Assembly: GCA_964399295.1 (NCBI GenBank)
Contig: CAYNQD010000001.1
Location: 271,672-335,671, forward strand
From: an uncultured Candidatus Saccharibacteria bacterium
GTDB lineage: Bacteria > Patescibacteriota > Minisyncoccia > Phycocordibacterales > UBA918
Direction of reading: 5' to 3'
Length of the DNA: 64,000 bases
Made by a program: the position numbers and the translations under genes. The notes under the pieces are model-generated. The model had not been told where the DNA came from, did no database searches, and worked only from the letters and a program-made list of their open reading frames with translations. Shown one piece after another: positions 1 through 64,000 of this stretch (positions are counted from its first letter, which is position 1; the number at the start of each line of letters is the position of its first letter).

Positions 1-76
1 GTTTTTTGCAATTTTTCAATCCTTGTGGAATTTGCCTTGTCTGAGAAGATATATGTAGATTTACTAAATGATAAGT

Positions 77-424
77 TTAGGCTGATTTTTGATCTGAAGA
101 GTTTTCTGGCGGTTCCTTACCATGAATCAATTTAAATATCTTCTTAGTCTCCACCCTTGACACGTTTTTAAAAGTTCGAGATGTGGCTCGGTATGGTTCA
201 CCATAACGCAATTCTTCCCAATCAGCGATGGCTGCAAACGGTTTTTGCAAAGTAAATACAAGCTTTTTTCCATCAATCTCCAGGTTCGAGGTAACTGATT
301 TTAGCAAATCACGGTTTTCATTCTCATTCGCATGATTTTTGTTGATAGCTATAGCTTTTACCAGTTCGAGGAATTTCTGAGTTTTGTAGTCGTTTTCTGC
401 CGTGATTGATCGTAATTCATCCAA
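77..424 (-). CDS. hypothetical protein (115 aa), no recognisable motif
   Basis: Intact ORF immediately downstream of and co-oriented with the Nudix gene (19-bp gap). No conserved signature recognised. Confidence 0.4.
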   Translation of the reverse strand: MDELRSITAENDYKTQKFLELVKAIAINKNHANENENRDLLKSVTSNLEIDGKKLVFTLQKPFAAIADWEELRYGEPYRATSRTFKNVSRVETKKIFKLIHGKEPPENSSDQKSA

Positions 425-442
425 GATTTCTTTTGACGTTTG

Positions 443-868
443 TCAATACCAGGCTGCCGTTTCTCTTGTAGCTAAATTCCAGAGATATGGTACGTAATTC
501 TCTTTTTTATCAGAAACTATTTTTTCGAAAGTCAGCTTTTCAAAGTCATCAAGATGATTCGCTTTGACTTTATATAGTGCAAACGCAACCCAAATGTCAT
601 GGCTCCTTGATTTATAGGCGTCAAAAAAGATTGGGGTCAAACTCTTATCTTCAACCTTAACCTTAATTTCAAGCTCTTCTTCTATCTCTCTTTCGATACT
701 CGGTGCTATTGATTCACCGTACTCCATTCCACCACCAGGAAGCTCATACTCCCCTTTACTATTTTTTAAAACAACAAATTCATCTCCATTTGAAGACCCA
801 TCAACTAATAACACTTTTGTACTTACTCTATAAAAACATCCCATATTTATTTTTTTGTTATCGTCCAT
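443..868 (-). CDS. NUDIX hydrolase
   Basis: Nudix box visible in the translation: GGGMEYGESIAPSIEREIEEELEI (G-x5-E-x7-REUxEExGU pattern). Confidence 0.8.
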   Translation of the reverse strand: MDDNKKINMGCFYRVSTKVLLVDGSSNGDEFVVLKNSKGEYELPGGGMEYGESIAPSIEREIEEELEIKVKVEDKSLTPIFFDAYKSRSHDIWVAFALYKVKANHLDDFEKLTFEKIVSDKKENYVPYLWNLATRETAAWY

Positions 869-1068
869 CCTAATGGCATATCAGCCATTCTTCTTATAAT
901 TTAACTAGTGTATAGAGTAACGCAAATTCTATATTAATTAAACCAATGAATATGCACCTATAATTGTAGATATATACAGAAACCGCTCTAGCGGCCACCA
1001 AAAAATCAATTAGGCGTAAGTCGTTATCCTATGTCAATAAAGGTAAAGTATTGCTATACTTATAGAAA

Positions 1069-1299
1069 ATGGAAAAAAACAAAATAACTACAATATTTGA
1101 ATTTACCGGCTCCGTTCTTGCTATATTTTATGCAGTTTTAATTGCATCAAATACAGGAAATGAGATATTGGGCTTTTCGCTACTATTAATATCGGCATTG
1201 CTTTTCGCTGGCTGGGCAATAATTGATAAAAGATGGTCTTTTTTAGCATTACAGTTTTTCTATGTTGTAACTGCTATTATTGGTTTAGTTAGGTGGTAA
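1069..1299 (+). CDS. small integral membrane protein (2 predicted TM helices, 76 aa)
   Basis: Two hydrophobic helices (VLAIFYAVLIAS.., SLLLISALLFAGWAII). One of the few plus-strand genes. Followed by a bidirectional terminator hairpin. Confidence 0.4.
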   Translation: MEKNKITTIFEFTGSVLAIFYAVLIASNTGNEILGFSLLLISALLFAGWAIIDKRWSFLALQFFYVVTAIIGLVRW

Positions 1300-1341
1300 A
1301 GGATTAATACTACGCTCTCCTTTTAATTTCATCAATAACAC

Positions 1342-1368
1342 AAAAACCTCCAAATTTGGGAGGTTTTT
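1342..1368. terminator. bidirectional rho-independent terminator between convergent genes
   Basis: Stem aaaaacctcc / ggaggttttt with a 7-nt loop, flanked by an A-run and a T-run. Sits between the stop of 1069..1299 (+) and the stop of 1395..4622 (-). Confidence 0.5.
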
Positions 1369-1394
1369 ATGTGCAGTGAGATTGGCAATTTATT

Positions 1395-4300
1395 TTACCA
1401 CCACAGTCCGGTTGTTCCTTCGGCTTTCATTTTGGCGCGAGTAATGGAGCCAAAATATCCGATGGCGGGACTGATGGCTTTGTCTTGTTGGTATTGAGAC
1501 AGAGCTGATTTGGTATAATTGGCAAAGTAACCAGTGGCGCCAGGTGGAATAATATAACCGGCGCTGATTAGAAGCAACTGCAAAGCGCGCACGTCTTCAC
1601 CTTCGTCATTCAGATAGAGATCCCTGACTTCAAATCCGGTATTTGTATTGTCTGTCGAGGTTTGGATGAATGATTGCATGGCTGGCGTTGGTGTTCCTCC
1701 AAGTTCGACATACTTGGCGACTAGTGAGCGTAGCTGCTCAATAAGTGTGTTTAGGTCTGGGTTTGCATTACTGTCGGTGGTGGTCGTGACTGGTGAAAGA
1801 ATGAAAGGCTCCCCACGACGACTACTACTGCCACTCGACCGGCGTGGCGGTGTAGGTGTGATTTCCGTATCATCTTCATCTTCATCTTCAACAAACGCTA
1901 TTTCTGTGTAAGGGTGAGCGTCTTGACCAATACCGTCCCAACGAGCATCTGTTAACACTTCTTCACTAAATGGTAAATCCTCACCTACATCAGCCCAGCT
2001 GTCGTCATCATTATCTTTAATGTCATAGACTGTCCAAGCACCGGAACCATTGGCAAAAAGATAAATATTACCAGCTGTACCGTCATCAAAAACGTTGCTG
2101 GGACTGCCGTTTGCTATCCATTTTTCTGATTGCAACGTGTTACCTAGCACAGTGATATCGGGAGTGTCATCAAGACTAAGTGCCCAATCGCCAGCGATTA
2201 TGACATTGTCGGAAATTGTCTTGGCTCCGTTTAATGTTACGTGTGGAAGCAACTGTATACCTGTTCCAGTGGCGTTGATTTCGTTGGCATTCATGGTGAG
2301 TACCACCGGACTATCGAAGCCGATACCGCCATCAGCTGAAGTAATTTCATTCTCGCTAATCACAGCCGGACTGGAATTGTAGACTGAGATACCCCACTCC
2401 GAATCAATCTCAGAAATGGTGTTGTGGCGGATGGTGAGATTGTCTACGTTGCTACTCAAAATACCACTACTGGCCATATTAGAAATAATGTTGTACTCAA
2501 TTAAAATATCTTCAGCATCATAGACATTTATACCGTTTTGGAAATTGCTAATGGTGTTGTGTGCGATGGTACTGCTGGCTTCCTCAAACATAAGAATACC
2601 GGTGTAGTCACCGTTGCCGGTGAATGAGTTGTAGCGTACTGTCGTGTTGATTGAGTACGGAAAAGAGGCGGCAAAGTTTTCACCTTTAATTTCTCGGGTA
2701 TTCCACTCTGCTAGGTAGGCTTCATTGGCTAAAAAAGGATAACCTTCACTCGGATATGCGGCCATGCCTTGGTATGGCAAAGGGTTGACAGTGCGACCTT
2801 CAGCGCCAATTTCGGCGTGTTTGTAGACTACATTGTTTTTGAGGATAAAGCTGCGTTCAAGACCATTTTCCGGCGCTTCATAAGGAAACTCTATCGCTAC
2901 ATGGTCGCCGTGATGCATAATCATGAATTGGTTGTCGGCAGTCTGCAAAAGAGGAGCTACTTCACCGTATTTGGTAAAGAGGCCCGTCTGTGGCGCGAAG
3001 TGTTCTTCTGGCGTGGCAAATACAGTGTCGTAATCATGATTCCAGAAGTAGGTTTTATCAATTGCCGTATAGCCGCGGAAAGAAAGGTTGGCGACTGTCG
3101 GGCGGTAGGTATTTATCGTAAAAGGTGCTTGCGATGTTGTGTCTACCGCAAAGTAATTAGCATTCACCAGATTCATTCCGACACGCACTTCGTAATTGTC
3201 GGTGAGAAACTTGTCGGTAAGATCAACTGAGCGTAGTCTTGGCGTGCCATCAGAACCAAGGTCACGATAACCATACACCTCTACCCACTCGCCTTCTCCA
3301 TTGCGTACCGAAATACTGCGAATGCGGTCATCGGATTCCACACCGTAATCGCGCGCCACACGAGAAAGAAGTGTAATATTTTCAGCTTCAGACAGGTCTC
3401 CAAAATCAAGAGTCCAGTAATTAACAAGACTTTCATCTTGGTAGCTCCACTCGTCATCCCAATCCTGCAACGCTTCAAGACAATCGTTGCCATACGCGTC
3501 GGTACAAGCTACAAGCGGATGTGTTGGCGTGTCACTCACGGTGTGAAGATCCTCAAAAGTAGTGTCGCGTAAAAGCGGGTCTACCACTGTGTAGCCTGGA
3601 GCATGGTCAAAAGTGAGAAGTGACAGCTCATCATAATAAACAATCTCGTTGTATTCCTGTGAGATATTGAGTTTGTACTTTCCGTCTTTTGGTGCGAGTT
3701 TGTCGCTATCTATTACGGTGTAATCAAGCCAGTCAGTGGCGCGCGTAGCCATTTGCCCAACGTCTGCCACGTATTGATATCCATTTCCGTCCCAAGTGTA
3801 GACCAAAGGACTTGAGTCTCCAGAATAACCAAAATCGGAGATGGTGACGTTGTTGTGCTCTACGACGACATTATCAGAGTAACTGACATTAAAAGCTTGT
3901 GCGACATCGCTTATTTCATTGTGAGAGATTACGGTACCATGTGAATTATCGTAGAGAAATACGGCAGAATAAGTTATGCCAGAAATATTATTGCCTGTTA
4001 TAGTGCTGTTTTCTGAATCTTCAATTGATATGGCGTTTTGAAAAGCCGGACCATTGCTGGAGAATGTACTCGTGGCTATGGTGTTTCCATTTGAACCTTG
4101 TTCAAATATCACGCCATTTCCGATACCCCAGTTATCGGCAATGAAAGACATATTGGTGATTGTGGAATTGGTGGTATTGGAAAATATAATGGCGGTATTC
4201 ATCCAAGCATCATCAGTGGTAATGACTACGCTGTCAACGGAAGATGAAGCAACATCAATGAAGCGAATGCCGGAATCAAAATCAGCGATAGTCATATTGC

Positions 4301-4622
4301 TAAGATCAATATCCGTTACATTTTCGGCGTAGATAGCTGTAAATGAACCAATGCCTGTGATGGAGCGACCGCCTCCATTGATGGTAACGGATGAAGTGGC
4401 TATTGTTAGACAATAACCAGTGCTGGTACTTATATTGTTTGCGATTGTATAAACACCTGGTTCGTCAATGAGGCCACAGTCTAGGATATTTGCACCGTCG
4501 ATGTGATCGGCGTGAGCAACGTGTGTTGTAAGGAGCGGTACGCCATCATTGAATGGACTAAAGGAAAGCAAAAGTGTTAGCATTGCTGCCACTAAAAACT
4601 TTGCGTTTTTAAGGTAGTTCAT
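1395..4622 (-). CDS. secreted right-handed parallel beta-helix repeat protein (1075 aa) with C-terminal peptidoglycan-binding (PG_binding_1-like) domain
   Basis: N-terminal signal peptide (MNYLKNAKFLVAAMLTLLLSF). Many short NxxI/V..N beta-helix-like repeats (pectate-lyase/NosD style). An acidic EDEDEDD stretch and a PT/S-rich linker. C-terminal LQLLLISAGYIIPPGATGYFANYTKSALSQYQ resembles the PG_binding_1 motif. Confidence 0.7.
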   Translation of the reverse strand: MNYLKNAKFLVAAMLTLLLSFSPFNDGVPLLTTHVAHADHIDGANILDCGLIDEPGVYTIANNISTSTGYCLTIATSSVTINGGGRSITGIGSFTAIYAENVTDIDLSNMTIADFDSGIRFIDVASSSVDSVVITTDDAWMNTAIIFSNTTNSTITNMSFIADNWGIGNGVIFEQGSNGNTIATSTFSSNGPAFQNAISIEDSENSTITGNNISGITYSAVFLYDNSHGTVISHNEISDVAQAFNVSYSDNVVVEHNNVTISDFGYSGDSSPLVYTWDGNGYQYVADVGQMATRATDWLDYTVIDSDKLAPKDGKYKLNISQEYNEIVYYDELSLLTFDHAPGYTVVDPLLRDTTFEDLHTVSDTPTHPLVACTDAYGNDCLEALQDWDDEWSYQDESLVNYWTLDFGDLSEAENITLLSRVARDYGVESDDRIRSISVRNGEGEWVEVYGYRDLGSDGTPRLRSVDLTDKFLTDNYEVRVGMNLVNANYFAVDTTSQAPFTINTYRPTVANLSFRGYTAIDKTYFWNHDYDTVFATPEEHFAPQTGLFTKYGEVAPLLQTADNQFMIMHHGDHVAIEFPYEAPENGLERSFILKNNVVYKHAEIGAEGRTVNPLPYQGMAAYPSEGYPFLANEAYLAEWNTREIKGENFAASFPYSINTTVRYNSFTGNGDYTGILMFEEASSTIAHNTISNFQNGINVYDAEDILIEYNIISNMASSGILSSNVDNLTIRHNTISEIDSEWGISVYNSSPAVISENEITSADGGIGFDSPVVLTMNANEINATGTGIQLLPHVTLNGAKTISDNVIIAGDWALSLDDTPDITVLGNTLQSEKWIANGSPSNVFDDGTAGNIYLFANGSGAWTVYDIKDNDDDSWADVGEDLPFSEEVLTDARWDGIGQDAHPYTEIAFVEDEDEDDTEITPTPPRRSSGSSSRRGEPFILSPVTTTTDSNANPDLNTLIEQLRSLVAKYVELGGTPTPAMQSFIQTSTDNTNTGFEVRDLYLNDEGEDVRALQLLLISAGYIIPPGATGYFANYTKSALSQYQQDKAISPAIGYFGSITRAKMKAEGTTGLWW

Positions 4623-4777
4623 AACTTCAAAATAGTTTTAACATGTAGAATAATAATAATAACTTCTCACTTGTTATTATAGAGCATTATTTTGTCCTGT
4701 GGAGGGTAAATTTGAAAATACTGTGCATACTTATTTTTTCTAGCATAACTTAATTTTGGAAAATTTATTTCCAACAA

Positions 4778-5728
4778 CTAACAATTAAGAGCTTTTCTCC
4801 AGCCAGCTTCCGAAGCTTCTTTTTCCGTGCAAAACCATTTTTCTCCATTGGCTTCATCAATGATTGTTTTAGTGTAGGACTGGCAGCTGGTGAGATGATA
4901 AATTTTTTCACCTTTGGAATTTATGTTGCCCTTAATCGTACACTTATTATCAGTTGGTGTGTTTTGAATTGAAGAAGTGTAAGTTTGCTTGGCTTCCATT
5001 ATGGTAGTGGTTTGGGTTCTATTGTTGGAGCAAGTATCTCCCCACAGCCCTATCTTCCCTGCCCTAGCTTTCTGCTCAGCTTGTCTAAAAAGTTCGTTGT
5101 GCTTTACATCGGGCGGATATGAAGAAGCGTTGGCAAAACCTTCCTCCACCAGCTTTAGGTTTACAAAAATATCATCCACGTAAACATACCTAAGCAACCG
5201 GCCGTACTTGTCGGTATTGCTTATGTCTTTAACCAATTTTACTCGCTTGCCGGCTACCAACTCTTTGTTTTTGTTTGAAGCTTCCAAGCCAAAACACTGT
5301 ACTGGTTTGGAAGGATGAACGGTCTCTGGCGTATCGACTCCAATATAACGGACGGTTTCTTTTTTATTATCAATAATGACTTCTATGGTATCGCCGTCGA
5401 TGACTCTGGTGATTAAATAAGTTTCATTTGAGTTTTCAAAATTTTCTACAATCTCCTCAGACTTAAGTTCAGGCTCAGCAAATTCATCAGTTTCCGGAAT
5501 TTCTTTAGCTGTGGCTACAATGTGATTTTCTACTGTATCAAGATAGGAGATGGCTGGTGATATCGAAGTATTGGCTTCGAGAGTTGGGTTGATACCTTCT
5601 TCATCGCCTGTACTTGCTAGCAAAATAACCATAACAACAATTACTGCAGTGATGAGAAATTGCTTTTTGTTCATATTTTGGAGATTAACACAAAGGCTTG
5701 CTTTTTGGAAAATTAGACTACTGTACAA
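4778..5728 (-). CDS. membrane-anchored thermonuclease (staphylococcal nuclease/SNase-like) with C-terminal Cys-containing module
   Basis: SNase core: VIDGDTIEV...VRYIGVDTPET...GKRVKL...YGRLLRYVYVDD...NLKLVEEGFA. N-terminal TM helix. The track start at 5728 is a TTG; the internal ATG at 5674 (MNKKQFLITAVIVVMVILL) is the more likely start. C-terminal CTIKGNINSKGEKIYH...GEKWFCTEKEASEAGWRKA module. Confidence 0.8.
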   Translation of the reverse strand: MYSSLIFQKASLCVNLQNMNKKQFLITAVIVVMVILLASTGDEEGINPTLEANTSISPAISYLDTVENHIVATAKEIPETDEFAEPELKSEEIVENFENSNETYLITRVIDGDTIEVIIDNKKETVRYIGVDTPETVHPSKPVQCFGLEASNKNKELVAGKRVKLVKDISNTDKYGRLLRYVYVDDIFVNLKLVEEGFANASSYPPDVKHNELFRQAEQKARAGKIGLWGDTCSNNRTQTTTIMEAKQTYTSSIQNTPTDNKCTIKGNINSKGEKIYHLTSCQSYTKTIIDEANGEKWFCTEKEASEAGWRKALNC

Positions 5729-5731
5729 AGC

Positions 5732-7312
5732 GTGTTTTTTGTGTTATTCTTGCGGAACTTTATGAAAATTTTAAATAAACTGTACAGTTGGTACGGAAGG
5801 AGGACGGTTTTGTCTTTTATGACGGTTGCGGGGGTTTTAATAGTTTACGGCGTATTTTTTTCTGAAAAAACCACATCAGAAACTTTATCGGAAGCCGAAA
5901 TGGTTCAAAATCTACCGGCGGTTTTGGTTGCGACCGCGGCTGATTTAAATAACCCCAATCGAATCTCTTTAATCGGTGAAGTCAAAGCTATTAGCGAAGC
6001 GGAGATAAAGCCGGAGGGTTCAGGTAAGGTGACAAGAGTAAATGTTAAGCTGGGACAGACTGTTGCTCCCGGCCAGATTGTAGCCGAATTGGAAAATGCT
6101 TCCGAGAGAGCATCTTTGTTGCAAGCGCAAGGATTTTACGAATTGGCTTTGGCCAATTCCGCACAAACCGATTTTGGAGTCGGTGAAGCCGAAACTCGCT
6201 TGGACAATTCTCTACAAATGATTCGCAACAATAACCAAACTTCCTACAATACCGTAAACAACGTCATTCTAGGAACTGTTGATTTATTCTTCTCTCGACC
6301 AGAAAGCTCTATTCCTGGATTAAAAATCGGTGGTGGTTCTAATGCTTCTTACTTAAATAATGAACGTGTCGCTTTTCAATCTATATTACCGAAGTGGCGA
6401 GATGGCATAAATAAAAATAGGACTTTTGACGAGGAATTAAATTACAACCGAGAAATCAGAAGTCACGTGGCGCAAGCTTTGAATCTGATAAATAATTTAT
6501 TGCCGCTTCTAAATGACAGTCGAAGTATCGCTGGTTATTCTGAATCGGAAGTGGAAGGTTTTAGACAAAAACTAATTTCCGCCCAATCGCAAATTACCGG
6601 TACCATCACCGACATAGACAACAGCTACACCAGTTTGAAAAATGCTCGCGAGAATTTGGATCGAGCACTTTTAAGTGCGACTGGCAGCGACTCTTCCGCC
6701 AGTGACGCGCAAATCAAGCAAGCTTTGGGCAGTCTGCGAGCAGCACAAGCCAATTATGAAAAAACTATTCTTCGCTCCCCCATCAGCGGAACAGTCAATT
6801 CTTTAAACGTAAAAGTTGGAGAATTTTTAAGCAACATGCAGTCAATCGCGACCGTGGCCAACAACGGTAATTCAGAAATAATTACTTTTGTCAGCGAGCA
6901 GGAGCGAGACAAGATTAAGATGGGTGATGAAGTATTGATAAATAATGCCATCAAAGGACAAATTGCCATTATTGCTCCAGCTATAAATAGCGCGACCAAG
7001 AAGACGGAAGTTAGAATCGCTATATCTGAGAGTGGTTTAAAAATCGGTGAAACGGTTCGTGTTGTCTATGAAAATTCAATACCAAAAGTCACTGATAAAA
7101 TTTCCGTACCCTTGACGGCTGTTAAGTTTGACGGTACGGATAGCTATATATTTGTAGTTTCTGAAGGAATTTTGGAACGAGTGCCGGTGGCGATTGGTGA
7201 TATTCGTGGCGGGTTTGTGGAAATTACAAACGGAATCAGTAATGAAACGGAGTTTGTGGTTGATGTGCGTGGACGGAATGTTGGTGAACGAGTAGAAGTG
7301 ATAAACAATTAA
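5732..7312 (+). CDS. efflux RND transporter periplasmic adaptor (membrane fusion protein, HlyD family)
   Basis: Lipoyl/biotinyl-like hairpin motifs (GKVTRVNVKLGQTVAPGQIVAEL; ILRSPISGTVNSLNVKVGEFL). N-terminal TM helix. Directly precedes the RND permease gene with a 2-bp gap. The track start is GTG; the ATG at 5762 (MKILNKL) is the more likely start. Confidence 0.8.
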   Translation: MFFVLFLRNFMKILNKLYSWYGRRTVLSFMTVAGVLIVYGVFFSEKTTSETLSEAEMVQNLPAVLVATAADLNNPNRISLIGEVKAISEAEIKPEGSGKVTRVNVKLGQTVAPGQIVAELENASERASLLQAQGFYELALANSAQTDFGVGEAETRLDNSLQMIRNNNQTSYNTVNNVILGTVDLFFSRPESSIPGLKIGGGSNASYLNNERVAFQSILPKWRDGINKNRTFDEELNYNREIRSHVAQALNLINNLLPLLNDSRSIAGYSESEVEGFRQKLISAQSQITGTITDIDNSYTSLKNARENLDRALLSATGSDSSASDAQIKQALGSLRAAQANYEKTILRSPISGTVNSLNVKVGEFLSNMQSIATVANNGNSEIITFVSEQERDKIKMGDEVLINNAIKGQIAIIAPAINSATKKTEVRIAISESGLKIGETVRVVYENSIPKVTDKISVPLTAVKFDGTDSYIFVVSEGILERVPVAIGDIRGGFVEITNGISNETEFVVDVRGRNVGERVEVINN

Positions 7313-7314
7313 AT

Positions 7315-10300
7315 ATGTGGAATTTTTTTATCGACAATAGTCGTTTTACCTATTTAGTAATATTGGTTTTTATTGGATTTGGTTTGTTTTCGGTGGCGTC
7401 TATACCAAAAGAATCATCACCGGAAGTACAAATACCAATTGGAATCGTAACCACAGTATTGCCAGGCGCGCCAGCAACAGACATTGAAAGTCTAATAACA
7501 AATGAGCTGGAGCGCGGCTTGATTGGAACGCTCGAAAATGCCAAAAAAATTACTTCCACTTCCAAAGAGGGAGTTTCGTCTATCGTGGTGGAATTTTCCG
7601 CTGAGGCTGATATTGATAAATCAATCCGCGAGCTAAAAGACAGAATTGACTCTCTGGACAATCGCTTACCGAGCGACGCGGAAAGGCCAATGGTAACGGA
7701 AATAGATTTTGTCGATCAGCCGATTTTGACTTTAGCAGTTTCGGGTGATAAGACTGACGCTGAGTTTTCAGTAATCGCGCAGGATTTGATTGCTGAGTTG
7801 GAATCTGTTGCTGGAGTTTCTAGGGTTGAAAAAAGCGGTGTTCGCGATCCGGAAATTACGGTGTTGGTGGACCAAGCTCTACTTCTCCATTTTAATATCA
7901 CTGTAAATGATGTTTTGTCCGCGATCAGATCAGCCAATAACACTTTCCCTGTTGGACAAATCGTAACCGATGCTGTCTACTATAATATTATCTTTGAAAG
8001 CGGAATAAATACCGCTGATTCTATTGCAGAGATACCGGTAGCTGTCAGAGGCGGCCAGCCGATTTTGGTAAAGGATGTGGCTCAAGTGATAATGGGTTTG
8101 TCGCCAGCGGCCACTTTTTCTCGTTTGAGCGTTGATAATGTTCCCTCAGAAAATTCCCTAACCATCAGTGTCTACAAACAAAGCGGTGGCGACATCACGC
8201 GCATTGCCGACGCGGTACAGGAAAAAATCGCCAGTCTTGAGACTTCCCTGCTTCAGGATTTGTCCACGTATACTGTCTTTGATGCTGGTGCTGACATCAA
8301 GAGAGATTTAAAACAACTAACAACTTCTGGATTTCAAACCGTTCTTTTGGTGGTGGCTATTTTGATGATTGCCATTGGCTGGCGTGAAGGCTTGATTGCC
8401 GGTTTGGCCATTCCGCTTTCCTTTACCATTGGTTTTATTGGTCTGTATTTATCGGACAATACTTTAAATTTCATAAGTCTGTTTGCTTTGATTTTGGGAA
8501 TTGGCGTGTTGGTTGATTCCAGTATCGTGGTTGTTGAAGGTATAAATAAAAAAATCAAATCCGATTCAAGCTTAAGCAAGGTGGAAGCGGCCAAACAGGT
8601 GATTGCTGAATTTTCCGCTCCCATAGTATCCGGTACTTTTACCACAGTGGCTATGTTTGTGGGGTTGTTTGTGGTTTCGGGAGTTACCGGCCAGTTCATC
8701 TCGGCTATTCCCTTCACGCTGATATTTATAATGATTGCGTCTTTGATTGTGGCTTTGGGCTTTCTACCTCTGATTAGTGCCAGACTACTGCGCCAGAACG
8801 CTCATCAGGAAAAAGATGATCAGGTGAATGTGATACTTCAAAAAATAGAAGACTTGTACAGAGATATTTTAACCAACACCATAAACAGCGTATCTGCGCA
8901 AAGGAAATTCTTCACTTTCCTTTTCATTGGTTTTGTAACCTCAATTGCGCTTATTCCCACCGGTTTTGTAAAAGTCATTTTCTTTGAACAGTCTGATTCG
9001 GCGGATGTTTTTATTGAAGTGGAATTGAGTGAAGGTTCAGTAAAAGAATCTACTGATGTGGTGGTGAGGAAAATTGAGGATCGGTTGTATGCTTATCCTG
9101 ATATGATAAAAGCTTTTTCGGTCACTGTCGGAGCTGGCAGTATGTTTTCCAGCGGCCAATCCGGCTCGGGTATGGCAAACATCCACTTGTCTTTAACGGA
9201 AGATAGAGAAATTTCCAGTACGGAATTTGTGGAAATATTGCGTTCCGATTTTAGCGATATCAAAGATGCTAAAATCACTTTCAATCAAATAGCCAACGGC
9301 CCACCGACAGCTGCACCGATTGGGGTAAAGGTATTTGGGGATAATCTGCAGTCTGTCACCGAAACCACCAACTACATCGCACGATTAGTAGCTGAGATTG
9401 AAGGCACTACCAACATAAAAACCGACGCCAACACCAACACCACCGAAGTAGTATTTGCTCTCGATCAGCAAAAAGCGGCTGTGTATGGTTTGAATTCACA
9501 AATCGTTTCTCAATCCCTGCGTTCGGCCGTGCATGGTAGTAGGGCGACTTCCATCACCACTTTGAAAGATGATATTGATGTCGTGGTGCGTCTCAATTTG
9601 ACCGGCGATGATTTGTTTGACCCGGAATTTTCCAATTGGACAACAGTGGACACGCTGCAAAATATTGAGCTACCCACTATGACCGGCGACCGCGTGGCTT
9701 TGTCGGCTTTAGGGGAAGTTACTCTAAGAGAGGCTAGTAGTTTTATTAATCATGAAGATGGATCAAGAGTGATGATGGTAAGTGCAGACATAACTCCGAC
9801 CGGCAATGTCATAGACATAAACAGCCAGTTAAAAAAACAGCTTGAAGAAAAAGTAGATTTGCCGGCAGGTGTGACTTATTCTTTTGGGGGTGAATCAGAA
9901 GAGTCAACTCAGGCTTTCATGGAGCTACTCTTTGCGCTGGTCGTGGGTATTGTGCTGATGATAGCGATTTTGGTTTTTCAATTTGGCTCTTATCTCCACA
10001 CTTTCTACGTGTTATCAATTCTCCCCTTCTCACTGATTGGTATTCTCTACGGATTGGCTTTTACCGGTAGCGCGCTTTCCTTCCCTTCCATTATGGGCTT
10101 TATCGCTTTGTCAGGGATCATCGTTAATAATTCAATTTTGTTGATAGACATGATGAATCGAATGAGAAAAGAAAATCCGGACAAGCTCATAAGTCAGGTG
10201 GTGATTGAATCGTCTGTTCGACGTTTGCGGCCGATTGTTTTAACTTCAGCCGCTACTGCTATCGGTATGATTCCTCTACTCTTTAGCGATGAGATTTGGA

Positions 10301-10407
10301 TACCGCTGGCCGCCGCTGTTATCTTTGGATTGATATTTTCCGTCTTGATTACGTTGGTCTTGGTGCCGGTTATTTATAGTAAGTGGCCGGGTAAGGTTAA
10401 TTATTAA
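7315..10407 (+). CDS. efflux RND transporter permease subunit (AcrB/HAE1 family)
   Basis: 1030 aa with 12-TM AcrB architecture. N-terminus typical of AcrB (FIDNSRFTYLVILVFIGFGLFSVASIPKESSPEVQIPIGIVTT..PGA). Two large periplasmic loops. Confidence 0.9.
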   Translation: MWNFFIDNSRFTYLVILVFIGFGLFSVASIPKESSPEVQIPIGIVTTVLPGAPATDIESLITNELERGLIGTLENAKKITSTSKEGVSSIVVEFSAEADIDKSIRELKDRIDSLDNRLPSDAERPMVTEIDFVDQPILTLAVSGDKTDAEFSVIAQDLIAELESVAGVSRVEKSGVRDPEITVLVDQALLLHFNITVNDVLSAIRSANNTFPVGQIVTDAVYYNIIFESGINTADSIAEIPVAVRGGQPILVKDVAQVIMGLSPAATFSRLSVDNVPSENSLTISVYKQSGGDITRIADAVQEKIASLETSLLQDLSTYTVFDAGADIKRDLKQLTTSGFQTVLLVVAILMIAIGWREGLIAGLAIPLSFTIGFIGLYLSDNTLNFISLFALILGIGVLVDSSIVVVEGINKKIKSDSSLSKVEAAKQVIAEFSAPIVSGTFTTVAMFVGLFVVSGVTGQFISAIPFTLIFIMIASLIVALGFLPLISARLLRQNAHQEKDDQVNVILQKIEDLYRDILTNTINSVSAQRKFFTFLFIGFVTSIALIPTGFVKVIFFEQSDSADVFIEVELSEGSVKESTDVVVRKIEDRLYAYPDMIKAFSVTVGAGSMFSSGQSGSGMANIHLSLTEDREISSTEFVEILRSDFSDIKDAKITFNQIANGPPTAAPIGVKVFGDNLQSVTETTNYIARLVAEIEGTTNIKTDANTNTTEVVFALDQQKAAVYGLNSQIVSQSLRSAVHGSRATSITTLKDDIDVVVRLNLTGDDLFDPEFSNWTTVDTLQNIELPTMTGDRVALSALGEVTLREASSFINHEDGSRVMMVSADITPTGNVIDINSQLKKQLEEKVDLPAGVTYSFGGESEESTQAFMELLFALVVGIVLMIAILVFQFGSYLHTFYVLSILPFSLIGILYGLAFTGSALSFPSIMGFIALSGIIVNNSILLIDMMNRMRKENPDKLISQVVIESSVRRLRPIVLTSAATAIGMIPLLFSDEIWIPLAAAVIFGLIFSVLITLVLVPVIYSKWPGKVNY

Positions 10408-10922
10408 GCATTAACCTCTCTTAATTTCTTAAGATGAGACATGACACCGTTTATTACCATTACCGCTACAAAAAACACTACCAGATAAATCAAAAGATAA
10501 GTAACAATAGATAAATCATTAGCTCCGGTATTAAACATAGCGGCCGTGATACCGAGCGTGTACCAGCTGGAAGCCTGAATCGCCGGACCGAAAGTGCTTG
10601 GCATAATATGCAAAGTCATAAGTATGGCGTTGGCGTATAATATTCCTACCAGAATAAACTGCGTAATTATAAAACTGGTAAAGTAAGCTGTACCTGAGGA
10701 AGTAAATCCATGGTAAGCCAAAATTGCCAAAGTAATAAGAATGATTGTCATGGCCACTCTAAGCACGATATAAGTAATGCCCATAAAATGTCTTTCGGTC
10801 TCGTCAATTTTTCCGTCTTTAATAGCCACGAAGAAATTGAGAACCGCCAACGTGGACGAACCAACTCCAAGCGAAATCCCAATTGCTGATAGTACTGCTA
10901 CCATTAAAATTATTATTTCCAT
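10404..10922 (-). CDS. polytopic membrane protein (5-6 TM), function unknown
   Basis: Hydrophobic throughout. Its stop codon overlaps the AcrB stop by 4 nt in convergent orientation. Confidence 0.45.
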   Translation of the reverse strand: MEIIILMVAVLSAIGISLGVGSSTLAVLNFFVAIKDGKIDETERHFMGITYIVLRVAMTIILITLAILAYHGFTSSGTAYFTSFIITQFILVGILYANAILMTLHIMPSTFGPAIQASSWYTLGITAAMFNTGANDLSIVTYLLIYLVVFFVAVMVINGVMSHLKKLREVNA

Positions 10923-11005
10923 AGCTTGATTCTAACAAATAACAGTAAACAGTAAACTGAGTTTTGTGTATTCATAAATAGGCATTTCTGTGGCAAAATA
11001 GTGCT

Positions 11006-11701
11006 ATGTATAAACATTTATTTTTTGACATGGATCAGACCATTGCTCCTTCAAGGCAATTGATTCTTCCGGCCATGTATGATTTGCTGCTAAACGCTCC
11101 GCAAGATATCGTGATTGTATCCGGACAGGATGTGGAAAAGATAAAATGGCAAAGCGACAATCTCCCGGCTTATATTTTGGGACAAAACGGCAATCACGCC
11201 GTAGACGTGGCGGGTGCTGAGATTTGGAAAATTCCGTTGGAAGAAAATTATCGACAGGAGATTCTAAGACATATAGATAAGCTTATGGGTATCATCGACC
11301 ATGAAGTAAACCGAGATTGGGTACCGATTGAAGATCGTGGCTCGCAAATCACTTTTAGTCCCATCGGCAATCAGGCTCCGGTAGAAGTGAAGAAAGTTTA
11401 CGACCCCGATCGTAAGCGTCGCGAAGCTTTGCTGGCGCAAATACCGTTTGAGTCTGAAGATTTGATTGTAAAAATCGGCGGCTCGACTAGCTTGGATTAT
11501 ATTCACAAAGACCGTCACAAAGGCACAAACGTCCAAAAACTGATTGACCATCTTGGCTGGGATAAGTCGGAGTGTGTTTATTTTGGTGATGGACTTTATC
11601 CGGGCGGAAATGACGAAGCGGTAATAGGAGTAATCGACACCATCGCCGTCGCCGACCATGAAGATACGTACAACAAACTTTTGAAGATGGGTTTGGGTTA
11701 G
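11006..11701 (+). CDS. eukaryotic-type phosphomannomutase (PMM) family HAD-IIB hydrolase
   Basis: DxD nucleophile motif FFDMDQTIAPSRQLI (compare PMM2 LFDVDGTLTAPRQKI). Also SPIGNQAP, KIGGSTSLD, and C-terminal FGDGLYPGGNDEAV (compare FFGDKTMPGGNDHEI). Confidence 0.75.
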   Translation: MYKHLFFDMDQTIAPSRQLILPAMYDLLLNAPQDIVIVSGQDVEKIKWQSDNLPAYILGQNGNHAVDVAGAEIWKIPLEENYRQEILRHIDKLMGIIDHEVNRDWVPIEDRGSQITFSPIGNQAPVEVKKVYDPDRKRREALLAQIPFESEDLIVKIGGSTSLDYIHKDRHKGTNVQKLIDHLGWDKSECVYFGDGLYPGGNDEAVIGVIDTIAVADHEDTYNKLLKMGLG

Positions 11702-11763
11702 AGACTAACCATTGACATATATTATATTTGACTTTTATTTTTTCAAAAAAACTGGCGCGGCTA

Positions 11764-13587
11764 TTACTCGACTGTTACAGATTTTGCCAAATTTCTCGGT
11801 TTATCTACATCAAACCCTCGTTTAGTTCCAATGTAATAAGCCATGAGTTGTAGAGGTACAACGGTCAAAAATGGTTCTAGTGACTCTATTGTTTTTGGTA
11901 TATAAAAAACATCGTTTGCTAATGACAAAATTTTCTCATCTCCTTTTGTGGCAATGGCAAATATTGGACCTTTTCTAGCTTTAATCTCTTCGAGGTTAGA
12001 AAACATTTTTTCTGAAACACTATTTTGTGGGACTATTGCCAAAGTCGGAAAATTTTGGCTAATCATCGCAATTGGACCATGTTTCATTTCGCCTGCACCA
12101 TAGCCCTCTGCGTGTATGTAGGATATTTCCTTTAATTTAAGTGCTCCTTCAAGAGCAACAGGGTAGTTATATCGCCGTCCAATAAAAAGAAAATTCTCAT
12201 AATCCTTATATTTTTCTGCCAACTCTTCGAGTTTAGCAGATTGACTCAAAATTGTTTTTATTTTTTCGGGGATATTCTCAAGTTCTTCTAATAACATTTT
12301 GGTTGAGGATTTATCTTTTGATAAATAAATTGCCATCATGGCAAGAACTGTCAATTGTGAGAGAAATGCTTTTGTTGAAGCAACTCCAATTTCAGGACCA
12401 GCGTGATTATAAACGCCGGCGTTTGTTGCTCTCGAAATTGTGGAACCAACTGTATTTACAATACCAAGCGTCATCAATCCATGTTCTTTTGCTTTTTGGA
12501 TGGCGGCCAATGTGTCGGCGGTTTCTCCAGATTGAGAAATTGCGATTACTGCTGTTCCTTTATCAAAAGGCTCATCTCGATAACGAAATTCTGAAGCAAA
12601 GTGCACTTCTGTAGGCAACTTCGCAATTTCTTCAAAAAGATACTCACCGACAAGGCCAGCGTAATAAGAAGTTCCGCAAGCCAATATCAGTATTCTTTTT
12701 ACTTTTTTTAATTCGTCGGCGACCTGTTCCAATCCGCCCAATTTAACAAGATCCTCTTCGCTTTTTATCCTGCCTCGGAAAGCTGACCGGACAACTTCTG
12801 CTCCTTCAAAAATTTCCTTAAGCATGAAATGTGGGAAGTCTCCTTTTTGAGACTGCTCTAAATCCCATTCTAAGCGAACAATTTCAAAGGGCGTTTCTTG
12901 TTTTTCGAGATTAGTAATACTGACATTGTTCTGGCTTATCTTTGCAATTTCTCCATCATTGAGATATATAACATCTTTTGTTTTTCCAACCAAAGCGGAC
13001 GGATCCGAGGCCAAAAAGTTTTCACCACTTCCAACACCAATAACTAACGGGCTAGATAACTTAGTAGCATAAAAAATTTCTGGATTTTTTGCGTCAATTA
13101 TTGCGAGAGCATACGCCCCCTTTATCATTTTTAGAGTATCAAAAAGTGCAGTATCAAAATCTTTGCCGCTTTTCAGGAAATTTTCAATGAGATGTGGCAC
13201 AACTTCGGTATCGGTTTCCGATAGAAAATTGTGGCCTTGATTTTGTAAATACTCTTTTAATTCCTTGTAATTCTCAATAATGCCATTATGGACAACAAAT
13301 ATGCGCCCCAGACAATCACTATGCGGATGAGCGTTAGCCTCGTCGGGACCTCCATGTGTTGCCCAACGCGTGTGACCTATGCCCAGGTGACCATCAAAAT
13401 CACTTCCATTTGCCAAAGATTTTTCTAATATTTTTACTTGCCCAACGCTTTTTCTAACCTCTACTTTGTTGTTTGTGAGTACAGCAATACCCGCAGAGTC
13501 ATATCCACGGTATTCAAGTGCTTTTAGGCCGGTTACTAGAATAGGCTTAGCTTTTTCTTTTCCGATGTATCCAATAATTCCACACAT
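11764..13587 (-). CDS. glmS: glutamine--fructose-6-phosphate aminotransferase (isomerising)
   Basis: N-terminal MCGIIGY with Cys2 nucleophile, GATase-2 domain, two SIS domains, and characteristic C-terminal ...KSVTVE. Confidence 0.95.
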   Translation of the reverse strand: MCGIIGYIGKEKAKPILVTGLKALEYRGYDSAGIAVLTNNKVEVRKSVGQVKILEKSLANGSDFDGHLGIGHTRWATHGGPDEANAHPHSDCLGRIFVVHNGIIENYKELKEYLQNQGHNFLSETDTEVVPHLIENFLKSGKDFDTALFDTLKMIKGAYALAIIDAKNPEIFYATKLSSPLVIGVGSGENFLASDPSALVGKTKDVIYLNDGEIAKISQNNVSITNLEKQETPFEIVRLEWDLEQSQKGDFPHFMLKEIFEGAEVVRSAFRGRIKSEEDLVKLGGLEQVADELKKVKRILILACGTSYYAGLVGEYLFEEIAKLPTEVHFASEFRYRDEPFDKGTAVIAISQSGETADTLAAIQKAKEHGLMTLGIVNTVGSTISRATNAGVYNHAGPEIGVASTKAFLSQLTVLAMMAIYLSKDKSSTKMLLEELENIPEKIKTILSQSAKLEELAEKYKDYENFLFIGRRYNYPVALEGALKLKEISYIHAEGYGAGEMKHGPIAMISQNFPTLAIVPQNSVSEKMFSNLEEIKARKGPIFAIATKGDEKILSLANDVFYIPKTIESLEPFLTVVPLQLMAYYIGTKRGFDVDKPRNLAKSVTVE

Positions 13588-13629
13588 AATTTCAAATGTT
13601 AGCAGTTTTTAACTCATAACTCAAACTTA

Positions 13630-13650
13630 GCCGCGCGCAAAGCGCGCGGC
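13630..13650. terminator. GC-rich hairpin between tRNA-Ala and glmS start
   Basis: gccgcgcgc aaa gcgcgcggc (9-bp GC stem). Lies downstream of the minus-strand tRNA-Ala(GGC) 3' end. No clean U-tract. Confidence 0.3.
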
Positions 13651-13680
13651 GAAGTCAATCTTTCTTCAAATTCGGAATTG

Positions 13681-13753
13681 TGGACCCTAGCGGACTTGAA
13701 CCGCTCGCCTCATCCATGCCATGGATGCGCTCTACCGGATGAGCTAAGGGCCC
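13681..13753 (-). tRNA. tRNA-Ala (anticodon GGC)
   Basis: Reverse complement folds as a cloverleaf: acceptor GGGCCCT, G3:U70 Ala identity pair, anticodon stem CATCC/GGATG with loop AU-GGC-AU, T-arm GGTTCAAGTCC. 73 nt, CCA not encoded. Confidence 0.85.
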
Positions 13754-13883
13754 TAAATGAGGGTTAGGCTATTATACTAAAACTTGTGGAAAATGAAAGT
13801 ATGCTGTCATTACCTTGCTTCAAGTACATGAACAAAAAAAGCCACCTCAAAGCGGTGGACTTTTTTGGCAAAAATTTAATCGG

Positions 13884-13956
13884 TGGACCCGAGAAGATTC
13901 GAACTCCCTGCCTCCTCAGTGCAAATGAGGCGCTCTACCAAGTGAGCTACGGGCCC
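13884..13956 (-). tRNA. tRNA-Ala (anticodon UGC)
   Basis: Reverse complement: acceptor GGGCCCG with G3:U70, anticodon stem CCTCA/TGAGG with loop UU-UGC-AC, T-arm GGTTCGAATC. 73 nt. Confidence 0.85.
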
Positions 13957-14036
13957 AATAAAAAACCATTCAATAAAGAATGAACTCCACTATAATACGG
14001 ATTTCATGCCTCTAAGTCAAGCAAAAATTTCCCAAA

Positions 14037-14594
14037 CTAAAACCTATGAATCTGGCCGTTGATGATTAAATTATCGCCAGACCAATAAACAGAATCTGAA
14101 TTGGCATTGCTTAGGGTAACAGGAGTTCCGTCTAAAAGTAGCGGTCTGATAAGGGATTTTTTTACGTCATATAAGTAACTGGCGCAAAAATCTGCTTCCG
14201 GGCTTTGTTGTTCGCAGAAATAAATGTGAGATTTGCTATCGGAAGCAATTGCGCGGATATCATTATAGTGCATTCCTTGGCCGAATTGGTCTTCAAAAAT
14301 TGGCAATCCAGAGACAAGAGGATTGTAAGACAAAAGCAACTCACCGGCAGCGGTGTTTACCACCAACTTCCCTCCAGTGTAAGCAAAAGATACGTCAGAG
14401 GTGACGGCGGTTGCTTTTGAAGGTGCGAGTTCCTCCTTCAAATCTTGAGGATAGTTGACGGTGTAGACGGCGGCGTAATTATTTGAGGAGTTGTCAAAAA
14501 TTTGATTTACCCCAAACAAAATAAAAGCCGTCACAAAACCAATCACGTAAGTCACTGTCATAATCAAAACTCTTTCATTTCTTGTTCCTTCCAT
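14037..14594 (-). CDS. hypothetical N-terminally TM-anchored extracytoplasmic protein (185 aa)
   Basis: Single N-terminal TM (VLIMTVTYVIGFVTAFILFGV), then a soluble domain with two Cys. No recognised family. Confidence 0.45.
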   Translation of the reverse strand: MEGTRNERVLIMTVTYVIGFVTAFILFGVNQIFDNSSNNYAAVYTVNYPQDLKEELAPSKATAVTSDVSFAYTGGKLVVNTAAGELLLSYNPLVSGLPIFEDQFGQGMHYNDIRAIASDSKSHIYFCEQQSPEADFCASYLYDVKKSLIRPLLLDGTPVTLSNANSDSVYWSGDNLIINGQIHRF

Positions 14595-14638
14595 ATATGA
14601 ATATTATAGCTTAATTCCTATTATAAAACCTTCACTAC

Positions 14639-15610
14639 TCACACCCCAGCGGTTTCTATTAAGTGTTCTGTCAATTGGTCAAAGGTCATGCCGACGGCGT
14701 TCACAGCCTTAGGATATAAAGATTCTGGTGTTAGTCCAGGGAGGGTGTTGACTTCCAGAAAATAAACTTCCCCATCTTTGACCATAAAATCACTACGAGA
14801 ATATTGGTCTAATCCCAAGACGTCATGCACCAAAGCAGAAACATCAGCTATCTTCTGTCTTTCCTGATAAGAAAAACGAGCCGGACAAACGAATTCGGTT
14901 TGGCCGCTGTACTTGGCTTCGTTGGTGAAAAAAGGTGAGTTTTTGGGTGGAAGTATCTCTAGACTGGGAAAGGTGTAGAGGCGCTCATTTCTGAAGTTTT
15001 CCAAAACTGCCCCCGTGCCCTCTTTACCTCGAATAAATTCCTCCACCAAAACAGTTTCAAATAAAGATAAAGTTTCTCTAGCTATTTCTTCCAGCGACTG
15101 TCCCTCATGCACCAATCTGATGCCAATGGAAGAGCCGTTGGCCAAGGGTTTTAGAATATACTCCGGGCCAAAAGAAGCTTCTATCTCCTTAATAATAGCT
15201 GATAAATCATCAACTTGGTCGGACTTTATAAGCCTATGGCTCGGCGTCAATACACCGTGAGCTTTTAAGGTGTCTTTAGCCAAGCTTTTATTAAAAGCAA
15301 TCGCCGACGGCAAAGAGCGACTGCCGGTAAAGGGGAGGTGTTTTCTTTGCAGTGTTTTTTGTACTTCCCCATCTTCGGCGTAGGCTCCGTGCATACCGAT
15401 AAAAACAACGTCAATACTCTCCAAGACTTGATCGACAGAGCGAATCTTTCCCTCTTCCAGCCAATCTCCGTTTTTGGTGATAATGATGTCCTTGGTGAAA
15501 TAACCCTGTTTTCTGAGCGACTGCAAAACCGCCGCTCCTGTCTTCATGGAAACAGAATATTCATCACCTGGTCCACCTCTCAGCAAAGCCACTCTTTTAT
15601 AATTTGACAT
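14639..15610 (-). CDS. ddl: D-alanine--D-alanine ligase
   Basis: ATP-grasp fold. N-terminal VALLRGGPGDEYSVSMKTG and C-terminal EVNTLPGLTPESLYPKA are typical of Ddl. Confidence 0.9.
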   Translation of the reverse strand: MSNYKRVALLRGGPGDEYSVSMKTGAAVLQSLRKQGYFTKDIIITKNGDWLEEGKIRSVDQVLESIDVVFIGMHGAYAEDGEVQKTLQRKHLPFTGSRSLPSAIAFNKSLAKDTLKAHGVLTPSHRLIKSDQVDDLSAIIKEIEASFGPEYILKPLANGSSIGIRLVHEGQSLEEIARETLSLFETVLVEEFIRGKEGTGAVLENFRNERLYTFPSLEILPPKNSPFFTNEAKYSGQTEFVCPARFSYQERQKIADVSALVHDVLGLDQYSRSDFMVKDGEVYFLEVNTLPGLTPESLYPKAVNAVGMTFDQLTEHLIETAGV

Positions 15611-15689
15611 ATTTTAGACTGCTCTATTATACAGCAAGCCATCTAAAAACAAAAAATAAAATCCCCGAGTAGGGATTTTATTTTTTATG

Positions 15690-18533
15690 TTATATCTCTT
15701 CCGGTTTGCCGATGACGGTGACGCGGGTAGTGATGCTGTAACTTCCAGCAGTTATAGGATTTACGCAGGTAAATCTAAATATCTGTGTGTTATATAGCGG
15801 ACCGGAAGATATGGAGTCTGTTATATGATCGCCAGCTGTAGAACTAAAACTATGATTGAAGGTATGGGTTCCGCTAGTACCGAAAGTACTTGGGCCGGTA
15901 ATATTACAATTTAAGTCACCATTGACATTATTCATCTTCCACGCAAGCGTGGTTGACTCTCCAGCTCTAATAATATTAGGAGTAGCTTTTAGCTCAACTT
16001 CTGGGTCTAGGAGTAAGGTCCCTCCAGAGCTGTTATCTACAGTATTAAGAAGATCGGATGGGTTTGAGGGGGCCACTAGAGTCATTTCCACCAGTCTTGA
16101 GCTGAGACCTAATAAGTCTTTAAATGGAATATACGACGGATTTACCGAGCTATCTACAGTTGATCTGATGTCTATGTCACCTAATGGTACATTATCGAAT
16201 GTCACAATATGGTAATTGCCTAGTACTTGATAAGCTGATCCACTGTCCTGTCCTGGAGACTGCGCACCTAATCGCATAGCTGGTATAATACCGCTTTTTT
16301 CTCTGGTCTCAACAATAGAACCTGTATTTCTATCTCCGTTTTCGTAAGTAGTGAGAGTAACCTTGTAGTTAACATCTCTACGAGGCCAATTATCCTGACT
16401 CGGATTTAAGTTTGGTGGTACTGGTGATAATAATTTAGTACTTTGATCAACAACACTTATTATGAAGCTTACTGTATCGTACTTACCTGCAGTACTGTTG
16501 AAAGTAGAGTTGGACAACATAAACTCAGGAGAATCAAAAGTTGATCTACTGACCCCAGGAAAACCGGGAGTTGCGTTACTTACTGAGTTTCTAAACATAT
16601 GATAAAATTCACGGGTTTTTGCATTACCAGTCTTTAAATCGCTGCCGTACGTATTAACAGCGAACACCTTAAAGTAATGAAGTGTATTCTGATTTAAATT
16701 ACTAAAAGTATGCCTTTGTGTAAAAGGAAGAGAAGAAAGAACATTCATGGCTCCAGATTCTCCCCAGTTCCATAACTTACAATTATGGTTAGATGTTACT
16801 TCTGTAGGGTCTAAATGGTTTATGTTATTAAGAAAAGTTTGATCAATACCATAACATATACCGTAATAATCAAGCTTTGTACCTCCCGTGCTATCAATTC
16901 TTATGCCAGGGTCTAACGCATCTGTATTTATTATACTTGGATGTACAAACCCTATTGACGGCGATCCTTGCAATGAAGGATCATCAAATGGTGATGCAGG
17001 GGTTGTGGTGTTGTCTATAGGAGAAAATCCCCAACCTTCAGCATTCTGGGCCATCATTCTGTAATATATTGTGGTATTTAGCGGGAAACTGTTTATTATT
17101 TTTTGGAAAGAACCATCTGCAGGGTTAGAAGTGTTAGAAAAACCTGGTACATCATCGGAGCAATTAGCTAAACTCATAAATGTATTTTCATCTTGTAAAT
17201 CAGATTGATTTACAGACCAACAAACTCCTAAACGGGTCACTAGTAGAAAGTTGTCAGCCCTGTCTGTGACGTCGCCATATAAGGACAAAGAAATATGAGT
17301 CGGTGCCACTGTGGTTGGAGGACTATCTATGGTAACTGTAGGTACGGTGAAAATCATGGGTATTGAGAACTCATGAATAGTAGTGTCAGTCCGATTACCA
17401 GCAGCGTCAATGACAGTTGACTGTATCTTGTATGTTTTTCCACGCTCCAGATTGGGAACTGTTATTACCTCTGTTCTGTCTTTGGCTAGATTATAACTAA
17501 ACGGATATTCTTTGACACTAATGCCATTAGAATCTATGACGCGCACACTTGCTGATTGTAAAGCTATATTATCTGTAAATCTTTTTGTAAATTCAATATT
17601 AACCAAATTATCATTTGAAGAATTGATGCTTGAGATTGCTGGAAATTGTGAAAAAGAAGCCGCTGGTGGTGTTCTATCAAGGGTAAAGCTTTTTAGTTCA
17701 GTGGTTCCAGAAGATGGTATACTTAAGAAAGACCAAGTGCGCGCCGGACTGGTGTATTTGTTTGTAGTAGCTTCACCATCTAAATCAGCGTGAACAGTCC
17801 ATGAATACGCACCTTCTGCTAAACTAGCTGAGGGGATATCAATAGTAAATACACCACCAGAAAGATTGATGTTATCAATAGAAAATTTACTTAGGGTATT
17901 GTTGTTTGTATTAATTAGATAAAACTTTACATTTTTAACTAGACCAGCATTGTGCTGACTGGTTAAGGCATCGATATTTGCTGACAACACTATATTGGAT
18001 GAGAAAAAACCACTAGGTGAAACTAGTTGAATATTCGGATTTAGACTGCCTTTGGTAACCAGCTCTAAATACCCACGAAAATGTCCACCCCGCATTTGGT
18101 TTAAAGATTCGGTATCGGTATCACTTGGATAGATTGTAGGTCCTTCAAACTCTTCGTAAAAACTGGAAGAGTCGACCTTTATCTTTATGCCATCACTTAC
18201 CGGGTCAAAACAAATAGGGTCAGATTGTTTAACACCACTATAGATTCGAAGATCTACAAGAGCTCCGTTTGAGGCTTTGGTTTCTACTTTCCATTCTCCA
18301 ATTGGGTTTGTTAAGGGAGTTTTAGTATTAAAATCAACCAACACAATATCCAGGGCAGCTTTGTCTGCCGGACAGGAGGAAGGAGCATCCCCCACATATT
18401 CAACCTTGCTGGCAAGCCAACCATACGAGCTATGTGGTGGTGCTGCTTTTACTTCAAGCGTTACCCCAAAAAAGGAAAACAAAATCACCAAGGCGATGGA
18501 TAATTTTATTCTCAAGATTCCTAAATGTGCCAT
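15690..18533 (-). CDS. large secreted multi-domain surface protein (947 aa), paralog of 19346..22126
   Basis: Signal peptide. Conserved N-terminal block SYGWLASKVEYVGDAPSSCPADKAALDIVLVD. Ser/Thr/Asn-rich beta-sandwich-like segments. Conserved C-terminal block FRFTCVNPITAGSYSITTRVTVIGKPEEI, shared with the 926-aa paralog. Confidence 0.7.
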   Translation of the reverse strand: MAHLGILRIKLSIALVILFSFFGVTLEVKAAPPHSSYGWLASKVEYVGDAPSSCPADKAALDIVLVDFNTKTPLTNPIGEWKVETKASNGALVDLRIYSGVKQSDPICFDPVSDGIKIKVDSSSFYEEFEGPTIYPSDTDTESLNQMRGGHFRGYLELVTKGSLNPNIQLVSPSGFFSSNIVLSANIDALTSQHNAGLVKNVKFYLINTNNNTLSKFSIDNINLSGGVFTIDIPSASLAEGAYSWTVHADLDGEATTNKYTSPARTWSFLSIPSSGTTELKSFTLDRTPPAASFSQFPAISSINSSNDNLVNIEFTKRFTDNIALQSASVRVIDSNGISVKEYPFSYNLAKDRTEVITVPNLERGKTYKIQSTVIDAAGNRTDTTIHEFSIPMIFTVPTVTIDSPPTTVAPTHISLSLYGDVTDRADNFLLVTRLGVCWSVNQSDLQDENTFMSLANCSDDVPGFSNTSNPADGSFQKIINSFPLNTTIYYRMMAQNAEGWGFSPIDNTTTPASPFDDPSLQGSPSIGFVHPSIINTDALDPGIRIDSTGGTKLDYYGICYGIDQTFLNNINHLDPTEVTSNHNCKLWNWGESGAMNVLSSLPFTQRHTFSNLNQNTLHYFKVFAVNTYGSDLKTGNAKTREFYHMFRNSVSNATPGFPGVSRSTFDSPEFMLSNSTFNSTAGKYDTVSFIISVVDQSTKLLSPVPPNLNPSQDNWPRRDVNYKVTLTTYENGDRNTGSIVETREKSGIIPAMRLGAQSPGQDSGSAYQVLGNYHIVTFDNVPLGDIDIRSTVDSSVNPSYIPFKDLLGLSSRLVEMTLVAPSNPSDLLNTVDNSSGGTLLLDPEVELKATPNIIRAGESTTLAWKMNNVNGDLNCNITGPSTFGTSGTHTFNHSFSSTAGDHITDSISSGPLYNTQIFRFTCVNPITAGSYSITTRVTVIGKPEEI

Positions 18534-18543
18534 AATCTTCTAA

Positions 18544-19236
18544 TTAAAAATTAATAACAGAACCGGTCACAATAACAACGACAGCTTCAAGACTGTTTGA
18601 GTCTGAATAACCCATTCCTTCTGAGGTTATCTTATCCCCCACTTTTATGTCTGAAAAAGACATGGCTTTACCGTTTATCATTATTTTGGTGTCACTTTTT
18701 AATTTTAACATACCAAAACCGGCGTTGTTTTGCCTACTGATTGTAATTATGTTGTTTGTTCGATCTTTGGAGTAGACAACCCCGCTTAGGGTCTTAGCAG
18801 TTTTTTTGGCGTTGGGATCTGAACTGGTGTCTTCAAAGCTGGCGTTGTATTCGGCTACTGTCTTTCTTTCGGTAGAGTGTGTCAAAGTAGCGCCGGCACC
18901 TTTGATAACTGTCACTTCAACGATTTCATCTTCCGGCTCTTTGGGGGTGATTCTGGTTGGGGAATGAGTCAGACTGCTGTTAGGAAGTGATATTTCGGTG
19001 ACTTCCACCGGGCCGTTTTGCTGAAGATCGTTATTTACCAAAATGTATCTTTCTGTCTCCACTTCTTCGGAAGTCAAGACATTCACCTCTGGCATGACGA
19101 AAGTGTTTTCATATTCTACAACCTTTGGCTTTCTGGTCTCGGTAAAGATGATGAACGCGACCACTGCCATTAAAACACCCAAAAAAGAATGGGTTAAATA
19201 TGATAAGACTAAACTTTCTTTTTCTTCAGGTTCCAT
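18544..19236 (-). CDS. single-TM protein (230 aa), paralog of 22129..22887, partner of the downstream large surface protein
   Basis: N-terminal TM (FLGVLMAVVAFIIF). Shared motifs with the 252-aa paralog (YENTFVMPEVNVLTSEEVETERY and C-terminal MSFSDIKVGD...VTGSVINF). A 10-bp gap to the 947-aa gene. Confidence 0.6.
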   Translation of the reverse strand: MEPEEKESLVLSYLTHSFLGVLMAVVAFIIFTETRKPKVVEYENTFVMPEVNVLTSEEVETERYILVNNDLQQNGPVEVTEISLPNSSLTHSPTRITPKEPEDEIVEVTVIKGAGATLTHSTERKTVAEYNASFEDTSSDPNAKKTAKTLSGVVYSKDRTNNIITISRQNNAGFGMLKLKSDTKIMINGKAMSFSDIKVGDKITSEGMGYSDSNSLEAVVVIVTGSVINF

Positions 19237-19345
19237 AAGTAAATAAATTATTCATTAAACTTCCTCACATTATAGCAATACCGGAGAGCTACTTTTTATT
19301 TTGTTGTTTATAACCATACAATTATTATATAAGTCACAAGCAAAA

Positions 19346-22126
19346 CTATAACTCTTGTACATTACCAATAATACTAACTCGAGTGGTGGTGCTATAGGTG
19401 GTGCCGTAAATATTGGTGCAAGATAGCTCAAAGAGCTGAGTGTTGTGCAGAGTGGGAGTTATGACAGTGCCGCCTGAACGATTGGTCACAGGGTCAATAT
19501 CACCGTCAATTGAGGGGTTAAAGGAATCTATGGACCATCCCTGAGGACCGTTGATGACGCATCCAATATCCAGATTTAACATACTCCAGTTGATTTTGGT
19601 GGTTCTGCCGGCTCGGGTAATTTGCGGTATGGCCTGAAATTCAAATTCGGGATTGATGTTTAAATCAGAGCCGGAAGATTCATCACTACCACCAAAAGGA
19701 CTGTTTATGGAATTTGGACTTTCAAGTGTAATGGTAGCAGAGCGCGTTCTCGCTTCGTGAGTGGGACTTACATTGGGATAGGTTTCGGTACCATCCTCTC
19801 TGCGATTGACTTCAGAATAAACAGTAATCGGTACTCCAATCGGGATATTGTTTAAATAGACGGTCTGTATTTGTGGTTGATTACTACCGTTCCTTCTTAC
19901 AGCGGTTGCGGTTCCCCAAGTTCTATACGCTGGTATCGGAATATTATCGGTATGTAATCTAAGCTCATAATCAATAGTTCTATGAGCATTGTTTGGTAAA
20001 GATTCAGAAGACCAGTCGTAGAACGATAATAAAACACCCAGATTATCGTAAGTATGAGTAGCTTCTCTATAGATTAGAGATGAGGTAGAAAATCTTGGAT
20101 AAGAGTCTTCTTGTTCGTACCAATCTAGACGTAAAGTTTGATTTCTGAAGTCAAACACATACGGCTTAGTAGCGTAATAACCGATTGAACTACCTACTCC
20201 AGTGTCGTTTATGGCAAAGGCTTTGAAATGATATGTTGTATTGGGAACTAACCCCGTGAACGTGTTTTTTACTGAGTAAGGTAAAGGTGTACTGGTAGCT
20301 AGAGGCCCAAATAACTTACATCTGCTATTCCAAGCACTTAGATAGGCAGCATCCTCTAAATAGGACGGATTAAAATCTGCTATGCTTGAAGAATCAGTAT
20401 CATAACATATACCATACTGTGATATAGGCTGATTGCCGGCACTGGTGATTCGTATTCCCGGATTAAGTCTTGTCATTTCAGATATTTCTTGAGGGTTTTG
20501 GTATAAGACCGTGGGTATGGTAGTAGTACCTAAAGTATCTTCGTAAGGAGAAATAGCGGTACTAAATGACCCAATAGGAGAATGTCCCCAGCCAATCGTG
20601 TTTACCGCACTGGAGCGAAAATATATAGTGGCATTAGATGGTAGATCGGTTGGGTACAACCACCAATGACTGCTTCCGGGGTTGTAACCGCCACCAGTTA
20701 TTTGACATGTCTTACCGGGAGAGTTCTTGGTGCTAGCTGAGGTTGCACCTGGCGCCAGATAAGGAGCGCCTTCAACTTCTTCTAGGTCTGCCGGGTCAAT
20801 TGACCAACACACACTGACGGCAGTAGTGGGCACCGGATTAACGTCCGCGTTGGTAACAATACCATGACCCCTAAACGAACTATGTGTGAGCATGTCATAA
20901 CCACTGGAAACACTTGATGGAAAAGCTACGGCAGGTTTTTCCAGCGCACTGGATGCAATGTAGGTAACGGGAGTTGAGGTGGCGAAGTTCCCCACCCTGT
21001 CTCTGGTGACGTAGTAAAATTGATAATCAACGTCGCGCTCAATGCCGTTTAAGGTCACGGTGTCAGTACGAGAATTTTGTACCGGTCCGGAAAAGGTTAT
21101 GGGAGCAAAAGTGGTCGTAACTCCTCCTTTTACGATAAAAAGTTGCGCTTGATCCAGTCCGGCATTGGCATCAAATAAAGTTCTGGTGAAAGCTACTGTA
21201 GCCGACAGGCCGTCTGAGCTTACTTGCGTAACTTTAAAATCAGATAAAGTAACAGTGGGAGGGGTTTTGTCTACCAAAAAAGACATAGGGTGCGGCACGC
21301 CTGAAGCCGGAGTGCGGGAAAAAGTCCACATCTTTGCCGGCGCAGAGTATTTGTAAGCTTCGCTGTAGCCATTTAGGTCTTGATGAAAAGTCCAATAATG
21401 AGTACCTTCGGTCAATCCGTCGGGTCCGATGAAGCTGTTGTTGGCATTGAAACTGGCCGGGGCATCATTTAAATAGCTGTAATTTTGGTTGGTAGTATAA
21501 TTTGAAACGTAAATTTTAGTGGTAGCAACGGCGCTGGCGTTGAAAGAAGAGGCTGGAGGATTGGTATGGATAATAAAACTAGGGGTATCGCCAAATACTC
21601 CCCCGGCTGGTGAGATGGAAGAGGCTGATGGTGCGGAAGATGAAATGGTATCTACCTCAACATACCCACGAAAAGTATTTCCATAAAGCGATGACAATGT
21701 GCCATCCACGGAGTTTGGAAAAATACTGGGGGTGGTTATTGGTTTGTAATTAGTAGAACTATCAACCACTACTTGGATACCATTGACAGTGGGATCAAAA
21801 CAAATTCGGTTAGAAGTTTTGCTGCCGGTTTGGATTGATTGAAAGGCTACGTTGTCGTTGTTTATAGAGTTTCGTATATTGACATTCCAAGTACCGATGG
21901 AATTAGCTAGCTGGTTTTTGGTTCCTTTTTCTACCAGCCAAATCTCAATCGCAGCGCGGGTGGCAGGGTCGCAACCAGCTGGAAGATTGCTATCAACATA
22001 CTCAACCTTGCTAGCAAACCAACCAAATGAATCAGTGGCCAAGGCTCCGTTTGGAAAAAGTAAAACTATCAAAGCCAAACCAAGAGACAAAAATACTTTT
22101 GAAAATAAAGAAATCGAATAAGTCAT
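19346..22126 (-). CDS. large secreted multi-domain surface protein (926 aa), paralog of 15690..18533
   Basis: Signal peptide. N-terminal SFGWFASKVEYVDSNLPAGCDPATRAAIEIWLVE and C-terminal FELSCTNIYGTTYSTTTRVSIIGNVQEL align with the 947-aa paralog. Confidence 0.7.
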   Translation of the reverse strand: MTYSISLFSKVFLSLGLALIVLLFPNGALATDSFGWFASKVEYVDSNLPAGCDPATRAAIEIWLVEKGTKNQLANSIGTWNVNIRNSINNDNVAFQSIQTGSKTSNRICFDPTVNGIQVVVDSSTNYKPITTPSIFPNSVDGTLSSLYGNTFRGYVEVDTISSSAPSASSISPAGGVFGDTPSFIIHTNPPASSFNASAVATTKIYVSNYTTNQNYSYLNDAPASFNANNSFIGPDGLTEGTHYWTFHQDLNGYSEAYKYSAPAKMWTFSRTPASGVPHPMSFLVDKTPPTVTLSDFKVTQVSSDGLSATVAFTRTLFDANAGLDQAQLFIVKGGVTTTFAPITFSGPVQNSRTDTVTLNGIERDVDYQFYYVTRDRVGNFATSTPVTYIASSALEKPAVAFPSSVSSGYDMLTHSSFRGHGIVTNADVNPVPTTAVSVCWSIDPADLEEVEGAPYLAPGATSASTKNSPGKTCQITGGGYNPGSSHWWLYPTDLPSNATIYFRSSAVNTIGWGHSPIGSFSTAISPYEDTLGTTTIPTVLYQNPQEISEMTRLNPGIRITSAGNQPISQYGICYDTDSSSIADFNPSYLEDAAYLSAWNSRCKLFGPLATSTPLPYSVKNTFTGLVPNTTYHFKAFAINDTGVGSSIGYYATKPYVFDFRNQTLRLDWYEQEDSYPRFSTSSLIYREATHTYDNLGVLLSFYDWSSESLPNNAHRTIDYELRLHTDNIPIPAYRTWGTATAVRRNGSNQPQIQTVYLNNIPIGVPITVYSEVNRREDGTETYPNVSPTHEARTRSATITLESPNSINSPFGGSDESSGSDLNINPEFEFQAIPQITRAGRTTKINWSMLNLDIGCVINGPQGWSIDSFNPSIDGDIDPVTNRSGGTVITPTLHNTQLFELSCTNIYGTTYSTTTRVSIIGNVQEL

Positions 22127-22128
22127 AA

Positions 22129-22887
22129 CTAGATTGGTATTAGTTTGATAGAACCGGTAACGGTGATATTTGAAGCGTTGATTACGTTTGAATTAAGCTT
22201 ACCGATGCCTTGCGCGCGAACATTATCTGCTACTCGCAAATCACTAAAACGCATGTTTTTGTTGTTTATTATAATATTGGTACCACCGATTATATAAGCA
22301 GTGGCAAAACCGCCGCTCTTTAAAGCGATAGTGATAGTATTTGACTCGTTGTCTAAAGAAAAAATTGAACCCTCAAACACCAGAGTGGTTTCTTTGCTGG
22401 GTAGATTTCCGGCGTAGACTTCTTCTATTATCGTGATACCGCTGCTTTTTTGATTGGGGGCGATTATTTCAGTTAGTTGTATTGGCCCGTTTGTGCTGGC
22501 TTCAGTATAATCCCCAGCCTCTGGCTTGATGGCGGTCAGCGGCTGCTTTTGTTGAATTATTATTTCAGCCACTTCTTCATTGGAAACAACCACGGCCGGC
22601 TCGGAAGAAGTTTCTTCAATTACGGCTTTATTTTGTGTGCCAACGGCCTGTTCGTATACGTATATATTTTCCGCAGGCAGTTTTTTGCGCTCGGCTTCCA
22701 CTTCTTCAGTAGTCAAGATACTAATCTTTGGTATGACAAAAGACTCGTCGTACTCTACCGGCCCGACCGGCTTTAATGCCACATAGGCTATCGTAATAAC
22801 CACCGCGAATGTCAAAACCACGAAGAAGTAGGTTGTATTTCTTAAAACGGCGATTTCTTTTAGTCTTGATTTTATTTTAGGTAGCAT
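22129..22887 (-). CDS. single-TM protein (252 aa), paralog of 18544..19236
   Basis: N-terminal TM (YFFVVLTFAVVITIAYVAL). YDESFVIPKISILTTEEVEAERK and C-terminal MRFSDLRVADN...VTGSIKLIPI. Stop 2 bp from the start of the 926-aa gene. Confidence 0.6.
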   Translation of the reverse strand: MLPKIKSRLKEIAVLRNTTYFFVVLTFAVVITIAYVALKPVGPVEYDESFVIPKISILTTEEVEAERKKLPAENIYVYEQAVGTQNKAVIEETSSEPAVVVSNEEVAEIIIQQKQPLTAIKPEAGDYTEASTNGPIQLTEIIAPNQKSSGITIIEEVYAGNLPSKETTLVFEGSIFSLDNESNTITIALKSGGFATAYIIGGTNIIINNKNMRFSDLRVADNVRAQGIGKLNSNVINASNITVTGSIKLIPI

Positions 22888-22970
22888 ATAGTAAGACGTA
22901 AATAGACTTTGCTACATTGTAACAGTATTAAAGCAAACTGGCAGATGGGTTTGTTTATAAGTCTGTAAAT

Positions 22971-24209
22971 TTATTTATTTAAAAATGACTTTCGCGCTAG
23001 CTTTCTGTGATGCCCGATGGCAAATCGGTGTGCTTCGGCATTGCTTAAAAGAATTTCCAGCTCAAATTTTTTTTTGATATCGGGTGGGGCGATTAGGCGA
23101 GCTACTTGGTGGCGGTCGTCTTTGACGACCGCCACCACCGGAATCATGAGTTTGTGTTTGCGCAAAACCGCCTCGGCGGCGTTTTTTTGGATAATTCCCC
23201 CATCGACGACAATTATTTGCGGCTGCAGCCATTCGCTATGAGACAGTCTTCTTGTTAGAATTTCTTTTAGGGCGGCTGGATCGTTGGCATCAGACAAGCT
23301 TTTAATTTTAAATAACCGATATTCGCTTTTGACCGCTTCCCCACCCTCCACTACCGTCATTGCTCCCACCATGGATTGTCCCAGCAAATGTGCCACGTCA
23401 TAAGCTTCAATTCTGACAGTAGTGATATCACGATAATATTTGTAATCATCTTTGATTAAAGAAACGTCCTCGATGTGCTTAAGAGCAAAAATTTTTCTTT
23501 TAACCACCTGAGCTTTTTCAAACTCCTCGTCTTTTGCTAATTTAATCATTTCTCGTTCCAGCTCTTTGATAATTTGCTGTTTTTTACCTTGAAAGAAAAG
23601 TTTGATTTGACGAATGGTGGCTTTATATTCTTTCTCATTGCTTTGGTCGGGATAAAGACCGATTTGTTGGTTGAAGTCAATTCTTCCTTTAGCCAATTTG
23701 GTTTTTTCTTGTCCAACGACATTATTAGTGTCAAAAAACTTAAAAATTTTTTGCACGATTTTGAGAGCTTCTTTAAAAAGAGTACCGCTGGGAAATGGCC
23801 CAAATTCGTATTTTATTTCTTCCTGAGTAAATTTTTCCGTTAAATCTTTTCCTCTTATCACTAATACTCGCGGCCATTTTTCATTGGTAATTATTAGGTG
23901 ATTGTAGCTTTTGTCGTCTTTGCTGCGAGTGTTGTAGACAGGCTTGTGAGTGCGAATGAGATTGGTTTCCAAAATCAGCGCTTCAAGCACGCTGTCGGTA
24001 GCAGTAAATTCTACACTCTTGGCTTCGGTTATCATTTTTTTAATCAACTCCGAACGCTTTTCATCTATGTTGGCAGCGAAGTAGCTATTTACGCGATTTT
24101 TTAAAGAAGTGGCCTTGCCAATGTAGAGTATTTTTTTCCCAGCTCCCAGAAAAAAATACACCCCCGGCGAATCGGGTAAATCTTTTTTTACCAATTGAGG
24201 CTTGAGCAT
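22971..24209 (-). CDS. uvrC: excinuclease ABC subunit C (short form, 412 aa)
   Basis: N-terminal GIY-YIG domain (PGVYFFLGAGKKILYIGKATSLKNRVNSYF). C-terminal RNase-H-like endonuclease region. About 200 aa shorter than canonical UvrC (apparently lacks (HhH)2). Start 4 bp after the uvrA stop. Confidence 0.8.
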   Translation of the reverse strand: MLKPQLVKKDLPDSPGVYFFLGAGKKILYIGKATSLKNRVNSYFAANIDEKRSELIKKMITEAKSVEFTATDSVLEALILETNLIRTHKPVYNTRSKDDKSYNHLIITNEKWPRVLVIRGKDLTEKFTQEEIKYEFGPFPSGTLFKEALKIVQKIFKFFDTNNVVGQEKTKLAKGRIDFNQQIGLYPDQSNEKEYKATIRQIKLFFQGKKQQIIKELEREMIKLAKDEEFEKAQVVKRKIFALKHIEDVSLIKDDYKYYRDITTVRIEAYDVAHLLGQSMVGAMTVVEGGEAVKSEYRLFKIKSLSDANDPAALKEILTRRLSHSEWLQPQIIVVDGGIIQKNAAEAVLRKHKLMIPVVAVVKDDRHQVARLIAPPDIKKKFELEILLSNAEAHRFAIGHHRKLARKSFLNK

Positions 24210-24213
24210 GTTT

Positions 24214-26871
24214 TTATCCTTCCAATACTTTTTTTAGATATTGACCGGTAAATGAATTAGGATTTTCGGCCACTTCTTCCGGTGTTCCTTTGGCGACAAT
24301 ATCACCACCGGCTTCTCCTCCTTCTGGGCCGATGTCGATTAAATAATCTGAGCATTTAATCAGGTCTAAATTATGCTCAATAACCATGACAGTGTTGCCG
24401 CGGTTTACCAACGCTTGTAATATTTCAATCAATTTTTTTACATCCTCATAATGTAGGCCAATGGTGGGTTCGTCTAGTAGGTAGATGGTTTTTTGGGTGT
24501 GGGGCTTGTAGAGCTCGGTAGCGATTTTTACCCTCTGCGCTTCTCCGCCAGACAAAGTGGTGGCACTTTGTCCCAATTCCAAATAGCCCAGCCCCACCTC
24601 GACCAACGCATGTAGACGTTCTTGGATAGCCGGCACGTCGTTGAAAAAAGTGTGGGCTTCTTCTACTGTCATGTGCAATACTTCGTTAATATTTTTCTTG
24701 CGATAGGTGACTTCCAAAGTTTCTTTGGTGAATCGCTTGCCATCACAGACATCGCAAGTAACATAAACTGTAGGTAAAAAGTGCATTTCGACAGCGATTT
24801 CACCATTACCCTGACAAGCTTCGCAACGCCCGCCTTTGACATTAAAGCTAAAGCGGCCCGGTTTCCAGCCACGAGCGCGGGATTCGCTGGTAGTGGCAAA
24901 CATATCCCGAATATGAGTGAAAGCGCCGGTGTAGGTAGCGGGGTTGCTTCTTGGTGTGCGACCGATTGGTGATTGATCTATCAAGCACGAACGGCCGACG
25001 TATTCCGTGCCAGTGAAAGTTTTGCAGTTGTAGGTATGGGGCGTGCGGTATCGTTTTTCCAGACGAGACTTCAAATTTTTATCAATAATTTCATACATGA
25101 AAGTTGATTTGCCGGATCCAGAGACACCGGTAATGCCAATCAATTTTCCTAAAGGGATATCGACATTCAAGTTTTTGATATTAAAGGCCTTACCACCACG
25201 GATTTTAATTGCACCTTTTTCGGAAGTGCGGCGCTCGGGAATTTTAATCTTTTTTACACCTCGCAGATAATCTAAAGTAACAGACTTGGAAGGATTGGTG
25301 GGAGCTGCCAGCAGCTTATCTAAATAATCAGAAACAATCACTTCCCCACCGTGTACACCGGCCTTGGGGCCGATATCAATTAAATAATCGGATGCAAAAA
25401 TAGTATCTTCGTCGTGTTCAACCACGATGATGGTATTTCCTAAATCACGCAATTCGGTCAAAGTTTTAATCAAACGGTCATTGTCGCGCTGGTGCAAACC
25501 GATCGTGGGTTCATCAAGCACATACAAAGCCCCCACCAAGCCAGAGCCTAGCTGTGAAGCCAGTCTGATGCGTTGTGCTTCCCCTCCGGATAAAGTGTTG
25601 GCTCTTCTGTCTAAGGTAAGATATTCAATACCTACATTATTCATAAATTGCAATCGCTCAATAATTTCACGCAAAGCCGGCCAGGCAATGTCTTGCTGTT
25701 TTTTGGTAAGTTGAAGTCGGTCAATAAAAGCCGTAGCTTCTTTAACGGTCATGCTGGTGAAGGCCACAATGTTTATTCCCAAATCTTTCTTGCCATCACC
25801 ACCAAGATACACTCTAAGCGCCTCCGGCCGCAAACGAGCACCTTGGCAAGACGGACAAACATCACTCTGGAAAATTCCCACCACACCCAAGCCATTACAT
25901 TCCGGACAAGCTCCGTAAGGTGAATTAAAGGAAAACAGTCGTGGCTCTACCTCTGGAAAAGACGAACCGTCTATCGGGCAAATAAACTTTGCGGACAAAG
26001 TGCGAAAACCTCCGTCCGGACTTTGAATTTTAACCAAACCTCCCGATTGTACCAAAGCTAATTCCACTGCTTCCGACAATCTTTCTCTTGAGCCTTTAGT
26101 ATCATCAGTAAATTCACTAACGTAAATTTCATCTACCAAAACATCAATGTCATGGCGCTTGGTCTTGGTGAGAATAATTTTTTCCCTGAGCTGTTTTATT
26201 TCTCCATCAATCCTGACAGTCTCAAAACCTTTACCTAGAAGGTCATAAAGCAGTTGATAATATTCTCCCTTTCGCCCCACCACCACCGGAGAGAAAATCG
26301 ACACTCTACCTTTGGATAATTCTATACCCATTACTTTTTCGGACTGTTTCTTGGTAGCTTCTTTAACTTCTCTGGTCTCAATTGAATTTAGAATTATGCC
26401 CAGGATTTCGTCTTGTGATAATTTTTGAATGGGAACGTCCACGTCAAGACAGTACGGTTGCCCGACACGTGCGTAAAGAATTCTCAGGTAATCATAAATC
26501 TCAGTGATGGTAGCGACTGTCGAGCGCGGGTTGCGGGAAGCGGATTTTTGGTCAATGGAAATAGCCGGAGACAAGCCGCTAATTTCGTCCACGTCAGGTT
26601 TTTGGAGTTTGTTTAAAAACTGTCGGGCGTAGGGCGAAAGAGATTCGACATAACGCCGCTGCCCCTCGGCAAAAATGGTATCAAAAGCCAGAGATGATTT
26701 GCCAGAGCCGGACGGGCCGGTAATGGCAATCATTTTACCGCGCGGCATGGAAACATCAATATTTTTTAGGTTGTGAGTCCTGGCTCCACGAATGATAATT
26801 TGACTATGGTCTTTATCTACGCCGCTCACTTGCCAAGTGGTCTTTGGTTGGTTGTCAGATTTTTTTGCCAT
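24214..26871 (-). CDS. uvrA: excinuclease ABC subunit A
   Basis: Two ABC ATPase modules with Walker A GPSGSGKSSLAFDTI and GVSGSGKST, zinc-finger Cys pairs, and UvrA-typical N-terminus IIIRGARTHNLKNIDVSMPRGK. Confidence 0.95.
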   Translation of the reverse strand: MAKKSDNQPKTTWQVSGVDKDHSQIIIRGARTHNLKNIDVSMPRGKMIAITGPSGSGKSSLAFDTIFAEGQRRYVESLSPYARQFLNKLQKPDVDEISGLSPAISIDQKSASRNPRSTVATITEIYDYLRILYARVGQPYCLDVDVPIQKLSQDEILGIILNSIETREVKEATKKQSEKVMGIELSKGRVSIFSPVVVGRKGEYYQLLYDLLGKGFETVRIDGEIKQLREKIILTKTKRHDIDVLVDEIYVSEFTDDTKGSRERLSEAVELALVQSGGLVKIQSPDGGFRTLSAKFICPIDGSSFPEVEPRLFSFNSPYGACPECNGLGVVGIFQSDVCPSCQGARLRPEALRVYLGGDGKKDLGINIVAFTSMTVKEATAFIDRLQLTKKQQDIAWPALREIIERLQFMNNVGIEYLTLDRRANTLSGGEAQRIRLASQLGSGLVGALYVLDEPTIGLHQRDNDRLIKTLTELRDLGNTIIVVEHDEDTIFASDYLIDIGPKAGVHGGEVIVSDYLDKLLAAPTNPSKSVTLDYLRGVKKIKIPERRTSEKGAIKIRGGKAFNIKNLNVDIPLGKLIGITGVSGSGKSTFMYEIIDKNLKSRLEKRYRTPHTYNCKTFTGTEYVGRSCLIDQSPIGRTPRSNPATYTGAFTHIRDMFATTSESRARGWKPGRFSFNVKGGRCEACQGNGEIAVEMHFLPTVYVTCDVCDGKRFTKETLEVTYRKKNINEVLHMTVEEAHTFFNDVPAIQERLHALVEVGLGYLELGQSATTLSGGEAQRVKIATELYKPHTQKTIYLLDEPTIGLHYEDVKKLIEILQALVNRGNTVMVIEHNLDLIKCSDYLIDIGPEGGEAGGDIVAKGTPEEVAENPNSFTGQYLKKVLEG

Positions 26872-26901
26872 ATAGGTTATAAGAGTATAGCAGTTTTGTT
26901 C

Positions 26902-27741
26902 TTAATCACTTTCTAAAATAATTCTCACCAAATCATTAAGATCGGTCATGGCTTTCACTAGAAAATGTTTGACTCCCAGAGAGTAAGCTAAATTTTTATC
27001 TTCCCCGTTATCTTTATTGGAAAATACCACTACCGGAGTTTGCGCGAATTTAGGCAAGGCTCTTAATTCTTTCAAAACATCGAGGCCATTTTTTCCTGGC
27101 AACATGATGTCAAGAATGATGATGGTTGGTTCGTACTTAATGGCCATGTCTTTGGCATCATTTCCGTTGTGGCAAAATTGGTATGGTATTTTGCTTTTTG
27201 CCAATCGTACCGACAGCAAGCTTCTAAGCAAAGGATCATCTTCCACCACCATGACTTTTATTTTTTTGTCTCCCGCGTACTGGTCTGTCGGCGCAACTGA
27301 AATTTCGGATATATCAAACAAATCCTCAGCAGCATCGGCTTTACTTACCAAAAAAATGTTTTCAATGGTTTTAATTAAATCCATCAAATCAATTCCTAGC
27401 TTCGGCACCACGTAGTCAACGTCATATTTATTTTGATCCTCATCATCGGTTACAAGGATAATTGGCAAGTCATCTTCATTATTGTCCCGTATATTTTTTA
27501 CTATATCTGAATTTGAGCCGTTTTTATCTTCCGATGATTCTATCAAAACCAAATCCGGCTTGTAACTCTTGATAGTGGCGATGCCTTGTTCGATAGTGTC
27601 ATTGATAACAATGTCGATGCCCGCGTAGAGAAACATTCTTTCAATCATGTTTAAAAAATTGTTGTCGGTACCAATGAGCAATATTTTCTTTCCTAACAGA
27701 GCATGTTTTTTGTTTTTCATAAATATTATTTTATAGGACAA
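26902..27741 (-). CDS. stand-alone response regulator with tandem receiver domains (N-terminal pseudo-receiver plus canonical REC), no output domain
   Basis: Second domain has the acidic pocket VMVVEDDP, phospho-acceptor context IIILDIMLPGKNG and conserved Lys. First domain has Glu at the acceptor position (DLVLIESSED) and lacks the DD pair. Confidence 0.75.
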   Translation of the reverse strand: MSYKIIFMKNKKHALLGKKILLIGTDNNFLNMIERMFLYAGIDIVINDTIEQGIATIKSYKPDLVLIESSEDKNGSNSDIVKNIRDNNEDDLPIILVTDDEDQNKYDVDYVVPKLGIDLMDLIKTIENIFLVSKADAAEDLFDISEISVAPTDQYAGDKKIKVMVVEDDPLLRSLLSVRLAKSKIPYQFCHNGNDAKDMAIKYEPTIIILDIMLPGKNGLDVLKELRALPKFAQTPVVVFSNKDNGEDKNLAYSLGVKHFLVKAMTDLNDLVRIILESD

Positions 27742-27759
27742 TTATGACATAAATAAAAC

Positions 27760-29826
27760 TTATATGACAGCCTTGTTTTTCTTGGGTTTTGCTGTTTTTT
27801 TACGCTGGCTTTCCTCCAAAATCCGGATTTCGTCACGAATAATAGCCGCAGTTTCAAAATCCAGTATAGCCACCGCTTCGTTCATTTGGCGACGTTTTTC
27901 CTTTAGAACCTTCTTAGGGTTTTCGCGGAACAAAGCCATGTCAATCTTCAGCAAAGTATCTACCGTTTCGTCGTGCTCACTACGCATTTGATCGGTGATT
28001 GATTTTATTTCCTTGGCGATGGTTTTGGGAGTGATGTTGTGTTTTTTGTTGTAAGCAAGCTGTCTTTCGCGTCGGCGGTTGGTTTCATTGATGGCTTTTA
28101 GCAATGAAGGAGTCATTCCGTCCGCGTATAAAATCACACGGCCGTTGACATTTCTGGCCGCTCGACCAATGGTCTGAATCAGCGCAGTTTCACTTCTCAA
28201 AAAACCCTCCTTGTCGGCATCGAGAATAGCCACAAGCTCCACTTCCGGTAAGTCCAGTCCTTCACGCAACAGATTGACCCCCACCAAACAGTCGAATTTT
28301 CCTCGTCTAAAATCTGTTAAAATTTCAATGCGCTCGATGGTTTCAACGTCACTGTGAATGTACTTTGTGTTGATGCCTTTTTCTTCAAGAAAATCAGTTA
28401 AATCTTCGGCCATTTTTTTGGTTAGAGTGGTGGTAAGAACCCGCATACCACCTTTTATTACCATATTTGCTTCTTCGATAAAATCTTTAATCTGTCCGTT
28501 GTATTCGGAGGTGGCGGTGATTGGCCGCAGGTCGATTATCGGATCAACCAAACCGGTCGGCCTAATCACCTGCTCAACCATTGGGATTTGTGTTTTGGCT
28601 AATTGTTCGTATTCGTACTTGCCCGGAGTGGCTGAGGTGTATATTCTTTGTCCGACCTGACTTTCAAATTCTGAAAACTTTAACGGTCGATTATCAATAG
28701 CGCTAGGCAAACGAAATCCGTATTCCACTAAAGTATTCTTTCTGGAACGGTCGCCAGCGTACATGCCGTTGATCTGTGGGACGGTCACATGGGACTCGTC
28801 GATAACCGTAAGAAAATCAGCCTTACCATCCTTGGTGTGCGGGAAATATGATAGCAAAGTATAAGGCGCTTCCCCCGCTTGACGTCGGTCAAAATGACGA
28901 GAATAATTTTCTATTCCGTTGCAATAACCCACTTCTCGCATCAAGGCTAGGTCATGCTCAGTGCGTCGGCGTAATCGTTCCGCTTCTAGGATTTTCCCTT
29001 CTTTTTTAAATTTTTTTAATTGTTCATCCAATTCTGCCTTTATGTCCGTGATGGCGACTTTTCTTTCTTCTTCCGGAGTGACGAAATGTTTGGCGGGAAA
29101 TAAAAAGAAAGTTTTTGGTTCTTCAATAATTTCTCTGGTAACGGCATCAATTTTTGTAATTTTAGAAACCGTGTCTCCCGTAAAATTTAAACGAAAAATG
29201 ACTCGTTCGTTGGTGGGCATTATTTCTACAGTATTGCCCACGGCTCGGAAATAGCCCGGTAGTAAATCGAGATTGGTTCTGGTAAATTGAATGTCTATTA
29301 GGGTGCGGAGAATTTCGGTGCGCGTGGTCTTGAAACCGCGTTCGATTTTTAAATGTTTTTTTAGATATTCCCGCGGCGAACCCAGACCATAAATACAAGA
29401 GACTGAAGCCACGATTATTACATCCTGCCTAGTCAAAAGCGCTTGCGTGGAAGCGTGGCGTAGGCGGTCGATTTCTTCATTTATTTGCGCTTCTTTTTCT
29501 ATATAAGTATCACTGGTCGGCATATACGCCTCCGGCTGGTAATAATCATAATACGACACAAAATAATGAACGGCGTTATTGGGAAAAAAATCTCGATACT
29601 CTTGAGCTAGCTGCGCTGCTAGGGTTTTGTTGTGGGCGATTACCAGGGTGGGTTTTTGAATTTGGTAGATTATATTTGCACAAGTAAAAGTCTTGCCGGA
29701 GCCGGTGACGCCAAGCAAAGTCTGATGAGTGTGACCGGCTTTGATACCCGTCACCAGCTGTTTGATGGCTTTGGGCTGGTCTCCTGCTGGCTTTTTGTCG
29801 GTAGCTATTTGAAACTTCATGTCCAT
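27760..29826 (-). CDS. uvrB: excinuclease ABC subunit B
   Basis: Helicase motifs (GVTGSGKTFT Walker A; DESH box region), beta-hairpin region, and UvrB-typical N-terminus QPKAIKQLVTGIKAG..QTLLGVTGSGKT. Confidence 0.95.
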   Translation of the reverse strand: MDMKFQIATDKKPAGDQPKAIKQLVTGIKAGHTHQTLLGVTGSGKTFTCANIIYQIQKPTLVIAHNKTLAAQLAQEYRDFFPNNAVHYFVSYYDYYQPEAYMPTSDTYIEKEAQINEEIDRLRHASTQALLTRQDVIIVASVSCIYGLGSPREYLKKHLKIERGFKTTRTEILRTLIDIQFTRTNLDLLPGYFRAVGNTVEIMPTNERVIFRLNFTGDTVSKITKIDAVTREIIEEPKTFFLFPAKHFVTPEEERKVAITDIKAELDEQLKKFKKEGKILEAERLRRRTEHDLALMREVGYCNGIENYSRHFDRRQAGEAPYTLLSYFPHTKDGKADFLTVIDESHVTVPQINGMYAGDRSRKNTLVEYGFRLPSAIDNRPLKFSEFESQVGQRIYTSATPGKYEYEQLAKTQIPMVEQVIRPTGLVDPIIDLRPITATSEYNGQIKDFIEEANMVIKGGMRVLTTTLTKKMAEDLTDFLEEKGINTKYIHSDVETIERIEILTDFRRGKFDCLVGVNLLREGLDLPEVELVAILDADKEGFLRSETALIQTIGRAARNVNGRVILYADGMTPSLLKAINETNRRRERQLAYNKKHNITPKTIAKEIKSITDQMRSEHDETVDTLLKIDMALFRENPKKVLKEKRRQMNEAVAILDFETAAIIRDEIRILEESQRKKTAKPKKNKAVI

Positions 29827-29850
29827 GAGTATAGCGTGATTATGGATATA

Positions 29851-29885
29851 AAAAAAGCGGACAAGCTTCGTTTGTCCGCTTTTTT
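29851..29885. terminator. bidirectional rho-independent terminator between tgt and uvrB
   Basis: aaaaa-agcggacaa-gcttcgt-ttgtccgct-ttttt: 9-bp stem flanked by A5/T5. Confidence 0.5.
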
Positions 29886-31131
29886 ACACCAACTGAGCGC
29901 GTAGTTGCTTAGTAAAATTTACAATAGTGTGCAGATTGTGAATTGAAGCCAAATGCGGGCCGAGCATTTCTTGAGCTCTGAAAAGATGTGCCAGATAGCC
30001 TTTGGTGTAGGTTTTGGCGACATGGCCGTCACTCAATTCATCAATAAGCGAATGATCATTTTTGTAGCAACTATTTCTAAGATTTATCTTTTCGAGAACC
30101 GGATAGGTCAAGGTCCCGCAATCAGAAACTTTTTGTTGTCCGGTGTGGACATACACTGTTCCGGTGCGAGCGATTCTGGTGGGGTTGACGCAGTCAAAAG
30201 TGTCACAACCATTCAAGATTCCCTGCACAATATCTTCCGGTTCACCGATTCCCAGCAAATGCCGCGGCTTTTCTTCCGGTAAAATTTCGTTTACCACCCG
30301 CAGAGAATCATACAAATCAGACTTTGAAAAACTACCCCCGATTCCAAAACCATCAAAATCCATCGCTGATAAAACTTTAGCGCTCTCCACCCGCAAATCC
30401 AGATATTTTCCGCCTTGCACTACTCCGTACAAACCTTGTTTTTTTAGAGCGTGATAATTTTGTTTATGAGCCATTATGCTGCGCTTGGCCCAACGATGAG
30501 TTCTGTCCATGGCTTCCTTTTGGTATTGATAGTCCGCGGTCGGGCTAGTACATTCATCAAAAGCGATAATGATATCGGCTCCGATATCATGCTGAATTTC
30601 TATGGAACGTTCGGCCGTAAAACGATGCATAGAGCCATCAATGTGAGAAGTGAATGTCACCCCCTCCTCGTCGATAATGCAGAGCTTACCATGCCCAGCA
30701 GCAAAGTCTTTACTATAAACATTCAAGCCGTGGTATTCATTGGAATTATCTTTCTCATCAGCCTTACCGGTAGCAAATTTTGTCACTCCTTTTCCAAAAG
30801 CCGCTCCCAGAGAGAACACCTGAAACCCTCCCGAGTCAGTGATAGTTGGCATTTGCCAATTGGCAAATTTGTGTAAACCTCCGGCTTCTTTAACTACTTT
30901 ATGACCTGGCTGCAAAAACAAATGGTAAGTGTTGGCTAAAGAAACTTGATTGCCGACATAATTTATTAAATCATCTAACTTGAGACTTTTGACAGTCCCC
31001 TTTGTACCCACCACCACAAAAGCCGGAGTTTCAATATCGCCATGAGGAGTACGAATAACACCCGACCGAGCTAAGGTTTTAGTATTTTTCTTAATGATTT
31101 CAAACGTAATTGGTTTACTCATGGCCAGCAA
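29884..31131 (-). CDS. tgt: queuine tRNA-ribosyltransferase (tRNA-guanine transglycosylase)
   Basis: TIM-barrel Tgt signatures: ARSGVIRTPHGDIETPAFVVVGTKG; FQVFSLG; catalytic LLGIGEPEDIV...GCDTFDCVNPTR. C-terminal zinc subdomain appears divergent (only one Cys of the usual CxCxxC retained: NSCYKNDH). Confidence 0.85.
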   Translation of the reverse strand: MLAMSKPITFEIIKKNTKTLARSGVIRTPHGDIETPAFVVVGTKGTVKSLKLDDLINYVGNQVSLANTYHLFLQPGHKVVKEAGGLHKFANWQMPTITDSGGFQVFSLGAAFGKGVTKFATGKADEKDNSNEYHGLNVYSKDFAAGHGKLCIIDEEGVTFTSHIDGSMHRFTAERSIEIQHDIGADIIIAFDECTSPTADYQYQKEAMDRTHRWAKRSIMAHKQNYHALKKQGLYGVVQGGKYLDLRVESAKVLSAMDFDGFGIGGSFSKSDLYDSLRVVNEILPEEKPRHLLGIGEPEDIVQGILNGCDTFDCVNPTRIARTGTVYVHTGQQKVSDCGTLTYPVLEKINLRNSCYKNDHSLIDELSDGHVAKTYTKGYLAHLFRAQEMLGPHLASIHNLHTIVNFTKQLRAQLV

Positions 31132-31190
31132 ATGAAATGTCGGTCCTGAACCGACATTTCATGATAATAATATCGCGTTATCACTAAAAA

Positions 31191-31736
31191 TTATTTAATT
31201 TCCAGCAATTCAATGGCAAATACGAGAGTAGAATTGACGGGAATATTGCCGATAGTTCTGTTGCCATAGGCTAAATCAGCCGGAATGACCAGAATTCTCT
31301 GTCCACCTACTTTCATACCCACAACCCCTTCGTCCCAACCTTTAATGACCGTACCGCCGCCGACTTTGAATGAAAAAGTCGATCCACGCTTTTTTGAGTT
31401 ATCAAATTCCGTGCCGTTTTGCAAAGTACCGATGTAATGAACAGAAACAACATCACCCTTTTTCACAGCTTCGCCGGTACCAACAACAATGTCATCAACG
31501 ACAAGTTTATTTACGGTACCTCTGGTGTCTGAAGCTTCCAACAAGGCAGTGGTGCGCTCCTGTGTAATATTGCCGTCACTTCCCACTATTACCACTCCTG
31601 ATTTGGCCAATTGCGCCGACTGGCCGCTAGAACCGACGGTATTTAGAAAAGAAGTCTCCACTCTCACCAAATATAGCGCCAGGGCCATAAAAAGCACGCT
31701 AACACCAATACCTACTATTTCAAATTTACTCAGCAT
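31191..31736 (-). CDS. FKBP-type peptidyl-prolyl cis-trans isomerase, membrane-anchored or secreted
   Basis: FKBP core: GDVVSVHYIGTLQNGTEFDNS...FSFKVGGGTVIKGWDEGVVGMKVGGQRILVIPADLAYG. N-terminal hydrophobic anchor. Confidence 0.85.
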   Translation of the reverse strand: MLSKFEIVGIGVSVLFMALALYLVRVETSFLNTVGSSGQSAQLAKSGVVIVGSDGNITQERTTALLEASDTRGTVNKLVVDDIVVGTGEAVKKGDVVSVHYIGTLQNGTEFDNSKKRGSTFSFKVGGGTVIKGWDEGVVGMKVGGQRILVIPADLAYGNRTIGNIPVNSTLVFAIELLEIK

Positions 31737-31748
31737 AATGTTTTTTTG

Positions 31749-32870
31749 TTATTCTGCCATAATAACCATTTCTGTGGAAGTTGCAAGAGGCAAAGTGAGA
31801 GTAATTTTGCCATTTGTAATATCTCCAGCAAGCTCCTGACTGCTTCTACCCGCCAAATTCTTAAGAAAAACCAGCTTATTTTCTTCCAACATTAACTGTG
31901 GTTGAGCCAGTGTGTTTCTGGTGGTGATGGGTATTATTGCTAAAGTAAAATCATTTTCTTCCCCACCCTCTTCCAAAGTGAGAAACAAGCCTTCTCTAAC
32001 CGCAACTTCAAAATATTGATCGAAAATGAAATTTCCTAGTGAGTAGAAGACTAGTGTTTCGTTTATTTTTTCTATGCCTTGGGTTACGTGTGGATGATGT
32101 CCGATAATCAGATCGGCGCCGGCTTCGGCTAATTTTGTTGCTAAAATTCTTTGTCTGTTTGATTGCTTCAATTCGTATTCGTTACCCCAATGTATGTAGA
32201 CTATTTGCAAGTCACTAGCGACCTTGGCCCAAGATAAAACTTCTTTTATTTTTGTATCCGTAGGTTCACCCGACAAAGTACTAACGCCAATCAAAGCCAA
32301 CTTGGTGCTATTTAAATCAATGAAAGACACTGAGCTGGTGGAAAGATTGATAGGATGACCAAAGCTCACAAAATCATTGTCGGCCAGTACTAATTCAGTA
32401 TTTTTAAGACCGACCATCCCGTAATCCAACGCATGATTATTGGCTAAAGATAAATGCGTAAAACCGGCGGTTTTTAGACCTGGTAAATACTGCTTATTTA
32501 CTGAAAAGTTAAAAGTAAAATTGGGAGTCTTAACATGCTTTGCTGGTACACTGGCTTCAAAATTACCGACTAAAAAAGAATCTTTCGGATTAAACCAGTC
32601 TATATAGGTGTAAGGATAATTTATTCCGTGCAAGGTCATCAAATGCTCAACGTGTCTAGCCAGCATGACATCACCGACAAAGTGGACTTTGGTTTTACTT
32701 AGCTGGCTAAGGTCATGGTCTTCTGGCTGCTTAAGTTGTTTTTGGTGCTTAATTTCTCCGTAACTAAAGGAGGTTTGGGTCAATAATTTTATTGCCGGTA
32801 TTTTTAAATAAACAAACAGCAAACAACTGCCCAAAATGACAGCCAGAGGAAACCACATTCCTCTATTCAT
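31749..32870 (-). CDS. CapA/PgsA-family metallophosphoesterase (poly-gamma-glutamate capsule biosynthesis-type)
   Basis: VHFVGDVMLARHV ... LSLANNHALDYG ... GADLIIGHHPHVTQGIEKINETLVFYSLGNFIFDQ (calcineurin-like phosphoesterase motifs in CapA arrangement). N-terminal TM. Confidence 0.75.
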   Translation of the reverse strand: MNRGMWFPLAVILGSCLLFVYLKIPAIKLLTQTSFSYGEIKHQKQLKQPEDHDLSQLSKTKVHFVGDVMLARHVEHLMTLHGINYPYTYIDWFNPKDSFLVGNFEASVPAKHVKTPNFTFNFSVNKQYLPGLKTAGFTHLSLANNHALDYGMVGLKNTELVLADNDFVSFGHPINLSTSSVSFIDLNSTKLALIGVSTLSGEPTDTKIKEVLSWAKVASDLQIVYIHWGNEYELKQSNRQRILATKLAEAGADLIIGHHPHVTQGIEKINETLVFYSLGNFIFDQYFEVAVREGLFLTLEEGGEENDFTLAIIPITTRNTLAQPQLMLEENKLVFLKNLAGRSSQELAGDITNGKITLTLPLATSTEMVIMAE

Positions 32871-32872
32871 AT

Positions 32873-33307
32873 TTAGTTCGTTAGACTAAAACTAAAAGCC
32901 GAAGCGGTGGAATGGAACATTCCCACTTTATAAATATACATAACCAGTAAAACCCCGAGTAGAGCCAAGACTAAAGACACCAACAAAATGACGCAGGTCT
33001 GTATCCAAGCCACTTCTTTTTCTTCTTTTAGTCTGCGCACGGATACCTCCTCCACATCAACCTCAATACCCAAAAGTGAAGATATTTCATTGGGTTTTAA
33101 ACCTTGGTCGCTTCTGAAAACTTTGTGCAGTCCGTCCACTCGAGTGGAGTTATTTTTTGTATTTTCCCTCAGTACCATTATCGCAGTATCGACTTCATTT
33201 TTGTCGTAACGAGCACTCAGTAGCACTGAGCGGATTTCTTCATCAGGCGAAGACGGATCAACGCCATTGATTTTTAAAATTGATTCTAACTGTTTGCGTT
33301 GTATCAT
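32873..33307 (-). CDS. hypothetical C-terminally TM-anchored protein (144 aa)
   Basis: Soluble N-terminal domain, single C-terminal TM (VILLVSLVLALLGVLLVMYIY). A 2-bp gap to the upstream AI-2E gene. Confidence 0.4.
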   Translation of the reverse strand: MIQRKQLESILKINGVDPSSPDEEIRSVLLSARYDKNEVDTAIMVLRENTKNNSTRVDGLHKVFRSDQGLKPNEISSLLGIEVDVEEVSVRRLKEEKEVAWIQTCVILLVSLVLALLGVLLVMYIYKVGMFHSTASAFSFSLTN

Positions 33308-33308
33308 G

Positions 33309-34340
33309 TTATTTTTTACTCTTTATTATGTATTGATTGCAAATTTCCAGCAAAGCTATAAATAAAGCTATTACCACCGGCCCCACGATAAAACCAATCG
33401 GCCCAAACATAGAAATACCGCCCAAAACTGAAAGCAGAATCAAGAGCGGATGCATATTGCTTCCCCTACTCATAAGCTGAGGGCCAATGATGTTGTCTAC
33501 CACTACAATAGCCACAAACGCCCAAATAAGCAAACCGATAGCATTGAAAAGCGCGCCAGTCATAAACAGGTAGATAATAGCCGGAAGCATTATAACGATA
33601 GTTCCAATACCTGGAAGCATTGCCAAAATGGCCGCTATCGCTCCCCACAAAATCGCCCTATCTATCCCGAATAAAGTAAAACCAACGGCCGCCACAACAC
33701 CCTGAATCAAAGAGACCAAAACCACTCCCACCGTCACCGAGCGAATGGCCTGTGCAATTCTGGAAAAAATAATAGCATCTTCCTTGTCTGGCAAAGGGCT
33801 GATTCTGGAAATGGCTTTCAATATTTCCCTACCATCCTTAAAGAAATAAAAGGAAGCTATTAACGATATAAAAATCATAAAGAAAGTAGAAATAGTGCCG
33901 GCAAATATTGTGCCAATATTTTTTAGGAACCACTCAGCGATTTGTCGCAGCTGCTCGGCCAGATTAAAATCAAACCCCGGAGCATAAAGCTGTATCGTGT
34001 TTTCTATATTATTTAGATAATATTCTATGGAAAGTTCTTTGCTATTATTTAAACCTTGATAGAAACTCATAAATTCACGCACAAAAATAGAGGTCATGAA
34101 TAACAGCGGAATGACCACTACCACTACCACTACCAAGGTGGAAAACAAAGCCGCCAAAGCTTTTCTTTGTCCAAAGACTCGTCTTTCAAGGAGTTCGTGC
34201 AGAGGATAAACAATAGTGACAATAATCATTGAAAGCGCCAAAGACGAGATAAAAGGAGAAAAGACCAACCAAGCCAAATAACCCACCCCAATCAACAAAG
34301 AGAAGAAGAACGCATACTCAAGAATACGACTAATAGACAT
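33309..34340 (-). CDS. AI-2E family transporter (UPF0118/PerM-like)
   Basis: 8-TM protein with the family-typical N-terminus (YAFFFSLLIGVGYLAWLVFSPFISSLALSMII) and a Gly-rich C-terminal membrane region. Confidence 0.7.
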   Translation of the reverse strand: MSISRILEYAFFFSLLIGVGYLAWLVFSPFISSLALSMIIVTIVYPLHELLERRVFGQRKALAALFSTLVVVVVVVIPLLFMTSIFVREFMSFYQGLNNSKELSIEYYLNNIENTIQLYAPGFDFNLAEQLRQIAEWFLKNIGTIFAGTISTFFMIFISLIASFYFFKDGREILKAISRISPLPDKEDAIIFSRIAQAIRSVTVGVVLVSLIQGVVAAVGFTLFGIDRAILWGAIAAILAMLPGIGTIVIMLPAIIYLFMTGALFNAIGLLIWAFVAIVVVDNIIGPQLMSRGSNMHPLLILLSVLGGISMFGPIGFIVGPVVIALFIALLEICNQYIIKSKK

Positions 34341-34439
34341 AGAACCTTATAACTATAACAGTTAAAAAATCAAATAACCAGATATATACACTATTTATTT
34401 TTATCTCTGGAACAAGCTTTGATGATGGTAGTATTTTAT

Positions 34440-35126
34440 TTACTTAATATTACCAATTATTCGCATCCACTCCTGGTAAGGCTGAGCTCCGGCAACAGAC
34501 ATGGCTTTGTCACCATCATAAATGATAACGTTAAAAGGAGTACCGTTCCCGCCAGAACTCTGAGCGATTTCCAAATCATCTTGTACGATTTTGGCGATAT
34601 CAGGATTTTTTACGCAAGCTTCAAACTCACTAAGATTTACACCTAATTTTTGTGCTTCGTTCGCGAAAAACTCCTGGCTATGACTGCCAATGTTGCCAAA
34701 AAGTACTTCCGTAAAAAGCCAGAATCCATCGCTACCCAATTGCTCAGTCACACACTCGCTAGCCACTGCTCCAGCGAAAGCGTTTCTATGATTAGGTAAA
34801 GGCAAATGTCTGTATTCCCAAGCGATTTCTCCATTCGATTCGTCGACCACCTGCTTCAAGGTTGGATGCAACCTGGCACAGTACGGACATTCAAAATCTG
34901 AAAACTCAACTATGGTTATTGCCGCTTCAGGGTTGCCATAGAGATGAGGGTTTTCGGCGCGTCTGATTTGTTCTACATTTATCTCTACCGGCTTATCAGC
35001 CACTTGATTTGTCGAAACGACGTTGGTCAAGGAACTATTTGACGGAGAGGTCTTAAATAAGATAGCTCCCGCCACTAAAGCAAAGCCTAAAAATATAGCG
35101 GCCGCAATTACATTGTAGTTATTCAT
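34440..35126 (-). CDS. DsbA-family thiol:disulfide oxidoreductase, TM-anchored
   Basis: Thioredoxin-fold active site FECPYCARLHP (CPYC). N-terminal TM anchor. Confidence 0.8.
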   Translation of the reverse strand: MNNYNVIAAAIFLGFALVAGAILFKTSPSNSSLTNVVSTNQVADKPVEINVEQIRRAENPHLYGNPEAAITIVEFSDFECPYCARLHPTLKQVVDESNGEIAWEYRHLPLPNHRNAFAGAVASECVTEQLGSDGFWLFTEVLFGNIGSHSQEFFANEAQKLGVNLSEFEACVKNPDIAKIVQDDLEIAQSSGGNGTPFNVIIYDGDKAMSVAGAQPYQEWMRIIGNIK

Positions 35127-35140
35127 CTTGAATTTCTTAA

Positions 35141-35629
35141 TTAACCTTTAATAAATATTTCAAACTCTTCCGGTGTTTCTCCAGCTTCGGCCGGTATTAG
35201 ATTTAGCTTCACGGGTTTGCCACTCCAAGTAGCGGTAACGGTGGCTTCCTCCGACGCTACAGCATCTGTCTTAAAGCGTTGAGTGGTTATGACCTGAGCA
35301 CAAACCTCAGCTGAATTTATAACTGAAAAATCAAGATTTATCTGTTCGGGAAAAGATTCTCTGACCACAGCCTCCACCTCCAGCAAATCACAAGGCGTAG
35401 GCACCAAAACTTCACCGACAAAAGTGTGTTTGCCATCAATGAAAAAATGTTTGGCGGTGACACCATCAGCAAAAAACCACGGCAAACCTTCAGCCTCTTC
35501 CTCCGGAATTTCTATTACAACGTTATTGTTGTTTGCTGTTTCCATCTTTTTTAGATAAGTGAAAGAAAACATACCTATCACTATCAGGATAAACAACGAA
35601 ACGACGAGGACTATAGTTTGTTTTGTCAT
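35141..35629 (-). CDS. hypothetical N-terminally TM-anchored protein (162 aa)
   Basis: Single TM (IVLVVSLFILIVIGMFSF), then an acidic soluble domain with two Cys. Confidence 0.4.
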   Translation of the reverse strand: MTKQTIVLVVSLFILIVIGMFSFTYLKKMETANNNNVVIEIPEEEAEGLPWFFADGVTAKHFFIDGKHTFVGEVLVPTPCDLLEVEAVVRESFPEQINLDFSVINSAEVCAQVITTQRFKTDAVASEEATVTATWSGKPVKLNLIPAEAGETPEEFEIFIKG

Positions 35630-35712
35630 AAAATCTTTTAAATATATAACTTCACCCCTTATTATACACCTATTTCAACATTTATAAATTCATGTGTATT
35701 GGAAGCAATTTT

Positions 35713-36792
35713 TTACTTCAAGATAACCTTTACATCATTGATTTCCTTTTCAATCAAAGTTTCTGATACTTCCAGTGCCTGATTAAGCCCTTCTAAGGCT
35801 TCTTTTTCACTTTTTGATAGCCGTTTTCGCTTGGTAATCATGTTTATTTGATCATAAATCTCATCCCTAAGAGCGGAAAAGATTTTCTCCATCTGGTCTT
35901 GCACCTCGCGAGTCTCTCGTCTAAGCTTTTCTTCCTTAGTTCTGATTCGTTTTTGTTCGCACCAAATGTAAGTCAACAACAGCATAATTATAACGAGTAG
36001 AAAGAATATCAATATGTTGATTGGCGTCAAAAAACTCCAAAATAATTTTTGTTCTTCAATGGCCAGAGGATTTATCCACCCAGCTGTAATCAAAACCGGT
36101 TTTGTAATTTCTCTGCTGTTACCGGCTTTATCATAAGCTACAATTTTAATAGTATATGTACCATCTTCCAATTCCCTTAATAAATATCCGGACCCGGCTT
36201 CATCAGGCATGACCCTAAAAGGTCCCTTCTCGGCAATTGTTATTTCATAATAATCAATACCCGAAGTACTATCAAACGCGTCAAAAATGACAGTCGGGAA
36301 CGAAGACGGGTTTGCGTCTTTACGCATTATTATACTGAAAGGTTCTGGTGCAGTGGTATCAATTTGAATCTTGTGATTTATTGGCACTCCCCAACCTTCC
36401 TGGTTTTTAAAATTTATATTTAAGTACTGAATTCCATCTTCTACTAAATCTCCAGTAAATCTAAACTCAGCCTCTGGAGATTCATAAATAGCATCTTTAT
36501 TCAACTCAGGATTATTTTCTGTTGATGAAGAGATTTCTACTGCCATAGCAATTGCTTCGTCAGGTAGTACTAAGTTGAATACCAGATCCGCAGACGCATA
36601 CCAAATATCTGGGTCTAGTTCCACAGCATTACCAGCGACGCTTACATTTTTATCGTCAGGAGCTGTGTCTATATCTAATTGTAAGGTATTCGCCAAAACC
36701 GCGTGTACATAAAATATAAAATAAAGAACACAAAACAAAACCAAAGCTATTTTGTGGATTTTTAAATTTATTGGTATCTTTCTTATTGACAT
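35713..36792 (-). CDS. hypothetical bitopic protein: extracytoplasmic beta-sandwich-like domain, TM, cytoplasmic coiled coil
   Basis: N-terminal TM or signal, a central domain, a second TM (INILIFFLLVIIMLLLTYIW), then a K/E/R-rich heptad region (KEEKLRRETREVQDQMEKIFSALRDEIY...). Confidence 0.45.
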   Translation of the reverse strand: MSIRKIPINLKIHKIALVLFCVLYFIFYVHAVLANTLQLDIDTAPDDKNVSVAGNAVELDPDIWYASADLVFNLVLPDEAIAMAVEISSSTENNPELNKDAIYESPEAEFRFTGDLVEDGIQYLNINFKNQEGWGVPINHKIQIDTTAPEPFSIIMRKDANPSSFPTVIFDAFDSTSGIDYYEITIAEKGPFRVMPDEAGSGYLLRELEDGTYTIKIVAYDKAGNSREITKPVLITAGWINPLAIEEQKLFWSFLTPINILIFFLLVIIMLLLTYIWCEQKRIRTKEEKLRRETREVQDQMEKIFSALRDEIYDQINMITKRKRLSKSEKEALEGLNQALEVSETLIEKEINDVKVILK

Positions 36793-36814
36793 AAAGAACT
36801 TTTTAACTTTAAAA

Positions 36815-37270
36815 TTATTTTCCAGCTGAGGGGCGCTCTTGCTTTACCTTCTCTTTTTCGGCAGACTTTAAAAGAGGTAATACCAAAATCAAAACGCCGT
36901 TTTTTATCTTGGCTTCCGCCTTTTCCACGTCGACGCTCTCAGGAAGAATAATTCGCCGATAAAAATCGCCCCAGACGCACTCTTCTGCAAAATACGCTCC
37001 TTGCTCTTTTTTCTTAGGAAAAACCAAATACTCCGGCCTAGTTCTTTTCCCTTCAATCAAAACAATATCAGCATCTCCCTCAATGGAAACACTAACGTCA
37101 TTCATGTCCGCTCCGGCTGACTGCGCATAAATAACTATCATTCCCTCGGTCTGGTAAACATCAACATCAAGCTGGGCTACTTTATTGACAGCTATTTCCA
37201 CTGCACCGGACTGCAAAGATGCCTTTTTAGATATCACCCCACGATTTTTTAATCTCTGAAGAAATAACAT
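36815..37270 (-). CDS. Hsp20/alpha-crystallin family small heat-shock protein
   Basis: ACD-type beta-sandwich segments (DVYQTEGMIVIYAQSAGADMNDVSVSIEGD...FYRRIILPESVDVEKAEAKIKNGVLILVLPL). Confidence 0.75.
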   Translation of the reverse strand: MLFLQRLKNRGVISKKASLQSGAVEIAVNKVAQLDVDVYQTEGMIVIYAQSAGADMNDVSVSIEGDADIVLIEGKRTRPEYLVFPKKKEQGAYFAEECVWGDFYRRIILPESVDVEKAEAKIKNGVLILVLPLLKSAEKEKVKQERPSAGK

Positions 37271-37566
37271 GTTTAACGTATTATATAACTTGCGTATTTT
37301 TATTTCTCTAGTTTATACCCACAAGTAAAATTTTTGTTCTAACGGCACAGATTACAGGAGTGAGACTTGGCAGTATTTGAGAAAATTAGAGCGTCCTTAT
37401 TGATAGTGGAATTTAAAAAACGACTACAGACAACATGTTCTAAACCTGGGTGTTGATAACTCCGTATGACTAAGACATCTTCCCACAAAGTATGATTACT
37501 AATTGGTATTATTTTTATGCTTTTTCAGACATAAACCCTTAAATACATAAGATACAACCGTCCTTT

Positions 37567-37620
37567 ATATAAGACATTAAAAGACAAGGCCAGTTGGCCT
37601 TGTCTTTTAATGTCTTATAT
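37567..37620. terminator. long perfect hairpin (25-bp stem, 4-nt loop), terminator of the EPS-like operon
   Basis: atataagacattaaaagacaaggcc-agtt-ggccttgtcttttaatgtcttatat. Located 10 bp downstream of the stop of 37630..38850 and upstream of hsp20. Confidence 0.55.
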
Positions 37621-37629
37621 AATTTAGCT

Positions 37630-38850
37630 CTACTTTTCTGAATTGACCATTTCGTCGTAAGCCTCACCATATAGCTGCACTCTGATATTATTCTTATTTA
37701 AATAATTCAACAAAAAAGTAAAATCATCATTTCTGTATTCAACATCCAAAAGCGGACTTTCCTTAAAATCATGCCAAACCAAAATCAACCATGACTTATC
37801 TTTTACTGCCTGATCAACCGCTTCCACCACCTCTACCAAAGGAGTGGAGGACGATATGGTTATGGCGTTAATATACGAGGAATTTATTTTGGTGGTTGGT
37901 TGTGAAAAACCGTCTATGGTTCGAGCTGATACAAAATACTCAAGAACCTGACTCCTGACCGACAGATTATATCCACCATTAGGATAAGCAAAATGTTCTC
38001 GCCCCTTATAGCCACGCTCTTTGAGATATAGATGTATAGCGGCCAATTGCGTATCCGCGTCCGACGGCAAAAGCCCTATTAAATTATCTTTACCATGACC
38101 GCCAATCTCCCAACCCATCCCAGCCAAAGCGTCTACTTCAGCTTGTGTTAGGTAATTTTCCCGCCCTAAAAACTCCGGAATAATAAAAGCTGTACCGTCA
38201 TAATCATACCGATCCATGACCTTGGCCACTTCCATTACCGAAGCAAAACCGTCATCAAAAGTCAGCGACACTACCGCTTGCGCCTGCGCCGGCTTAGCGT
38301 GGAAAGTAAGGTCATTAAACCACACTCTGGTAGATACTCCGGTTTTTGGTATTACTCTCACCGCCACAGTGTTGATATTTGTCCAATCCGGACTGCCTTC
38401 AGCCAGCTGAAAAACAGATGGTTCAACAGATACATTGATCCACTCTTTCGCTGCCGGATAAGCAAAGTAATTCTTCAAATTAAAGCTAAAATAATTTTCC
38501 AGGCCGCTATCTGAAGCTAAAATCACCATCACTCTTTCGACATCTTCCCAGTTATAAGCTTGCACGGAAAAACTTATAGTACTGCTTGTCAAATCCTTGG
38601 GCTCAAAAGAGGCTTTGGCTCCGTACCAGCCGCCATCAGCGCCGGTTGATATTCTGATGGAATTATCCAGCACAGAGTCCAGACCAAAACCGCCGCCATA
38701 ATAAGCTTCCCAAGCAAAACTTTCATCAACTGCGCTCATTACTTGAGGCTTTTCTTCCGACACTAATTTTGGTGAATCTGCCAACAAATTAAACCACAAA
38801 ATAAAAATAGTGGCTCCTGCTATTGCTAAAAAGATAATTTTATCCATCAT
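37630..38850 (-). CDS. polysaccharide deacetylase (NodB-homology/CE4) with N-terminal TM and non-catalytic N-terminal domain
   Basis: CE4 motifs VVSLTFDDGFASV (TFDDG), His-containing WEIGGHG, and ...FAYPNGGYN. Confidence 0.8.
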   Translation of the reverse strand: MMDKIIFLAIAGATIFILWFNLLADSPKLVSEEKPQVMSAVDESFAWEAYYGGGFGLDSVLDNSIRISTGADGGWYGAKASFEPKDLTSSTISFSVQAYNWEDVERVMVILASDSGLENYFSFNLKNYFAYPAAKEWINVSVEPSVFQLAEGSPDWTNINTVAVRVIPKTGVSTRVWFNDLTFHAKPAQAQAVVSLTFDDGFASVMEVAKVMDRYDYDGTAFIIPEFLGRENYLTQAEVDALAGMGWEIGGHGKDNLIGLLPSDADTQLAAIHLYLKERGYKGREHFAYPNGGYNLSVRSQVLEYFVSARTIDGFSQPTTKINSSYINAITISSSTPLVEVVEAVDQAVKDKSWLILVWHDFKESPLLDVEYRNDDFTFLLNYLNKNNIRVQLYGEAYDEMVNSEK

Positions 38851-38864
38851 AAATATTATTTAAA

Positions 38865-40403
38865 TTACGTTTTAATTAAACCAACTCCCTTTCTCTCCCA
38901 TTTTTGCCAGGTCACTTTTTGCTTCAAGACAAAACTTTTAACTGATTTTACCAAGGCCCAAGCCTCCACGTAGGTAGCCACATAGAAGAGAAGCCAGCCG
39001 ATTGGAGCCAAAATGATAAAAGACACCCGACGGGTGCTTTCTTCATAAAACAAGATTTGTACGACAAACATCAAACCAACCACCAAAACTCCGGTTAAAT
39101 ACGACGAAAAATCAGTATTAACAAAAGAAAATACATACAAAAAGATCAAAAAGGGTATTTCTAACAATAAGTGAAACTCCTGCAATATAGCCAAAGGCAT
39201 AATAATCCAAGTCAAAACTTTATTATGGTGTTTTTTAGTACTAAAAAACAAATGCCGATGTTGGTAAAAAGTCTGAAATCGTCCCAATTTCCAGCGCAAT
39301 CGCTGTTTTTTCAACGAAGCCAAGTCGCTGGCGCCTTCAGTATAGACAACCGCGTCGTTTACATACTCTATCTTCAGGCCAGCATCCTGAATCCGCACTG
39401 TGAGTTCGATATCTTCCGTTATATTATCTTCCCGATAACCGCCCAGTTTTTCAAAAACCTCTCGCCTAAAAGCTCCGGCCGCGCCGCCAATAATATATAT
39501 GCTACCCAGAAGCGCATCCACACGCTTAAAATAAAAAGAAAACAAAAACTCCAGATACTGAACAATCCCAACCGTACTGTCACTGTTGCCAATTTTTACA
39601 TTTCCGACCGCGGCCATGACAGAAGCATCCTTAAAAACCCTAACGAACTCCCCCACCGCCCGACTATCCACCACGCAATCAGCGTCGATTGATAAAATAA
39701 TATCTCCTTTCGCTAAGGAAATCGCTTTATTTAAAGCCCCGCCTTTGCCGGTGTTGTTTTGATATACATATCTAATAGCAATATCTATTTGCTCCTGACC
39801 TTGATATTTACGTAAAAATGCGCGCATTTGTTCATCAGAATCATCAGTTGAACCGTCATTTACAACGATAATTTCAATTTCGCGATACTCACTATCGAGA
39901 ATAGATTTGATTGTATTTATAACACCTACTCCCTCGTTCCAAGCTGGAATCATTATGGAAACTAAAGGTTTATAAACCACATCATCAAAATATAATTTAT
40001 GACGCAATTTCAATCTTATATCATGCCACGGCCCGATGAGCATAAAAAGCGTGTATTTGGTGAGTAAAATCGAAGCAAATATTATAATTATGTTGCGTAT
40101 GAACGATGCTTCAAAAACTACTTTGGTCTCCACAAAAAATGGTGTGACGAGTACACTAATAGTCACGATGTACATCATCAAGTAAACAAAAAACTCACTG
40201 ATTCTTGTATTCTCCAAGTTAAACATTTCTAAAACAAACTTTCTTAGTATATTCGCGTAAATAATTAGCGCCATCGCTCCAAAAACCACTATAAATATTA
40301 GATTTTCCAGGAAGGAAATCACAAAAACCATGAACACGACATATATAACAGAAAATAACGCGGCATTAAACAAAGTGACGTTATTTATAATTATTTTCTT
40401 CAT
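38865..40403 (-). CDS. processive family-2 glycosyltransferase, membrane-embedded (PgaC/IcaA/NodC/cellulose-synthase-like)
   Basis: GT-A motifs VVNDGSTDDS, SIDADCVV (DxD), TEDIELT, and QRLRW (the Q-x-x-R-W of processive beta-glycosyltransferases). Multiple TM helices at both ends. Confidence 0.8.
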   Translation of the reverse strand: MKKIIINNVTLFNAALFSVIYVVFMVFVISFLENLIFIVVFGAMALIIYANILRKFVLEMFNLENTRISEFFVYLMMYIVTISVLVTPFFVETKVVFEASFIRNIIIIFASILLTKYTLFMLIGPWHDIRLKLRHKLYFDDVVYKPLVSIMIPAWNEGVGVINTIKSILDSEYREIEIIVVNDGSTDDSDEQMRAFLRKYQGQEQIDIAIRYVYQNNTGKGGALNKAISLAKGDIILSIDADCVVDSRAVGEFVRVFKDASVMAAVGNVKIGNSDSTVGIVQYLEFLFSFYFKRVDALLGSIYIIGGAAGAFRREVFEKLGGYREDNITEDIELTVRIQDAGLKIEYVNDAVVYTEGASDLASLKKQRLRWKLGRFQTFYQHRHLFFSTKKHHNKVLTWIIMPLAILQEFHLLLEIPFLIFLYVFSFVNTDFSSYLTGVLVVGLMFVVQILFYEESTRRVSFIILAPIGWLLFYVATYVEAWALVKSVKSFVLKQKVTWQKWERKGVGLIKT

Positions 40404-40485
40404 AGGAGTTAAGCACTCTATACCACATTTTATGAAAAAAATCCATTAAGCTTTTCGGAAGCAGCAACTGGATAGTTGTGAAGAT

Positions 40486-41619
40486 TTAGTATTTATTTGT
40501 TGGCAACTTATTTCCGCCTAGATGCCAAATGGATATTTTGTTTATGCCGGCTTGGCGGACGGTTTCAATTTTTCGATTAAGACTTTCGGTGTCTTGAACA
40601 ACCAAAACATCATTACCGTTTCTGGCTATCAACTCTCCAGAAGTTGTGTCTCTGCCCACTTTTGCAAATAGTGGATTTTTAAGAGCCTGCTCATAAGTGA
40701 GAATGTTCATTCTGTTGGCACCGATATCACCCGCGTAGCCATAGCTAGGCAAGCCAATCACAATCTTATTATCATCATTTACCTGCCCACGAGTGTAATT
40801 CACCACCTCGGTTAGCCACCCCAAAGGAGCGACCGGATTGCCAGCTCCGTGGTCAAACTGATAGTCATAAGCCATGATTACGATATAATCAACTGGCAAA
40901 TCATTAAAATCAGTTAATTTAAATTTATACCAGCCTTCTTCGGTTTTGTTGCTAACCGGCGGCAAATCAACCATCAGTTGCTTACCATTTTGATGGAGAG
41001 CTGTTCCTAGACGATTCACAAAATTTAAATACCGCTTTGTAGTTTCAGCCGACCAGCCGCCAAAATCCTCAAAATCAACCTCCACTCCGGTTAGTTTATT
41101 ATCTAGCACAAACTGTACCAGCTGCCTGGTATATTGACTGTTTAGCTCATCTTTTTGCAAAAACTTATCCATATCAACCTGATACGAGGAGGAAATTGTC
41201 ACAAATTGTTGCTTGGATAAATTACGAACTTTCACTATTTCCATTTCCGAATATCCGTTGCAACCATATAAATCCGTGGTCATTAGTTCTAAAATACCAC
41301 CATTTTTTATAATAAAATATTCCGGCTTGAGAACATCAAAACCATAAACCTGAGCCTCGTCCAAAGCTCCACAAGCCGGCGATCCAGGATAAAGCCACGC
41401 CATCATCAGTGAAGAATTGGTGTCGGAGGTCATATTATTTTCAGTTTTTATTTGCTCAAACTCATAGATAATTCTCTGCAATTCACCAACATCAGCATTT
41501 TGCGGCGTTTGATTATAAATCATCAGCCACGACAACAAAGACGCCAGAATCATCGCCAATCCGGAGCTATACAAGGTAATATCTTTATTTTTAATCGTAA
41601 TTTTTCCTATAAGTCCCAT
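40486..41619 (-). CDS. glycoside hydrolase family 18-like protein, TM-anchored
   Basis: GH18 signatures [12 protein letters not shown] (variant of the DGxDxDWE catalytic motif retaining D-x-E) and [13 protein letters not shown] (MxYD motif). Confidence 0.7.
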
Positions 41620-42881
41620 ATTTTTGGGTCTTCTTCACCGTCAATTTTGAAGTAAGCGACGCCTTTCAGATTATATTTCTTGGCCAAATTATGCTTATCC
41701 TTCGCCGCCGACGCTTCCGAATAAGTAGCAAATCTAACCGTAACTTCTTGTTTTGTCAAGTTGGCAAACAACAAAGCTCTGGCGGCATTCTCAAAACCTT
41801 TGGGCGTACCAGCCGGCACCGGTAGAGCTGTTAGTACCCGATACGGGGAAGTATTGGGAAAGTAGGTAAACACGATCTCACCGCTCGTAGTGCGCCCACG
41901 CAGAGTACTGTATTCCTGAGACAACTCTCTAAACCGCGGCACATTTAAAGTAGCAACACGCTGATAGTCGCGATACCAGTCTGGAGCTACCTGCACGTCC
42001 CATACCCGACCGTAAGTGGGAATACCCAAATATACTTTATCAGCTGGAAAATCCCGCACTGCCAATTTGACAACTTTCTCTACCCAATCCTTGTCCGCTA
42101 CCGGCATGTAGGGTTGGCCGGTACGAGCGCTGTTTAGAGTCAAATCCGCCCGCTGTTGGTCGTAGGCCATTATTTCTATACGATCACAATGCTGGCCAAT
42201 TTCACTATAATCATTGGCATATTCAATCACCGCCGGCACGCTTCGCCACCTGTCTTCCGGTGGTGTCCTGGCTTCAATAGCGCAAGTCAGGAGCTTGTTG
42301 CCTAAAGCTTGATTTAGATCCCGCAAAAACTGGGAAAAATAATCTTTAGTGACGGCCAATTTTTGTTCATAATCAATGTTGATACCGTCATAACCATTAT
42401 TCTTGACCAAATTCACAATATCTTTAATATGAGCCTCACGCTGCTGGCTATTGCTCAATACCTGATGGATTTGTTCTCCTTCAAACCAAGCAATGGTGGG
42501 AATTATCTCTATTTTTTCTTTTTTAGCCAAGCTGAAAAAATTTTTCCACTCTCGACTGTTCAAATCCGTTTTGGTGATGATTTGGCCATTTTTATCAATT
42601 TCATAAACAAAAGGATAGATAGTGTCCAACTTTTTGATGTTTTTGGTAGCACTCTCCAAGCCCATTTTGTCCTGCCACCAGGGTATCCAGCCGGCGATTT
42701 TTAGACTGGAGGAACTGGTCTTGGTCTCTGCGGCTAAAGATATTGACGGGAAAAATAAAGAGCCAACCGCCAAAATAACGGCTAAAGCTCCCGCCATCGG
42801 CCGCTGAAAATGGGAAAAGCTAAGGGATTGGTGGGTTTGAGCAGGTAAAGACTTGGAGGCTCCAAAAAATACTGAAAACAT
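41607..42881 (-). CDS. glycoside hydrolase family 18-like protein, secreted or anchored
   Basis: [10 protein letters not shown] (DGxDxDxE-type catalytic motif with D-Y-E retained). (beta/alpha)8-like layout. N-terminal hydrophobic leader. Overlaps the next GH18 gene by 13 bp. Confidence 0.7.
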
Positions 42882-42962
42882 AAAACGATTATCGCTAAAA
42901 ATTAAAGTTGGTTATATCACTGATGACGACCATCACCACCTCATCTTACAAGCAAAACAAAT

Positions 42963-44033
42963 CTACCGCACGCACACGTGTGAGATGTCTTGGAAACGGT
43001 GCTGGTATCTGTCTCCAATCTCAGTTGGCCCGGGAATGTATACGTGTCGCTCAATAGAAAAATTGCGGCGATTGTTGTCTAGTCTACCCACCAAAATCAC
43101 TTCCCTATACACATCATCCGCTCGCCAAATATTACTGCCGGAAACCTTATCCACCCACCTGGAAAATCCTCGCGGACACGTCAAATCTGGATTTTCCGGC
43201 TGTGGTGTTGGTTGTTCTACTTCTTCCGACTCCGGCGTTGGCACTTCCACTTCCTCCGGCACACAGTTATTTGATTCATCATATTCATAACCAACCGGAA
43301 TTTCCACCTGATTGCCTTCAATATTTGGACATAAGTCAATTACCGGATCCTCAACCGGCTGACAACTCTCGCCCACCACCTCATATCCAGCTGGAACGAT
43401 AATCTGCAAACCGTCCAAATTTGGACAGACATCAATCAGCTCTTCCGGCTGATAACAATTCCCTTCTTCATCAACCAAATACCCCACCGGCACTTCAGCT
43501 TGCGCGCCGTCAAGGTTGGCACAAACATCAATTACCGGTTCTTCCTCAACCTCAACCAAAGTACCGGTTAATTTAACCTCCGAAATATCAACCCGATCGC
43601 TACCCATGGCCGAATTGGCACTCACCGTTACAAACAAAACCAAATCTTCCACCTCAGCACTTTCCGGTAACAAAACACTCACATTTCCGATCTCCTCCGG
43701 CTGAGAACCAGCCAGGCCGATTATGGTTTCCAAAATATGACTCTCTCCGCCTACTGTAAAACCATAGGAAAAAGTATCCGGCGTTGCTCCACCGTCGAGC
43801 AAGGTAGAATCGTAAAAGAAAGAAAATACTAAATCAGTATGTTTTGAAGCGTCAATATTCCCCGAAGTAAAGGCTGAACCAATATGAACCCTATGCGTAA
43901 ACTGTTCAAATAATGTAGCCGCTGAAGCCTCAGCCGACCACCAAGGAGCCAACATCAATCCCATCATTAAAATAAAAGATAAAAACAAACTCACTCCCGC
44001 CCCAAAAATTGGTTTCAACTTGATGTTAAACAT
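42963..44033 (-). CDS. secreted protein with three tandem Cys-containing ~35-aa repeats and an acidic Pro/Glu-rich linker
   Basis: Signal peptide. Repeats DVCANLDGAQAEVPVGYLVDEEGNCYQPEE / DVCPNLDGLQIIVPAGYEVVGESCQPVE / DLCPNIEGNQVEIPVGYEYDESNNCVPEE. Then PTPESEEVEQPTPQPENP. Confidence 0.5.
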   Translation of the reverse strand: MFNIKLKPIFGAGVSLFLSFILMMGLMLAPWWSAEASAATLFEQFTHRVHIGSAFTSGNIDASKHTDLVFSFFYDSTLLDGGATPDTFSYGFTVGGESHILETIIGLAGSQPEEIGNVSVLLPESAEVEDLVLFVTVSANSAMGSDRVDISEVKLTGTLVEVEEEPVIDVCANLDGAQAEVPVGYLVDEEGNCYQPEELIDVCPNLDGLQIIVPAGYEVVGESCQPVEDPVIDLCPNIEGNQVEIPVGYEYDESNNCVPEEVEVPTPESEEVEQPTPQPENPDLTCPRGFSRWVDKVSGSNIWRADDVYREVILVGRLDNNRRNFSIERHVYIPGPTEIGDRYQHRFQDISHVCVR

Positions 44034-44109
44034 AATTTATAAACTTAAATTACTAAATGTCGTAATCAGAATATTTAAAATTATATGTTTATTCCAGACG
44101 TTTGAATAA

Positions 44110-44634
44110 TTATTTTTGGGGATAGAGATTTTTTTGGTGTTTTATTTTTTGTTCTTTTGTATCCTGTGATTCGTAAACCGACAGAGATTTCCCCAACCAT
44201 TCATCAAAAGCCAGTCCCACACCCACCAAATGCAAGACAGTGCCTCCAGCCAAACTAATAATCAAACTCGCTAAAATAATTTTCCAAGTCGGGTAACGAT
44301 GTCCACGCTTGGTGTAGCGAAGGACGCGAGCGGAAAATATCATAGCCAAAACAATAATGAAAAACCAAAGATAAGGCAAAACCTCAACCAAAAATGTAAA
44401 AATGCTCTCCTGAGTAGCGTCAAGGAATATATATCTATGAAAAGAAACCACAAATAAAGTTACCGCAATCGCAATTGCTCCCACCAAAGTCCCGACCAAC
44501 CACAGCCCCCACACCAAACCCTGCTGCAACAAAAACCGCGAACGAGGCCAAGGACAAACCTTATCCTGCTCAATTCTATCCATGACAATTTTCTTTAGCC
44601 GGTATTCGGAATTTTCCTTGTTCATATCGTTCAT
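44110..44634 (-). CDS. putative anti-sigma factor (membrane protein, 174 aa)
   Basis: 4-bp overlap with the upstream ECF sigma gene. Short cytoplasmic N-terminus, then 3-4 TM helices. Confidence 0.45.
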   Translation of the reverse strand: MNDMNKENSEYRLKKIVMDRIEQDKVCPWPRSRFLLQQGLVWGLWLVGTLVGAIAIAVTLFVVSFHRYIFLDATQESIFTFLVEVLPYLWFFIIVLAMIFSARVLRYTKRGHRYPTWKIILASLIISLAGGTVLHLVGVGLAFDEWLGKSLSVYESQDTKEQKIKHQKNLYPQK

Positions 44635-45215
44635 ATACGTATTGAATCTTGATTTAGTGCATTATAAAGCTGTTTTTTGCCGCGGTAAATCAGCGTTCCC
44701 ACCGAACCAATGGGAATTTTGAGAATATCGGAAATTTCCTCATATTCTAAATGTTCAAAATAACGCAAGGTTAGCACCTCGCGATATTTTTCGTCTATAG
44801 TCAACAACGCTTGATTTAAAGCTCCAATATCAATATTTTTGTCAAAAATAATATCCGGCGCTTCTTCTGTTGAACTGATGAAGTCCAAGACCTCAGCACT
44901 GTCGGCAATCAAATGCCCTTCCGGGCGCACTTTGCGTTTGCGGTACCAACTAATCGCTTCGTTATGAGCAATTCTATATATCCAAGCCGAAAACGACATC
45001 GTCATGTCAAAACTGTTTAGATTTTTGTAGGCTTTAATAAAAATTTCCTGTAAAACATCCAGTTGGTCATCGAGATTTTTTACCCCCAAGCGGGCGATGT
45101 AGCGTTTTAATCTAGCCTCATAGCGCTCCACCACAAAACCAAACGAGCTAGGCTCGCGCAAAGTCATAGCGACAATTTCCCTGTCGGTCAACGCTGAAGA
45201 TTGATCTTGATCCAT
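44631..45215 (-). CDS. RNA polymerase sigma-70 factor, ECF subfamily
   Basis: Region 2 (LQEIFIKAYKNLNSFD...FSAWIYRIAHNEAISWYRKRK) and region 4 (LTLRYFEHLEYEEISDILKIPIGSVGTLIYRGKKQL). Confidence 0.85.
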   Translation of the reverse strand: MDQDQSSALTDREIVAMTLREPSSFGFVVERYEARLKRYIARLGVKNLDDQLDVLQEIFIKAYKNLNSFDMTMSFSAWIYRIAHNEAISWYRKRKVRPEGHLIADSAEVLDFISSTEEAPDIIFDKNIDIGALNQALLTIDEKYREVLTLRYFEHLEYEEISDILKIPIGSVGTLIYRGKKQLYNALNQDSIRI

Positions 45216-45264
45216 AAATCTCTACTCTATGGTGACACAAATAACCGAAAAATGAAAATGAAAA

Positions 45265-45296
45265 GGCCCGCTTGAATATAAATATCCAAGCGGGCC
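45265..45296. terminator. rho-independent terminator downstream of the PEP-CTERM gene
   Basis: ggcccgcttg-(12 nt loop)-caagcgggcc. On the minus-strand transcript it is followed by a U-rich tract (cttttcattttcatttttc). Confidence 0.45.
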
Positions 45297-45305
45297 CGTG
45301 TTACG

Positions 45306-45986
45306 TTACGCTAACGCTGTGCGTGGGCGCAATGGATTGTTTTTAGCTACAAAAAACAATCCAAAAGCGCCCAGCATGACCAAAAGCAATGTTCCCGGCT
45401 CGGGGACGTTGTTAGTTATTCCATTGCTTATATGGACGTTGTCAACGCCCAAAAAGCTTGAAAGAACCTCATCCCCGACATTCACTGAAAAAAACTTCAG
45501 CGCCATGTCCCCGGCAAGCGGAGCCAAAAAACTCTCCGCATGCCATCCGGTGAGACCAAAGTCTCCAACTGTCGCGACTTGCGACAACACATTGGACCAC
45601 ACTGGTACCCCTCCAATTAAAACTTCTAGAGCAAAGCTCGCGAAGTCATTGAAGGGAAGGTAGTCCCCGGCCTTAAAAAACCAGTCGAAGGAGAGAGTCT
45701 CTCCCATACTGATAAAAAAGGGCGACGACACCAATGTGGTGACATTCTGTCCGGCCTCAATGAGGGCAAAATACTTGCCCTCAGTTGCGAGCATCGTCAC
45801 GGGTGTGTTCACATTAAACGTGTGAAACTCCGTCACGACACTTGCGGCGGTCGGATTTCCAACGACGGCCCAACCGGATAAATCTCCGGTCTCAAACCCG
45901 CCGTTGATAGGAACAGCTTTGGCCGCTGTCGCGGAAAAAATCAACGACAGCGAAATTAGCATCAATGTCAGCGTTGCTTTTTTCAT
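45306..45986 (-). CDS. PEP-CTERM sorting-domain secreted protein
   Basis: Signal peptide. C-terminus NNVPEPGTLLLVMLGAFGLFFVAKNNPLRPR (PEP motif, TM helix, basic tail). N-terminal INGGFETGDLSGW motif. Local GC noticeably higher than surrounding genes. Confidence 0.6.
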   Translation of the reverse strand: MKKATLTLMLISLSLIFSATAAKAVPINGGFETGDLSGWAVVGNPTAASVVTEFHTFNVNTPVTMLATEGKYFALIEAGQNVTTLVSSPFFISMGETLSFDWFFKAGDYLPFNDFASFALEVLIGGVPVWSNVLSQVATVGDFGLTGWHAESFLAPLAGDMALKFFSVNVGDEVLSSFLGVDNVHISNGITNNVPEPGTLLLVMLGAFGLFFVAKNNPLRPRTALA

Positions 45987-46165
45987 AAAGCAACCTCCTT
46001 TTAAAAAATTTAAAAAAGAACTACTCGATTCCCGATTGACTTAAACCTCAAGACCGCTCAGGCCTGCCTAATGTATATTATATTTTTCTTTTGTCAATGG
46101 TTTTTTAAGACAATTTTTGGGACAAACGCTTGTAAATTTATTGTATTTGTTGCATAGTGTGAGAC

Positions 46166-46879
46166 ATGACTTTTCCCATGCGTTTAAATAAATATCTAGC
46201 CGACCAAAAAATCGCTTCCAGACGCGAAGCCGACCAGCTTATTTCCGACAAAAAAGTGTTGATCAATGGCCAAGTCGCCGTGCTAGGCCAGCAAGTACAA
46301 GCTGACGACAAAGTAGAAATAAAAGGCAAAACCAAAGATTTGCTTTATTTGGCTTATTACAAAGGCCGAGGCATCATCACGCACTCACCAGCTGGGTCCG
46401 AGGTGGATATTGCTACTCGCCTTAAACAAGATTATGGTTTAAAAAACATCAACCCTATCGGCCGCCTCGATAAAGACTCAGAAGGCTTGATGATTTTGAG
46501 CAACGACGGCCGTTTGACCGGCCCCCTGCTTGACCCAAAGCAAAACCATGAAAAAGAATACGAAGTGACCGTAGACAAAGCCGTCACTAAAAGTTTCCTA
46601 AAAATTATGGCTTTGGGAGTAAAGATTGAAGGCTATCAGACCAAGCCAGCCAAAGCCAAGCCACACCCAACCAACCAAAAACGCTTCAATCTCATAATCA
46701 CCGAAGGAAAAAAACACCAAATCCGCCGCATGTGCGCCGCCCTTGGCTACCAAGTGCAAAGCCTGAAGCGAGTGCGGATTATGAATATAAAGCTGGATCA
46801 GTTAAAGCCTAATCAATACCGGAAGATTACTGGTGAAGAAAAGCAGATTTTGTTTAAAGATTTGGGGTTTGGCTCTTAG
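46166..46879 (+). CDS. rRNA pseudouridine synthase (RsuA/RluB family)
   Basis: N-terminal S4 domain (RLNKYLADQKIASRREADQLI). Catalytic GRLDKDSEGLMILSNDG with conserved Asp. KEYEV and HQIRRM motifs. Confidence 0.85.
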   Translation: MTFPMRLNKYLADQKIASRREADQLISDKKVLINGQVAVLGQQVQADDKVEIKGKTKDLLYLAYYKGRGIITHSPAGSEVDIATRLKQDYGLKNINPIGRLDKDSEGLMILSNDGRLTGPLLDPKQNHEKEYEVTVDKAVTKSFLKIMALGVKIEGYQTKPAKAKPHPTNQKRFNLIITEGKKHQIRRMCAALGYQVQSLKRVRIMNIKLDQLKPNQYRKITGEEKQILFKDLGFGS

Positions 46880-46889
46880 TAGAGCTACT

Positions 46890-48671
46890 TTACCCTTTCT
46901 TCCTCTCCCCCTCTTTCAGCTTCGACTTACGCAAACGTACATTTTGAGGAGTAATTTCCAAATACTCATCATCAGACATAATTTCCAGCCCCACTTCGAT
47001 AGAAATAACTCTTGGTGGTGTCAAAACTATGGCATCATCCGAGCCGGAGGCGCGCATGTTTGTGAGCTGCTTGCCTTTAGTGGGATTTACGGTCATTTCC
47101 TCACCCTTTGAAGTATTACCAATCACCATTCCTTCATATACTTCCGTACCGGCTCCGATATAAAGCTGTCCACGATCCTGCAAGCCAAACAAAGCAAAGC
47201 CAAGCGCCTTTCCTTGTATCATTGAAATCATTGAACCGGCCTGGCGTTTCTTGATTTCACCGGCGTATGGCCTAAAGCCCAACACTCGTGAAGCCAAAAT
47301 CCCCTCACCTTTGGTATCAACAATAAACTGATTTTTGTATCCCAAAAGACCGCGTGTTGGGCCTTCAAAAATAAGTCGCACCTGATTTTCGTGCATTATC
47401 ATATTGGTCATGATAAAAGCGCGATTGCCAAGCCGTTCGATTACCGCACCCTGAAACTCAGAAGGAATATCGACAGTCACCTCTTCAAACGGTTCAGTCT
47501 TGGTGCCGTTTTCTTCTTTAATAATTACTTGTGGCTGTGACACAGCCATTTCGTAGCCTTCACGACGCATATTTTCGAGTAAAATCGCGATGTGCATTTC
47601 ACCACGTCCCCGCACTTCAAAATTGTCGCCGCTGGAGAAATCTACCTGCAAACCAACATTGATTTCCAATTCTTTTTCCAATCGTTCGCGGATTTGTCTT
47701 GAGGTCACAAACTTACCTTCCCTACCGGCAAATGGTGAAGAATTGGGCATAAATTGCAAAGCGATGGTTGGTTCATCGACAGCAATCGCTGGCAATGGCT
47801 CAGCTGTTTCATTGTTGGTCAAAGTGTCACCGATATTGATATCAGCAAATCCGGCAATCATCACGATATCACCAGCAAAGGCTTCCGGTGTTTCTTGTTT
47901 TTGGACACCTTTAAAAGTAGAAAGCTTTACCACTTTGCCTTTAGCGGTTTCAGTGCCTGGGTGTTTAACAAATAACGACTGATTAGCTTTGATTGAACCC
48001 TCATAGATACGAGCTACCGCCAGCCGACCAAGGAAGTTGTCATAACCAAGATTAAACACCTGTGCGCGCAAATCTTCGCCTTCCACATAGCCGCGAGCCG
48101 GCGAAACCTCCTCAATAATAACATCAAGTAGCGGTGTGAGGTCTTTCAACTCATCACTCATTTTACGCTTGGCGGTACCATCACGGCCAACAGCGTAGAC
48201 TACGGTAAAATCAGACTGGTCATCATTGGCTCCCAGCTCAAGGAAAAGCTCAAGTACCTGCTCCTCGGTGCGGTCTGGATCGGCAGCCGGCTTGTCTATT
48301 TTATTGATGATCACAATCGGCTTTAGTCCTAGTTCCAAAGACTTCTTGAGCACAAAGCGGGTCTGTGGCATTGGCCCCTCCTGCGCGTCTACCACCAAAA
48401 GCACAGAGTCAATAGAGCGCAGCACCCGCTCCACTTCCGAACCAAAATCCGCGTGACCAGGCGTGTCTACGATGTTGATTTTTGTGCCTTTGTATTCGAC
48501 TGAGGTGTTTTTGGCGTAAATCGTAATCCCGCGCTCACGCTCGAGCGCGTTGCTATCCATAGAAGCCTCGCCCTCGCGCGCGCCGGTCTGCTCCATCAAA
48601 GCATCGGTCAAAGTGGTCTTGCCGTGGTCTACGTGAGCAATAATGGCGATATTACGAATTTCTTGTGACAT
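46890..48671 (-). CDS. typA: translational GTPase TypA/BipA
   Basis: G-domain AIIAHVDHGKTTL, DTPGHADF, NKIDK. EF-G-like domain order and overall TypA length. Confidence 0.95.
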   Translation of the reverse strand: MSQEIRNIAIIAHVDHGKTTLTDALMEQTGAREGEASMDSNALERERGITIYAKNTSVEYKGTKINIVDTPGHADFGSEVERVLRSIDSVLLVVDAQEGPMPQTRFVLKKSLELGLKPIVIINKIDKPAADPDRTEEQVLELFLELGANDDQSDFTVVYAVGRDGTAKRKMSDELKDLTPLLDVIIEEVSPARGYVEGEDLRAQVFNLGYDNFLGRLAVARIYEGSIKANQSLFVKHPGTETAKGKVVKLSTFKGVQKQETPEAFAGDIVMIAGFADINIGDTLTNNETAEPLPAIAVDEPTIALQFMPNSSPFAGREGKFVTSRQIRERLEKELEINVGLQVDFSSGDNFEVRGRGEMHIAILLENMRREGYEMAVSQPQVIIKEENGTKTEPFEEVTVDIPSEFQGAVIERLGNRAFIMTNMIMHENQVRLIFEGPTRGLLGYKNQFIVDTKGEGILASRVLGFRPYAGEIKKRQAGSMISMIQGKALGFALFGLQDRGQLYIGAGTEVYEGMVIGNTSKGEEMTVNPTKGKQLTNMRASGSDDAIVLTPPRVISIEVGLEIMSDDEYLEITPQNVRLRKSKLKEGERKKG

Positions 48672-48854
48672 AAAATAAAAGTGTTAAAAACTAAAAACAA
48701 TAAAAACCTCACCCGCTTAACAAAAACGAGAGGAGTGCATCAACTAAGACAGCTGAAACGCTCAAAAGTGTGGTTAGAATACAGATAAAATCAAGTTTTG
48801 TCTACCTCTAAAATAGAATTCAACTTGTTGTACAGCGATTTTTGCCGGCATTTT

Positions 48855-49124
48855 TTAACTTTGACCGGATTTTTGCGCTACTAAAATCATTTTTTCCTGA
48901 CGGCTCAGCTTTTTTATACAAGCTTCCCTCTTGGCCGCCTCCATTCTACTGCGGCAAATTTCAGTATAGACCAAAGTCACCGGCCGGCGAACTTTGGTAT
49001 ATTTGGCACCGATTTTGGCTTGATTGTGTTCATTGAGTCTTCTGTCCGTATCGGTTGTAATGCCGGTATAAAGCGTGTCGTCAGCGCACCTCAATATATA
49101 CACAAACCAACAATCGGATTTCAT
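48855..49124 (-). CDS. GIY-YIG nuclease family protein (UPF0213/YhbQ-like)
   Basis: WFVYILRCADDTLYTGITTDTDRRLNEHN (GIY-YIG core with conserved R and E/N). Confidence 0.8.
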   Translation of the reverse strand: MKSDCWFVYILRCADDTLYTGITTDTDRRLNEHNQAKIGAKYTKVRRPVTLVYTEICRSRMEAAKREACIKKLSRQEKMILVAQKSGQS

Positions 49125-49193
49125 AAACTGCCATTAAAAGCCTGGTTGGCAAACCAAGCAAACACAAGCGCGGAAAACAAAATCACCAGAAAC

Positions 49194-49856
49194 TTAAGCA
49201 TTGGCTTTATTTGTAATCACATTACGCTTGCGCCAGGTAAGATAGAATATGATTAAAAGTAAAATAATTCCCAACGGATAGTGTACATAGCTGGATTTGA
49301 GCATTGAAAAAATCGAACCGCCGAAGAATTTTTGAAAAGTATATATTTGGGACAAAGTTTTAAAATAATCCTCCACAACCACATCTTCACCAACAATCAA
49401 AGCGTATTTGCCAAAATTATCAGGCGTACTAACCTCCACCCTATATACGCCAGGGCGCAAATCGGCGACAAAATCCTGGCTTTGACTAAAAGATAAGCCT
49501 AGGATTTTATCTTCCCTATCCTGCCAAATTATATCACTAGCCAACCGACCAATCTCAGACACGCCACCTTTATCCTCATTTTGTTGTACCACAATCAAAG
49601 ACAAGGCACTTGGTTCCTTTCCTTTCTCTTGAGCCAGAGCCAAAGTGAGTTTTGTTGATGTTCCGATAGCAAATTCATACATATGCGGATCACCCGTGAG
49701 TTCACCCAGATACTCACTTTGCAAATTTAAATCACTGTTGATAACCGACACTTCATAAGGAAGAGTCACGACATTTATAATAGGATTATAGGCCCAAGCC
49801 GGAGTAGCCAACAAAAAATAGCCTAAAATAAACGGTAAGATGGATTTAAATAACAT
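49194..49856 (-). CDS. hypothetical secreted protein with C-terminal TM anchor (220 aa)
   Basis: Signal peptide (ILPFILGYFLLATPAWA) and C-terminal TM (LGIILLLIIFYLTW) followed by basic residues. Confidence 0.4.
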   Translation of the reverse strand: MLFKSILPFILGYFLLATPAWAYNPIINVVTLPYEVSVINSDLNLQSEYLGELTGDPHMYEFAIGTSTKLTLALAQEKGKEPSALSLIVVQQNEDKGGVSEIGRLASDIIWQDREDKILGLSFSQSQDFVADLRPGVYRVEVSTPDNFGKYALIVGEDVVVEDYFKTLSQIYTFQKFFGGSIFSMLKSSYVHYPLGIILLLIIFYLTWRKRNVITNKANA

Positions 49857-49928
49857 TCCTTTATCATAACAAGAAAACAGCCGATTCTAAAGAATTGGCT
49901 GTTTTTATCTTTTATTTTTATGCTGGTT

Positions 49929-50351
49929 TTAGTATCTTTCGTGATTATGCTTTTCGTAGCTGTTGATAATTCCTGCTTCACGTAGAATTTCTTTGACAGT
50001 CACGTGATCGTTGGCTTGACGGGCTGCTCTCAGAGCATCGCCCTGTTCGGGGGTTAATCCCTCCACCCAGCCTCGGTGTTTGTGTTTATGTTTGCCTTTA
50101 TTATGGGCTTTTTTAATAACTTCCCGCAAATTTGCCACTTTCTCCTCATCAAAACCCGCCTTCAGCAAAACATCACGCGCTTTATCAATCTCACCTTGAG
50201 ACTTCAATTCGCGAGCCTGCACCAAGGCCTGTATTTGCTGCTCAGAAAAACCGGCTTTATTTAATTGTTCATTACCGACATAAGCCTGTACTCCGGTCGC
50301 AGTCACGGCAAAGGCGGCAATGGCTATCAACAACGCTTTTTTTGATTTCAT
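49929..50351 (-). CDS. small secreted helical-repeat protein with His-rich segment
   Basis: Signal peptide. Repeated KAGF(S/D)EE..(A/N)L motifs. HNKGKHKHKHRGW His/Lys cluster. C-terminal EKHNHERY. Confidence 0.45.
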   Translation of the reverse strand: MKSKKALLIAIAAFAVTATGVQAYVGNEQLNKAGFSEQQIQALVQARELKSQGEIDKARDVLLKAGFDEEKVANLREVIKKAHNKGKHKHKHRGWVEGLTPEQGDALRAARQANDHVTVKEILREAGIINSYEKHNHERY

Positions 50352-50440
50352 GTGTCCGAATTTAAACTTTTAAGCAAAAACTTAAACTTTGTGAATTATC
50401 TTCACTCTCTTTACTACGAATGCGAGAAATGCTTATTTCA

Positions 50441-50947
50441 TCAATTCAGAGTTTGAAAATGATTCCACAATTTTGCAAGACTACCCCAAGCTCCGCTGTC
50501 GTAGGCGACTCTGGTTTTGCAGGTGTCTAGCTCGTAGTCTTCACCCGCCCTTGTGATTTTAAATTTATAATCCACTCCCCCGTCACTCGAAGCGCAATTT
50601 GTGGCTAGACCCTTTTGTGATTGCTGTTTTAGGATTTTGGTGTCAACATTTCTTGTGAGCTCAGTCCGCAGAGAGCGCGGTATGATTCCTTCTTTACTCA
50701 CTGTTCCGACGTTTGTTTTTTTCACCAGCACTCGATAAGAGCCATCAGACAACAGCTGAAAAGACAAACAACCTTCCCTCTGGCAATTACCATAAGCCTC
50801 GCCTACAATGGAAAAATCGCTGTACGTATCTTCTTTTGAGATGCCGGAAAATTTAAAGCTATAGCCGGTAAGGTAAAAATAAAAGCCAGCCACCAACCCA
50901 ATGGTAAAAGTAATTAAAATACTTAATCTGTCTTGTTTGGTTATCAT
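50441..50947 (-). CDS. hypothetical TM-anchored protein with four Cys (168 aa)
   Basis: N-terminal TM (LSILITFTIGLVAGFYFYL). Cys pairs (CQREGC; C...C). Confidence 0.4.
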   Translation of the reverse strand: MITKQDRLSILITFTIGLVAGFYFYLTGYSFKFSGISKEDTYSDFSIVGEAYGNCQREGCLSFQLLSDGSYRVLVKKTNVGTVSKEGIIPRSLRTELTRNVDTKILKQQSQKGLATNCASSDGGVDYKFKITRAGEDYELDTCKTRVAYDSGAWGSLAKLWNHFQTLN

Positions 50948-51018
50948 GTCGGTATAATTATAGCATTACCAAATAGAAAACAGCCCGACACTGGAGATGT
51001 TGGGCTGTTGTTTGTTTT

Positions 51019-51420
51019 TTACTTTCTATCAGCAGTGGTAATGCCGTCGAAGTGTTCTTCTTTTTCGTCGGCCTTGGTGGGCTGCACCACGCCGTCCTTG
51101 TGCTCAGGATGAGTATAAATAGAATACAACTTCAAATCAGCATCGCCGGTGTTAATGACATTGTGCCAAGTGCCGGCTGGAATAATGACCACAAAATCGT
51201 CGGTCATGGCAAATTCTTCAGTGTTGTTTAGCACCAGCTTGGCCTGACCTTTCTCCACCCGAATAAATTGATCCAAACCATGGACTTCATTGCCAATTTC
51301 CTCGCCCGCTTTCAGACTCATCAAAACCAACTGCATGTAACGGCCGGTAAACACCACCCGCCTATAGTCGGTGTTGTTTAAGGTTTCTTCTTCAATATTT
51401 TCCAAATAATGTACGCTCAT
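51019..51420 (-). CDS. cupin-domain protein
   Basis: Cupin motifs G(x)5HxH-like (GEEIGNEVHGLDQFIRVEKGQ) and second motif (IPAGTWHNVINTG). Confidence 0.7.
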   Translation of the reverse strand: MSVHYLENIEEETLNNTDYRRVVFTGRYMQLVLMSLKAGEEIGNEVHGLDQFIRVEKGQAKLVLNNTEEFAMTDDFVVIIPAGTWHNVINTGDADLKLYSIYTHPEHKDGVVQPTKADEKEEHFDGITTADRK

Positions 51421-51489
51421 AGTTGTTTATTAGATTAACACCACTAATAATGTCTATTATAGCACACCTATTTTTAGCCGTTAATTTTC

Positions 51490-52167
51490 TTAAATAAGAT
51501 CGAACGGTATTTCTTTTATGTCAGTGACGCACACCGCCTGCAAATCATTTTCCGCGCTAAAGATAGGCAAAAGATGAAATTGCACCACTCCTTGCACCTT
51601 AGTACCTGGAGTAAATGACATGCGGTCATTAGTCAGGCTGTGCGTACCTTCAAAGGTTTCCGGTATATTCACCATGACCAAGCCGCCAGTGTTGACCAAG
51701 ATATCTCCCGGTGACTCAAAACTAATATCCACCACACCCGGATTTTCACCACACAACGCCACCTCACCCAAGCGGACGACATGATTGTGCCAGACAGGAT
51801 CATTGGCATCCACCTGCAACTCGCTATCCAAAACTCCAGCATGAGTCGCAGAAACAACGATAGCATCAGTACCTTTTTCGGTAATAACACCATAACCAAC
51901 CGCTCCGCTTTCACCCTGAAGCGGCATCAAGCCAAGAGAATTCATCTGCGCGGTAAATTCCTTATTACCGATAGTAACTTTGGCATCATGCAAATGATGA
52001 TCTACTTCACCAGCTTCGTGAGTATGACCATCATCAACATGACCATCTTCACTTACTATCGGAGTTGGGACGTTATTAGTTTCCGGTTGGTTATTTTTAT
52101 TGAAAGCAAAAATCCCCACCACCAAAACCAGCACCCCCGCGCTTAAAATTACTAAATTCTTATTCAT
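51490..52167 (-). CDS. secreted protein with N-terminal His/Asp-rich metal-binding-like segment
   Basis: Signal peptide, then VSEDGHVDDGHTHEAGEVDHHLHDAKV. Beta-rich remainder. Confidence 0.45.
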   Translation of the reverse strand: MNKNLVILSAGVLVLVVGIFAFNKNNQPETNNVPTPIVSEDGHVDDGHTHEAGEVDHHLHDAKVTIGNKEFTAQMNSLGLMPLQGESGAVGYGVITEKGTDAIVVSATHAGVLDSELQVDANDPVWHNHVVRLGEVALCGENPGVVDISFESPGDILVNTGGLVMVNIPETFEGTHSLTNDRMSFTPGTKVQGVVQFHLLPIFSAENDLQAVCVTDIKEIPFDLI

Positions 52168-52349
52168 GATTTATTTTTATTAGACTCAACTTCCCACCAT
52201 CGTCGGCTAACGACGAGGTAGTTTGTTGAAAAGTTGTTAAATTTTAGATTGTGACAACAAATTACTTACTGCACACTTAAAGATTATAGCTTATTGATTT
52301 ATTTTTTAAAGTAGTTATACTTAAGTATCTAACTTTACTTTATACATCT

Positions 52350-52673
52350 ATGGAAAAACCAGACCTTATTTTTAATCAAAATTGCTCAGTTCGTAAAGCC
52401 TTGGAAATTATCGGTGGCAAATGGTCAATTTTAATTTTTAACGAATTGCTTAAACACGAAATTCTGCGTTTTGGTGAACTCCGAAAAGTGTTGGGTAATG
52501 TCAACACCCGCACATTGACCTCCACCTTAAGACAATTGGAAGAAGTCGGCTTGATCGCCCGCAAAATCTACAGTGAAATCCCGCCCAAAGTTGAATACTC
52601 CCTTACCGCCAAAGGCAAAGAGTTGAAAGAGGTGCTAGTGCAACTCCAGCTCTGGTACGAAAAATGGCATTAA
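52350..52673 (+). CDS. HxlR-family (DUF24) winged-helix transcriptional regulator
   Basis: CSVRKALEIIGGKWSILIFNELL...RFGELRKVLGNVNTRTLTSTLRQLEEVGLIARKIYSEIPPKVEYSLT is the canonical HxlR-type HTH. Confidence 0.85.
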   Translation: MEKPDLIFNQNCSVRKALEIIGGKWSILIFNELLKHEILRFGELRKVLGNVNTRTLTSTLRQLEEVGLIARKIYSEIPPKVEYSLTAKGKELKEVLVQLQLWYEKWH

Positions 52674-52684
52674 AAGCCCCAATG

Positions 52685-54070
52685 CTAAATATCATGGTCA
52701 ATCTCCACTTCCTCGTAAGTGTCTACGTTCGGGGTGGATGGTTCTTCAGATTCAACCTCATGACTTTCCTCAACTTCTTCACTTATCATTTCTGTTTCTG
52801 TGTCAATCACCAAAGGAGCTGGGGCTGAATCCGTCGCCGTAAATTGCAAATGCAGACTCTTGGCAACCACATACCCACTCACATCACCAGATGAAGCCAA
52901 ATAACCCTTAAAAATAATATCAACTTCACAACTCTCACCAACATGATTATTTTGATTCATTAAAAAACCAAGGGACCAAGGGTTTGTAAACGAAACTTCA
53001 CTGCCGACTAAGCTAAGGAGGCTTCCGGAAAAAACCAGCGGCCAGCCCGCTTCCACGATCAAATCATCACAGAAAGCGGGCTGGCCGCTGGTTTTTTCTA
53101 CCAACACGTCATAAACCAATTCCTCGACATTGTCCAAATGAGGTGTCAATATCACTTCCAAACCACCTCCTTCCAGCTGTCCGCCAACAAAAACCAAAGA
53201 AGTGTAATTGGGACTAATGGAGAAATCCAAAGTTTGCGCTTTTAAGGAATTATCCACACTAGTCTCAATATCTTTAAGGTAAGAAAATGTTGAGTCGTCA
53301 AACGTACTCTGTCCAGCCAAAATCACCAGAAAAGCTATTGCCGCCGTCGCCATTGTCAAGCGCGGCTTGATATCATGATAAGCTTGAGCTGTATCAGATG
53401 ATAACGAAATCTTTGCTTCCGTTACCACTACTTTTTTTTTCTCAATCGGCTTTATGTCCAGCAAACGAGTTCTTACCACTACCGGCAGCACCTCTTTGGC
53501 CGGTAGTTTATTTGGATCAAAAGGAGCCACCACCAAAGGCATAATCATTTCTTTAGTAAATTTAATTTGTCGTATCCGCCTAACCTCTCGCCAGATTTTG
53601 GCAAGCTCGTCCAGAATTATCAGCAAAGCCGGAATACCCACCAAAAAAGCAAAGCCCATAGGCTGTCTGGCAAAATCCAACACAAAACCAACGTAGGGCA
53701 AGTCAAACACTACCTTGCCAATTACGTTATTTGGCGACACCAAATTTGCGTCGGCTTCTTCATTGGCATCACCCTTGGTAACAAAAAAATCTACTCCGCT
53801 CACATTTTCCATTCCAACAATCCGGTGCGTGGTGGGAATTTTTGAATTTTCCTCCGTAAAGGTTATAACATCGCCAATTCCATAATTAGCAGCCTCTTTA
53901 ATCACCACCACCGCTCCCGTCATGATAGCCGGCTCCATGGAACCTGATTTTACGATTTTTGCATCAAGAAAATCAGCTGCCGGCACGGAAGGCGCGACAA
54001 ACAAAACTCCCAGCCCAACAATAATCAGCCCGCAGATACCATATAGAAGAAAAGAAAATATTTTACTCAT
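52685..54070 (-). CDS. ER/archaeal-type signal peptidase I (SipW-like, S26B) with ~290-aa C-terminal extension
   Basis: N-terminal TM. Catalytic Ser motif KSGSMEP. Conserved His region ITFTEENSKIPTTHRIVG. Box D/E-like GDANEEADANLV. After a second TM, the extension contains AGQSTFDDSTFSYLKDIETSVDNSLKAQTLDFSI, resembling the cognate signal motif of the upstream genes. Acidic C-terminal tail. Confidence 0.8.
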   Translation of the reverse strand: MSKIFSFLLYGICGLIIVGLGVLFVAPSVPAADFLDAKIVKSGSMEPAIMTGAVVVIKEAANYGIGDVITFTEENSKIPTTHRIVGMENVSGVDFFVTKGDANEEADANLVSPNNVIGKVVFDLPYVGFVLDFARQPMGFAFLVGIPALLIILDELAKIWREVRRIRQIKFTKEMIMPLVVAPFDPNKLPAKEVLPVVVRTRLLDIKPIEKKKVVVTEAKISLSSDTAQAYHDIKPRLTMATAAIAFLVILAGQSTFDDSTFSYLKDIETSVDNSLKAQTLDFSISPNYTSLVFVGGQLEGGGLEVILTPHLDNVEELVYDVLVEKTSGQPAFCDDLIVEAGWPLVFSGSLLSLVGSEVSFTNPWSLGFLMNQNNHVGESCEVDIIFKGYLASSGDVSGYVVAKSLHLQFTATDSAPAPLVIDTETEMISEEVEESHEVESEEPSTPNVDTYEEVEIDHDI

Positions 54071-54072
54071 AC

Positions 54073-55263
54073 CTAACGATTGTTACCCCTAACTAAACTG
54101 ATAATAGCTTCTCGCACTCCCTCCAGCCGCGAAGTACTACCGACAATCGACTCAAAGGCTTCACTATTTATCGGAGCGGCTGGCTCTGCAGGAGTAGCAG
54201 GTGAAGCTGGCATAGCGGGACTGGCCGGAGCAACGGGCGTACTAGGCGATGAGGGCATACTGGGCGAAGTTGGTTTTGCAGGCTGAGCTGGACTGACTGG
54301 ATTAGTAGGATTGGCGGGCGAAGCCGGATCAGCTGGTTTTGCAGGTTCTGCCGGTTTGGCTGGCTCTGCCGGAGTAGCTGGCACACTAGGTTTTGGATTA
54401 TTGTTCCAATCATCTTCCCAATCATGATCTGGCTTGCACTTTTTATCTTTTTTATCCTTGCATTCCGGCTTTGGGTTGTCTGGCTTAGGCTCTAAAGCAC
54501 ATTTGAAGCCTTGATTATTTTTGGCCTGTACCGCCCGCAAACTCACGTCCACAGTCATTGAATCAGTCTGAATTATATTGCCCACTTGACTGCCATCACA
54601 ACTGACAGCCGCCGTGGCGAGATTGACATTCAGCCGACCGGCACACCACAGTACCCCCACATTATTTAGTGAATTAGCCGCCCACGACTGGCCGACAGTG
54701 GAATCAGCCAAAGGGTAAGTGATGTCGTCCAGCAAAATATCCGCTGTATTCACCACTCCGTCACCAAAAATCACCCCTTCCCCCACATCAAAAGCACTGT
54801 TTTTATTATCATCCAACCAAGCAAATAATTGCAAATGACTAGACAGTTCCCCACTCTCCGGGGTGAAGTCTACCAGACTTTCCGGCTCATTGATGCCATT
54901 TTCATAGTCCTGCAAATTCTTGAAATCAAGACAAACATAAGCCGGATTCTTTTTCACTTTCAGTCCGATGTTGTTTCGTCCATAATCTCCGGGCTTTACG
55001 TCGTCAAAGTCAAAAAAGTGATCCGCCCCAGGCACCAAATCTTTCAACTCCCAAGTCAAAGGCGACTGCAAAAGGCCGTTGTACCAAGTTTCACTGCTGA
55101 TAGTTAATTCCAATCCGTCCTTTTTATCATTATCCTTACTTTTCTTAGTGGCAAAAGTATAACCGGCTTTTGCGCCGTCAGCCGAAAGCAATACCAACAT
55201 CAACACCAAGCTCCCGCTCAGCATCATTATTTTTGCTCCTCGTTGGTAAAAGATTTTTGGCAT
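54073..55263 (-). CDS. TasA/camelysin-like (SipW-substrate family) secreted protein, divergent third paralog with Pro/Ala-rich C-terminal tail
   Basis: Shares FDFDDVKPGDYG, ESLVDFTPESGEL and QTDSMTVDVSLRAVQAKNNQGFKC blocks with the two upstream paralogs. The N-terminal cognate-signal motif is degenerate (GAKAGYTFATKKSK). C-terminal PAEPAKPAEPAKPADPASPANP... low-complexity tail. 2-bp gap to the peptidase gene. Confidence 0.65.
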   Translation of the reverse strand: MPKIFYQRGAKIMMLSGSLVLMLVLLSADGAKAGYTFATKKSKDNDKKDGLELTISSETWYNGLLQSPLTWELKDLVPGADHFFDFDDVKPGDYGRNNIGLKVKKNPAYVCLDFKNLQDYENGINEPESLVDFTPESGELSSHLQLFAWLDDNKNSAFDVGEGVIFGDGVVNTADILLDDITYPLADSTVGQSWAANSLNNVGVLWCAGRLNVNLATAAVSCDGSQVGNIIQTDSMTVDVSLRAVQAKNNQGFKCALEPKPDNPKPECKDKKDKKCKPDHDWEDDWNNNPKPSVPATPAEPAKPAEPAKPADPASPANPTNPVSPAQPAKPTSPSMPSSPSTPVAPASPAMPASPATPAEPAAPINSEAFESIVGSTSRLEGVREAIISLVRGNNR

Positions 55264-55315
55264 GAATAGCTAATTACACTAATATCAGCATCTACTCCCC
55301 TTCCTCTAAATAAAT

Positions 55316-56713
55316 TTAATTGATAATTGGCGGTAAAGTGGCGCAATTTAGCGCGCTAAAGGCATCTAGGTCATAACCGTCAGCCAAAGCTTCAAATGGC
55401 GCTCGGGGCGACACGTCTGTCAAACGCACATACTTTGCCCAAGACAATCCAGAACTCGCCAAATCTGCCTCTGCGTCACGGTCAATGCTGGAAGCCACCA
55501 AGTACCAATTTGTACCGTCTTGACTAACCTCAATTTTTACTTTCTCTACCGGATAGCTAGTACCACCTGTCACTTCCCAAGCTCGCAAATCATTGCCCGG
55601 CCCGTCAACAATATAACCATCACCAAATTCAACGATAATCCATCCGCCCTCAACTTCATTTACGTCAGGATTAAAACCAAGACTAAAGAAACTGCTTGAG
55701 ACTACCGGATTGTCAAACGCGGCTCCAGAACTCTGTGGAGCACCTAAAGCAAAGGCTGGGTTTGAGCGGTCAAGATCAATCGTCGTGCCGTTTTTTCGCA
55801 CTCCTTGAGAATAATCCACCACTTTAGTGGCGTAGGTTTGTTCTGGTGTACAGGTCAAATCCACTTTTTGACACATAAAGTTTTCATTGTGTCTGGCTTG
55901 CACGGCGTGAAAAGAAACATCAGCCGTCAAAGAATCAGTCTGGCTTTCATTACCCAGATGCGCTCCCGCACACTGGAAACCACCATCAGCCGGCTCGCCC
56001 GCAATAGTGTTTCCGTTGTTGTCACCAGCTGGATTTATAGCATCTCCAAAACCATCTTGTGGCAATGGCATTGGCGTGATGTCACCAAAGCACCAAGCCT
56101 TACCGATATAATAAGCAGTCGCACCTGTTACCGGCCCGCCCACATTACCTTCGTTCCAGATGTTAGATTGAGAATCAGCTAGCGTGATTGGGTATGGTTC
56201 GTTCAAGGACAAATTTCCGATTGCAGCCGGGCCGGAAATAACCATTTCGTCATCTTCCAGCACATTGTCGCCATCATCAGCCCACCAGATAAAATTGGTC
56301 AACATCGCCAATTCACCCTCGCCCACTCCGGGATTACCACAAGTACCGTCCACCAAAGATTCAGGCTCGGTACAGCCGTTGTCGTTGTTTGAAGTTAGGG
56401 TGATATCAGCGCACATGTAAGCGTCATTGGTGTCAACATGAATTGAAATTGTGTCCTCACCATAATCTCCTGGTTTAACATCATCAAAATTAAAAAACTT
56501 TTCAATGGTCAGATTCCGTTTTGTCCATGAAGTGACTTCACTAAAAACACCATTGTAATAACTTTCATTATCAATCAAAAGGTCAATCGCCCCCGCCGTA
56601 AATACGTTGGCCACCGAAGTCTCAACATCAGAAAAGAAAGCTTTGGTAGCACCAAAAGTCAACGCGCCCCCGACCACTATTATCATCGCCAAACTCAAAA
56701 AAATTCTTTGCAT
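55316..56713 (-). CDS. TasA/camelysin-like secreted protein with SipW-cognate-type signal peptide
   Basis: N-terminus IIVVGGALTFGATKAFFSDVETSVANVFTAGAIDLLI (compare B. subtilis TasA GGGTWAAFND..ATFASGTLDL). FNFDDVKPGDYG (compare TasA NLKPGD). Conserved QTDSLTADVSFHAVQARHNENFMC block. Confidence 0.75.
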   Translation of the reverse strand: MQRIFLSLAMIIVVGGALTFGATKAFFSDVETSVANVFTAGAIDLLIDNESYYNGVFSEVTSWTKRNLTIEKFFNFDDVKPGDYGEDTISIHVDTNDAYMCADITLTSNNDNGCTEPESLVDGTCGNPGVGEGELAMLTNFIWWADDGDNVLEDDEMVISGPAAIGNLSLNEPYPITLADSQSNIWNEGNVGGPVTGATAYYIGKAWCFGDITPMPLPQDGFGDAINPAGDNNGNTIAGEPADGGFQCAGAHLGNESQTDSLTADVSFHAVQARHNENFMCQKVDLTCTPEQTYATKVVDYSQGVRKNGTTIDLDRSNPAFALGAPQSSGAAFDNPVVSSSFFSLGFNPDVNEVEGGWIIVEFGDGYIVDGPGNDLRAWEVTGGTSYPVEKVKIEVSQDGTNWYLVASSIDRDAEADLASSGLSWAKYVRLTDVSPRAPFEALADGYDLDAFSALNCATLPPIIN

Positions 56714-56784
56714 AAGTAATAATTATTGTAATAAAATATGATAAATATATTGATAAACTAATCACGCTGATCCCCTTCAGCCCG

Positions 56785-56811
56785 CAGAGCGCGACCTACG
56801 GTCGCGCTCTG
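56785..56811. terminator. intergenic hairpin between first and second TasA-like genes (possible attenuator or partial terminator)
   Basis: cagagcgcgacc-tac-ggtcgcgctctg: 12-bp perfect GC-rich stem within the 139-bp gap. Confidence 0.35.
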
Positions 56812-56852
56812 AACGGCTAGAGAGAAACCACTAAAACACTCTTAATTAGTGT

Positions 56853-58097
56853 TTAGAAAACATCCACCTGGAAATCACTTGAATATCCACTTCCGATTGG
56901 ATGCCATACAGAGTTTAGAGCTGAAACTGGAAGGACTGCGTTTACAACACCATAACCACCGTCAGCAAGCCATAATTGAACAGCGAAAGCGTATGAAGTA
57001 CCAGTGAAGTAACTACTATCAACCGTAATAGTATATTCATCGGCAACTCCAGATGGGGTAGCTGTTATACCTAATGGAAGTGGTACATTAGCACCCCAGT
57101 TATCTCCACCGTTTGAGACATTAAATACACGATAAGTAAATGCTCCATTGTAGAATGAAACCTGAGCATCCTGCACTCCATTGTTTTCGTAATCAAGCAC
57201 AACAGCAAAGAAGTCGTTTGTTTCTGAAAGGTTTTTTGGCGTGTTAACCACAAACTTTACATCTCCACCACCATTCACAGAACGAGTTACTGAAAAATCA
57301 TTCCAGCCAGAGTCAAGAGTAATGAAGTCAACTGGCTGAGCATTTCCAGTACCGTTGTGTCCATTTGCCCATCCCCCATAGGCAGTATCGGTGTTTAGAG
57401 TACCGAAGTTTTGACCAACCTCCTCTTCATCACCATCGTTCAAACTAGAACAATCAAAGTTTGGATTGTGACGAGTCTGCACGGCGTAGAAACTAATATC
57501 AGCTGTCAATGAGTCAGTCTGAGCTAGATTGTAATTTGCCAATGGGTCTAATTCCAAGTTACTGCCATTGAAGACTCCAAAACCGTACTCAATAGTACTG
57601 CTGGTAGTAGCACCGGCAGCTACAACGCCCAGTTTCTGCCATTGACCGCTAATAGCGTCCAAAGTACCGGTAGCCGAACCGAACTTGAAGGACAAGAATT
57701 GTCCCAGTTCACCATCACCACCAGTCTCATCATCAGCAGCCGCTTCCGGGCCATTGATACCATTATCATTATTTTCCTTTTCTTCTACCAACACGCAAAC
57801 ATGGGCTTCGTTGGCACCGTTTTCCAATTCATAAATCACCTTGCCGTGGTCAAGCGGCTTTAGGTCAGCAAAAGCAAATGACAGGTTATTTCCTGTACTA
57901 CTGGCAGTAAACTGCACCTCTTCATCAGTCACGTTGACACCCTCATGGCTGATATTCTTGACCTCCAAGGTCACTGAACCAGCCGTGAAGATGTTGCCGG
58001 TTGAGGTTTCTGTATCGCTAAAGAAAGCACCGGTACCGCCAATCACCAAAGCGCCGGCAAAGACGATGACTCCCAAGCTTTTAATAATTTTATTCAT
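56853..58097 (-). CDS. TasA/camelysin-like secreted protein with SipW-cognate-type signal peptide (first gene of cluster)
   Basis: N-terminus VIVFAGALVIGGTGAFFSDTETSTGNIFTAGSVTLEV. FAFADLKPLDHG. AQTDSLTADISFYAVQTRHNPNFDC. Preceded by a 428-bp leader/promoter region. Confidence 0.75.
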   Translation of the reverse strand: MNKIIKSLGVIVFAGALVIGGTGAFFSDTETSTGNIFTAGSVTLEVKNISHEGVNVTDEEVQFTASSTGNNLSFAFADLKPLDHGKVIYELENGANEAHVCVLVEEKENNDNGINGPEAAADDETGGDGELGQFLSFKFGSATGTLDAISGQWQKLGVVAAGATTSSTIEYGFGVFNGSNLELDPLANYNLAQTDSLTADISFYAVQTRHNPNFDCSSLNDGDEEEVGQNFGTLNTDTAYGGWANGHNGTGNAQPVDFITLDSGWNDFSVTRSVNGGGDVKFVVNTPKNLSETNDFFAVVLDYENNGVQDAQVSFYNGAFTYRVFNVSNGGDNWGANVPLPLGITATPSGVADEYTITVDSSYFTGTSYAFAVQLWLADGGYGVVNAVLPVSALNSVWHPIGSGYSSDFQVDVF

Positions 58098-58228
58098 AAA
58101 GTAATAGCTAAATAGTTACGTTGATAATTCCCCCACATTTAATAAATTCCTTAAAACGAGAAGTAAAAAAGTTAATTTTTACAATTTTACCTCTCCATGA
58201 GGATATTTTAGTGTGGTCTGCCATAAAA

Positions 58229-58273
58229 TGATACAGCTGCCAATTGGCCCGAAAATGGCGAAGCCATTTTCGG
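58229..58273. terminator. long perfect hairpin (20-bp stem, 3-nt loop) downstream of the desaturase gene
   Basis: gccaattggcccgaaaatggc-gaa-gccattttcgggccaattggg. Separates the desaturase from the TasA-like cluster promoter region. Confidence 0.5.
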
Positions 58274-58525
58274 GCCAATTGGGGATAAGTTAGTTAAAAA
58301 CCTTGAAAAACAACATAATTATTATCCACAGCCCCTGTGCAAAACCATTGTAAAAAGTCTGTATAAAGCTGGTATAAGTGGTTGGTAAAGTAAAAAAACC
58401 AAAAATACAACACGGGTTTTGTAGATAGGAAATACCCAACATCTTGAATCCCTAAAATATTATCCCTTGCTGTTCACACTAAAAAAGCCGGTCAAGCAAG
58501 CTTGACCGGCATAAAATCCCAACAT

Positions 58526-59587
58526 CTATCTCCCCGGCTCGTCAACTTCGTGTAATTGCCAAAACCAAAGAGCGAACCCACCGATTTCGTTGTCATCATG
58601 TTCATACAACGCCTTCGTAACCCAAACCCCGAGCTCAAAATACGTCGCTTCTTCTGGATGTTCAAGCCAGTAGCTAAAATGCTCCACCAGTTCGGTGTGC
58701 ACATCCGCTTCTGCAACGGCTTTATTAAATTTAGCTTTAATAAAAAACAAATGTCTTTTAAAAAGCCGCATCCACTCTTCCCCGCCAAGAACACATACTC
58801 CGGACAAAGATACCGGTAATTTTGCCAACTTCTTCTCATTGACCTCAGCCAAGCCTAAGTCTTTGAGGAGACAAATATACCCCCAACCGATATCAACTTC
58901 CCACTTTTTAAGGGAAGTTTTTGGTGAAGTCTGGTAGGCGTGGTGATTGTTGTGCAACTCTTCCCCGCCAATCAATATCCCTAGAGGGAAAATGTTGCGA
59001 GAAGCGTCGGGAGTTTCGGTATTACGATAACCCCAATAATGCCCAATACCATTGATGACACCAGCCGCCCAGATTGGTATCCAGTAGGCTTGTATACCAA
59101 AAATTATGAGGCCAGGCAAACCTAGAATCAGCGTTTGCAACACCCCCAAAATCACCAAACCCAGCCACGGATGTTTGGAGTAGAGATTGCGCTCCACCCA
59201 ATCATCAGGCAAACCGGCCGCGTATTTGCCCTGCACGTAGGACAAAATATCATCCTGCTTCAAGGCTTCTTTATAAAGCCTGGCCCCATGAGTTAGTAAC
59301 TTCATGATACCAAGCTGCTGCGGACTATGCGGGTCATCGACAGTTTCACAATTGGCGTGATGTTTGCGATGCACCGCCACCCATTCATGCGTTTTCATGC
59401 CGGTTGTTAGCCAAAGCCAAAACCGGAAGAAATGTTGCACTCCTGGATGAAAATCCACCGAGCCATGGGTCTTTGATCGGTGAAGATACAAAGTCACCGA
59501 TACAATGGTGATATGTGTTAAAATAAGGGCAATCAACACATACCACCACACTGAAATTTGTCCCACTAAACCAAACAATGTTTCCAT
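58526..59587 (-). CDS. membrane fatty-acid desaturase (Delta9 acyl-CoA/acyl-lipid desaturase family)
   Basis: Three His boxes in SCD/DesC arrangement: HRSKTH, HRKHH, HNNHH. 4 TM helices. Confidence 0.85.
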   Translation of the reverse strand: METLFGLVGQISVWWYVLIALILTHITIVSVTLYLHRSKTHGSVDFHPGVQHFFRFWLWLTTGMKTHEWVAVHRKHHANCETVDDPHSPQQLGIMKLLTHGARLYKEALKQDDILSYVQGKYAAGLPDDWVERNLYSKHPWLGLVILGVLQTLILGLPGLIIFGIQAYWIPIWAAGVINGIGHYWGYRNTETPDASRNIFPLGILIGGEELHNNHHAYQTSPKTSLKKWEVDIGWGYICLLKDLGLAEVNEKKLAKLPVSLSGVCVLGGEEWMRLFKRHLFFIKAKFNKAVAEADVHTELVEHFSYWLEHPEEATYFELGVWVTKALYEHDDNEIGGFALWFWQLHEVDEPGR

Positions 59588-59702
59588 GATAACCTCCGTC
59601 GTTATAAATGAACAAAAACCCGAAAGAACAACTTTCAGTTTTTATACTAACACAAATTTGACAAATGCCTATATTACAGGCCAAACTTCAACAACAGCGA
59701 TG

Positions 59703-60773
59703 CTACTGAGCTTTTTCCCAAAACTTTTCAATCTCAGCAACGGAAAAAACATCTTCCAAAAGCTCAAAAAACAACTTTTGCTTGACGTTCGCGGATAAAA
59801 ACTTTCCCGGCCCGCCGGCAATTTTTCCGCTCCTTTTCCATTCCAGATTTAGCTCATGAGTATCTTCAATCGGAAAAATCACCAACGCAATATGCTTGAT
59901 GTGTTCTTCATTGTCTCTCTGCAAAACCTCCTCCGTGCGACGAATTTGTTTTTCTTTGTGCTGTCTTTTCGCGTCGTTGAGGGAATATTGTATGGCCACA
60001 TCAGATTGCGCCGCCGCCTCCACATCCACTCCGACAGCCTCCTGTTTTTTATGAATAACAAAATCCATTTTTAGTTCAACATCCTGCTGCACATCAGACA
60101 CCCTGATTTCAAAAGGTAAATCCTTATCAATGGAAAGCTGGCGCAAAAAATTCCTCACCACTGTTTCAGCAATAAAACCAGCCTGGCCGTGAGCGGAGTC
60201 ATGATTTTCTCGTTTGTCCTTTATAACTTGGTAAGTGTCCTTTAGAATATCGGCGGTTTCATCACTACCAATTTCGCTTTCCAATATCTGCCTATCCAAA
60301 AGAGAACGCAGCTGATTTTTTGCCCTTTCCACCAAATACATCTTGAGGTGATGACGTGGCGTGGTGGCGGTATCAAGCTGGTATTCAATATCCCAATCCA
60401 AGTCGGTGATAATTTCCCCAAGCGTCCCTTCATTTTTCTGCCCTCTTTCATTTTCATAAACAAAGCTACCGGCAACATCGTCGTAGCTGGCCAGACGTGC
60501 GCCGGCAATTTCTTCTAGTTTGCATTCCGGGTCATCGAGACAAATCAAACTCTCTCGCAACCGATTCATTATTTTGAGCTTCTTGCGTTGTATCTCCAGA
60601 ATTTTTTTCTGCGTTTCAATTGAGGTTTCCTGATTTTCCGCTGTTGTATTTAGACGATTTGCCAACTCAGTATACACTTCCTGAATATCATCAAGTCCAG
60701 ACTTAATTTTATCCTGTCTTATCTTTTCAATCTCATTAACAGACCGCAAATCTGATTCAAAACCTTTTTGCAT
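59703..60773 (-). CDS. hypothetical cytoplasmic coiled-coil protein (356 aa)
   Basis: N-terminal K/E/Q-rich heptad region (IEKIRQDKIKSGLDDIQEVYTELANRL...QKKILEIQRKKLKIMNRL). No TM or signal. No recognisable family. Confidence 0.45.
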   Translation of the reverse strand: MQKGFESDLRSVNEIEKIRQDKIKSGLDDIQEVYTELANRLNTTAENQETSIETQKKILEIQRKKLKIMNRLRESLICLDDPECKLEEIAGARLASYDDVAGSFVYENERGQKNEGTLGEIITDLDWDIEYQLDTATTPRHHLKMYLVERAKNQLRSLLDRQILESEIGSDETADILKDTYQVIKDKRENHDSAHGQAGFIAETVVRNFLRQLSIDKDLPFEIRVSDVQQDVELKMDFVIHKKQEAVGVDVEAAAQSDVAIQYSLNDAKRQHKEKQIRRTEEVLQRDNEEHIKHIALVIFPIEDTHELNLEWKRSGKIAGGPGKFLSANVKQKLFFELLEDVFSVAEIEKFWEKAQ

Positions 60774-61087
60774 ATTACGCTTTATTATACACGCTTAAAG
60801 TCTTTTATAAAGAAAAACAGCGCGGAATAAGTCCCCGCGCTGTTGGCAAGCAATACGATTATGATGTCATGCGCTCAAGAAAACTAAGCGCATGCAAGGT
60901 AATCGCAATTGAAATTATAGTTAAAATAATTGCGATGACCCATTTTGTAAAATCCATCTTTTCCCCCAAAAAATAACTAAAAAAACAAAAACTGCCTCCT
61001 CACCACTAAATAGCTTAAAGAGGCCTACCAACTTGCAATTATAACACAAAATCCAAATATTTAGAAATTTGTTTAATGTTCTATATT

Positions 61088-61177
61088 TGGCGGAGAGAGG
61101 GGGATTCGAACCCCCGATACGCTTACACGTATACACGCTTTCCAAGCGTGCGCCTTCAGCCGCTCAGCCATCTCTCC
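61088..61177 (-). tRNA. tRNA-Ser (anticodon GGA), CCA encoded
   Basis: Reverse complement GGAGAGATGGCTGAGCGG...: anticodon stem CACGC/GCGTG with loop UU-GGA-AA, long variable arm, T-arm GGTTCGAATCC, discriminator G, then CCA. Confidence 0.85.
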
Positions 61178-61222
61178 ATAATTTGTTTTTTACTTATACT
61201 TACTTGCGCCCAATTCCCCAAC

Positions 61223-62119
61223 CTACTTATCCATCTGGCGCAAGATATTTATTCTATCAGCGGCCGGCGGATGAGTGGCGAATAGGGCGTTTAATTTTTG
61301 GCCAAAAGAACGTTTTTTCTCGTTGCCAAAAGGATCGGAGATGAATAAATGAGCGGTGGCGTGAGAAGCTTTTCGCATGGGCGTGGCGTGAGCGGAAATT
61401 TTTTCTAAAGCTGAAGCCAGTCCCTCAGGATAACGAGTCAAAAGCGCGGCTGACGCATCTGCCAAATATTCTCGTTTGCGGGAAATGGCCATTTGTATCA
61501 TTTTGGCGGCCAAAGGAGCTAGAATAATACCCACAATTCCGATAATTAGAAAAGCAGGGTGACGGTCTCGACTATTGCCACCATAGATAAGAGTGCGAGA
61601 AAAGAAGTCGGCCAATATCGCTACAAACCCCGCCAACACCACCGCCACCGTCATCACCAACATATCGCGATTACCAACATGAGAAAGCTCATGCGCCATT
61701 ACTCCCTCCAGCTCATTTCTATCCAAAATCTGCAAAAGTCCGGTCGTCGCGGCTACCACGGCATGTTCTGGATCGCGACCGGTAGCAAAAGCATTTGGCA
61801 CCGGATCATCCACAATATAGACCTTAGGCATAGGCAAACCAGCAGTAATAGACAAATTTTCTACGATATTATAAAGCTCTGGAGCCTGTTCTTTGCTGAT
61901 AGGCTTGGCGTTGGTCATTTTTAAGACTAATTTGTCGGAAAACCAATAACTGCCGACATTCATCAGCAGAGCAAAAATAATCGCCACATACAATATGCCC
62001 GGTGAATTTAAATACCAGCTGACAGCATAGCCAACAGCAATAACCACGACCAAAAATATCGTCATTAAAAACCAAGTTTTACGCAGATTGCTGTCTTGTT
62101 GGGTGTATATGGTTGCCAT
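61223..62119 (-). CDS. htpX: zinc metalloprotease HtpX (M48 family)
   Basis: HEXXH in GVMAHELSHVGNRDML. 4 TM helices. HtpX-typical N-terminus and C-terminal ...ATHPPAADRI. Confidence 0.9.
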   Translation of the reverse strand: MATIYTQQDSNLRKTWFLMTIFLVVVIAVGYAVSWYLNSPGILYVAIIFALLMNVGSYWFSDKLVLKMTNAKPISKEQAPELYNIVENLSITAGLPMPKVYIVDDPVPNAFATGRDPEHAVVAATTGLLQILDRNELEGVMAHELSHVGNRDMLVMTVAVVLAGFVAILADFFSRTLIYGGNSRDRHPAFLIIGIVGIILAPLAAKMIQMAISRKREYLADASAALLTRYPEGLASALEKISAHATPMRKASHATAHLFISDPFGNEKKRSFGQKLNALFATHPPAADRINILRQMDK

Positions 62120-62141
62120 ATTCTTTTTTGTTGTTCTTTCT

Positions 62142-62525
62142 TTAGATTGGGATTCCTTGCGGGCTTTCAGCGGTTTGATAGCTCACATCTTCAGACCATC
62201 TCAGGAAATAACGATGCTTATATCCGCCTTTCTTTAGATAATTTTCTTCCTTTACTTTCTTGACATCTTCCGCCTTAATATCAAGCTGTTGCATGATGGT
62301 ATTTAGAACCAGCATTAAATCAATATATTCATCCAAAAACTGTTCTTTCGTTCGTGCCATGACCAAAGAAGAAGCTTCTTCTTTGATTTTTTTGAATAAT
62401 TCTTGCTGAAACTCCTGCACATCGGTAATCTGTACAATCTCACAGTTTTTACGCTTAGCTCGTATCATGTCCGGAATATTGTCACGAACCAATTTGTTGT
62501 AGTAAACACGAGTGACTTGTGACAT
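62142..62525 (-). CDS. MazG-like nucleotide pyrophosphohydrolase domain protein
   Basis: N-terminal YNKLVRDNIPDMI matches the KLVRDKIPEI start of MazG/HisE-type all-alpha NTP pyrophosphohydrolases. EE.E acidic cluster (KIKEEASSL..EQFLDEYIDL). Confidence 0.55.
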   Translation of the reverse strand: MSQVTRVYYNKLVRDNIPDMIRAKRKNCEIVQITDVQEFQQELFKKIKEEASSLVMARTKEQFLDEYIDLMLVLNTIMQQLDIKAEDVKKVKEENYLKKGGYKHRYFLRWSEDVSYQTAESPQGIPI

Positions 62526-62530
62526 GAAAT

Positions 62531-63109
62531 TTAGAATGAAACTTTAACTGGCTCCTTCTCCACGCTTCCCTCTTCCAGTTCAAAATATTGCTCTTCTTTG
62601 AAGCTAAAAGCATTTCCAACGACATTTGAAGGAAATTGCTGCAAAGCAATCTTCAGGTCGCGGACGTTGCCGTTGTAAAAGCGACGAGCGGCTTGGATTT
62701 TGTTTTCGGTGTCGGTTAGTTCACTTTGGAGTTGAGCAAAATTTTGATTGGCTTTCAAATCCGGATAAGCTTCGGCTACGGCCAATAATTTACCCAATGA
62801 AGCCCCCAAAGCTGATTCAGCACCAGCCATGGCGGTAATTTGTTCGGCAGTTATATTGGTCGGATCAACATGCACTTGCGTGGCCTTGGCTCTGGCGGCT
62901 GTCACTTCCTCAAATACCCCTCGCTCATGAGCCGCGTAACCTTTTACTGTCTCAATCAAATTTGGAATCAGGTCATAACGACGTTTTAATTGTACGTCAA
63001 TATCCGCCCAAGCTTCCTTAGTGCGTTGCACTAGGGCAACAAAATGGTTGTATGCATAAATAACATAAAGTACCAAAACGACAACTACTCCAACTAAAAT
63101 CCATCCCAT
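62531..63109 (-). CDS. lemA: LemA family protein
   Basis: N-terminal TM, then LemA-typical KEAWADIDVQLKRRYDLIPNL and RRFYNGNVRDLK. Confidence 0.85.
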   Translation of the reverse strand: MGWILVGVVVVLVLYVIYAYNHFVALVQRTKEAWADIDVQLKRRYDLIPNLIETVKGYAAHERGVFEEVTAARAKATQVHVDPTNITAEQITAMAGAESALGASLGKLLAVAEAYPDLKANQNFAQLQSELTDTENKIQAARRFYNGNVRDLKIALQQFPSNVVGNAFSFKEEQYFELEEGSVEKEPVKVSF

Positions 63110-63183
63110 AAATAATTTGTCTTAAAAATTTTTAATTAATTTGATTATAACACAAGACCAAAAGCATTTCTATTGTTTTGTCC

Positions 63184-63247
63184 GTGAATTGAGGATGAAA
63201 AAGAGCGGCGGCCTTTAGGCCGCCGCTCTTTTTCATCCTCAATTCAC
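63184..63247. terminator. bidirectional rho-independent terminator with 30-bp perfect stem, downstream of groEL
   Basis: gtgaattgaggatgaaaaagagcggcggcc-ttta-ggccgccgctctttttcatcctcaattcac. GC-rich inner stem followed by TTTTT on both strands. 5 bp from the groEL stop. Confidence 0.65.
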
Positions 63248-63251
63248 CCTC

Positions 63252-64000
63252 CTAATACATCCCTCCACCCATGCCGCCCATATCAGGCATAGATGATTTT
63301 TCTGGCTCCGGCTCATCAGCAATAGCGCACTCGCTGGTAAGCAAGATAGCCGCCGCCGAAACCGCGTGCTGTACACAAGCTCGCTCCACCTTTACCGGAT
63401 CAATAATTCCAGCTTTTATCATGTCGTCAACCATCTCACCTTTAGCCGCGTCAAAACCAGCATTTCCGCCAGCTTCTTTAACTTTCTGCACAATTACCGC
63501 GCCATCAATTTTGCCGGTATTGTCGGCAATCTGCTTGAGCGGCATTTCCAAAGCCTTTAGAACGATGTTGTAGCCAATCAGTTCCTCCTTTTCGAGTTTC
63601 TTCTTGGATAAAATATCTTTTTCCACGATAGAAGCCGCACGCGCCAAAGAAGTACCACCGCCAGGAACAATTCCTTCTTCAATAGCCGCCTTGGTGGCGT
63701 TTACCGCGTCTTCGATCTTGAGTTTTAAATATTTCATCTCGGTTTCGGTAGCAGCACCTACTTTTATCACCGCCACGCCGCCAGATAATTTAGCGATTCT
63801 TTCTTCCAATTTTTCCCGATCAAATTTGGAAGAAGTGCTTTCGAGCTGAGACTTGAGAGCCTTCACTCTGTCTTCTATAGCCTTCTTTTCGCCCGCTCCG
63901 CCGACAATCACAGTGCTATCCTTGGTGGATACCACCCGATCGGCCTTTCCTAGCTGTGACAAATCTGTATTCTCCAGCTTTAAGCCAATATCTTCAGAAA
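63252..64000 (-). CDS. groEL: chaperonin GroEL, C-terminal portion (gene continues beyond the window edge)
   Basis: Equatorial and C-terminal GroEL sequence (...IVPGGGTSLARA...DAAKGEMVDDMIKAGIIDPVKV...) ending in the GGM repeat tail MGGMGGGMY. The ORF is open to the window end. Confidence 0.9.
   Translation of the reverse strand, partial: SEDIGLKLENTDLSQLGKADRVVSTKDSTVIVGGAGEKKAIEDRVKALKSQLESTSSKFDREKLEERIAKLSGGVAVIKVGAATETEMKYLKLKIEDAVNATKAAIEEGIVPGGGTSLARAASIVEKDILSKKKLEKEELIGYNIVLKALEMPLKQIADNTGKIDGAVIVQKVKEAGGNAGFDAAKGEMVDDMIKAGIIDPVKVERACVQHAVSAAAILLTSECAIADEPEPEKSSMPDMGGMGGGMY

Follow-up and report, generated by a model that had tools for sequence, protein, structure and literature searches.

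Four co-directional genes were found on the minus strand of the locus (Table 1), encoding two family GH18 hydrolases (GH18A and GH18B), a processive membrane synthase of family GT2 and a putative deacetylase/esterase of family CE4, with a long hairpin beyond the last of them; positions are those of the window, by which we mean the whole 64,000-nucleotide stretch of DNA that was analysed. Both the reading frames and their Pfam domains agree with the preliminary description of this DNA, and all four Pfam matches exceed the gathering cut-offs.

Table 1. Genes and structural features of the cluster and its upstream flank (window coordinates).
Feature	Position	Strand	Product size	Domains and remarks
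ECF-type sigma factor gene	44631-45215	minus		Sigma70_r2/r4 domains
4-TM protein gene	44110-44634	minus		
Cys-repeat secreted protein gene	42963-44033	minus	356 aa	
GH18A gene	41607-42881	minus	424 aa	PF00704
GH18B gene	40486-41619	minus	377 aa	PF00704
GT2 processive membrane synthase gene	38865-40403	minus	512 aa	PF00535 + PF13641
CE4 deacetylase/esterase gene	37630-38850	minus	406 aa	PF01522
Hairpin	37565-37622	.		perfect 27-28 bp palindrome, begins 8 bp past the CE4 stop codon

The reading frames of GH18A and GH18B share 13 bp (41607-41619) and the remaining intergenic gaps in the cluster measure 82 bp and 14 bp: judged purely by this spacing, GH18A-GH18B-GT2-CE4 would be co-transcribed, and since the gaps leave no room for it, a PgaD/IcaD gene is absent from the operon. 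GH18A, GH18B and CE4 each carry one N-terminal hydrophobic anchor. The three genes at 42963-45215 lie on the same strand with gaps of 76-81 bp and a convincing terminator before GH18A is absent; whether they are upstream members of the same transcription unit is uncertain. Their synteny with the cluster is not kept in other genomes, in which its upstream flank holds LexA-like S24 and CAP genes instead. The window also contains glmS, which indicates that the hexosamine pathway towards UDP-GlcNAc is present. As for the 3' end, a terminator with a 25-bp stem had been proposed. The hairpin proved to be stronger than this (-44.6 kcal/mol, z = -10.7, with 0/200 shuffles folding as well) and is unique in the window, but it does not look like a canonical intrinsic terminator: no U-tract follows it on the transcribed (minus) strand, where the tail reads AUAUAAAGGA, and the terminator scan flagged it in the plus-strand reading only. 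Lacking this minus-strand U-tract, it is a plausible terminator or stabiliser, and probably forms the 3' end of the cluster transcript or stabilises it. A similar perfect hairpin of 31 bp lies at another gene end (63184-63247), which suggests that the genome uses such structures.

The synthase matches PF00535 (E 1.1e-30) and PF13641 (E 1.8e-30), and its motifs NDGSTD, DADC, TED and QRLRW align with those of the reference enzymes. The QRLRW motif of processive synthases, already noted in the preliminary description, was confirmed at residues 367-371, with Q367, R368, R370 and W371 invariant in 23 relatives. Hydrophobic segments at residues 4-40, 73-123 and 396-478 (roughly four N-terminal and three to four C-terminal) flank the catalytic domain of this 'long form' with extra N-terminal TM helices; by its motifs and flanking TM segments, the protein belongs with the processive membrane synthases of the BcsA, PgaC, NodC, HAS and Chs type. 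Its best NCBIfam profile was TIGR03937 (PgaC_IcaA; 173.8 bits, E 5.4e-51, the alignment spanning profile positions 43-402 of 407), ahead of NodC (TIGR04242; 89.2 bits, 2.6e-25) and CelA (63 bits), and no non-GlcNAc synthase was the best match. The designation PgaC/IcaA-like therefore holds for the best profile and for TED and QRLRW, but does not extend to orthology, which was rejected on the score (equivalog cut-off 422.3 bits), on identities of 23% (E. coli PgaC) and 24% (an IcaA homologue on a staphylococcal plasmid, annotated pgaC and lying beside icaB), and on its separate clade in a neighbour-joining tree. Placement in the NodC/chitin synthase/HAS lineage was rejected as well: TED replaces G(E/D)DR ('NITEDIELT' aligns with 'FGEDRHLT' of NodC and 'FGDDRCLT' of HasA), the second motif is QRLRW, and the NodC score compares with an equivalog cut-off of 550 bits. 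GT2 is about equally distant from PgaC, IcaA, NodC and HasA (21-24% identity), so that its assignment to a GlcNAc donor stays putative. PDB searches by sequence and by profile returned no chain of a chitin synthase or HAS; of the membrane-embedded processive synthases (BcsA, hyaluronan or chitin synthase type), BcsA alone was hit. There are more than 1000 relatives, and those bearing a name are Patescibacteria. On sequence grounds, GT2 is best regarded as a family of its own with motifs of the PgaC/IcaA/BcsA type, not of the NodC/HAS type.

The protein first described as a TM-anchored NodB/CE4 deacetylase does possess the anchor (residues 5-23) and the CE4 domain (~193-405; PF01522, E 1.7e-10, 41.4 bits against a gathering cut-off of 23.1 bits), separated by a CBM-like beta-sandwich (~38-185). 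The residues D199, D200, H252, R310 and H360 show no variation, for D199, D200 and H360 across 33 sequences, and both the Asp of motif 1 (TFDD) and the His of motif 5, the catalytic residues, are kept. Motif 2 ('GGHGKDN') keeps the first His and lacks the second metal His when compared with the canonical H-[ST]-x-x-H, whilst motif 3 ('FAYPNGGY') has no Arg of R-x-P-Y and resembles 'FVWPYGEAN' of E. coli PgaB; R310 is an alternative invariant Arg. The canonical Asp-His-His metal triad together with the motif-3 Arg was thus not found in the window CE4; the CE4 domains of the fusion proteins described below carry the canonical 'HTFKHP' and 'FRPPY'. In Foldseek comparisons of the structural model (pLDDT 88.4), the CE4 domain resembles PdaC, PgdA, BC0361, BA0330 and acetylxylan esterases and the N-terminal domain matches CBM11/CBM30, with the best full-length match being the HFTV1 turret protein (8qpg_TA). 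The protein also structurally resembles phage esterases. Given this resemblance and the absence of the second metal His and the motif-3 Arg, N-deacetylation can only be inferred. All CE4 orthologues (n=36) lie on contigs of the closest GT2 sub-clade.

Both GH18 proteins were assigned to the family through PF00704 (GH18A: E 2.4e-26, 93.6 bits; GH18B: E 2.8e-17, 63.8 bits; gathering cut-off 29.6 bits) and through their motifs, with the fold being checked on a model of GH18B. As previously stated, they retain the catalytic residues: D-x-E and M-x-Y-D are present in both and invariant in 34 GH18B relatives and in the GH18 domains of the fusion proteins, and no loss of the catalytic acid was seen. 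The two paralogues are only 24% identical. GH18A keeps 'INIDYE' and 'MAYD', has a hydrophobic segment at residues 32-50, and has YdhD (3cz8, 1.6e-17), 4q6t, 5jh8 and YaaH as its nearest solved relatives; orthologues occupy the same position in loci L087 (68% identity) and L098 (54%), and lie nearby on the opposite strand in loci L011 and L018. GH18A would thus be a secreted or membrane-anchored hydrolase and an optional first gene, or add-on, of the cluster. All 34 relatives share with GH18B the residues E180, D182, E184, M249, Y251, D252 and W365 as well as the Cys pair C83/C120, and the AlphaFold model of GH18B (pLDDT 92.8) is closest in Foldseek to 5jh8 (8e-19) and SleL (4s3k/4s3j), the top PDB matches all being GH18. 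GH18B is a predicted N-terminally anchored hydrolase and appears to be the conserved cognate partner of the synthase. A Pfam search of the cluster proteins found no LysM, SH3 or PG_binding domains. Because GH18 catalysis depends on a 2-acetamido group in subsite -1, a GlcNAc-containing substrate is favoured.

The preliminary description had regarded the arrangement as an unusual one; it did not prove to be an isolated case when synteny was checked in independent genomes. The order GH18B-GT2-CE4 recurs in several Patescibacteria genomes, and the full order GH18A-GH18B-GT2-CE4 in two; the former is kept at 55-72% GT2 identity and in differing flanking contexts. A GH18B orthologue lies within 4.5 kb of GT2 in 14/53 species-representative loci and directly adjoins it in L085, L087, L096, L097 and L098, with this adjacency being found across Patescibacteria and also in the cultured Ktedonospora formicarum and Ktedonobacteria bacterium brp13. 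In L086, a close relative, GT2-CE4 is without an adjacent GH18, which shows that the hydrolase need not be encoded in cis. Coupling is supported most strongly by single-polypeptide GH18-CE4-GT2 fusions of 1105-1229 aa, found in Bacillus sp. N5-665, Novosphingobium and Sphingomonas (Sphingomonadales), Heliobacteriaceae, Blastocatellia (Acidobacteriota) and WWE3: because unrelated bacteria carry all three activities on a single fused protein, their coupling is real. The topology of these fusions (TM1, GH18 and CE4, TM2, GT2, C-terminal TMs) implies that hydrolase and esterase are located on the outer face, tethered to the synthase. The window GT2 shares about 27-30% identity with the fusion/MatB-like clade. 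Sister GT2 sub-clades have conserved adjacent partners of their own, GH26-like in Deinococcus and Chloroflexia and of unannotated families elsewhere; these match a rule of synthase plus cognate hydrolase, and also mean that the product may differ in the wider family. Gene content and order accordingly describe a conserved and widespread module as predicted from sequence, with GH18B as the invariant partner, GH18A as optional and CE4 confined to the closest GT2 sub-clade.

We propose, with a probability of roughly 0.6, that in this monoderm, tiny-genome bacterium of the Patescibacteria (CPR) the four genes constitute a self-contained system of the synthase-dependent kind, whose product would be a polymer of the poly-beta-GlcNAc type that is secreted or located on the cell surface. 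In this system GT2, judged by its motifs and topology, would polymerise UDP-HexNAc, most likely UDP-GlcNAc, at its cytoplasmic domain and would provide the chain channel through its own ~8 TM helices without a partner of the PgaD/IcaD type. Outside the membrane, the anchored CE4 may bind the chain through its CBM-like domain and remove some acetyl groups (N- or O-linked), and membrane-anchored GH18B would cut the chain at an N-acetylated residue by substrate-assisted catalysis. Conserved synteny, the fusions and intact catalytic residues point to GH18B as the cognate hydrolase that processes or releases the polymer, a task that falls elsewhere to BcsZ, the PgaB GH153 domain or PelA, whilst GH18A may be a second, optional hydrolase with another cleavage pattern or one acting on the wall. 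The make-and-trim GlcNAc module of the preliminary description is hence supported in its domain content and its make-modify-trim logic; the polymer and its linkage remain proposals. The polymer is likely, though this is speculation, to serve in adhesion or as matrix for an episymbiotic cell.

Several other readings of the same genes have to be weighed. It is rather unlikely that the proteins remodel the wall, with the GH18s acting as peptidoglycan N-acetylglucosaminidases (SleL/YdhD-like) and CE4 as a peptidoglycan deacetylase (PgdA/PdaC-like) that modify the sacculus, for example for passage or attachment of the GT2 product, and leave the polymer itself unprocessed. In its favour, YdhD, SleL and YaaH are the solved proteins nearest to both GH18s, peptidoglycan is the substrate of the characterised members of this subfamily, PdaC, PgdA, BC0361 and BA0330 can be superposed on the CE4 domain, and GH18A orthologues are sometimes found apart from the synthase on the opposite strand; however, such a role explains neither why GH18B tracks with GT2 across phyla nor why GH18 and CE4 are fused to a synthase with a TM tether at the polymer exit site. 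The cluster proteins are, moreover, devoid of wall-binding modules of the LysM, SH3 and PG_binding type, SleL and YaaH carrying LysM, and the CBM11/30-like module of CE4 is typical of polysaccharide-active enzymes. Less probable again is a heteropolymer or other HexNAc polymer (compare hyaluronan, heparosan and the ManNAc-based Pss EPS of Listeria, reportedly made by a PgaC/BcsA-like GT2), which the GH18s would cleave solely at GlcNAc positions unless their function is altered. The equidistance of GT2 from PgaC, IcaA, NodC and HasA favours this, as does the product plasticity implied by sister sub-clades with GH26-like hydrolases that need no acetamido group. Against it, no UDP-sugar dehydrogenase, epimerase or second glycosyltransferase was found in or beside the cluster, in the window or in relatives, CPR genomes have few nucleotide-sugar pathways, and the pairing of GH18 with CE4 points to GlcNAc.

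Formally, GT2 plus CE4 also follows the logic of NodC plus NodB, and the NodC profile is matched at 2.6e-25, so that short chito-oligosaccharides deacetylated into a diffusible, Nod-factor-like signal come into question. We consider this very improbable: GT2 has neither the G(E/D)DR nor the QQLRW of NodC/HasA and falls far below the NodC cut-off, its ~8 TM segments suit a synthase that translocates its product, genes for a NodA-like acyltransferase or a NodIJ transporter were not found nearby, and, in contrast to the cytoplasmic NodB, CE4 has a TM anchor and an extracytoplasmic CBM. Least probable of all is that nutritional chitinases happen to lie beside an unrelated EPS synthase. Surveys of CPR genomes do list GH18 as plain chitin degradation (PMC9868632), yet the gene order persists at the divergence and in the varied flanks given above, the pair is kept across phyla, covalent fusions exist and speak strongly against this reading, and the proteins bear membrane anchors in place of free secretion signals and chitin-binding modules.

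Returning to the proposed poly-beta-GlcNAc system, the joint claim that the polymer is a GlcNAc homopolymer and that GH18B acts upon it is slightly better than an even bet. Given such a homopolymer, we place a beta-1,6 linkage (PNAG-like) a little below even odds and a beta-1,4 linkage (chitin/chitosan-like) somewhat lower. To our knowledge, all characterised GH18 enzymes in CAZy cleave after beta-1,4-linked GlcNAc. Thus, the precedent of GT2 leads to beta-1,6 and that of GH18 to beta-1,4, and the answer would widen the specificity known for one of the major CAZy families: if GH18B does cleave a GlcNAc homopolymer, either linkage implies a new enzyme specificity. Were the product PNAG, GH18B would be the first GH18 with beta-1,6-GlcNAc specificity, replacing the PgaB GH153 domain or dispersin B. 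Alternatively, though on balance doubtful, the PgaC-like GT2 of CPR and Ktedonobacteria could make a true beta-1,4 chitin-like chain that CE4 converts to chitosan and the GH18s remodel; bacteria would then possess their own version of the cell-wall triad of fungi (chitin synthase, chitin deacetylase and chitinase), derived from the PgaC/BcsA-type and not the NodC/Chs branch. Much of biofilm biology centres on synthase-dependent EPS systems (cellulose, PNAG, Pel, alginate), all of which possess a dedicated hydrolase or lyase; such enzymes are under study as anti-biofilm agents, and a GH18 partner has not previously been described. The module is also among the few conserved surface-polymer systems identifiable in Patescibacteria, in which host-cell attachment is poorly understood and reduced metabolism leaves UDP-GlcNAc among few available building blocks. 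As cultured Ktedonobacteria possess homologous GT2-GH18B pairs and the fusion is found in Bacillus and Sphingomonas, laboratory tests of the question are directly within reach.

Amongst known systems, no solved proteins come closer to GH18A and GH18B in sequence and fold than SleL, YaaH and YdhD (CFLE-type, spore cortex), which share the D-x-E machinery, but the window GH18s are without LysM, membrane-anchored and genetically linked to a polysaccharide synthase; we know of no spore formation in Patescibacteria. The fungal chitin synthase/deacetylase/GH18 triad and NodC-NodB likewise combine a processive GT2, CE4 and GH18 on beta-1,4-GlcNAc chains; here, however, the genes form one bacterial operon and GT2, without the combination of G(E/D)DR and Q(Q/R)xRW, clusters with PgaC/BcsA-style enzymes. 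Cellulose operons also encode a dedicated endo-hydrolase for their own product, and its GH family is swappable between lineages (GH5 in clostridial CcsA-CcsZ, bioRxiv 10.1101/837344; GH8 in BcsA-BcsZ), whereas the window cluster has another presumed product, no PilZ or BcsB partner and a substrate-assisted GH18 hydrolase. With Pga/Ica it has in common the sequence of GT2 synthesis, partial de-N-acetylation by CE4 and (in Pga) attack on the polymer by a glycoside hydrolase, as well as TED, QRLRW and the best curated profile of its GT2; it differs in that PgaA and IcaC are absent from the cluster and in that the hydrolase is a GH18 and not GH153 (PgaB C-domain) or GH20 (dispersin B) (PMC5933820). 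GH18 had been called unusual for PNAG systems, and our literature search indeed found no characterised PNAG system using one. By architecture, the nearest experimentally characterised relative is Streptomyces MatB, an extracellular CE4 fused to a PgaC-like GT2 (PMC5972031, PMC4391728), whose product was identified as PNAG via mAb F598 and dispersin B (PMC5972031). MatAB lacks a GH18, MatA being a small membrane protein without known domains, and the window CE4 differs in being encoded by a separate gene and belonging to a divergent CE4 subclass with a CBM. Both systems are nevertheless monoderm, synthase-dependent and free of an outer-membrane porin, and both couple an extracytoplasmic CE4 to a multi-TM GT2: the topology of MatAB is that of the GH18-CE4-GT2 fusions, to whose CE4 and GT2 domains a MatB-like fusion in Actinoplanes is 38-44% identical.

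The four minus-strand genes of the cluster lie exactly where the preliminary description had placed them, as reproduced by the ORF listing, and their domain classes were confirmed by Pfam, with two GH18 domains, one GT2 domain and one CE4 domain each exceeding the gathering score. There is a 13-bp overlap between GH18A and GH18B, and the remaining intergenic gaps are 82 bp and 14 bp. The named closest relatives of all four proteins are from Patescibacteria (CPR), and it is from these names that the window is taken to come from a CPR bacterium. The same locus also turns up in metagenomes, on contigs as long as 594 kb. The terminator with a 25-bp stem described for this operon held up as a hairpin but not in its canonical form: the element at 37565-37622 is a perfect palindrome of 27-28 bp (-44.6 kcal/mol, z = -10.7; unique in the window), and since the transcribed strand carries no U-tract, a role as a non-canonical terminator is only plausible. 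A second perfect hairpin (63184-63247; 31-nt arms, 2-nt loop) lies between two minus-strand genes and closes one of them, and together the two hairpins suggest that gene ends in the source genome carry perfect palindromes of unusual length in place of classical terminators. A promoter scan of the window gave 29 sites against 21.7 +/- 5.6 in shuffles, which is no enrichment, and no convincing site upstream of GH18A. Directly upstream of GH18A lies a gene (42963-44033, minus strand) for a secreted protein of 356 aa with no Pfam match and with three tandem Cys-containing repeats ('CxNLDGxQxxVPxGY...C'); this protein is restricted to contigs of the same species and is missing from the other genomes that carry the cluster.

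Coordinates of the cluster genes and of related features in other genomes (L-numbers denote loci carrying relatives of the window GT2 or of other cluster genes; clusters 1, 2 and 4 are protein families adjoining GT2 relatives)
Feature	Position	Strand	Length	Basis or remark
GH18A	41607-42881	minus	424 aa	ORF listing and Pfam GH18
GH18B	40486-41619	minus	377 aa	ORF listing and Pfam GH18
GT2	38865-40403	minus	512 aa	ORF listing and Pfam GT2
CE4	37630-38850	minus	406 aa	ORF listing and Pfam CE4
S24 and DinB genes around cluster	L087:5075-5500 and 10837-12084
S24 and DinB genes around cluster	L097:5238-5675 and 9894-11138
S24 and DinB genes around cluster	L098:990-1430 and 6697-7950
Fusion ORFs	L089:4802-8158; L064:7820-11134; L065:628-4314; L066:7613-11143
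Fusion ORFs	L062:7754-11179; L063 about 8039-11089; L067:7712-11134
Cluster 1	L052:11242-12447 and 20 other loci			adjoins GT2; clan-A-like 'NPFPEAN...GLQGFPW' motifs
Cluster 4	L012:11378-12898 and 7 other loci			adjoins GT2; 'DVEPY...MAYRN' motifs
Cluster 2	L053:1193-1837			adjoins GT2

On the sequence evidence, the coupling of GH18, CE4 and GT2 is real, with three independent lines converging: conserved gene order, a wider census and Rosetta-stone fusions. The synteny that had been suggested as a check was indeed present in other genomes: all four genes occur in the same order in L087 and L098 (72% and 67% GT2 identity to the window GT2), and GH18B-GT2-CE4 occurs in L096 (58%) and L097 (55%). 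Further loci show GH18B-GT2 followed by the contig end (L085), the order GT2-CE4-GH18B (L005) or GT2-CE4 alone (L086). The flanking genes differ, with an ECF sigma factor upstream in the window and LexA-like S24 and DinB genes in relatives, and therefore the cluster moves as a unit. In several relatives, a gene for a LexA-like S24 peptidase lies upstream and one for a DinB/IMS translesion polymerase downstream of the GH18-GT2-CE4 cluster, so that an SOS-type gene pair appears to enclose the polysaccharide cluster; this bracketing arrangement is absent from the window. In the census of 53 species-representative loci (GT2 identity of at least 38%), GH18B was found within 4.5 kb of GT2 in 14 loci, including those of the cultured Ktedonospora formicarum and Ktedonobacteria bacterium brp13. 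The 36 CE4 orthologues are confined to the closest "long-form" GT2 sub-clade. Other GT2 sub-clades have conserved neighbours of their own: an unannotated protein of 500 aa (8 loci), a pair of 215 aa and 400 aa (21 loci) and, in Deinococcus and one Chloroflexia genome, a GH26-like hydrolase. Such a pattern would be expected were every synthase lineage to retain a cognate processing enzyme.

The conserved parts of three such neighbour families of Patescibacteria GT2s (clusters 1, 2 and 4) gave no Pfam match, and these are probably undescribed glycoside hydrolase families. Cluster 1, the 400-aa partner of the GT2 clade at 39-44% identity, has no match over its whole length; cluster 4, a protein of about 500 aa downstream of GT2 in the place of GH18B (8 loci), has a C-terminal domain with no match. 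Its 'QYDVEPY...MAYRN' motifs had raised the idea of a cryptic GH18, which was unsupported by hhalign against the GH18B family (6.8% probability, E 0.0054).

The third line comes from seven genomes in which GH18, CE4 and GT2 are encoded by a single reading frame (1105-1229 aa): those of Bacillus sp. N5-665, Novosphingobium and two Sphingomonas, MAGs from Heliobacteriaceae and from Blastocatellia, and one WWE3 genome. The GH18 domain, which retains the D-x-E motif, goes unmentioned in the annotated records of these fusions. GH18 and CE4 follow one TM segment and are separated from GT2 by another; hydrolase and esterase would therefore be held outside the cell, beside the channel.

Comparison of the GT2 with profiles of known synthases, as had been proposed, placed PgaC_IcaA as the top NCBIfam match with an end-to-end alignment (173.8 bits, though below the curated cut-off of 422.3), followed by weaker matches to NodC (89 bits) and CelA (63 bits). 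The family was also aligned with PgaC and BcsA from E. coli, NodC from S. meliloti, a Bacillus HasA and an IcaA reference, the latter being a staphylococcal plasmid-borne homologue annotated as pgaC and adjoining icaB. In this alignment the motifs NDGSTD, DADC, TED and QRLRW (the last, already described, lies at residues 367-371) are of PgaC/IcaA/BcsA style, and the G(E/D)DR plus QQLRW combination of NodC/HasA is not present in the window GT2. Identity is low throughout (23% to PgaC, 24% to IcaA, 21% to NodC, 24% to HasA and 18% to BcsA), and in a rough NJ tree the sister group of the family is a clade of GT2s from Deinococcus and from the fusion proteins, with PgaC/IcaA branching next and then NodC/HasA. 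Hydrophobic segments flank the catalytic domain on either side and the operon leaves no room for a PgaD/IcaD-like gene. Given these scores, motifs, identities and segments, the GT2 is a synthase of its own family, processive and probably self-sufficient, for which "PgaC-like" is a label of motifs and not of orthology. Sequence and profile searches of the PDB matched no PgaC, NodC, chitin synthase or HAS structure, BcsA being the sole membrane-embedded processive synthase of that class to be matched; known structures thus gave no basis for deducing the acceptor or the linkage. The Pfam Chitin_synth_2 matches of many relatives and of the fusions were rejected as evidence for a chitin synthase, as they are limited to some 90 residues at the DxD region.

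Both GH18 proteins retain the catalytic Asp-x-Glu and the M-x-Y-D motif, in agreement with the intact catalytic residues claimed for them, and are predicted enzymes rather than lectin-like pseudo-enzymes. They share just 24% identity and have the same nearest GH18 group (YdhD, SleL, YaaH, 5jh8 and 4q6t). Across 34 diverse GH18B relatives, E180, D182, E184, M249, Y251, D252, W365 and a Cys pair are invariant, and the confident GH18B model (pLDDT 92.8) superposes on GH18 enzymes. The CE4 combines a TM anchor, a CBM11/30-like beta-sandwich and the CE4 domain (model pLDDT 88.4); D199, D200, H252, R310 and H360 are invariant, and it lacks the second motif-2 His and the motif-3 Arg, the CE4 domains of the fusions being canonical. 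It is very probably active as the predicted N- or O-deacetylase. A sequence search against the PDB gave no match, so that its placement came solely from predicted structure: over its full length, the CBM and CE4 model is best matched by the head-turret protein of Haloferax tailed virus 1 (8qpg_TA, E 2e-18, TM 0.66), and BFVD matches are phage "esterase" and "polysaccharide deacetylase" proteins, including those of Arthrobacter phage Qui and Bacillus phage G (gp673). The closest full-length structures are virion-associated deacetylases/esterases of an archaeal virus and phages, and the modelled CE4 is of a subclass that would be common to cellular EPS operons and virions.

PEP-CTERM/exosortase systems are typical of diderm EPS producers, and it is odd that a putative CPR genome should encode, within a few kb of the synthase operon, a secreted 226-aa protein with a C-terminal PEP-CTERM sorting motif (45306-45986, minus strand; PF07589, E 7.9e-06). 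A tripartite-style efflux pair, an HlyD-type membrane-fusion protein with a full-length AcrB-type RND pump (5732-10407, plus strand; PF00873, E 1e-177), would likewise not be expected of a monoderm CPR bacterium. A CapA-like PGA_cap protein (31749-32870, minus strand; PF09587, E 2e-52), encoded about 5 kb downstream of the cluster, may represent a second surface-polymer function, because this family is linked to poly-gamma-glutamate capsule synthesis. Two large minus-strand ORFs (15690-18533, 947 aa; 19346-22126, 926 aa) gave no hit in Pfam with a threshold of E <= 1e-5.

Taken together, GT2 would polymerise and export a GlcNAc-containing chain from UDP-GlcNAc (glmS is present in the window), CE4 would partly deacetylate it outside the cell, membrane-tethered GH18B would cleave it and so control chain length or release, and GH18A may contribute a second specificity. 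The GH18 mechanism requires an N-acetyl group at subsite -1 and, to our knowledge, all characterised GH18 activities are on beta-1,4-linked GlcNAc; GT2 motifs and the precedent of Streptomyces MatB would favour a beta-1,6 linkage. If a GlcNAc homopolymer is cleaved by GH18B, this implies either a GH18 active on beta-1,6 linkages or a chitin/chitosan synthase that belongs to the PgaC-type branch, which would be new either way; that the GT2 product is not a homopolymer seems to us quite unlikely. Remodelling of peptidoglycan by the GH18s and CE4 is a slightly stronger contender, yet still an unlikely one, as it is opposed by the fusions and the conserved synteny. The same two observations speak against chance adjacency of the genes, the least probable explanation of all, and a Nod-factor-like signal is hardly more credible in view of motifs and topology. 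The interpretation in the preliminary description is partly supported and can be sharpened: the genes, domains and coupling stand, and the cluster would belong to a widespread, so far uncharacterised family of modules for synthase-dependent production of GlcNAc polymers, with GH18 as the cognate hydrolase. The whole of this reading is a computational prediction. Such a family would surprise EPS and CAZy specialists, bears on CPR surface biology and is testable in cultured carriers.

The literature that was searched describes no GT2-GH18 module, no PNAG-active GH18 and no poly-GlcNAc synthesis in CPR bacteria, though such accounts may exist outside it. A survey that covered PNAG operons systematically lists fusions of deacetylase and GT as well as hydrolase domains, with no GH18 among them (PMC7112194), and the PgaB hydrolase domain is structurally near GH18 and GH20, yet in a new family (PMC5933820). 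Streptomyces MatA, encoded upstream of MatB, is described as a small membrane protein with no known domains, in which a frameshift at Leu165 leads to a stop at residue 176, the mutation lying 216 bp upstream of matB (PMC5972031, PMC4391728); the idea that MatA is a diverged GH18, tying the fusions to a proven PNAG system, was dropped on this description and on a MatB-like locus in Actinoplanes, where a kinase/GGDEF gene, and none like MatA or GH18, lies upstream. The authors of the MatB study met a like ambiguity, with a PgaC-like GT2 and a CE4 related to enzymes for beta-1,4 substrates, and the product was identified as PNAG by a PNAG-specific antibody and by dispersin B and periodate sensitivity (PMC5972031). 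MatB has the CE4-TM-GT2 portion of the fusion architecture, and the fusions, which in essence add a hydrolase to MatB, resemble an as yet uncharacterised "all-in-one" machine for polysaccharide.

What the first reader, a model, noticed from the sequence alone, without database searches (positions are those of the whole stretch)
52685..58097. Dedicated SipW-type signal peptidase operon with three tandem TasA/camelysin-like substrates
Four co-oriented genes on the minus strand: 414-aa, 465-aa and 396-aa paralogs followed 2 bp later by an S26B (ER/archaeal-type, SGSMEP) signal peptidase. The first two carry the SipW-cognate signal signature A-F-F-S-D-(T/V)-E-T-S-x-x-N-(I/V)-F-T-A-G, the same class as B. 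subtilis TasA and CalY. They also share KPGD and QTDSLTADxSFxAVQ blocks, so they are true paralogs. This is the architecture of a peptidase-dependent extracellular fibre or matrix system (TasA-like). Triplicated substrates with progressive divergence suggest a major and a minor subunit organisation. The locus is preceded by a 428-bp leader and followed by a convergent HxlR regulator.
Basis: partly seen in the sequence, partly recalled or inferred. Interest (0 to 1): 0.75.

Follow-up and report, generated by a model that had tools for sequence, protein, structure and literature searches.

The report
TasA-like fibre operon with fused peptidase
A tiny, uncultured Patescibacteria (CPR) bacterium carries a four-gene operon for TasA-like surface-fibre proteins, and its signal peptidase is fused to a fourth substrate-like module, which suggests how such fibres may be started and capped.

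Summary
Four co-oriented minus-strand genes (414, 465, 396 and 461 aa) sit at 52685-58097. The last is an S26B/SipW-type signal peptidase. The first three are paralogs, and two carry the SipW-cognate N-terminal motif.

The family assignment is supported but not new. Thousands of Patescibacteria homologs exist, and NCBI already names some "TasA family", "CalY family" or "SipW-dependent-type signal peptide-containing protein".

- In TasA the conserved motif is not cleaved off. It is the N-terminal donor strand of the mature protein, so cleavage is predicted before FFSD, not after FTAG.
- The peptidase gene is 2.5 times normal length. After the peptidase come a basic cytoplasmic linker, a third membrane helix, a cognate cleavage/donor motif (T-F-S|YLKDIETSVDN), an Ig-like beta-sandwich and an acidic tail.

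This module is a separate gene just downstream of sipW in many other Patescibacteria. It is fused in this clade, in 69 of the best 150 representative clusters.

The third paralog keeps a T-x-A cleavage site but has lost the donor strand.

I propose a three-role logic: a donor-only initiator (the fused module), donor-plus-acceptor shaft subunits that carry payload domains (CBM32-like in the 465-aa protein), and an acceptor-only cap. These roles are inferred, not shown.

The parts
58487..58510 (-). Intrinsic terminator of the upstream fatty-acid-desaturase gene. It marks the 5' limit of the operon's transcription unit.
   Evidence: 10-bp stem with 7 GC pairs and a T-run. RNA fold -18.8 kcal/mol, z -6.7. 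The upstream ORF is PF00487.
58240..58282 (.). 20-nt perfect palindrome in the 428-nt leader. It could be an operator or an RNA hairpin; its function is unknown.
   Evidence: -36.4 kcal/mol, z -7.9. It is unique in the window.
56853..58097 (-). Gene A (414 aa): a TasA-like subunit. Signal peptide aa 1-24, predicted cleavage T22-G23-A24|F25, donor-strand motif aa 25-44 (57966-58025), TasA-like core to about aa 220, and a C-terminal domain of unknown fold (aa ~225-414).
   Evidence: TIGR04088 at 28.2 bits against a cut-off of 19. hhalign of the A family against TasA: 77 columns, 38% identity, E 1.3e-5. 20 of 22 homologs match PF12389. Homologs conserve only the N-terminal ~53% of the protein.
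56785..56811 (-). GC-rich hairpin between genes A and B. It may be an attenuator or mRNA stabiliser that favours expression of gene A.
   Evidence: 12-bp perfect stem, -31.2 kcal/mol, z -5.8. A hairpin sits at the same position in 8 of 10 related operons examined.
55316..56713 (-). Gene B (465 aa): a TasA-like subunit. Predicted cleavage T23-K24-A25|F26, donor motif aa 26-45, core to about aa 285, and a CBM32/discoidin-like C-terminal domain (aa ~290-465 = 55319-55846).
54073..55263 (-). Gene C (396 aa): a TasA-like core paralog with a signal peptide and a T36-F37-A38 site, but with the donor-strand motif deleted or replaced by a charged stretch. It has a Pro-rich low-complexity region (aa ~258-365 = 54169-54492) and a short conserved C-terminal segment.
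   Evidence: B-C 34% identity, E 1e-31. No TIGR04088 or PF12389 hit. Motif-less orthologs lie immediately upstream of the peptidase in at least 14 of the 80 scanned loci, plus L084 and L086. All share G-x-TFAT...LxLKIDS.
53546..54070 (-). Gene D, aa 1-175: S26B (SipW/Sec11-type) signal peptidase. It has TM1, a catalytic domain (S44 in SGSMEP, H82, D101, D107) and TM2.
53357..53545 (-). Gene D, aa 176-238: basic linker, predicted to be cytoplasmic, with a conserved R-M/L-M/L-D-I motif (window RLLDI, aa 202-206).
   Evidence: 17 K+R against 9 D+E. Consensus RMMDI with I206 at 90% or more. AF2 pLDDT below 50.
53222..53356 (-). Gene D, aa 239-283: a third TM helix oriented like a signal peptide, followed by a cognate cleavage/donor motif T261-F262-S263|Y264-LKDIETSVDNSLKAQTLDF.
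   Evidence: hhalign of the D family against the B family aligns TM3 plus motif with the signal peptide plus donor motif: 47 columns, prob 94.5%, E 8e-8. E269 and N274 are invariant; T261, Y264 and D267 are at 90% or more. The -1 residue is S or A in 19 of 20 sequences.
52688..53221 (-). Gene D, aa 284-461: Ig-like beta-sandwich (aa ~284-414, invariant C334 and C381, GYxDEE) followed by an acidic disordered tail (aa 415-461).
53028..53098 (.). 25-nt perfect inverted repeat inside the D coding region (aa 325-348), flanked by A6/T6 runs. Unexplained.
   Evidence: (-59 kcal/mol, z -9.2). It is absent from the orthologous genes of relatives.
52350..52673 (+). Convergent HxlR-family regulator gene. 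Its stop codon is 11 nt from D's stop. The link to the operon is unproven.
   Evidence: PF01638, E 6e-28. An HxlR gene is nearby in L086 but not in L084 or L004.

Best explanation
The locus is an operon of a Patescibacteria (CPR; Paceibacterota/Parcubacteria-like) bacterium. It encodes a TasA/BsaA-class, SipW-dependent extracellular fibre system.

Shown:
- D's N-terminal 175 aa are an intact S26B signal peptidase.
- A and B carry the cognate signal peptide followed by the TasA-type N-terminal motif and a TasA-like beta-sandwich core. Each has a different C-terminal 'payload' domain (CBM32/discoidin-like in B).
- D continues in frame into a basic linker, a third membrane helix, a second copy of the cognate cleavage/donor motif, an Ig-like domain and an acidic tail.
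- That module is a separate gene directly downstream of sipW in many other Patescibacteria. It is fused in this clade.
- C and its orthologs keep a signal peptide and a T-x-A site but lack the donor motif.

Inferred:
- By the positive-inside rule, TM3 places its motif on the outer face of the membrane, next to the catalytic domain. The peptidase would then cleave A and B at T-x-A|FF, and its own C-terminal module at T-F-S|Y, in cis or in trans.
- The freed N-terminal strands act as donor strands, as in TasA (residues 28-38).
- The fused module has a donor strand but its own complete Ig fold. It would act like TapA as a donor-only initiator.
- A and B, with donor strand and acceptor core, would polymerise head to tail and display their payload domains along the fibre. 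A is first in the operon and is followed by a hairpin, so it may be the major subunit.
- C, an acceptor without a donor strand, would cap or terminate the chain.
- The fibre probably serves adhesion or matrix formation. For an episymbiont that could mean attachment to host-cell glycans through the CBM32-like domain.
For: Peptidase:
- TIGR02228 at 112.9 bits against 51.85.
- S44, H82, D101 and D107 are conserved.

Cognate motif:
- TIGR04088 passes for A.
- hhalign to TasA covers the signal peptide, donor strand and LKPGD strand, E 1.3e-5.
- 20 of 22 A homologs match PF12389.
- Foldseek hit to the TasA fibre 8aur_A, E 2.9e-4.

Motif is the mature N-terminus and donor strand in TasA:
- The 8AUR chain starts at A28.
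- PMC9674648.
- The motif has pLDDT below 50 in both monomer models.

The fusion is real and conserved:
- All 120 best homologs are 410-723 aa and cover 79-100% of the query.
- 69 of the 150 best representative clusters are fused and 80 are stand-alone.
- The TM3-plus-motif region matches the substrate profile at prob 94.5%, E 8e-8.
- Residues at -3 and -1 are T and S/A.

Operon census over 80 loci:
- 66 have at least one upstream motif gene.
- 9 are fused and 33 have a split downstream motif gene.
- The close relatives L084 and L086 keep the four-gene order and the 2-nt C-D gap.

C-type lacks the donor motif:
- Seen in at least 16 operons.

TapA precedent:
- An N-terminal donor-like peptide, a complete Ig fold and adjacency to sipW are described in PMC9674648 and PMC10151520.
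Against: - No experiment, multimer model or proteomic data exists for any of these proteins.
- Fibre formation, cleavage sites, self-cleavage of D and the initiator and cap roles are all inferred.
- The mature cores of A-C are below Pfam's threshold. The PDB profile search finds no TasA.
- D's Ig-like domain shows no sequence similarity to TapA (hhalign prob 0.4%) and only generic Ig-fold matches.
- C's N-terminal segment might still pair as a short strand.
- Whether the genome has a second, general signal peptidase was not checked, so 'dedicated' is unproven.
Confidence: 0.62

Rival explanations
1. A, B and C are non-polymerising secreted or surface proteins (lectin-like adhesins or enzymes). 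They merely use the SipW-type peptidase as this organism's export processing enzyme. The shared N-terminal motif is a recognition element for the peptidase, not a donor strand.
For: - The C-terminal payload domains vary widely: CBM32-like here, and PF19403, PF13229, PF05048 and PF00092 in homologs.
- The cores are only weakly TasA-like.
- No second signal peptidase was seen in the 64-kb window.
Against: - The motif lies downstream of the predicted cleavage site and is conserved far beyond what a -3/-1 rule needs.
- The same motif is the donor strand in TasA and BsaA.
- The complementary pattern of subunits (motif with core, core without motif, motif without core) is hard to explain without strand exchange.
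Confidence: 0.15
2. The C-terminal module of D is not cleaved off. It stays tethered by TM3 as a permanent accessory domain of the peptidase. It could be a membrane anchor that holds the fibre base, or a substrate-docking or chaperone domain like the SipA/LepA peptidase homologs of Gram-positive pili.
For: - The fusion keeps the module at the membrane.
- BsaA oligomers are reported to be membrane-anchored (PMC11580942).
- The conserved cytoplasmic RMMDI linker motif suggests a function for the intact protein.
Against: - In 33 or more loci the same module is a separate gene with an ordinary N-terminal signal peptide, so it is a normal substrate there.
- The T-x-(S/A)|Y signature is conserved in the fused forms.
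Confidence: 0.18
3. The subunits are additionally locked covalently by intermolecular Asn-Lys isopeptide bonds ('exchange and lock'), as in C. perfringens BsaA. The invariant Asn of the donor motif would bond to the Lys of the (L/V)KPGD strand.
For: - In BsaA, N35 in the donor strand (N-x-F37) bonds K74, catalysed by E56 (PMC11580942).
- Here the Asn is invariant or nearly so: A N35 followed by x-F37, B N36, D N274.
- K80 of KP(G/L)D is conserved.
- The D module has the Asn but no KPGD. C has KPGD but no Asn.
Against: - TasA also has the LKPGD lysine without any cross-link.
- The catalytic acid could not be identified without coordinates or the BsaA sequence.
- That paper finds the triad mainly in Clostridia, with some homologs in Coprobacillaceae, Enterococcaceae and Thermococcus. 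It does not mention Patescibacteria.
Confidence: 0.2
4. The proteins are camelysin-type metalloproteases (Peptidase_M73), or RiPP precursors as one source names them. Alternatively, the 461-aa ORF is an assembly or frameshift artefact.
For: - The Pfam family name, and JGI's label 'predicted ribosomally synthesized peptide with SipW-like signal peptide'.
Against: - None of A-D has an HExxH motif.
- The M73 name is regarded as a likely misidentification (PMC11580942).
- The proteins are 396-465 aa with folded domains.
- The fusion recurs in 69 or more independent clusters and in three further contigs with identical sequence.
Confidence: 0.02

Closest known systems
Bacillus subtilis tapA-sipW-tasA (TasA fibres; PDB 8AUR, 5OF1)
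   Same: - An S26B signal peptidase is encoded with its substrates.
- The substrates share a signal peptide followed by an A/F-F-x-D...F-x-(A/S)-G-x-(L/I)-D-L N-terminus, which is the donor strand in TasA.
- The L-K-P-G-D strand and a beta-sandwich core are shared.
- An accessory protein (TapA) has a donor-like N-terminus, a complete Ig fold and a disordered charged tail, and its gene abuts sipW.
   Different: - Gene order here is substrates, then sipW, then the accessory module, and that module is fused to the peptidase.
- There are three core paralogs, each with a large C-terminal payload domain.
- One paralog lacks the donor strand.
- Core sequence similarity to TasA is limited to about 80 N-terminal residues.
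- There is no detectable sequence similarity to TapA.
- NF046067 (the Bacillus SipW equivalog) scores 114.7 against a cut-off of 190.
Clostridium perfringens sipW-bsaA-bsaB-bsaC (BsaA exchange-and-lock fibres)
   Same: - A SipW operon with several TasA-like paralogs plus a protein carrying an adhesion-type domain.
- The donor strand carries an Asn in an N-x-F context.
- The published model has SipW cleavage coupled to assembly at the membrane.
   Different: - The peptidase is first in the operon and is not fused.
- The isopeptide triad is not verified here.
Bacillus cereus sipW-tasA-(bc1280)-calY
   Same: - Two camelysin/TasA paralogs with the FFSD..E.S..N motif and a SipW peptidase.
- NCBI names some Patescibacteria homologs 'CalY family protein'.
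   Different: - There are no payload domains, no fused module and no donor-less paralog.
Archaeal bundling pili AbpA/AbpB (Pyrobaculum calidifontis)
   Same: - A TasA-fold subunit polymerised by donor-strand complementation.
- A proposed TapA-like initiator (AbpB) that may carry adhesin domains (PMC9245690).
   Different: - No dedicated peptidase.
- Very distant in sequence.
Chaperone-usher pili (FimH/PapG tip, PapH terminator)
   Same: - The same subunit logic: one end subunit lacks a donor strand, and another cannot be extended.
   Different: - This is an analogy only. There is no usher or chaperone, the organism is monoderm, and the strand polarity and assembly machine differ.

Membership tests
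S26B signal peptidase I (archaeal/ER/SipW type; TIGR02228) | Profile score above the curated cut-off | tested here: met
   112.9 bits against 51.85, covering aa 16-156.
S26B signal peptidase I (archaeal/ER/SipW type; TIGR02228) | Ser/His catalytic residues (SGSMEP Ser; His in the TTHR motif) and conserved Asp residues, rather than the Ser/Lys dyad of S26A | tested here: met
   H82, D101 and D107 are invariant, and S44 is at 90% or more, across 61 homologs. The bacterial-type model TIGR02227 scores only 21.7 against 47.
S26B signal peptidase I (archaeal/ER/SipW type; TIGR02228) | Peptidase fold and flanking TM helices | tested here: met
Bacillus SipW equivalog (NF046067) | Equivalog score cut-off | tested here: not met
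   114.7 bits against a cut-off of 190. D is SipW-like but not an equivalog.
SipW-cognate signal peptide class (TIGR04088) | Profile score above the cut-off of 19 bits | tested here: met
   A scores 28.2 and passes. B scores 17.4 and fails narrowly, although its motif is present. C has no hit. D's internal motif aligns to the B-family N-terminus at prob 94.5%, E 8e-8.
TasA/camelysin (Pfam PF12389 Peptidase_M73) | Gathering score over the domain | tested here: not met
   A and B score 21.7 against 22.5, and only aa 13-50 match. 20 of 22 A homologs match at E of 0.01 or better, best 2.8e-7.
TasA/camelysin (Pfam PF12389 Peptidase_M73) | TasA-like jelly-roll/beta-sandwich core | tested here: inconclusive
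TasA/camelysin (Pfam PF12389 Peptidase_M73) | Polymerisation by N-terminal donor-strand exchange | not testable with these tools
   Only monomer predictions were available. The motif is disordered in the monomer models, which is compatible with a donor strand but is not a test.
TapA-like initiator | SipW-processed N-terminus resembling the major subunit's donor strand, followed by a complete Ig-type fold | tested here: met
TapA-like initiator | Sequence homology to TapA | tested here: not met
BsaA-type isopeptide 'exchange and lock' | An N-E-K triad: donor-strand Asn, acceptor Lys and a catalytic Glu | tested here: inconclusive
   The Asn (A N35, B N36, D N274) and K80 are conserved. No catalytic acid could be assigned, and the BsaA sequence was not retrievable.

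The most novel reading that the evidence does not exclude
Patescibacteria build a self-priming surface fibre. A SipW-type peptidase is fused or translationally coupled to its own initiator subunit. It cleaves that subunit to expose a donor strand, which nucleates TasA-like shaft subunits carrying interchangeable lectin or adhesin payloads. A paralog that has lost its donor strand ends the chain. The fibre, possibly locked by Asn-Lys isopeptides, would be an attachment organelle of ultrasmall episymbionts distinct from their type IV pili.
Probability: 0.3. Interest if true: 0.8.

Novelty: new variant of a known kind. Interest (0 to 1): 0.6.

Why it matters
TasA-type fibres are a main scaffold of Gram-positive biofilms, and their donor-strand mechanism was solved only in 2022-2023. 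How such fibres are started, ended and anchored is still argued, even in Bacillus, where TapA's role remains unclear.

In Patescibacteria, almost all work on host attachment concerns type IV pili. This locus, and several hundred related ones, show a compact and widely conserved alternative system. The genes themselves separate three roles: donor strand only, donor strand plus acceptor core, and acceptor core only. The peptidase is physically joined to the putative initiator.

That gives directly testable predictions for fibre polarity and for peptidase-coupled assembly. It also offers a candidate adhesion structure for uncultured episymbionts.

The core annotation (SipW plus TasA-family proteins) is not new. 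Public pipelines already assign it, and PF12389 homologs in Patescibacteria were noted in PMC9245690.

Tried and rejected
- **PDB profile search with the B family.** No TasA was found, only a marginal chitobiase F5/8 hit.
- **hhalign of the D family against TapA.** Negative, so a homology claim to TapA was dropped and only the architectural analogy is kept.
- **hhalign of the D family against the B family beyond the motif.** Nothing aligns, so D's Ig-like domain is not a detectable TasA-core paralog.
- **HxlR as a dedicated regulator.** Adjacency is seen only in the window's own contigs and in L086, not in L084, L004 or the other loci. It is treated as a neighbour only.
- **Sigma-70 promoter scan of the leader.** No convincing minus-strand promoter was found.
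- **In-ORF hairpin as a conserved regulatory device.** It is absent in all eleven orthologs checked and remains unexplained.
- **Metalloprotease reading.** There is no HExxH motif.
- **Literature.** Searches for SipW, TasA or camelysin together with Patescibacteria/CPR found only the AnnoTree remark in PMC9245690.
- **Accession or organism name for the window's own proteins.** None was returned.

Full report
**1. Observation**

The gaps are 139, 52 and 2 nt. A 428-nt intergenic region lies upstream. It begins with a strong terminator of the preceding fatty-acid-desaturase gene at 58487-58510. An HxlR-family gene converges on D; the two stop codons are 11 nt apart.

A, B and C are true paralogs in their N-terminal ~220-285 aa:
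- B-C: 34% identity over 245 aa, E 1e-31.
- A-B: 38% and 47% identity in two blocks.
- A-C: 27% identity.

KPGD is present in B and C, while A has KPLD. The QTDS(L/M)T.D.S...VQ block is in all three.

**2. Organism and how common the system is**

D's exact sequence occurs on a 594-kb NCBI contig and in three SRA assemblies. Homologs of A, B and D come almost entirely from Patescibacteria/CPR MAGs: Paceibacterota, Kaiserbacteria, Nomurabacteria, Minisyncoccia and others.

B has more than 2370 homologs among the candidates scored, and A has 717. NCBI already names some of them 'TasA family protein', 'CalY family protein' or 'SipW-dependent-type signal peptide-containing protein'. D-type proteins are named 'signal peptidase I'. 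Wang et al. 2022 listed Patescibacteria among the phyla with PF12389 homologs (PMC9245690). The basic family assignment is therefore not new.

**3. The peptidase**

**4.

D is 461 aa, whereas a typical SipW is about 190 aa. After TM2 come, in order:
- A basic linker (17 K+R against 9 D+E), predicted to be cytoplasmic by the positive-inside rule. It carries a conserved R-M/L-M/L-D-I motif.
- A third hydrophobic helix, which falls within aa 234-257.
- The sequence T261-F262-S263-Y264-LKDIETSVDNSLKAQTLDF.
- A confidently modelled beta-sandwich (aa ~284-414, pLDDT 95-98, invariant C334 and C381).
- An acidic tail with 17 D+E and no K+R.

A profile-profile comparison aligns TM3 plus this motif with the signal peptide plus N-terminal motif of the B family over 47 columns (prob 94.5%, E 8e-8). 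The -3 and -1 positions are T and S/A in 19 of 20 aligned homologs. The same T-x-A|F pattern is seen in A and B.

This architecture is not an artefact:
- All 120 best homologs are 410-723 aa and cover 79-100% of D.
- A search of 1.84 billion representative proteins with the module alone found 208 clusters. Of the best 150, 69 are fused to a peptidase and 80 are stand-alone.

**5. Synteny**

In 80 Patescibacteria loci fetched with the peptidase profile, a regex and BLAST census gave the following:
- 66 loci have at least one motif-bearing gene upstream on the same strand, and 45 have exactly two.
- 9 have the fused peptidase.
- 33 have a separate gene starting at or overlapping the peptidase stop. 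That gene encodes a signal peptide followed by Y-(Y/F)-x-D-x-E-x-S-x-x-N...LDF.

All eight split versions tested carry a lamin-tail domain (PF00932) after the first domain, and two fused homologs do as well. The window's D is therefore a gene fusion of sipW with the conserved last gene of the operon.

The close relatives L084 (993-kb contig) and L086 keep the same four genes, the same order and the 2-nt C-D gap. They also keep the LemA and M48 (L084) or desaturase (L086) neighbours.

**6. What the motif is**

My recalled B. subtilis TasA sequence matches PDB 8AUR exactly, and the fibre chain begins at A28 'AFNDIKSKDATFASGTLDL'. Böhning et al. showed that residues 28-38 are the donor strand that completes the next subunit's sheet. 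They also showed that TapA's N-terminus resembles this strand and probably nucleates assembly (PMC9674648). Roske et al. reached the same view and noted the tapA/sipW overlap (PMC10151520).

hhalign of an A-family alignment against TasA aligns 77 columns at 38% identity (E 1.3e-5). The alignment runs through the signal peptide, the donor strand and the (L/V)KPGD strand. In both AF2 monomer models the motif is disordered.

**7. The cores and payloads**

Pfam PF12389 matches only aa 13-50 of A and B, just below threshold. However, 20 of 22 A homologs match it. The B model (pLDDT 86) hits the TasA fibre 8aur_A by Foldseek (E 2.9e-4, prob 1.0, TM 0.45 normalised to TasA).

**8. Gene C**

C and its orthologs always lie immediately upstream of the peptidase, in at least 14 of the 80 loci plus L084 and L086. 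They have a signal peptide and G-x-T-F-A-T, then pass directly to L-x-L-K-I-D-S...YNG. The S-D-T-E-T-S-x-x-N-x-F-x-A-G stretch is deleted. In the window's C it is replaced by KKSKDNDKKDG. More distant lineages have a C-like gene that still carries the motif.

C keeps the KPGD strand and the rest of the core. It adds a Pro-rich region and a short conserved C-terminal segment.

**9. Mechanism (inferred)**

TM3 follows a cytoplasmic linker, so it should insert N-in/C-out like a signal peptide. That would present T-F-S|Y at the outer face, beside the catalytic domain. I propose the following.
- The peptidase processes A, B and C, and also its own C-terminal module.
- The module has a donor motif plus a complete Ig-like fold. 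It would act as a TapA-like, donor-only initiator.
- A and B would polymerise by strand exchange and display their payload domains.
- C, an acceptor without a donor strand, would end the chain.

Which end faces the cell is open. Under the base-growth model proposed for BsaA (PMC11580942), the initiator would end up distal and C proximal.

A hairpin follows gene A (56785-56811). A hairpin is found at the same place in 8 of 10 related operons. This fits higher expression of the first subunit.

**10. Possible covalent lock**

In BsaA, the donor-strand N35 (in an N-x-F37 context) forms an isopeptide bond with K74, catalysed by E56. Here the Asn is conserved in A (invariant N35, followed by x-F37), in B (N36, at 90% or more) and in the D module (invariant N274). 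K80 of KP(G/L)D is conserved. The D module has the Asn only, and C has the Lys only.

I could not identify a catalytic acid or obtain the BsaA sequence, so this stays a low-probability extension.

**11. Limits**

- No multimer modelling was possible.
- No expression or proteomic data were used.
- The rest of the genome was not scanned for a second signal peptidase.
- The TapA comparison is negative at the sequence level.

**Verdict**

This is a real, conserved operon of a known kind (SipW plus TasA-class subunits). It has a previously undescribed and widespread variant architecture: a peptidase-initiator fusion and a donor-less paralog. No paper describing this architecture was found in the library searches.

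Noticed in passing
window 53028-53098 (inside gene D, aa 325-348): A 25-nt perfect inverted repeat lies in the coding sequence. It extends to a 27-bp stem with RNA MFE -59 kcal/mol and z -9.2. A6/T6 runs flank it, so it looks like a bidirectional intrinsic terminator. It encodes conserved residues, including the invariant C334. It is absent from all eleven orthologous genes checked. It may terminate the convergent hxlR transcript or pause or truncate the D mRNA. Unexplained.
   Followed up: partly
window 58240-58282: A 20-nt perfect palindrome (3-nt loop, -36.4 kcal/mol) sits in the leader upstream of gene A. It occurs only once in the window. It could be an operator or an RNA element.
   Followed up: partly
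window 56785-56811; L004 5444-5468, L007 5315-5341, L008 4684-4713, L011 5169-5195, L016 1479-1507, L018 5588-5613, L084 5044-5070, L086 2819-2845: A stem-loop follows the first subunit gene in the window and in 8 of 10 related operons. Four relatives share the sequence CTAAATCTCAG...CTGGGATTTAG. It may be an attenuator or stabiliser that sets subunit ratios. No background control was run.
   Followed up: partly
window 63184-63247 and 37565-37622: Two further very long perfect hairpins (31-nt and 28-nt arms, 2-nt loops) lie in intergenic regions. This genome seems to use unusually long perfect palindromes between genes.
   Followed up: no
window 53453-53467 (D aa 202-206, RLLDI); alignments A1 and A3: A short R-M/L-M/L-D-I motif is conserved in the otherwise variable, disordered, basic cytoplasmic linker of fused peptidases (I206 at 90% or more). 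This hints at a cytoplasmic interaction partner.
   Followed up: no
L015, L019, L028, L030, L040, L063, L071, L075 (gene downstream of the peptidase); P0236, P0238: All eight split downstream 'Y-motif' proteins tested carry a lamin-tail domain (PF00932), and two fused homologs do as well. The window's D lacks it and ends in an acidic tail instead.
   Followed up: partly
window 54073-54170 (C aa ~365-396); L004, L084 and L086 C-type genes: C-type proteins of this clade end in a conserved ~25-aa segment that looks amphipathic. Examples are ...SRLEGVREAIISLVRGNNR and ...LSKKVRDSILAIFGKSNHN. It follows a Pro-rich or charged low-complexity spacer and may mediate envelope association.
   Followed up: no
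homologs: The TasA-like N-terminal module is combined with many different C-terminal domains across Patescibacteria: PF19403 SpaA-like, PF00754 discoidin, PF13229 and PF05048 beta-helix, and PF00092 vWA. A's own C-terminal domain (aa ~225-414) has no family match.
   Followed up: no
window 13680-13956: Two tRNA-Ala genes (anticodons GGC and TGC) lie about 130 nt apart on the minus strand.
   Followed up: no

Follow-up and report, generated by a model that had tools for sequence, protein, structure and literature searches.

Signal peptidases are normally viewed as meeting their substrates by diffusion in the membrane. SipA, needed for pilus polymerisation, is described as a non-catalytic signal-peptidase homologue with a chaperone role, and in chaperone-usher systems chaperone strands complement neighbouring subunits. 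Like the tapA-sipW-tasA operon of Bacillus subtilis, the locus described here encodes a dedicated archaeal-type signal peptidase together with SipW-cognate fibre subunits. In the accessory protein TapA (YqxM) a signal peptide precedes a short N-terminal strand that is essential; a complete, disulfide-containing Ig fold comes next, and the disordered tail can be dispensed with (PMC10151520).

The locus lies in a 64-kb stretch of DNA (the window) from an ultra-small bacterium of the Patescibacteria type, and all features given below are on its minus strand. The last gene of the operon is a 461-aa ORF (52685-54070) whose own ATG is found 2 nt past the stop of the upstream gene. In this gene an archaeal/SipW-type signal peptidase is made as one chain with one of its own substrates, a conserved natural enzyme-substrate fusion. 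The peptidase thus carries a substrate in its own chain, an arrangement conserved in well over a hundred fused cluster representatives.

The genes upstream encode the presumed fibre subunits. Substrate 1 (414 aa, 56853-58097) has the canonical cognate signal GGTGA followed, after the cut, by FFSDTETSTGNIFTAGSVTL and matches TIGR04088 at 28.2 bits (cut-off 19); PF12389 is found in its homologues, which NCBI lists as "TasA family protein". Substrate 2 (465 aa, 55316-56713) has the canonical signal GATKA followed by FFSDVETSVANVFTAGAIDL, with a weak F5/8-type-C-like region at its C-terminal end. The third paralogue (396 aa, 54073-55263) has TasA-like core motifs, a Pro-rich tail and a non-canonical N-terminus without the D/E motif, and its homologue immediately precedes the fusion gene in a Kaiserbacteria genome too. 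The operon order, several cognate-signal subunits and then the fusion, recurs in a complete Kaiserbacteria genome. PDB profile searches of the upstream subunits for a TasA fold found nothing, and their membership of the TasA family is suggested mainly by the N-terminal region (PF12389, TIGR04088) and by the annotations of homologues. Since the assignment rests mainly on these, the donor-strand fibre mechanism considered below is transferred by analogy.

A signal peptidase fused to its own substrate

The chain opens with the peptidase (aa 1-158), which has two TM helices. A basic cytoplasmic linker then leads to a third TM helix, after which come a 30-aa copy of the SipW-cognate signal/cleavage motif, an Ig-like beta-sandwich of about 130 aa and an acidic tail. 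TM1 (aa 4-30, 53981-54061), identified by hydropathy and as helix 2-28 in the AF2 model, is the predicted N-in signal anchor. It leads into the catalytic domain (aa 31-135, 53666-53980), which is extracytoplasmic and belongs to a signal peptidase I of the archaeal/ER (SipW) type. The peptidase scored 112.9 bits with NCBIfam TIGR02228, the archaeal-type signal peptidase I family, over aa 16-156 (cut-off 51.85), and a PDB profile search gave SEC11A/C at 1e-14. The Ser (SGSMEP), His (TTHR) and Asp (GDANExxD) motifs of archaeal/ER-type signal peptidase I are all present. The candidate catalytic residues are S44 (53939-53941), H82 (53825-53827) and D101 and D107 (both within 53666-53980), to which we presume the roles established for S26B enzymes. 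Across the alignment of 120 homologues H82, D101 and D107 do not vary and S44 is kept in at least 90%, while an alignment of 40 sequences shows no variation at S44. Judged from the profile score and these residues, the peptidase looks active. TM2 (aa 138-158, 53597-53659; hydropathy and AF2), the C-terminal TM typical of SipW, is predicted to return the chain to the cytoplasm. With two TMs flanking its catalytic domain the peptidase is SipW-like and not a Bacillus SipW equivalog; unlike the Bacillus enzyme, it falls below the cut-off of NCBI's SipW equivalog model (NF046067, 114.7 bits against 190).

The earlier note on this DNA had placed the substrate-like motif after the second TM helix, whereas it actually follows a third, which is separated from TM2 (aa 138-158) by an 80-aa linker. 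The linker (aa 159-239, 53354-53596; alignments and AF2) is predicted to be disordered and cytoplasmic. A strongly basic stretch, KIWREVRRIRQIKFTK, follows TM2. The linker also includes a conserved LLDIKP or "MMDIxxP" motif (aa 203-208, 53447-53464), the counterpart of the MDDI/FDGI motif at the N-terminus of the stand-alone pre-proteins described below; its D205 is kept in at least 90% of homologues. TM3 (aa 240-253, MATAAIAFLVILAG, 53312-53353) is, from hydropathy, AF2 and its equivalence to the stand-alone signal peptides, the predicted h-region of an internal N-in/C-out SipW-type signal peptide. The chain is basic after TM2 and before TM3 and acidic after TM3, which puts the motif on the outer face of the membrane, where the active site also lies.

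The earlier note had proposed a fusion on the basis of this ORF, and its coordinates and both quoted peptides were reproduced exactly. A frameshift or missed stop falsely joining two genes could have arisen at the A9 homopolymer (about 53432-53440), which sits within the linker, and in many relatives the two parts are indeed separate, overlapping genes. The identical 461-aa ORF was, however, recovered on four contigs: three Logan assemblies of different sequencing runs, which were the ones read in this analysis, and a 594-kb NCBI contig. Furthermore, the same full-length layout was found in more than 130 Patescibacteria homologues, whose sequences are continuous through the linker, including the region of the A-run, and over 100 homologues, 30-55% identical, could be aligned along their whole length, the fusion junction included. 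On these grounds we reject an artefact, which the sequences effectively refute and to which we attach a negligible probability. The fusion is real, and its occurrence in related genomes, which the earlier note had left to a further search, is established.

The internal signal region and its passenger

The internal SipW-cognate motif (aa 258-285, 53216-53299), recognised by motif scan, alignments and profile-profile comparison, reads DDSTFS followed by YLKDIETSVDNSLKAQTLDFSI, with the predicted scissile bond between S263 and Y264 (53279-53284). Its register is equal in the fusion and the upstream substrates. The motif is no chance match. A six-frame translation of the window contains three instances of the pattern [ST]x[SA][YF]xxDxEx[ST]xxN, two in the canonical upstream substrates and one at the internal site of the fusion, whereas 100 shuffles gave none. 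When the module family was compared with the upstream paralogues by hhalign, exactly the 32-column motif stretch was aligned (E 3.5e-7, probability 93%), and the residues that follow the predicted scissile bond share homology with the donor-strand region in the N-termini of TasA/TapA. Among 120 fused homologues, T or S occupies position -3 in all 120, S or A position -1 and Y or F position +1 in 119 each, D position +4 in 113, E position +6 in 117 and N position +11 in 118. Fused (n=136) and stand-alone (n=66) proteins cannot be told apart by their residue usage at the cleavage site, and therefore the constraint is not relaxed in the fusions. TIGR04088, the family of SipW-dependent-type signal peptides (a hydrophobic region and the motif A-F-x-D-x-E...N-x-F-x-A-G), was the only or chief family match on the internal segment of seven of the ten homologues tested (10.9-23.1 bits), one of the ten segments lying above the cut-off of 19. 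The window's own segment gave no TIGR04088 match at E<=1 and is among the more divergent copies, with YLKD instead of YFND. The segment is fused to a SipW-type peptidase here, and in the split genomes such a peptidase is encoded directly upstream of it. Conserved in orthologues and facing outwards like the active site, this segment is a true copy of the cognate signal/cleavage region, as the earlier note had supposed.

Beyond the motif lies the passenger domain (aa 283-413, 52832-53224), which AF2 confidently predicts to be an Ig/PapD-like beta-sandwich and which contains two invariant cysteines, C334 and C381; the motif region itself is unstructured in the monomer model. The passenger is followed by an acidic, low-complexity tail (aa 414-461, 52688-52831) predicted by AF2 to be disordered and represented in homologues by E/P/T-rich tails of variable length. 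The beta-rich part is therefore smaller than the roughly 230 aa first suggested, since only about 130 aa are folded and 48 aa form the tail. Neither the module nor its profile gave a sequence match in Pfam, NCBIfam or the PDB, and PF12389 did not match the fusion protein. The best fold matches of the passenger were Ig-like chaperones and pilins (FimC/PapD, Caf1M, SafB; FimA, AggA, CsuA/B), and TasA, with its jelly-roll globular domain, was absent among those listed. The idea that the C-terminal globular part is homologous to the three TasA-like paralogues did not survive the hhalign comparison, in which similarity ended after the 32-residue motif; with fold matches that are generically Ig/PapD-like, the passenger is not a fourth TasA-like paralogue. 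Nor did sequence comparison reveal a direct relationship to TapA, which showed no similarity in the NCBIfam and PDB searches of the module or its profile and was absent among the listed structural matches. In layout the passenger does resemble TapA: a SipW-type signal and a short strand homologous to the subunit N-termini precede a complete Ig-like fold bearing a Cys pair, and a disordered tail follows. We regard this as an analogy, not as family membership.

The module is also found without the enzyme. A search with its profile returned 2095 representative proteins, members of the family being labelled only "signal peptidase I" or unnamed. The 98 representatives that this search brought up for the first time included about 27 fused proteins and about 60 stand-alone pre-proteins, in which the same TM and motif form the N-terminal signal peptide. 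In one such locus (L006) the module gene overlaps a separate 181-aa sipW by 29 nt and lies downstream of TasA-like genes. Across 80 species-representative genomes, a cognate-motif gene directly followed sipW in about 39 and was fused to it in about 15. Fused forms occur in at least five lineages of a rough tree, from which fusion appears to have arisen or been lost several times, and the main fused clade spans a deep divergence, to about 30% identity. The fused passengers vary: some are the Ig module and others a lamin-tail domain, and yet others consist of nothing more than a low-complexity tail. Since they differ between lineages, the constant part is TM3 plus the motif. Genes that follow straight after a separate sipW and encode the module alone, as a secreted pre-protein, together with the several fused lineages and their varied passengers, show that TM3 and the motif make up a true signal peptide and that what the enzyme carries is a real substrate. 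Of the two natures that the earlier note had allowed the attached domain, pseudo-substrate or real substrate, it is the second that holds.

Proposed self-processing and its alternatives

We propose, with moderate confidence, that the fusion is a self-processing SipW-initiator polyprotein, in which a SipW-type peptidase is joined via a cytoplasmic linker to the complete pre-protein of one of its own substrates, and that its self-cutting probably releases a fibre-starting protein. Membrane insertion would place the catalytic domain and the post-TM3 segment on the outer face, where TM3 and the (T/S)-x-(S/A)-(Y/F)-x-x-D-x-E motif would behave as an internal SipW-cognate signal peptide. The peptidase would then cut the S263-Y264 bond, either in cis or in another copy nearby, to give a three-TM peptidase of about 29 kDa and a freed passenger of about 21 kDa. 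Cleavage would expose YLKDIETSVDNSLKAQTLDF at the start of the passenger, a strand of the kind with which the mature upstream fibre subunits begin. As in Bacillus TapA, by analogy, the exposed strand may be donated to the first TasA-like subunit to start polymerisation, the subunits encoded upstream being matured by the same peptidase. Being fused, enzyme and initiator would be held at 1:1 and at low copy, and the initiator would be freed exactly at the site of subunit processing. Among the roles offered by the earlier note, we thus favour autoprocessing with release of an initiator and keep the membrane anchor as an option, while a decoy found no support.

The anchor reading holds that the internal signal peptide is inserted and stays uncut, so that the tethered post-TM3 strand is donated to the first subunit and the base of the fibre is held in the membrane by its own processing enzyme. 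TM3 and the motif are close together and a tethered strand would be able to complement a neighbour; the motif region is exposed and unstructured in the full-length AF2 model, and the tail has no obvious wall-anchoring motif. We nevertheless consider this reading unlikely, if the strongest of the alternatives, since the small-residue rule at -3 and -1 is kept at 98-100%, the same as in stand-alone forms with an ordinary N-terminal signal peptide, and since repeated fusion and fission of sipW and the module would be tolerated most easily if both states gave the same two products. The conserved small residues could, for their part, serve binding without hydrolysis. A related and slightly more doubtful idea makes the fusion a mechanistic coupling instead of a convenience: the internal signal peptide occupies the peptidase's own substrate-binding site, with either a single self-cleavage acting as a zymogen-like switch, which would at once activate the enzyme for the subunits and free the initiator, or an uncut chain rooting the fibre in the membrane. 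This would be the first signal peptidase with substrate recognition hard-wired in cis.

It is less probable still that the protein is self-processed and the passenger is mere secreted cargo, an adhesin or matrix protein with no part in fibre initiation, the fusion being a near-neutral result of overlapping adjacent genes in streamlined genomes. The 29-nt overlap of the split genes is in another frame, so that a 1-nt indel can fuse them, passengers vary by lineage as described, and homology to TapA was not detectable. Set against this, the only element constant across the passengers is a strand-like motif matching the mature N-termini of the subunits, and the main fused clade has been kept over its deep divergence (about 30% identity). 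Moreover, the short N-terminal segment of TapA alone suffices for function (PMC10151520). Two products might also be made without proteolysis, if an internal start in the linker (the M-M-D-I site, here TTG-CTG-GAC-ATA) or at Met240 gave the module pre-protein from the same mRNA. Several stand-alone pre-proteins begin exactly at the MDDI that corresponds to the conserved linker motif, and there is a weak promoter-like match at 53404-53375 (-). The linker motif of the window, however, has Leu-Leu instead of Met and no clear ribosome-binding site in the sequence upstream, the promoter-like match scores only 9/12 in a region with frequent matches of this sort (19 observed, 11.5 expected), and the stretch from TM2 to the motif is conserved as protein among close homologues. 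Scanning for promoters and terminators gave no usable signal inside the ORF, and we regard an internal start as very improbable.

If self-cleavage occurs as proposed, it would offer organisms with minimal genomes a compact way of setting both the initiator:enzyme ratio and the place of fibre nucleation. It would also assign a function to an unannotated module family of about 2000 representative clusters. Patescibacteria live attached to host cells, and the finding would then suggest that TasA/TapA-like fibres are a common surface structure among them. Mutating the active site of the fusion would yield a natural stoichiometric complex of enzyme and signal peptide, which could open signal-peptide recognition of the ER/archaeal type to structural study; should the cis-coupled reading be correct, the fusion would itself provide a natural tethered complex for such work.

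Comparison with known systems

In the literature on SipW, TasA, Patescibacteria/CPR and fusion or self-cleavage we found no description of such a fusion. The protein resembles TapA as an accessory with a signal peptide, a short subunit-like N-terminal strand, an Ig-like domain with a Cys pair and a disordered tail. Unlike in the Bacillus operon, the peptidase and then the accessory are here in one chain, with a cytoplasmic linker and a third TM between them. In sequence the passenger shows no detectable similarity to TapA, and the host is of the Patescibacteria type. The catalytic domain is similar to SEC11 and archaeal signal peptidase I (S26B; PDB 7P2P, 7P2Q; E 1e-14 to 3e-12), with motifs of the Ser-His type. 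SEC11, in contrast, acts in a multi-subunit complex on unlinked substrates, and we know of no SEC11 with a substrate in the same polypeptide. Streptococcus pyogenes SipA/LepA (PDB 4N31, rank 12 among the listed fold matches) is likewise a protein of the signal-peptidase fold that is encoded in a surface-fibre operon and dedicated to fibre assembly. Unlike SipA, the fusion keeps its catalytic residues and has a predicted cleavage-competent site attached.

The proposed exposed strand, completing the sandwich of a neighbour, would parallel donor-strand complementation in chaperone-usher systems. With enzyme and site in one chain, the fusion is also reminiscent of self-processing protease polyproteins of the viral NS2-NS3 type, in that cleavage would fix the stoichiometry and couple the products spatially. 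The protease classes are unrelated, however, and here a signal peptidase working on the membrane's outer face would cut a site that is a membrane-embedded signal peptide.

The fusion ORF and its peptidase domain

The fusion is encoded by a single ORF of 461 aa (52685-54070, - strand), which ends a series of four genes with the same orientation (56853-58097, 55316-56713, 54073-55263 and 52685-54070); its ATG lies 2 nt beyond the stop of the preceding gene. A strong terminator-like hairpin (58510-58487, - strand) ends the gene upstream of this cluster, and a convergent gene for an HxlR-type regulator lies 3' of the fusion ORF. From hydropathy and charge distribution, helices are predicted at aa 4-30 (TM1), aa 138-158 (TM2, followed by KIWREVRRIRQIKFTK) and aa 240-253 (TM3, with KPR before it and an acidic stretch after it), with a cytoplasmic linker at aa 159-239; the TM1-TM2 segment and everything beyond TM3 are therefore predicted to be extracellular. 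Within the passenger-coding region, a GC-rich short palindrome, AGCGGGCTGGCCGCT, with a T-run after it (53037-53089) is terminator-like on both strands and is probably a chance match.

The N-terminal part of the fusion is an active-looking SipW-type signal peptidase. It scored 112.9 bits with TIGR02228 (archaeal-type signal peptidase I; cut-off 51.85) and 114.7 with the Bacillus SipW equivalog model, under the cut-off of 190, and its family profile matched human SEC11A/C (1e-14 to 3e-12). H82 (TTHR), D101 and D107 (GDANExxD) are invariant across 120 homologues, at least 90% of which also keep S44 (SGSMEP); in a 40-sequence alignment S44 is invariant.

The same 461-aa protein is recorded on four contigs, from three Logan assemblies (separate sequencing runs) and one 594-kb NCBI contig. 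Searching the database yielded 357 relatives. Of these, the best 120 are 410-723 aa long with 31-55% identity and 79-100% query coverage, and align continuously across the linker, TM3 and the motif. Where named, these 120 belong to Paceibacteria, Nomurabacteria, Kaiserbacteria and Minisyncoccia, and their sole annotation is 'signal peptidase I'. The fusion proposed in the earlier note is thus borne out, in this genome and in its relatives; since the identical protein occurs on four contigs and homologues align over the junction, an artefact is effectively ruled out.

The putative cleavage motif behind TM3

TM3 is followed by DDSTFS↓YLKDIETSVDNSLKAQTLDFSI (the arrow marks the putative cleavage point), in which the earlier note had recognised a copy of the substrates' cleavage motif. 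This reading was borne out: when the whole window is translated in six frames, the pattern [ST]x[SA][YF]xxDxEx[ST]xxN has exactly three matches, against none in 100 shuffles, the three sites being the upstream N-termini GATKA↓FFSDVETS... and GGTGA↓FFSDTETS... and the internal site of the fusion. The consensus of the 120 homologues is G-x-(T/S)-(V/I/L)-(S/A)↓(Y/F)-F-x-D-x-E-x-S-x-x-N-x-L-x-A-x-x-L-D-F, with T/S at -3 in 120/120, S/A at -1 in 119/120, Y/F at +1 in 119/120, D at +4 in 113/120, E at +6 in 117/120 and N at +11 in 118/120. At the sequence level, then, the fusion has a genuine and specific internal motif, and the predicted site follows the classical small -3/-1 signal peptidase rule in the register of the upstream substrates. 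The SipW-dependent-type signal peptide model TIGR04088 matched one upstream protein with 28.2 bits (cut-off 19) and the other just under it (17.4). Of 10 homologues whose internal segments were tested, 7 likewise matched this family, with 10.9-23.1 bits and a single score above cut-off; the window's own, more divergent internal copy gave no match.

The profile of alignment A4 (TM3, motif and domain), searched against 1.84 billion representative proteins, gave 2095 matches, 1056 of them at E<=1e-10. Among 98 representatives new in this search, about 27 are fused (~500 aa) and about 60 stand alone, with lengths of 235-360 aa or, where a lamin-tail domain is appended, 490-615 aa. The stand-alone forms carry the same hydrophobic helix and motif 40-60 residues from the N-terminal Met, like an ordinary N-terminal signal peptide. 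At locus L006, a separate 181-aa sipW and then a 295-aa stand-alone module gene come after three or four TasA-like genes, and the final 29 nt of sipW overlap the start of the module gene in a different frame. The attached module therefore corresponds to a real substrate, one of the possibilities raised in the earlier note.

ORF parsing of 80 species-representative genomes with close SipW relatives (titles mostly Patescibacteria-group, with a few auto-named bins labelled Gammaproteobacteria or Bdellovibrionales) gave three classes. In about 15 the genes are fused, in about 39 they are split and a cognate-motif gene comes directly after the peptidase gene, and about 27 have the peptidase only. 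When the peptidase domains are placed on a rough neighbour-joining tree, the window falls inside one coherent fused clade, and at least four more fused lineages are separate. Among some of these the passengers vary behind the same TM3 and motif, being lamin-tail-like (LVINE...EWVELYN) in Chisholmbacteria, Woesebacteria and others (L088 2965-4254, L083 2974-3876, L064 2977-4032, L068 2983-4065, L020 3001-4827), or an acidic low-complexity tail only (L017 3001-4161, L022 2962-3984). In L083, part of the linker is masked and reads as a run of X. Furthermore, fused (n=136) and stand-alone (n=66) forms cannot be told apart by their residue usage from -5 to +20. Taken together, these comparisons of sequence show that TM3 and the motif make up a genuine signal peptide of the SipW type. 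They also show sipW to have been repeatedly joined to or split from its downstream substrate gene, with the constraint on the putative cleavage site not relaxed in fusions.

A short cytoplasmic motif before the signal-peptide helix is also conserved (LLDIKP, aa 203-208, window 53447-53464; D205 at least 90% conserved). Fused proteins have it as R-x-M-M-D-I-x-x-P, whereas in stand-alone module pre-proteins (P0146, P0155, P0163, P0184, P0185, P0140, P0154 and others) it takes the form MDDI/TDDV/FDGI...P and lies at the N-terminus or close to it; candidate roles are a targeting site, a chaperone site and a relic of the ancestral start.

The putative fibre subunits upstream and their neighbours

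PF12389 matched only about 35 N-terminal residues of the upstream proteins, at 21.7 bits, just below the cut-off of 22.5; it is present in their homologues (33-40% identity), which NCBI names 'TasA family protein'. PDB profile searches with the upstream proteins did not retrieve TasA. A donor-strand mechanism for this fibre would thus be a transfer from Bacillus and from the archaeal TasA-like pili, in whose description TasA homologues in Patescibacteria were also noted (PMC9245690). Many 400-aa TasA-like homologues of the 56853-58097 product bear the JGI name 'predicted ribosomally synthesized peptide with SipW-like signal peptide', seemingly derived from the N-terminal motif alone. In the 55316-56713 (-) product, a weak C-terminal F5/8 type C (discoidin-like) match (aa 352-432, E 7e-4, under cut-off) may point to a tip domain that binds carbohydrates or surfaces. 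The gene adjoining the fusion upstream (54073-55263, -) encodes a TasA-like paralogue with a long Pro-rich tail and an N-terminus (…GAKAGYTFATKKSKDNDKK…) without the F-S-D-x-E motif; its product may cap or terminate the fibre, or serve as an anchor subunit that spans the wall.

A 408-aa counterpart of this paralogue occupies the equivalent position in the complete Kaiserbacteria genome CP064968.1 (L004 6773-7999). There the orthologue of the window's 465-aa substrate (55316-56713) is represented by two overlapping ORFs in different frames (5257-6093 and 5856-6671; 278 and 271 aa), perhaps because the gene is a frameshifted pseudogene or because of an error in sequencing. Since a sortase and a SpaA-like protein adjoin the fibre operon in L004 (42-1953) and type IV pilin-like (N_methyl) genes lie beside it in L006 (6942-8525), several surface-filament systems are clustered.

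The passenger and its comparison with TapA

AlphaFold2 with the family alignment gave a confident beta-sandwich at aa 283-413 (pLDDT about 95), confidence being low for the linker, motif region and tail; a module-only model had a mean pLDDT of 87.7 and a pTM of 0.76. C334 and C381 are invariant. TasA was absent from the matches listed for the passenger, which had no sequence match in Pfam, NCBIfam or PDB, and therefore the earlier suggestion of one more TasA-like paralogue in the C-terminal region is not supported. Just the signal/strand motif is held in common, the module and TasA-like paralogue profiles aligning over only 32 motif columns (E 3.5e-7, probability 93%).

The module has the layout of B. 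subtilis TapA. In that protein aa 1-43 form a long signal sequence, and aa 44-57 are a short N-terminal stretch with homology to the TasA N-terminus that is by itself enough for biofilm formation; a complete Ig fold with a C92-C188 disulfide (aa 72-189) and a dispensable disordered tail come after. TapA starts TasA filaments via N-terminal strand donation (PMC10151520). Since the layout is TapA-like and the strand-like motif is the sole constant element among independent fusions, we propose a SipW-initiator polyprotein. The peptidase would cleave between S263 and Y264, in cis or in trans, and retain TM3 as a third helix; the new N-terminus of the released initiator would then prime polymerisation of the upstream subunits, themselves matured by the same peptidase. 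We consider cleavage at this bond reasonably likely. The initiator role, drawn by analogy, is more tentative, a possibility at slightly under even chances. The main rival is that the chain stays uncleaved as a membrane-tethered base of the fibre, while a decoy or inhibitor role finds no specific support.

Full-text literature searches on SipW, TasA, Patescibacteria/CPR, fusion or self-cleavage found no account of any signal peptidase that is fused to its substrate, and database names are generic. We regard the fusion as a system of the tapA-sipW-tasA type whose enzyme and accessory substrate share a single chain; it concerns work on secretion, on surface fibres and on the biology of CPR bacteria.
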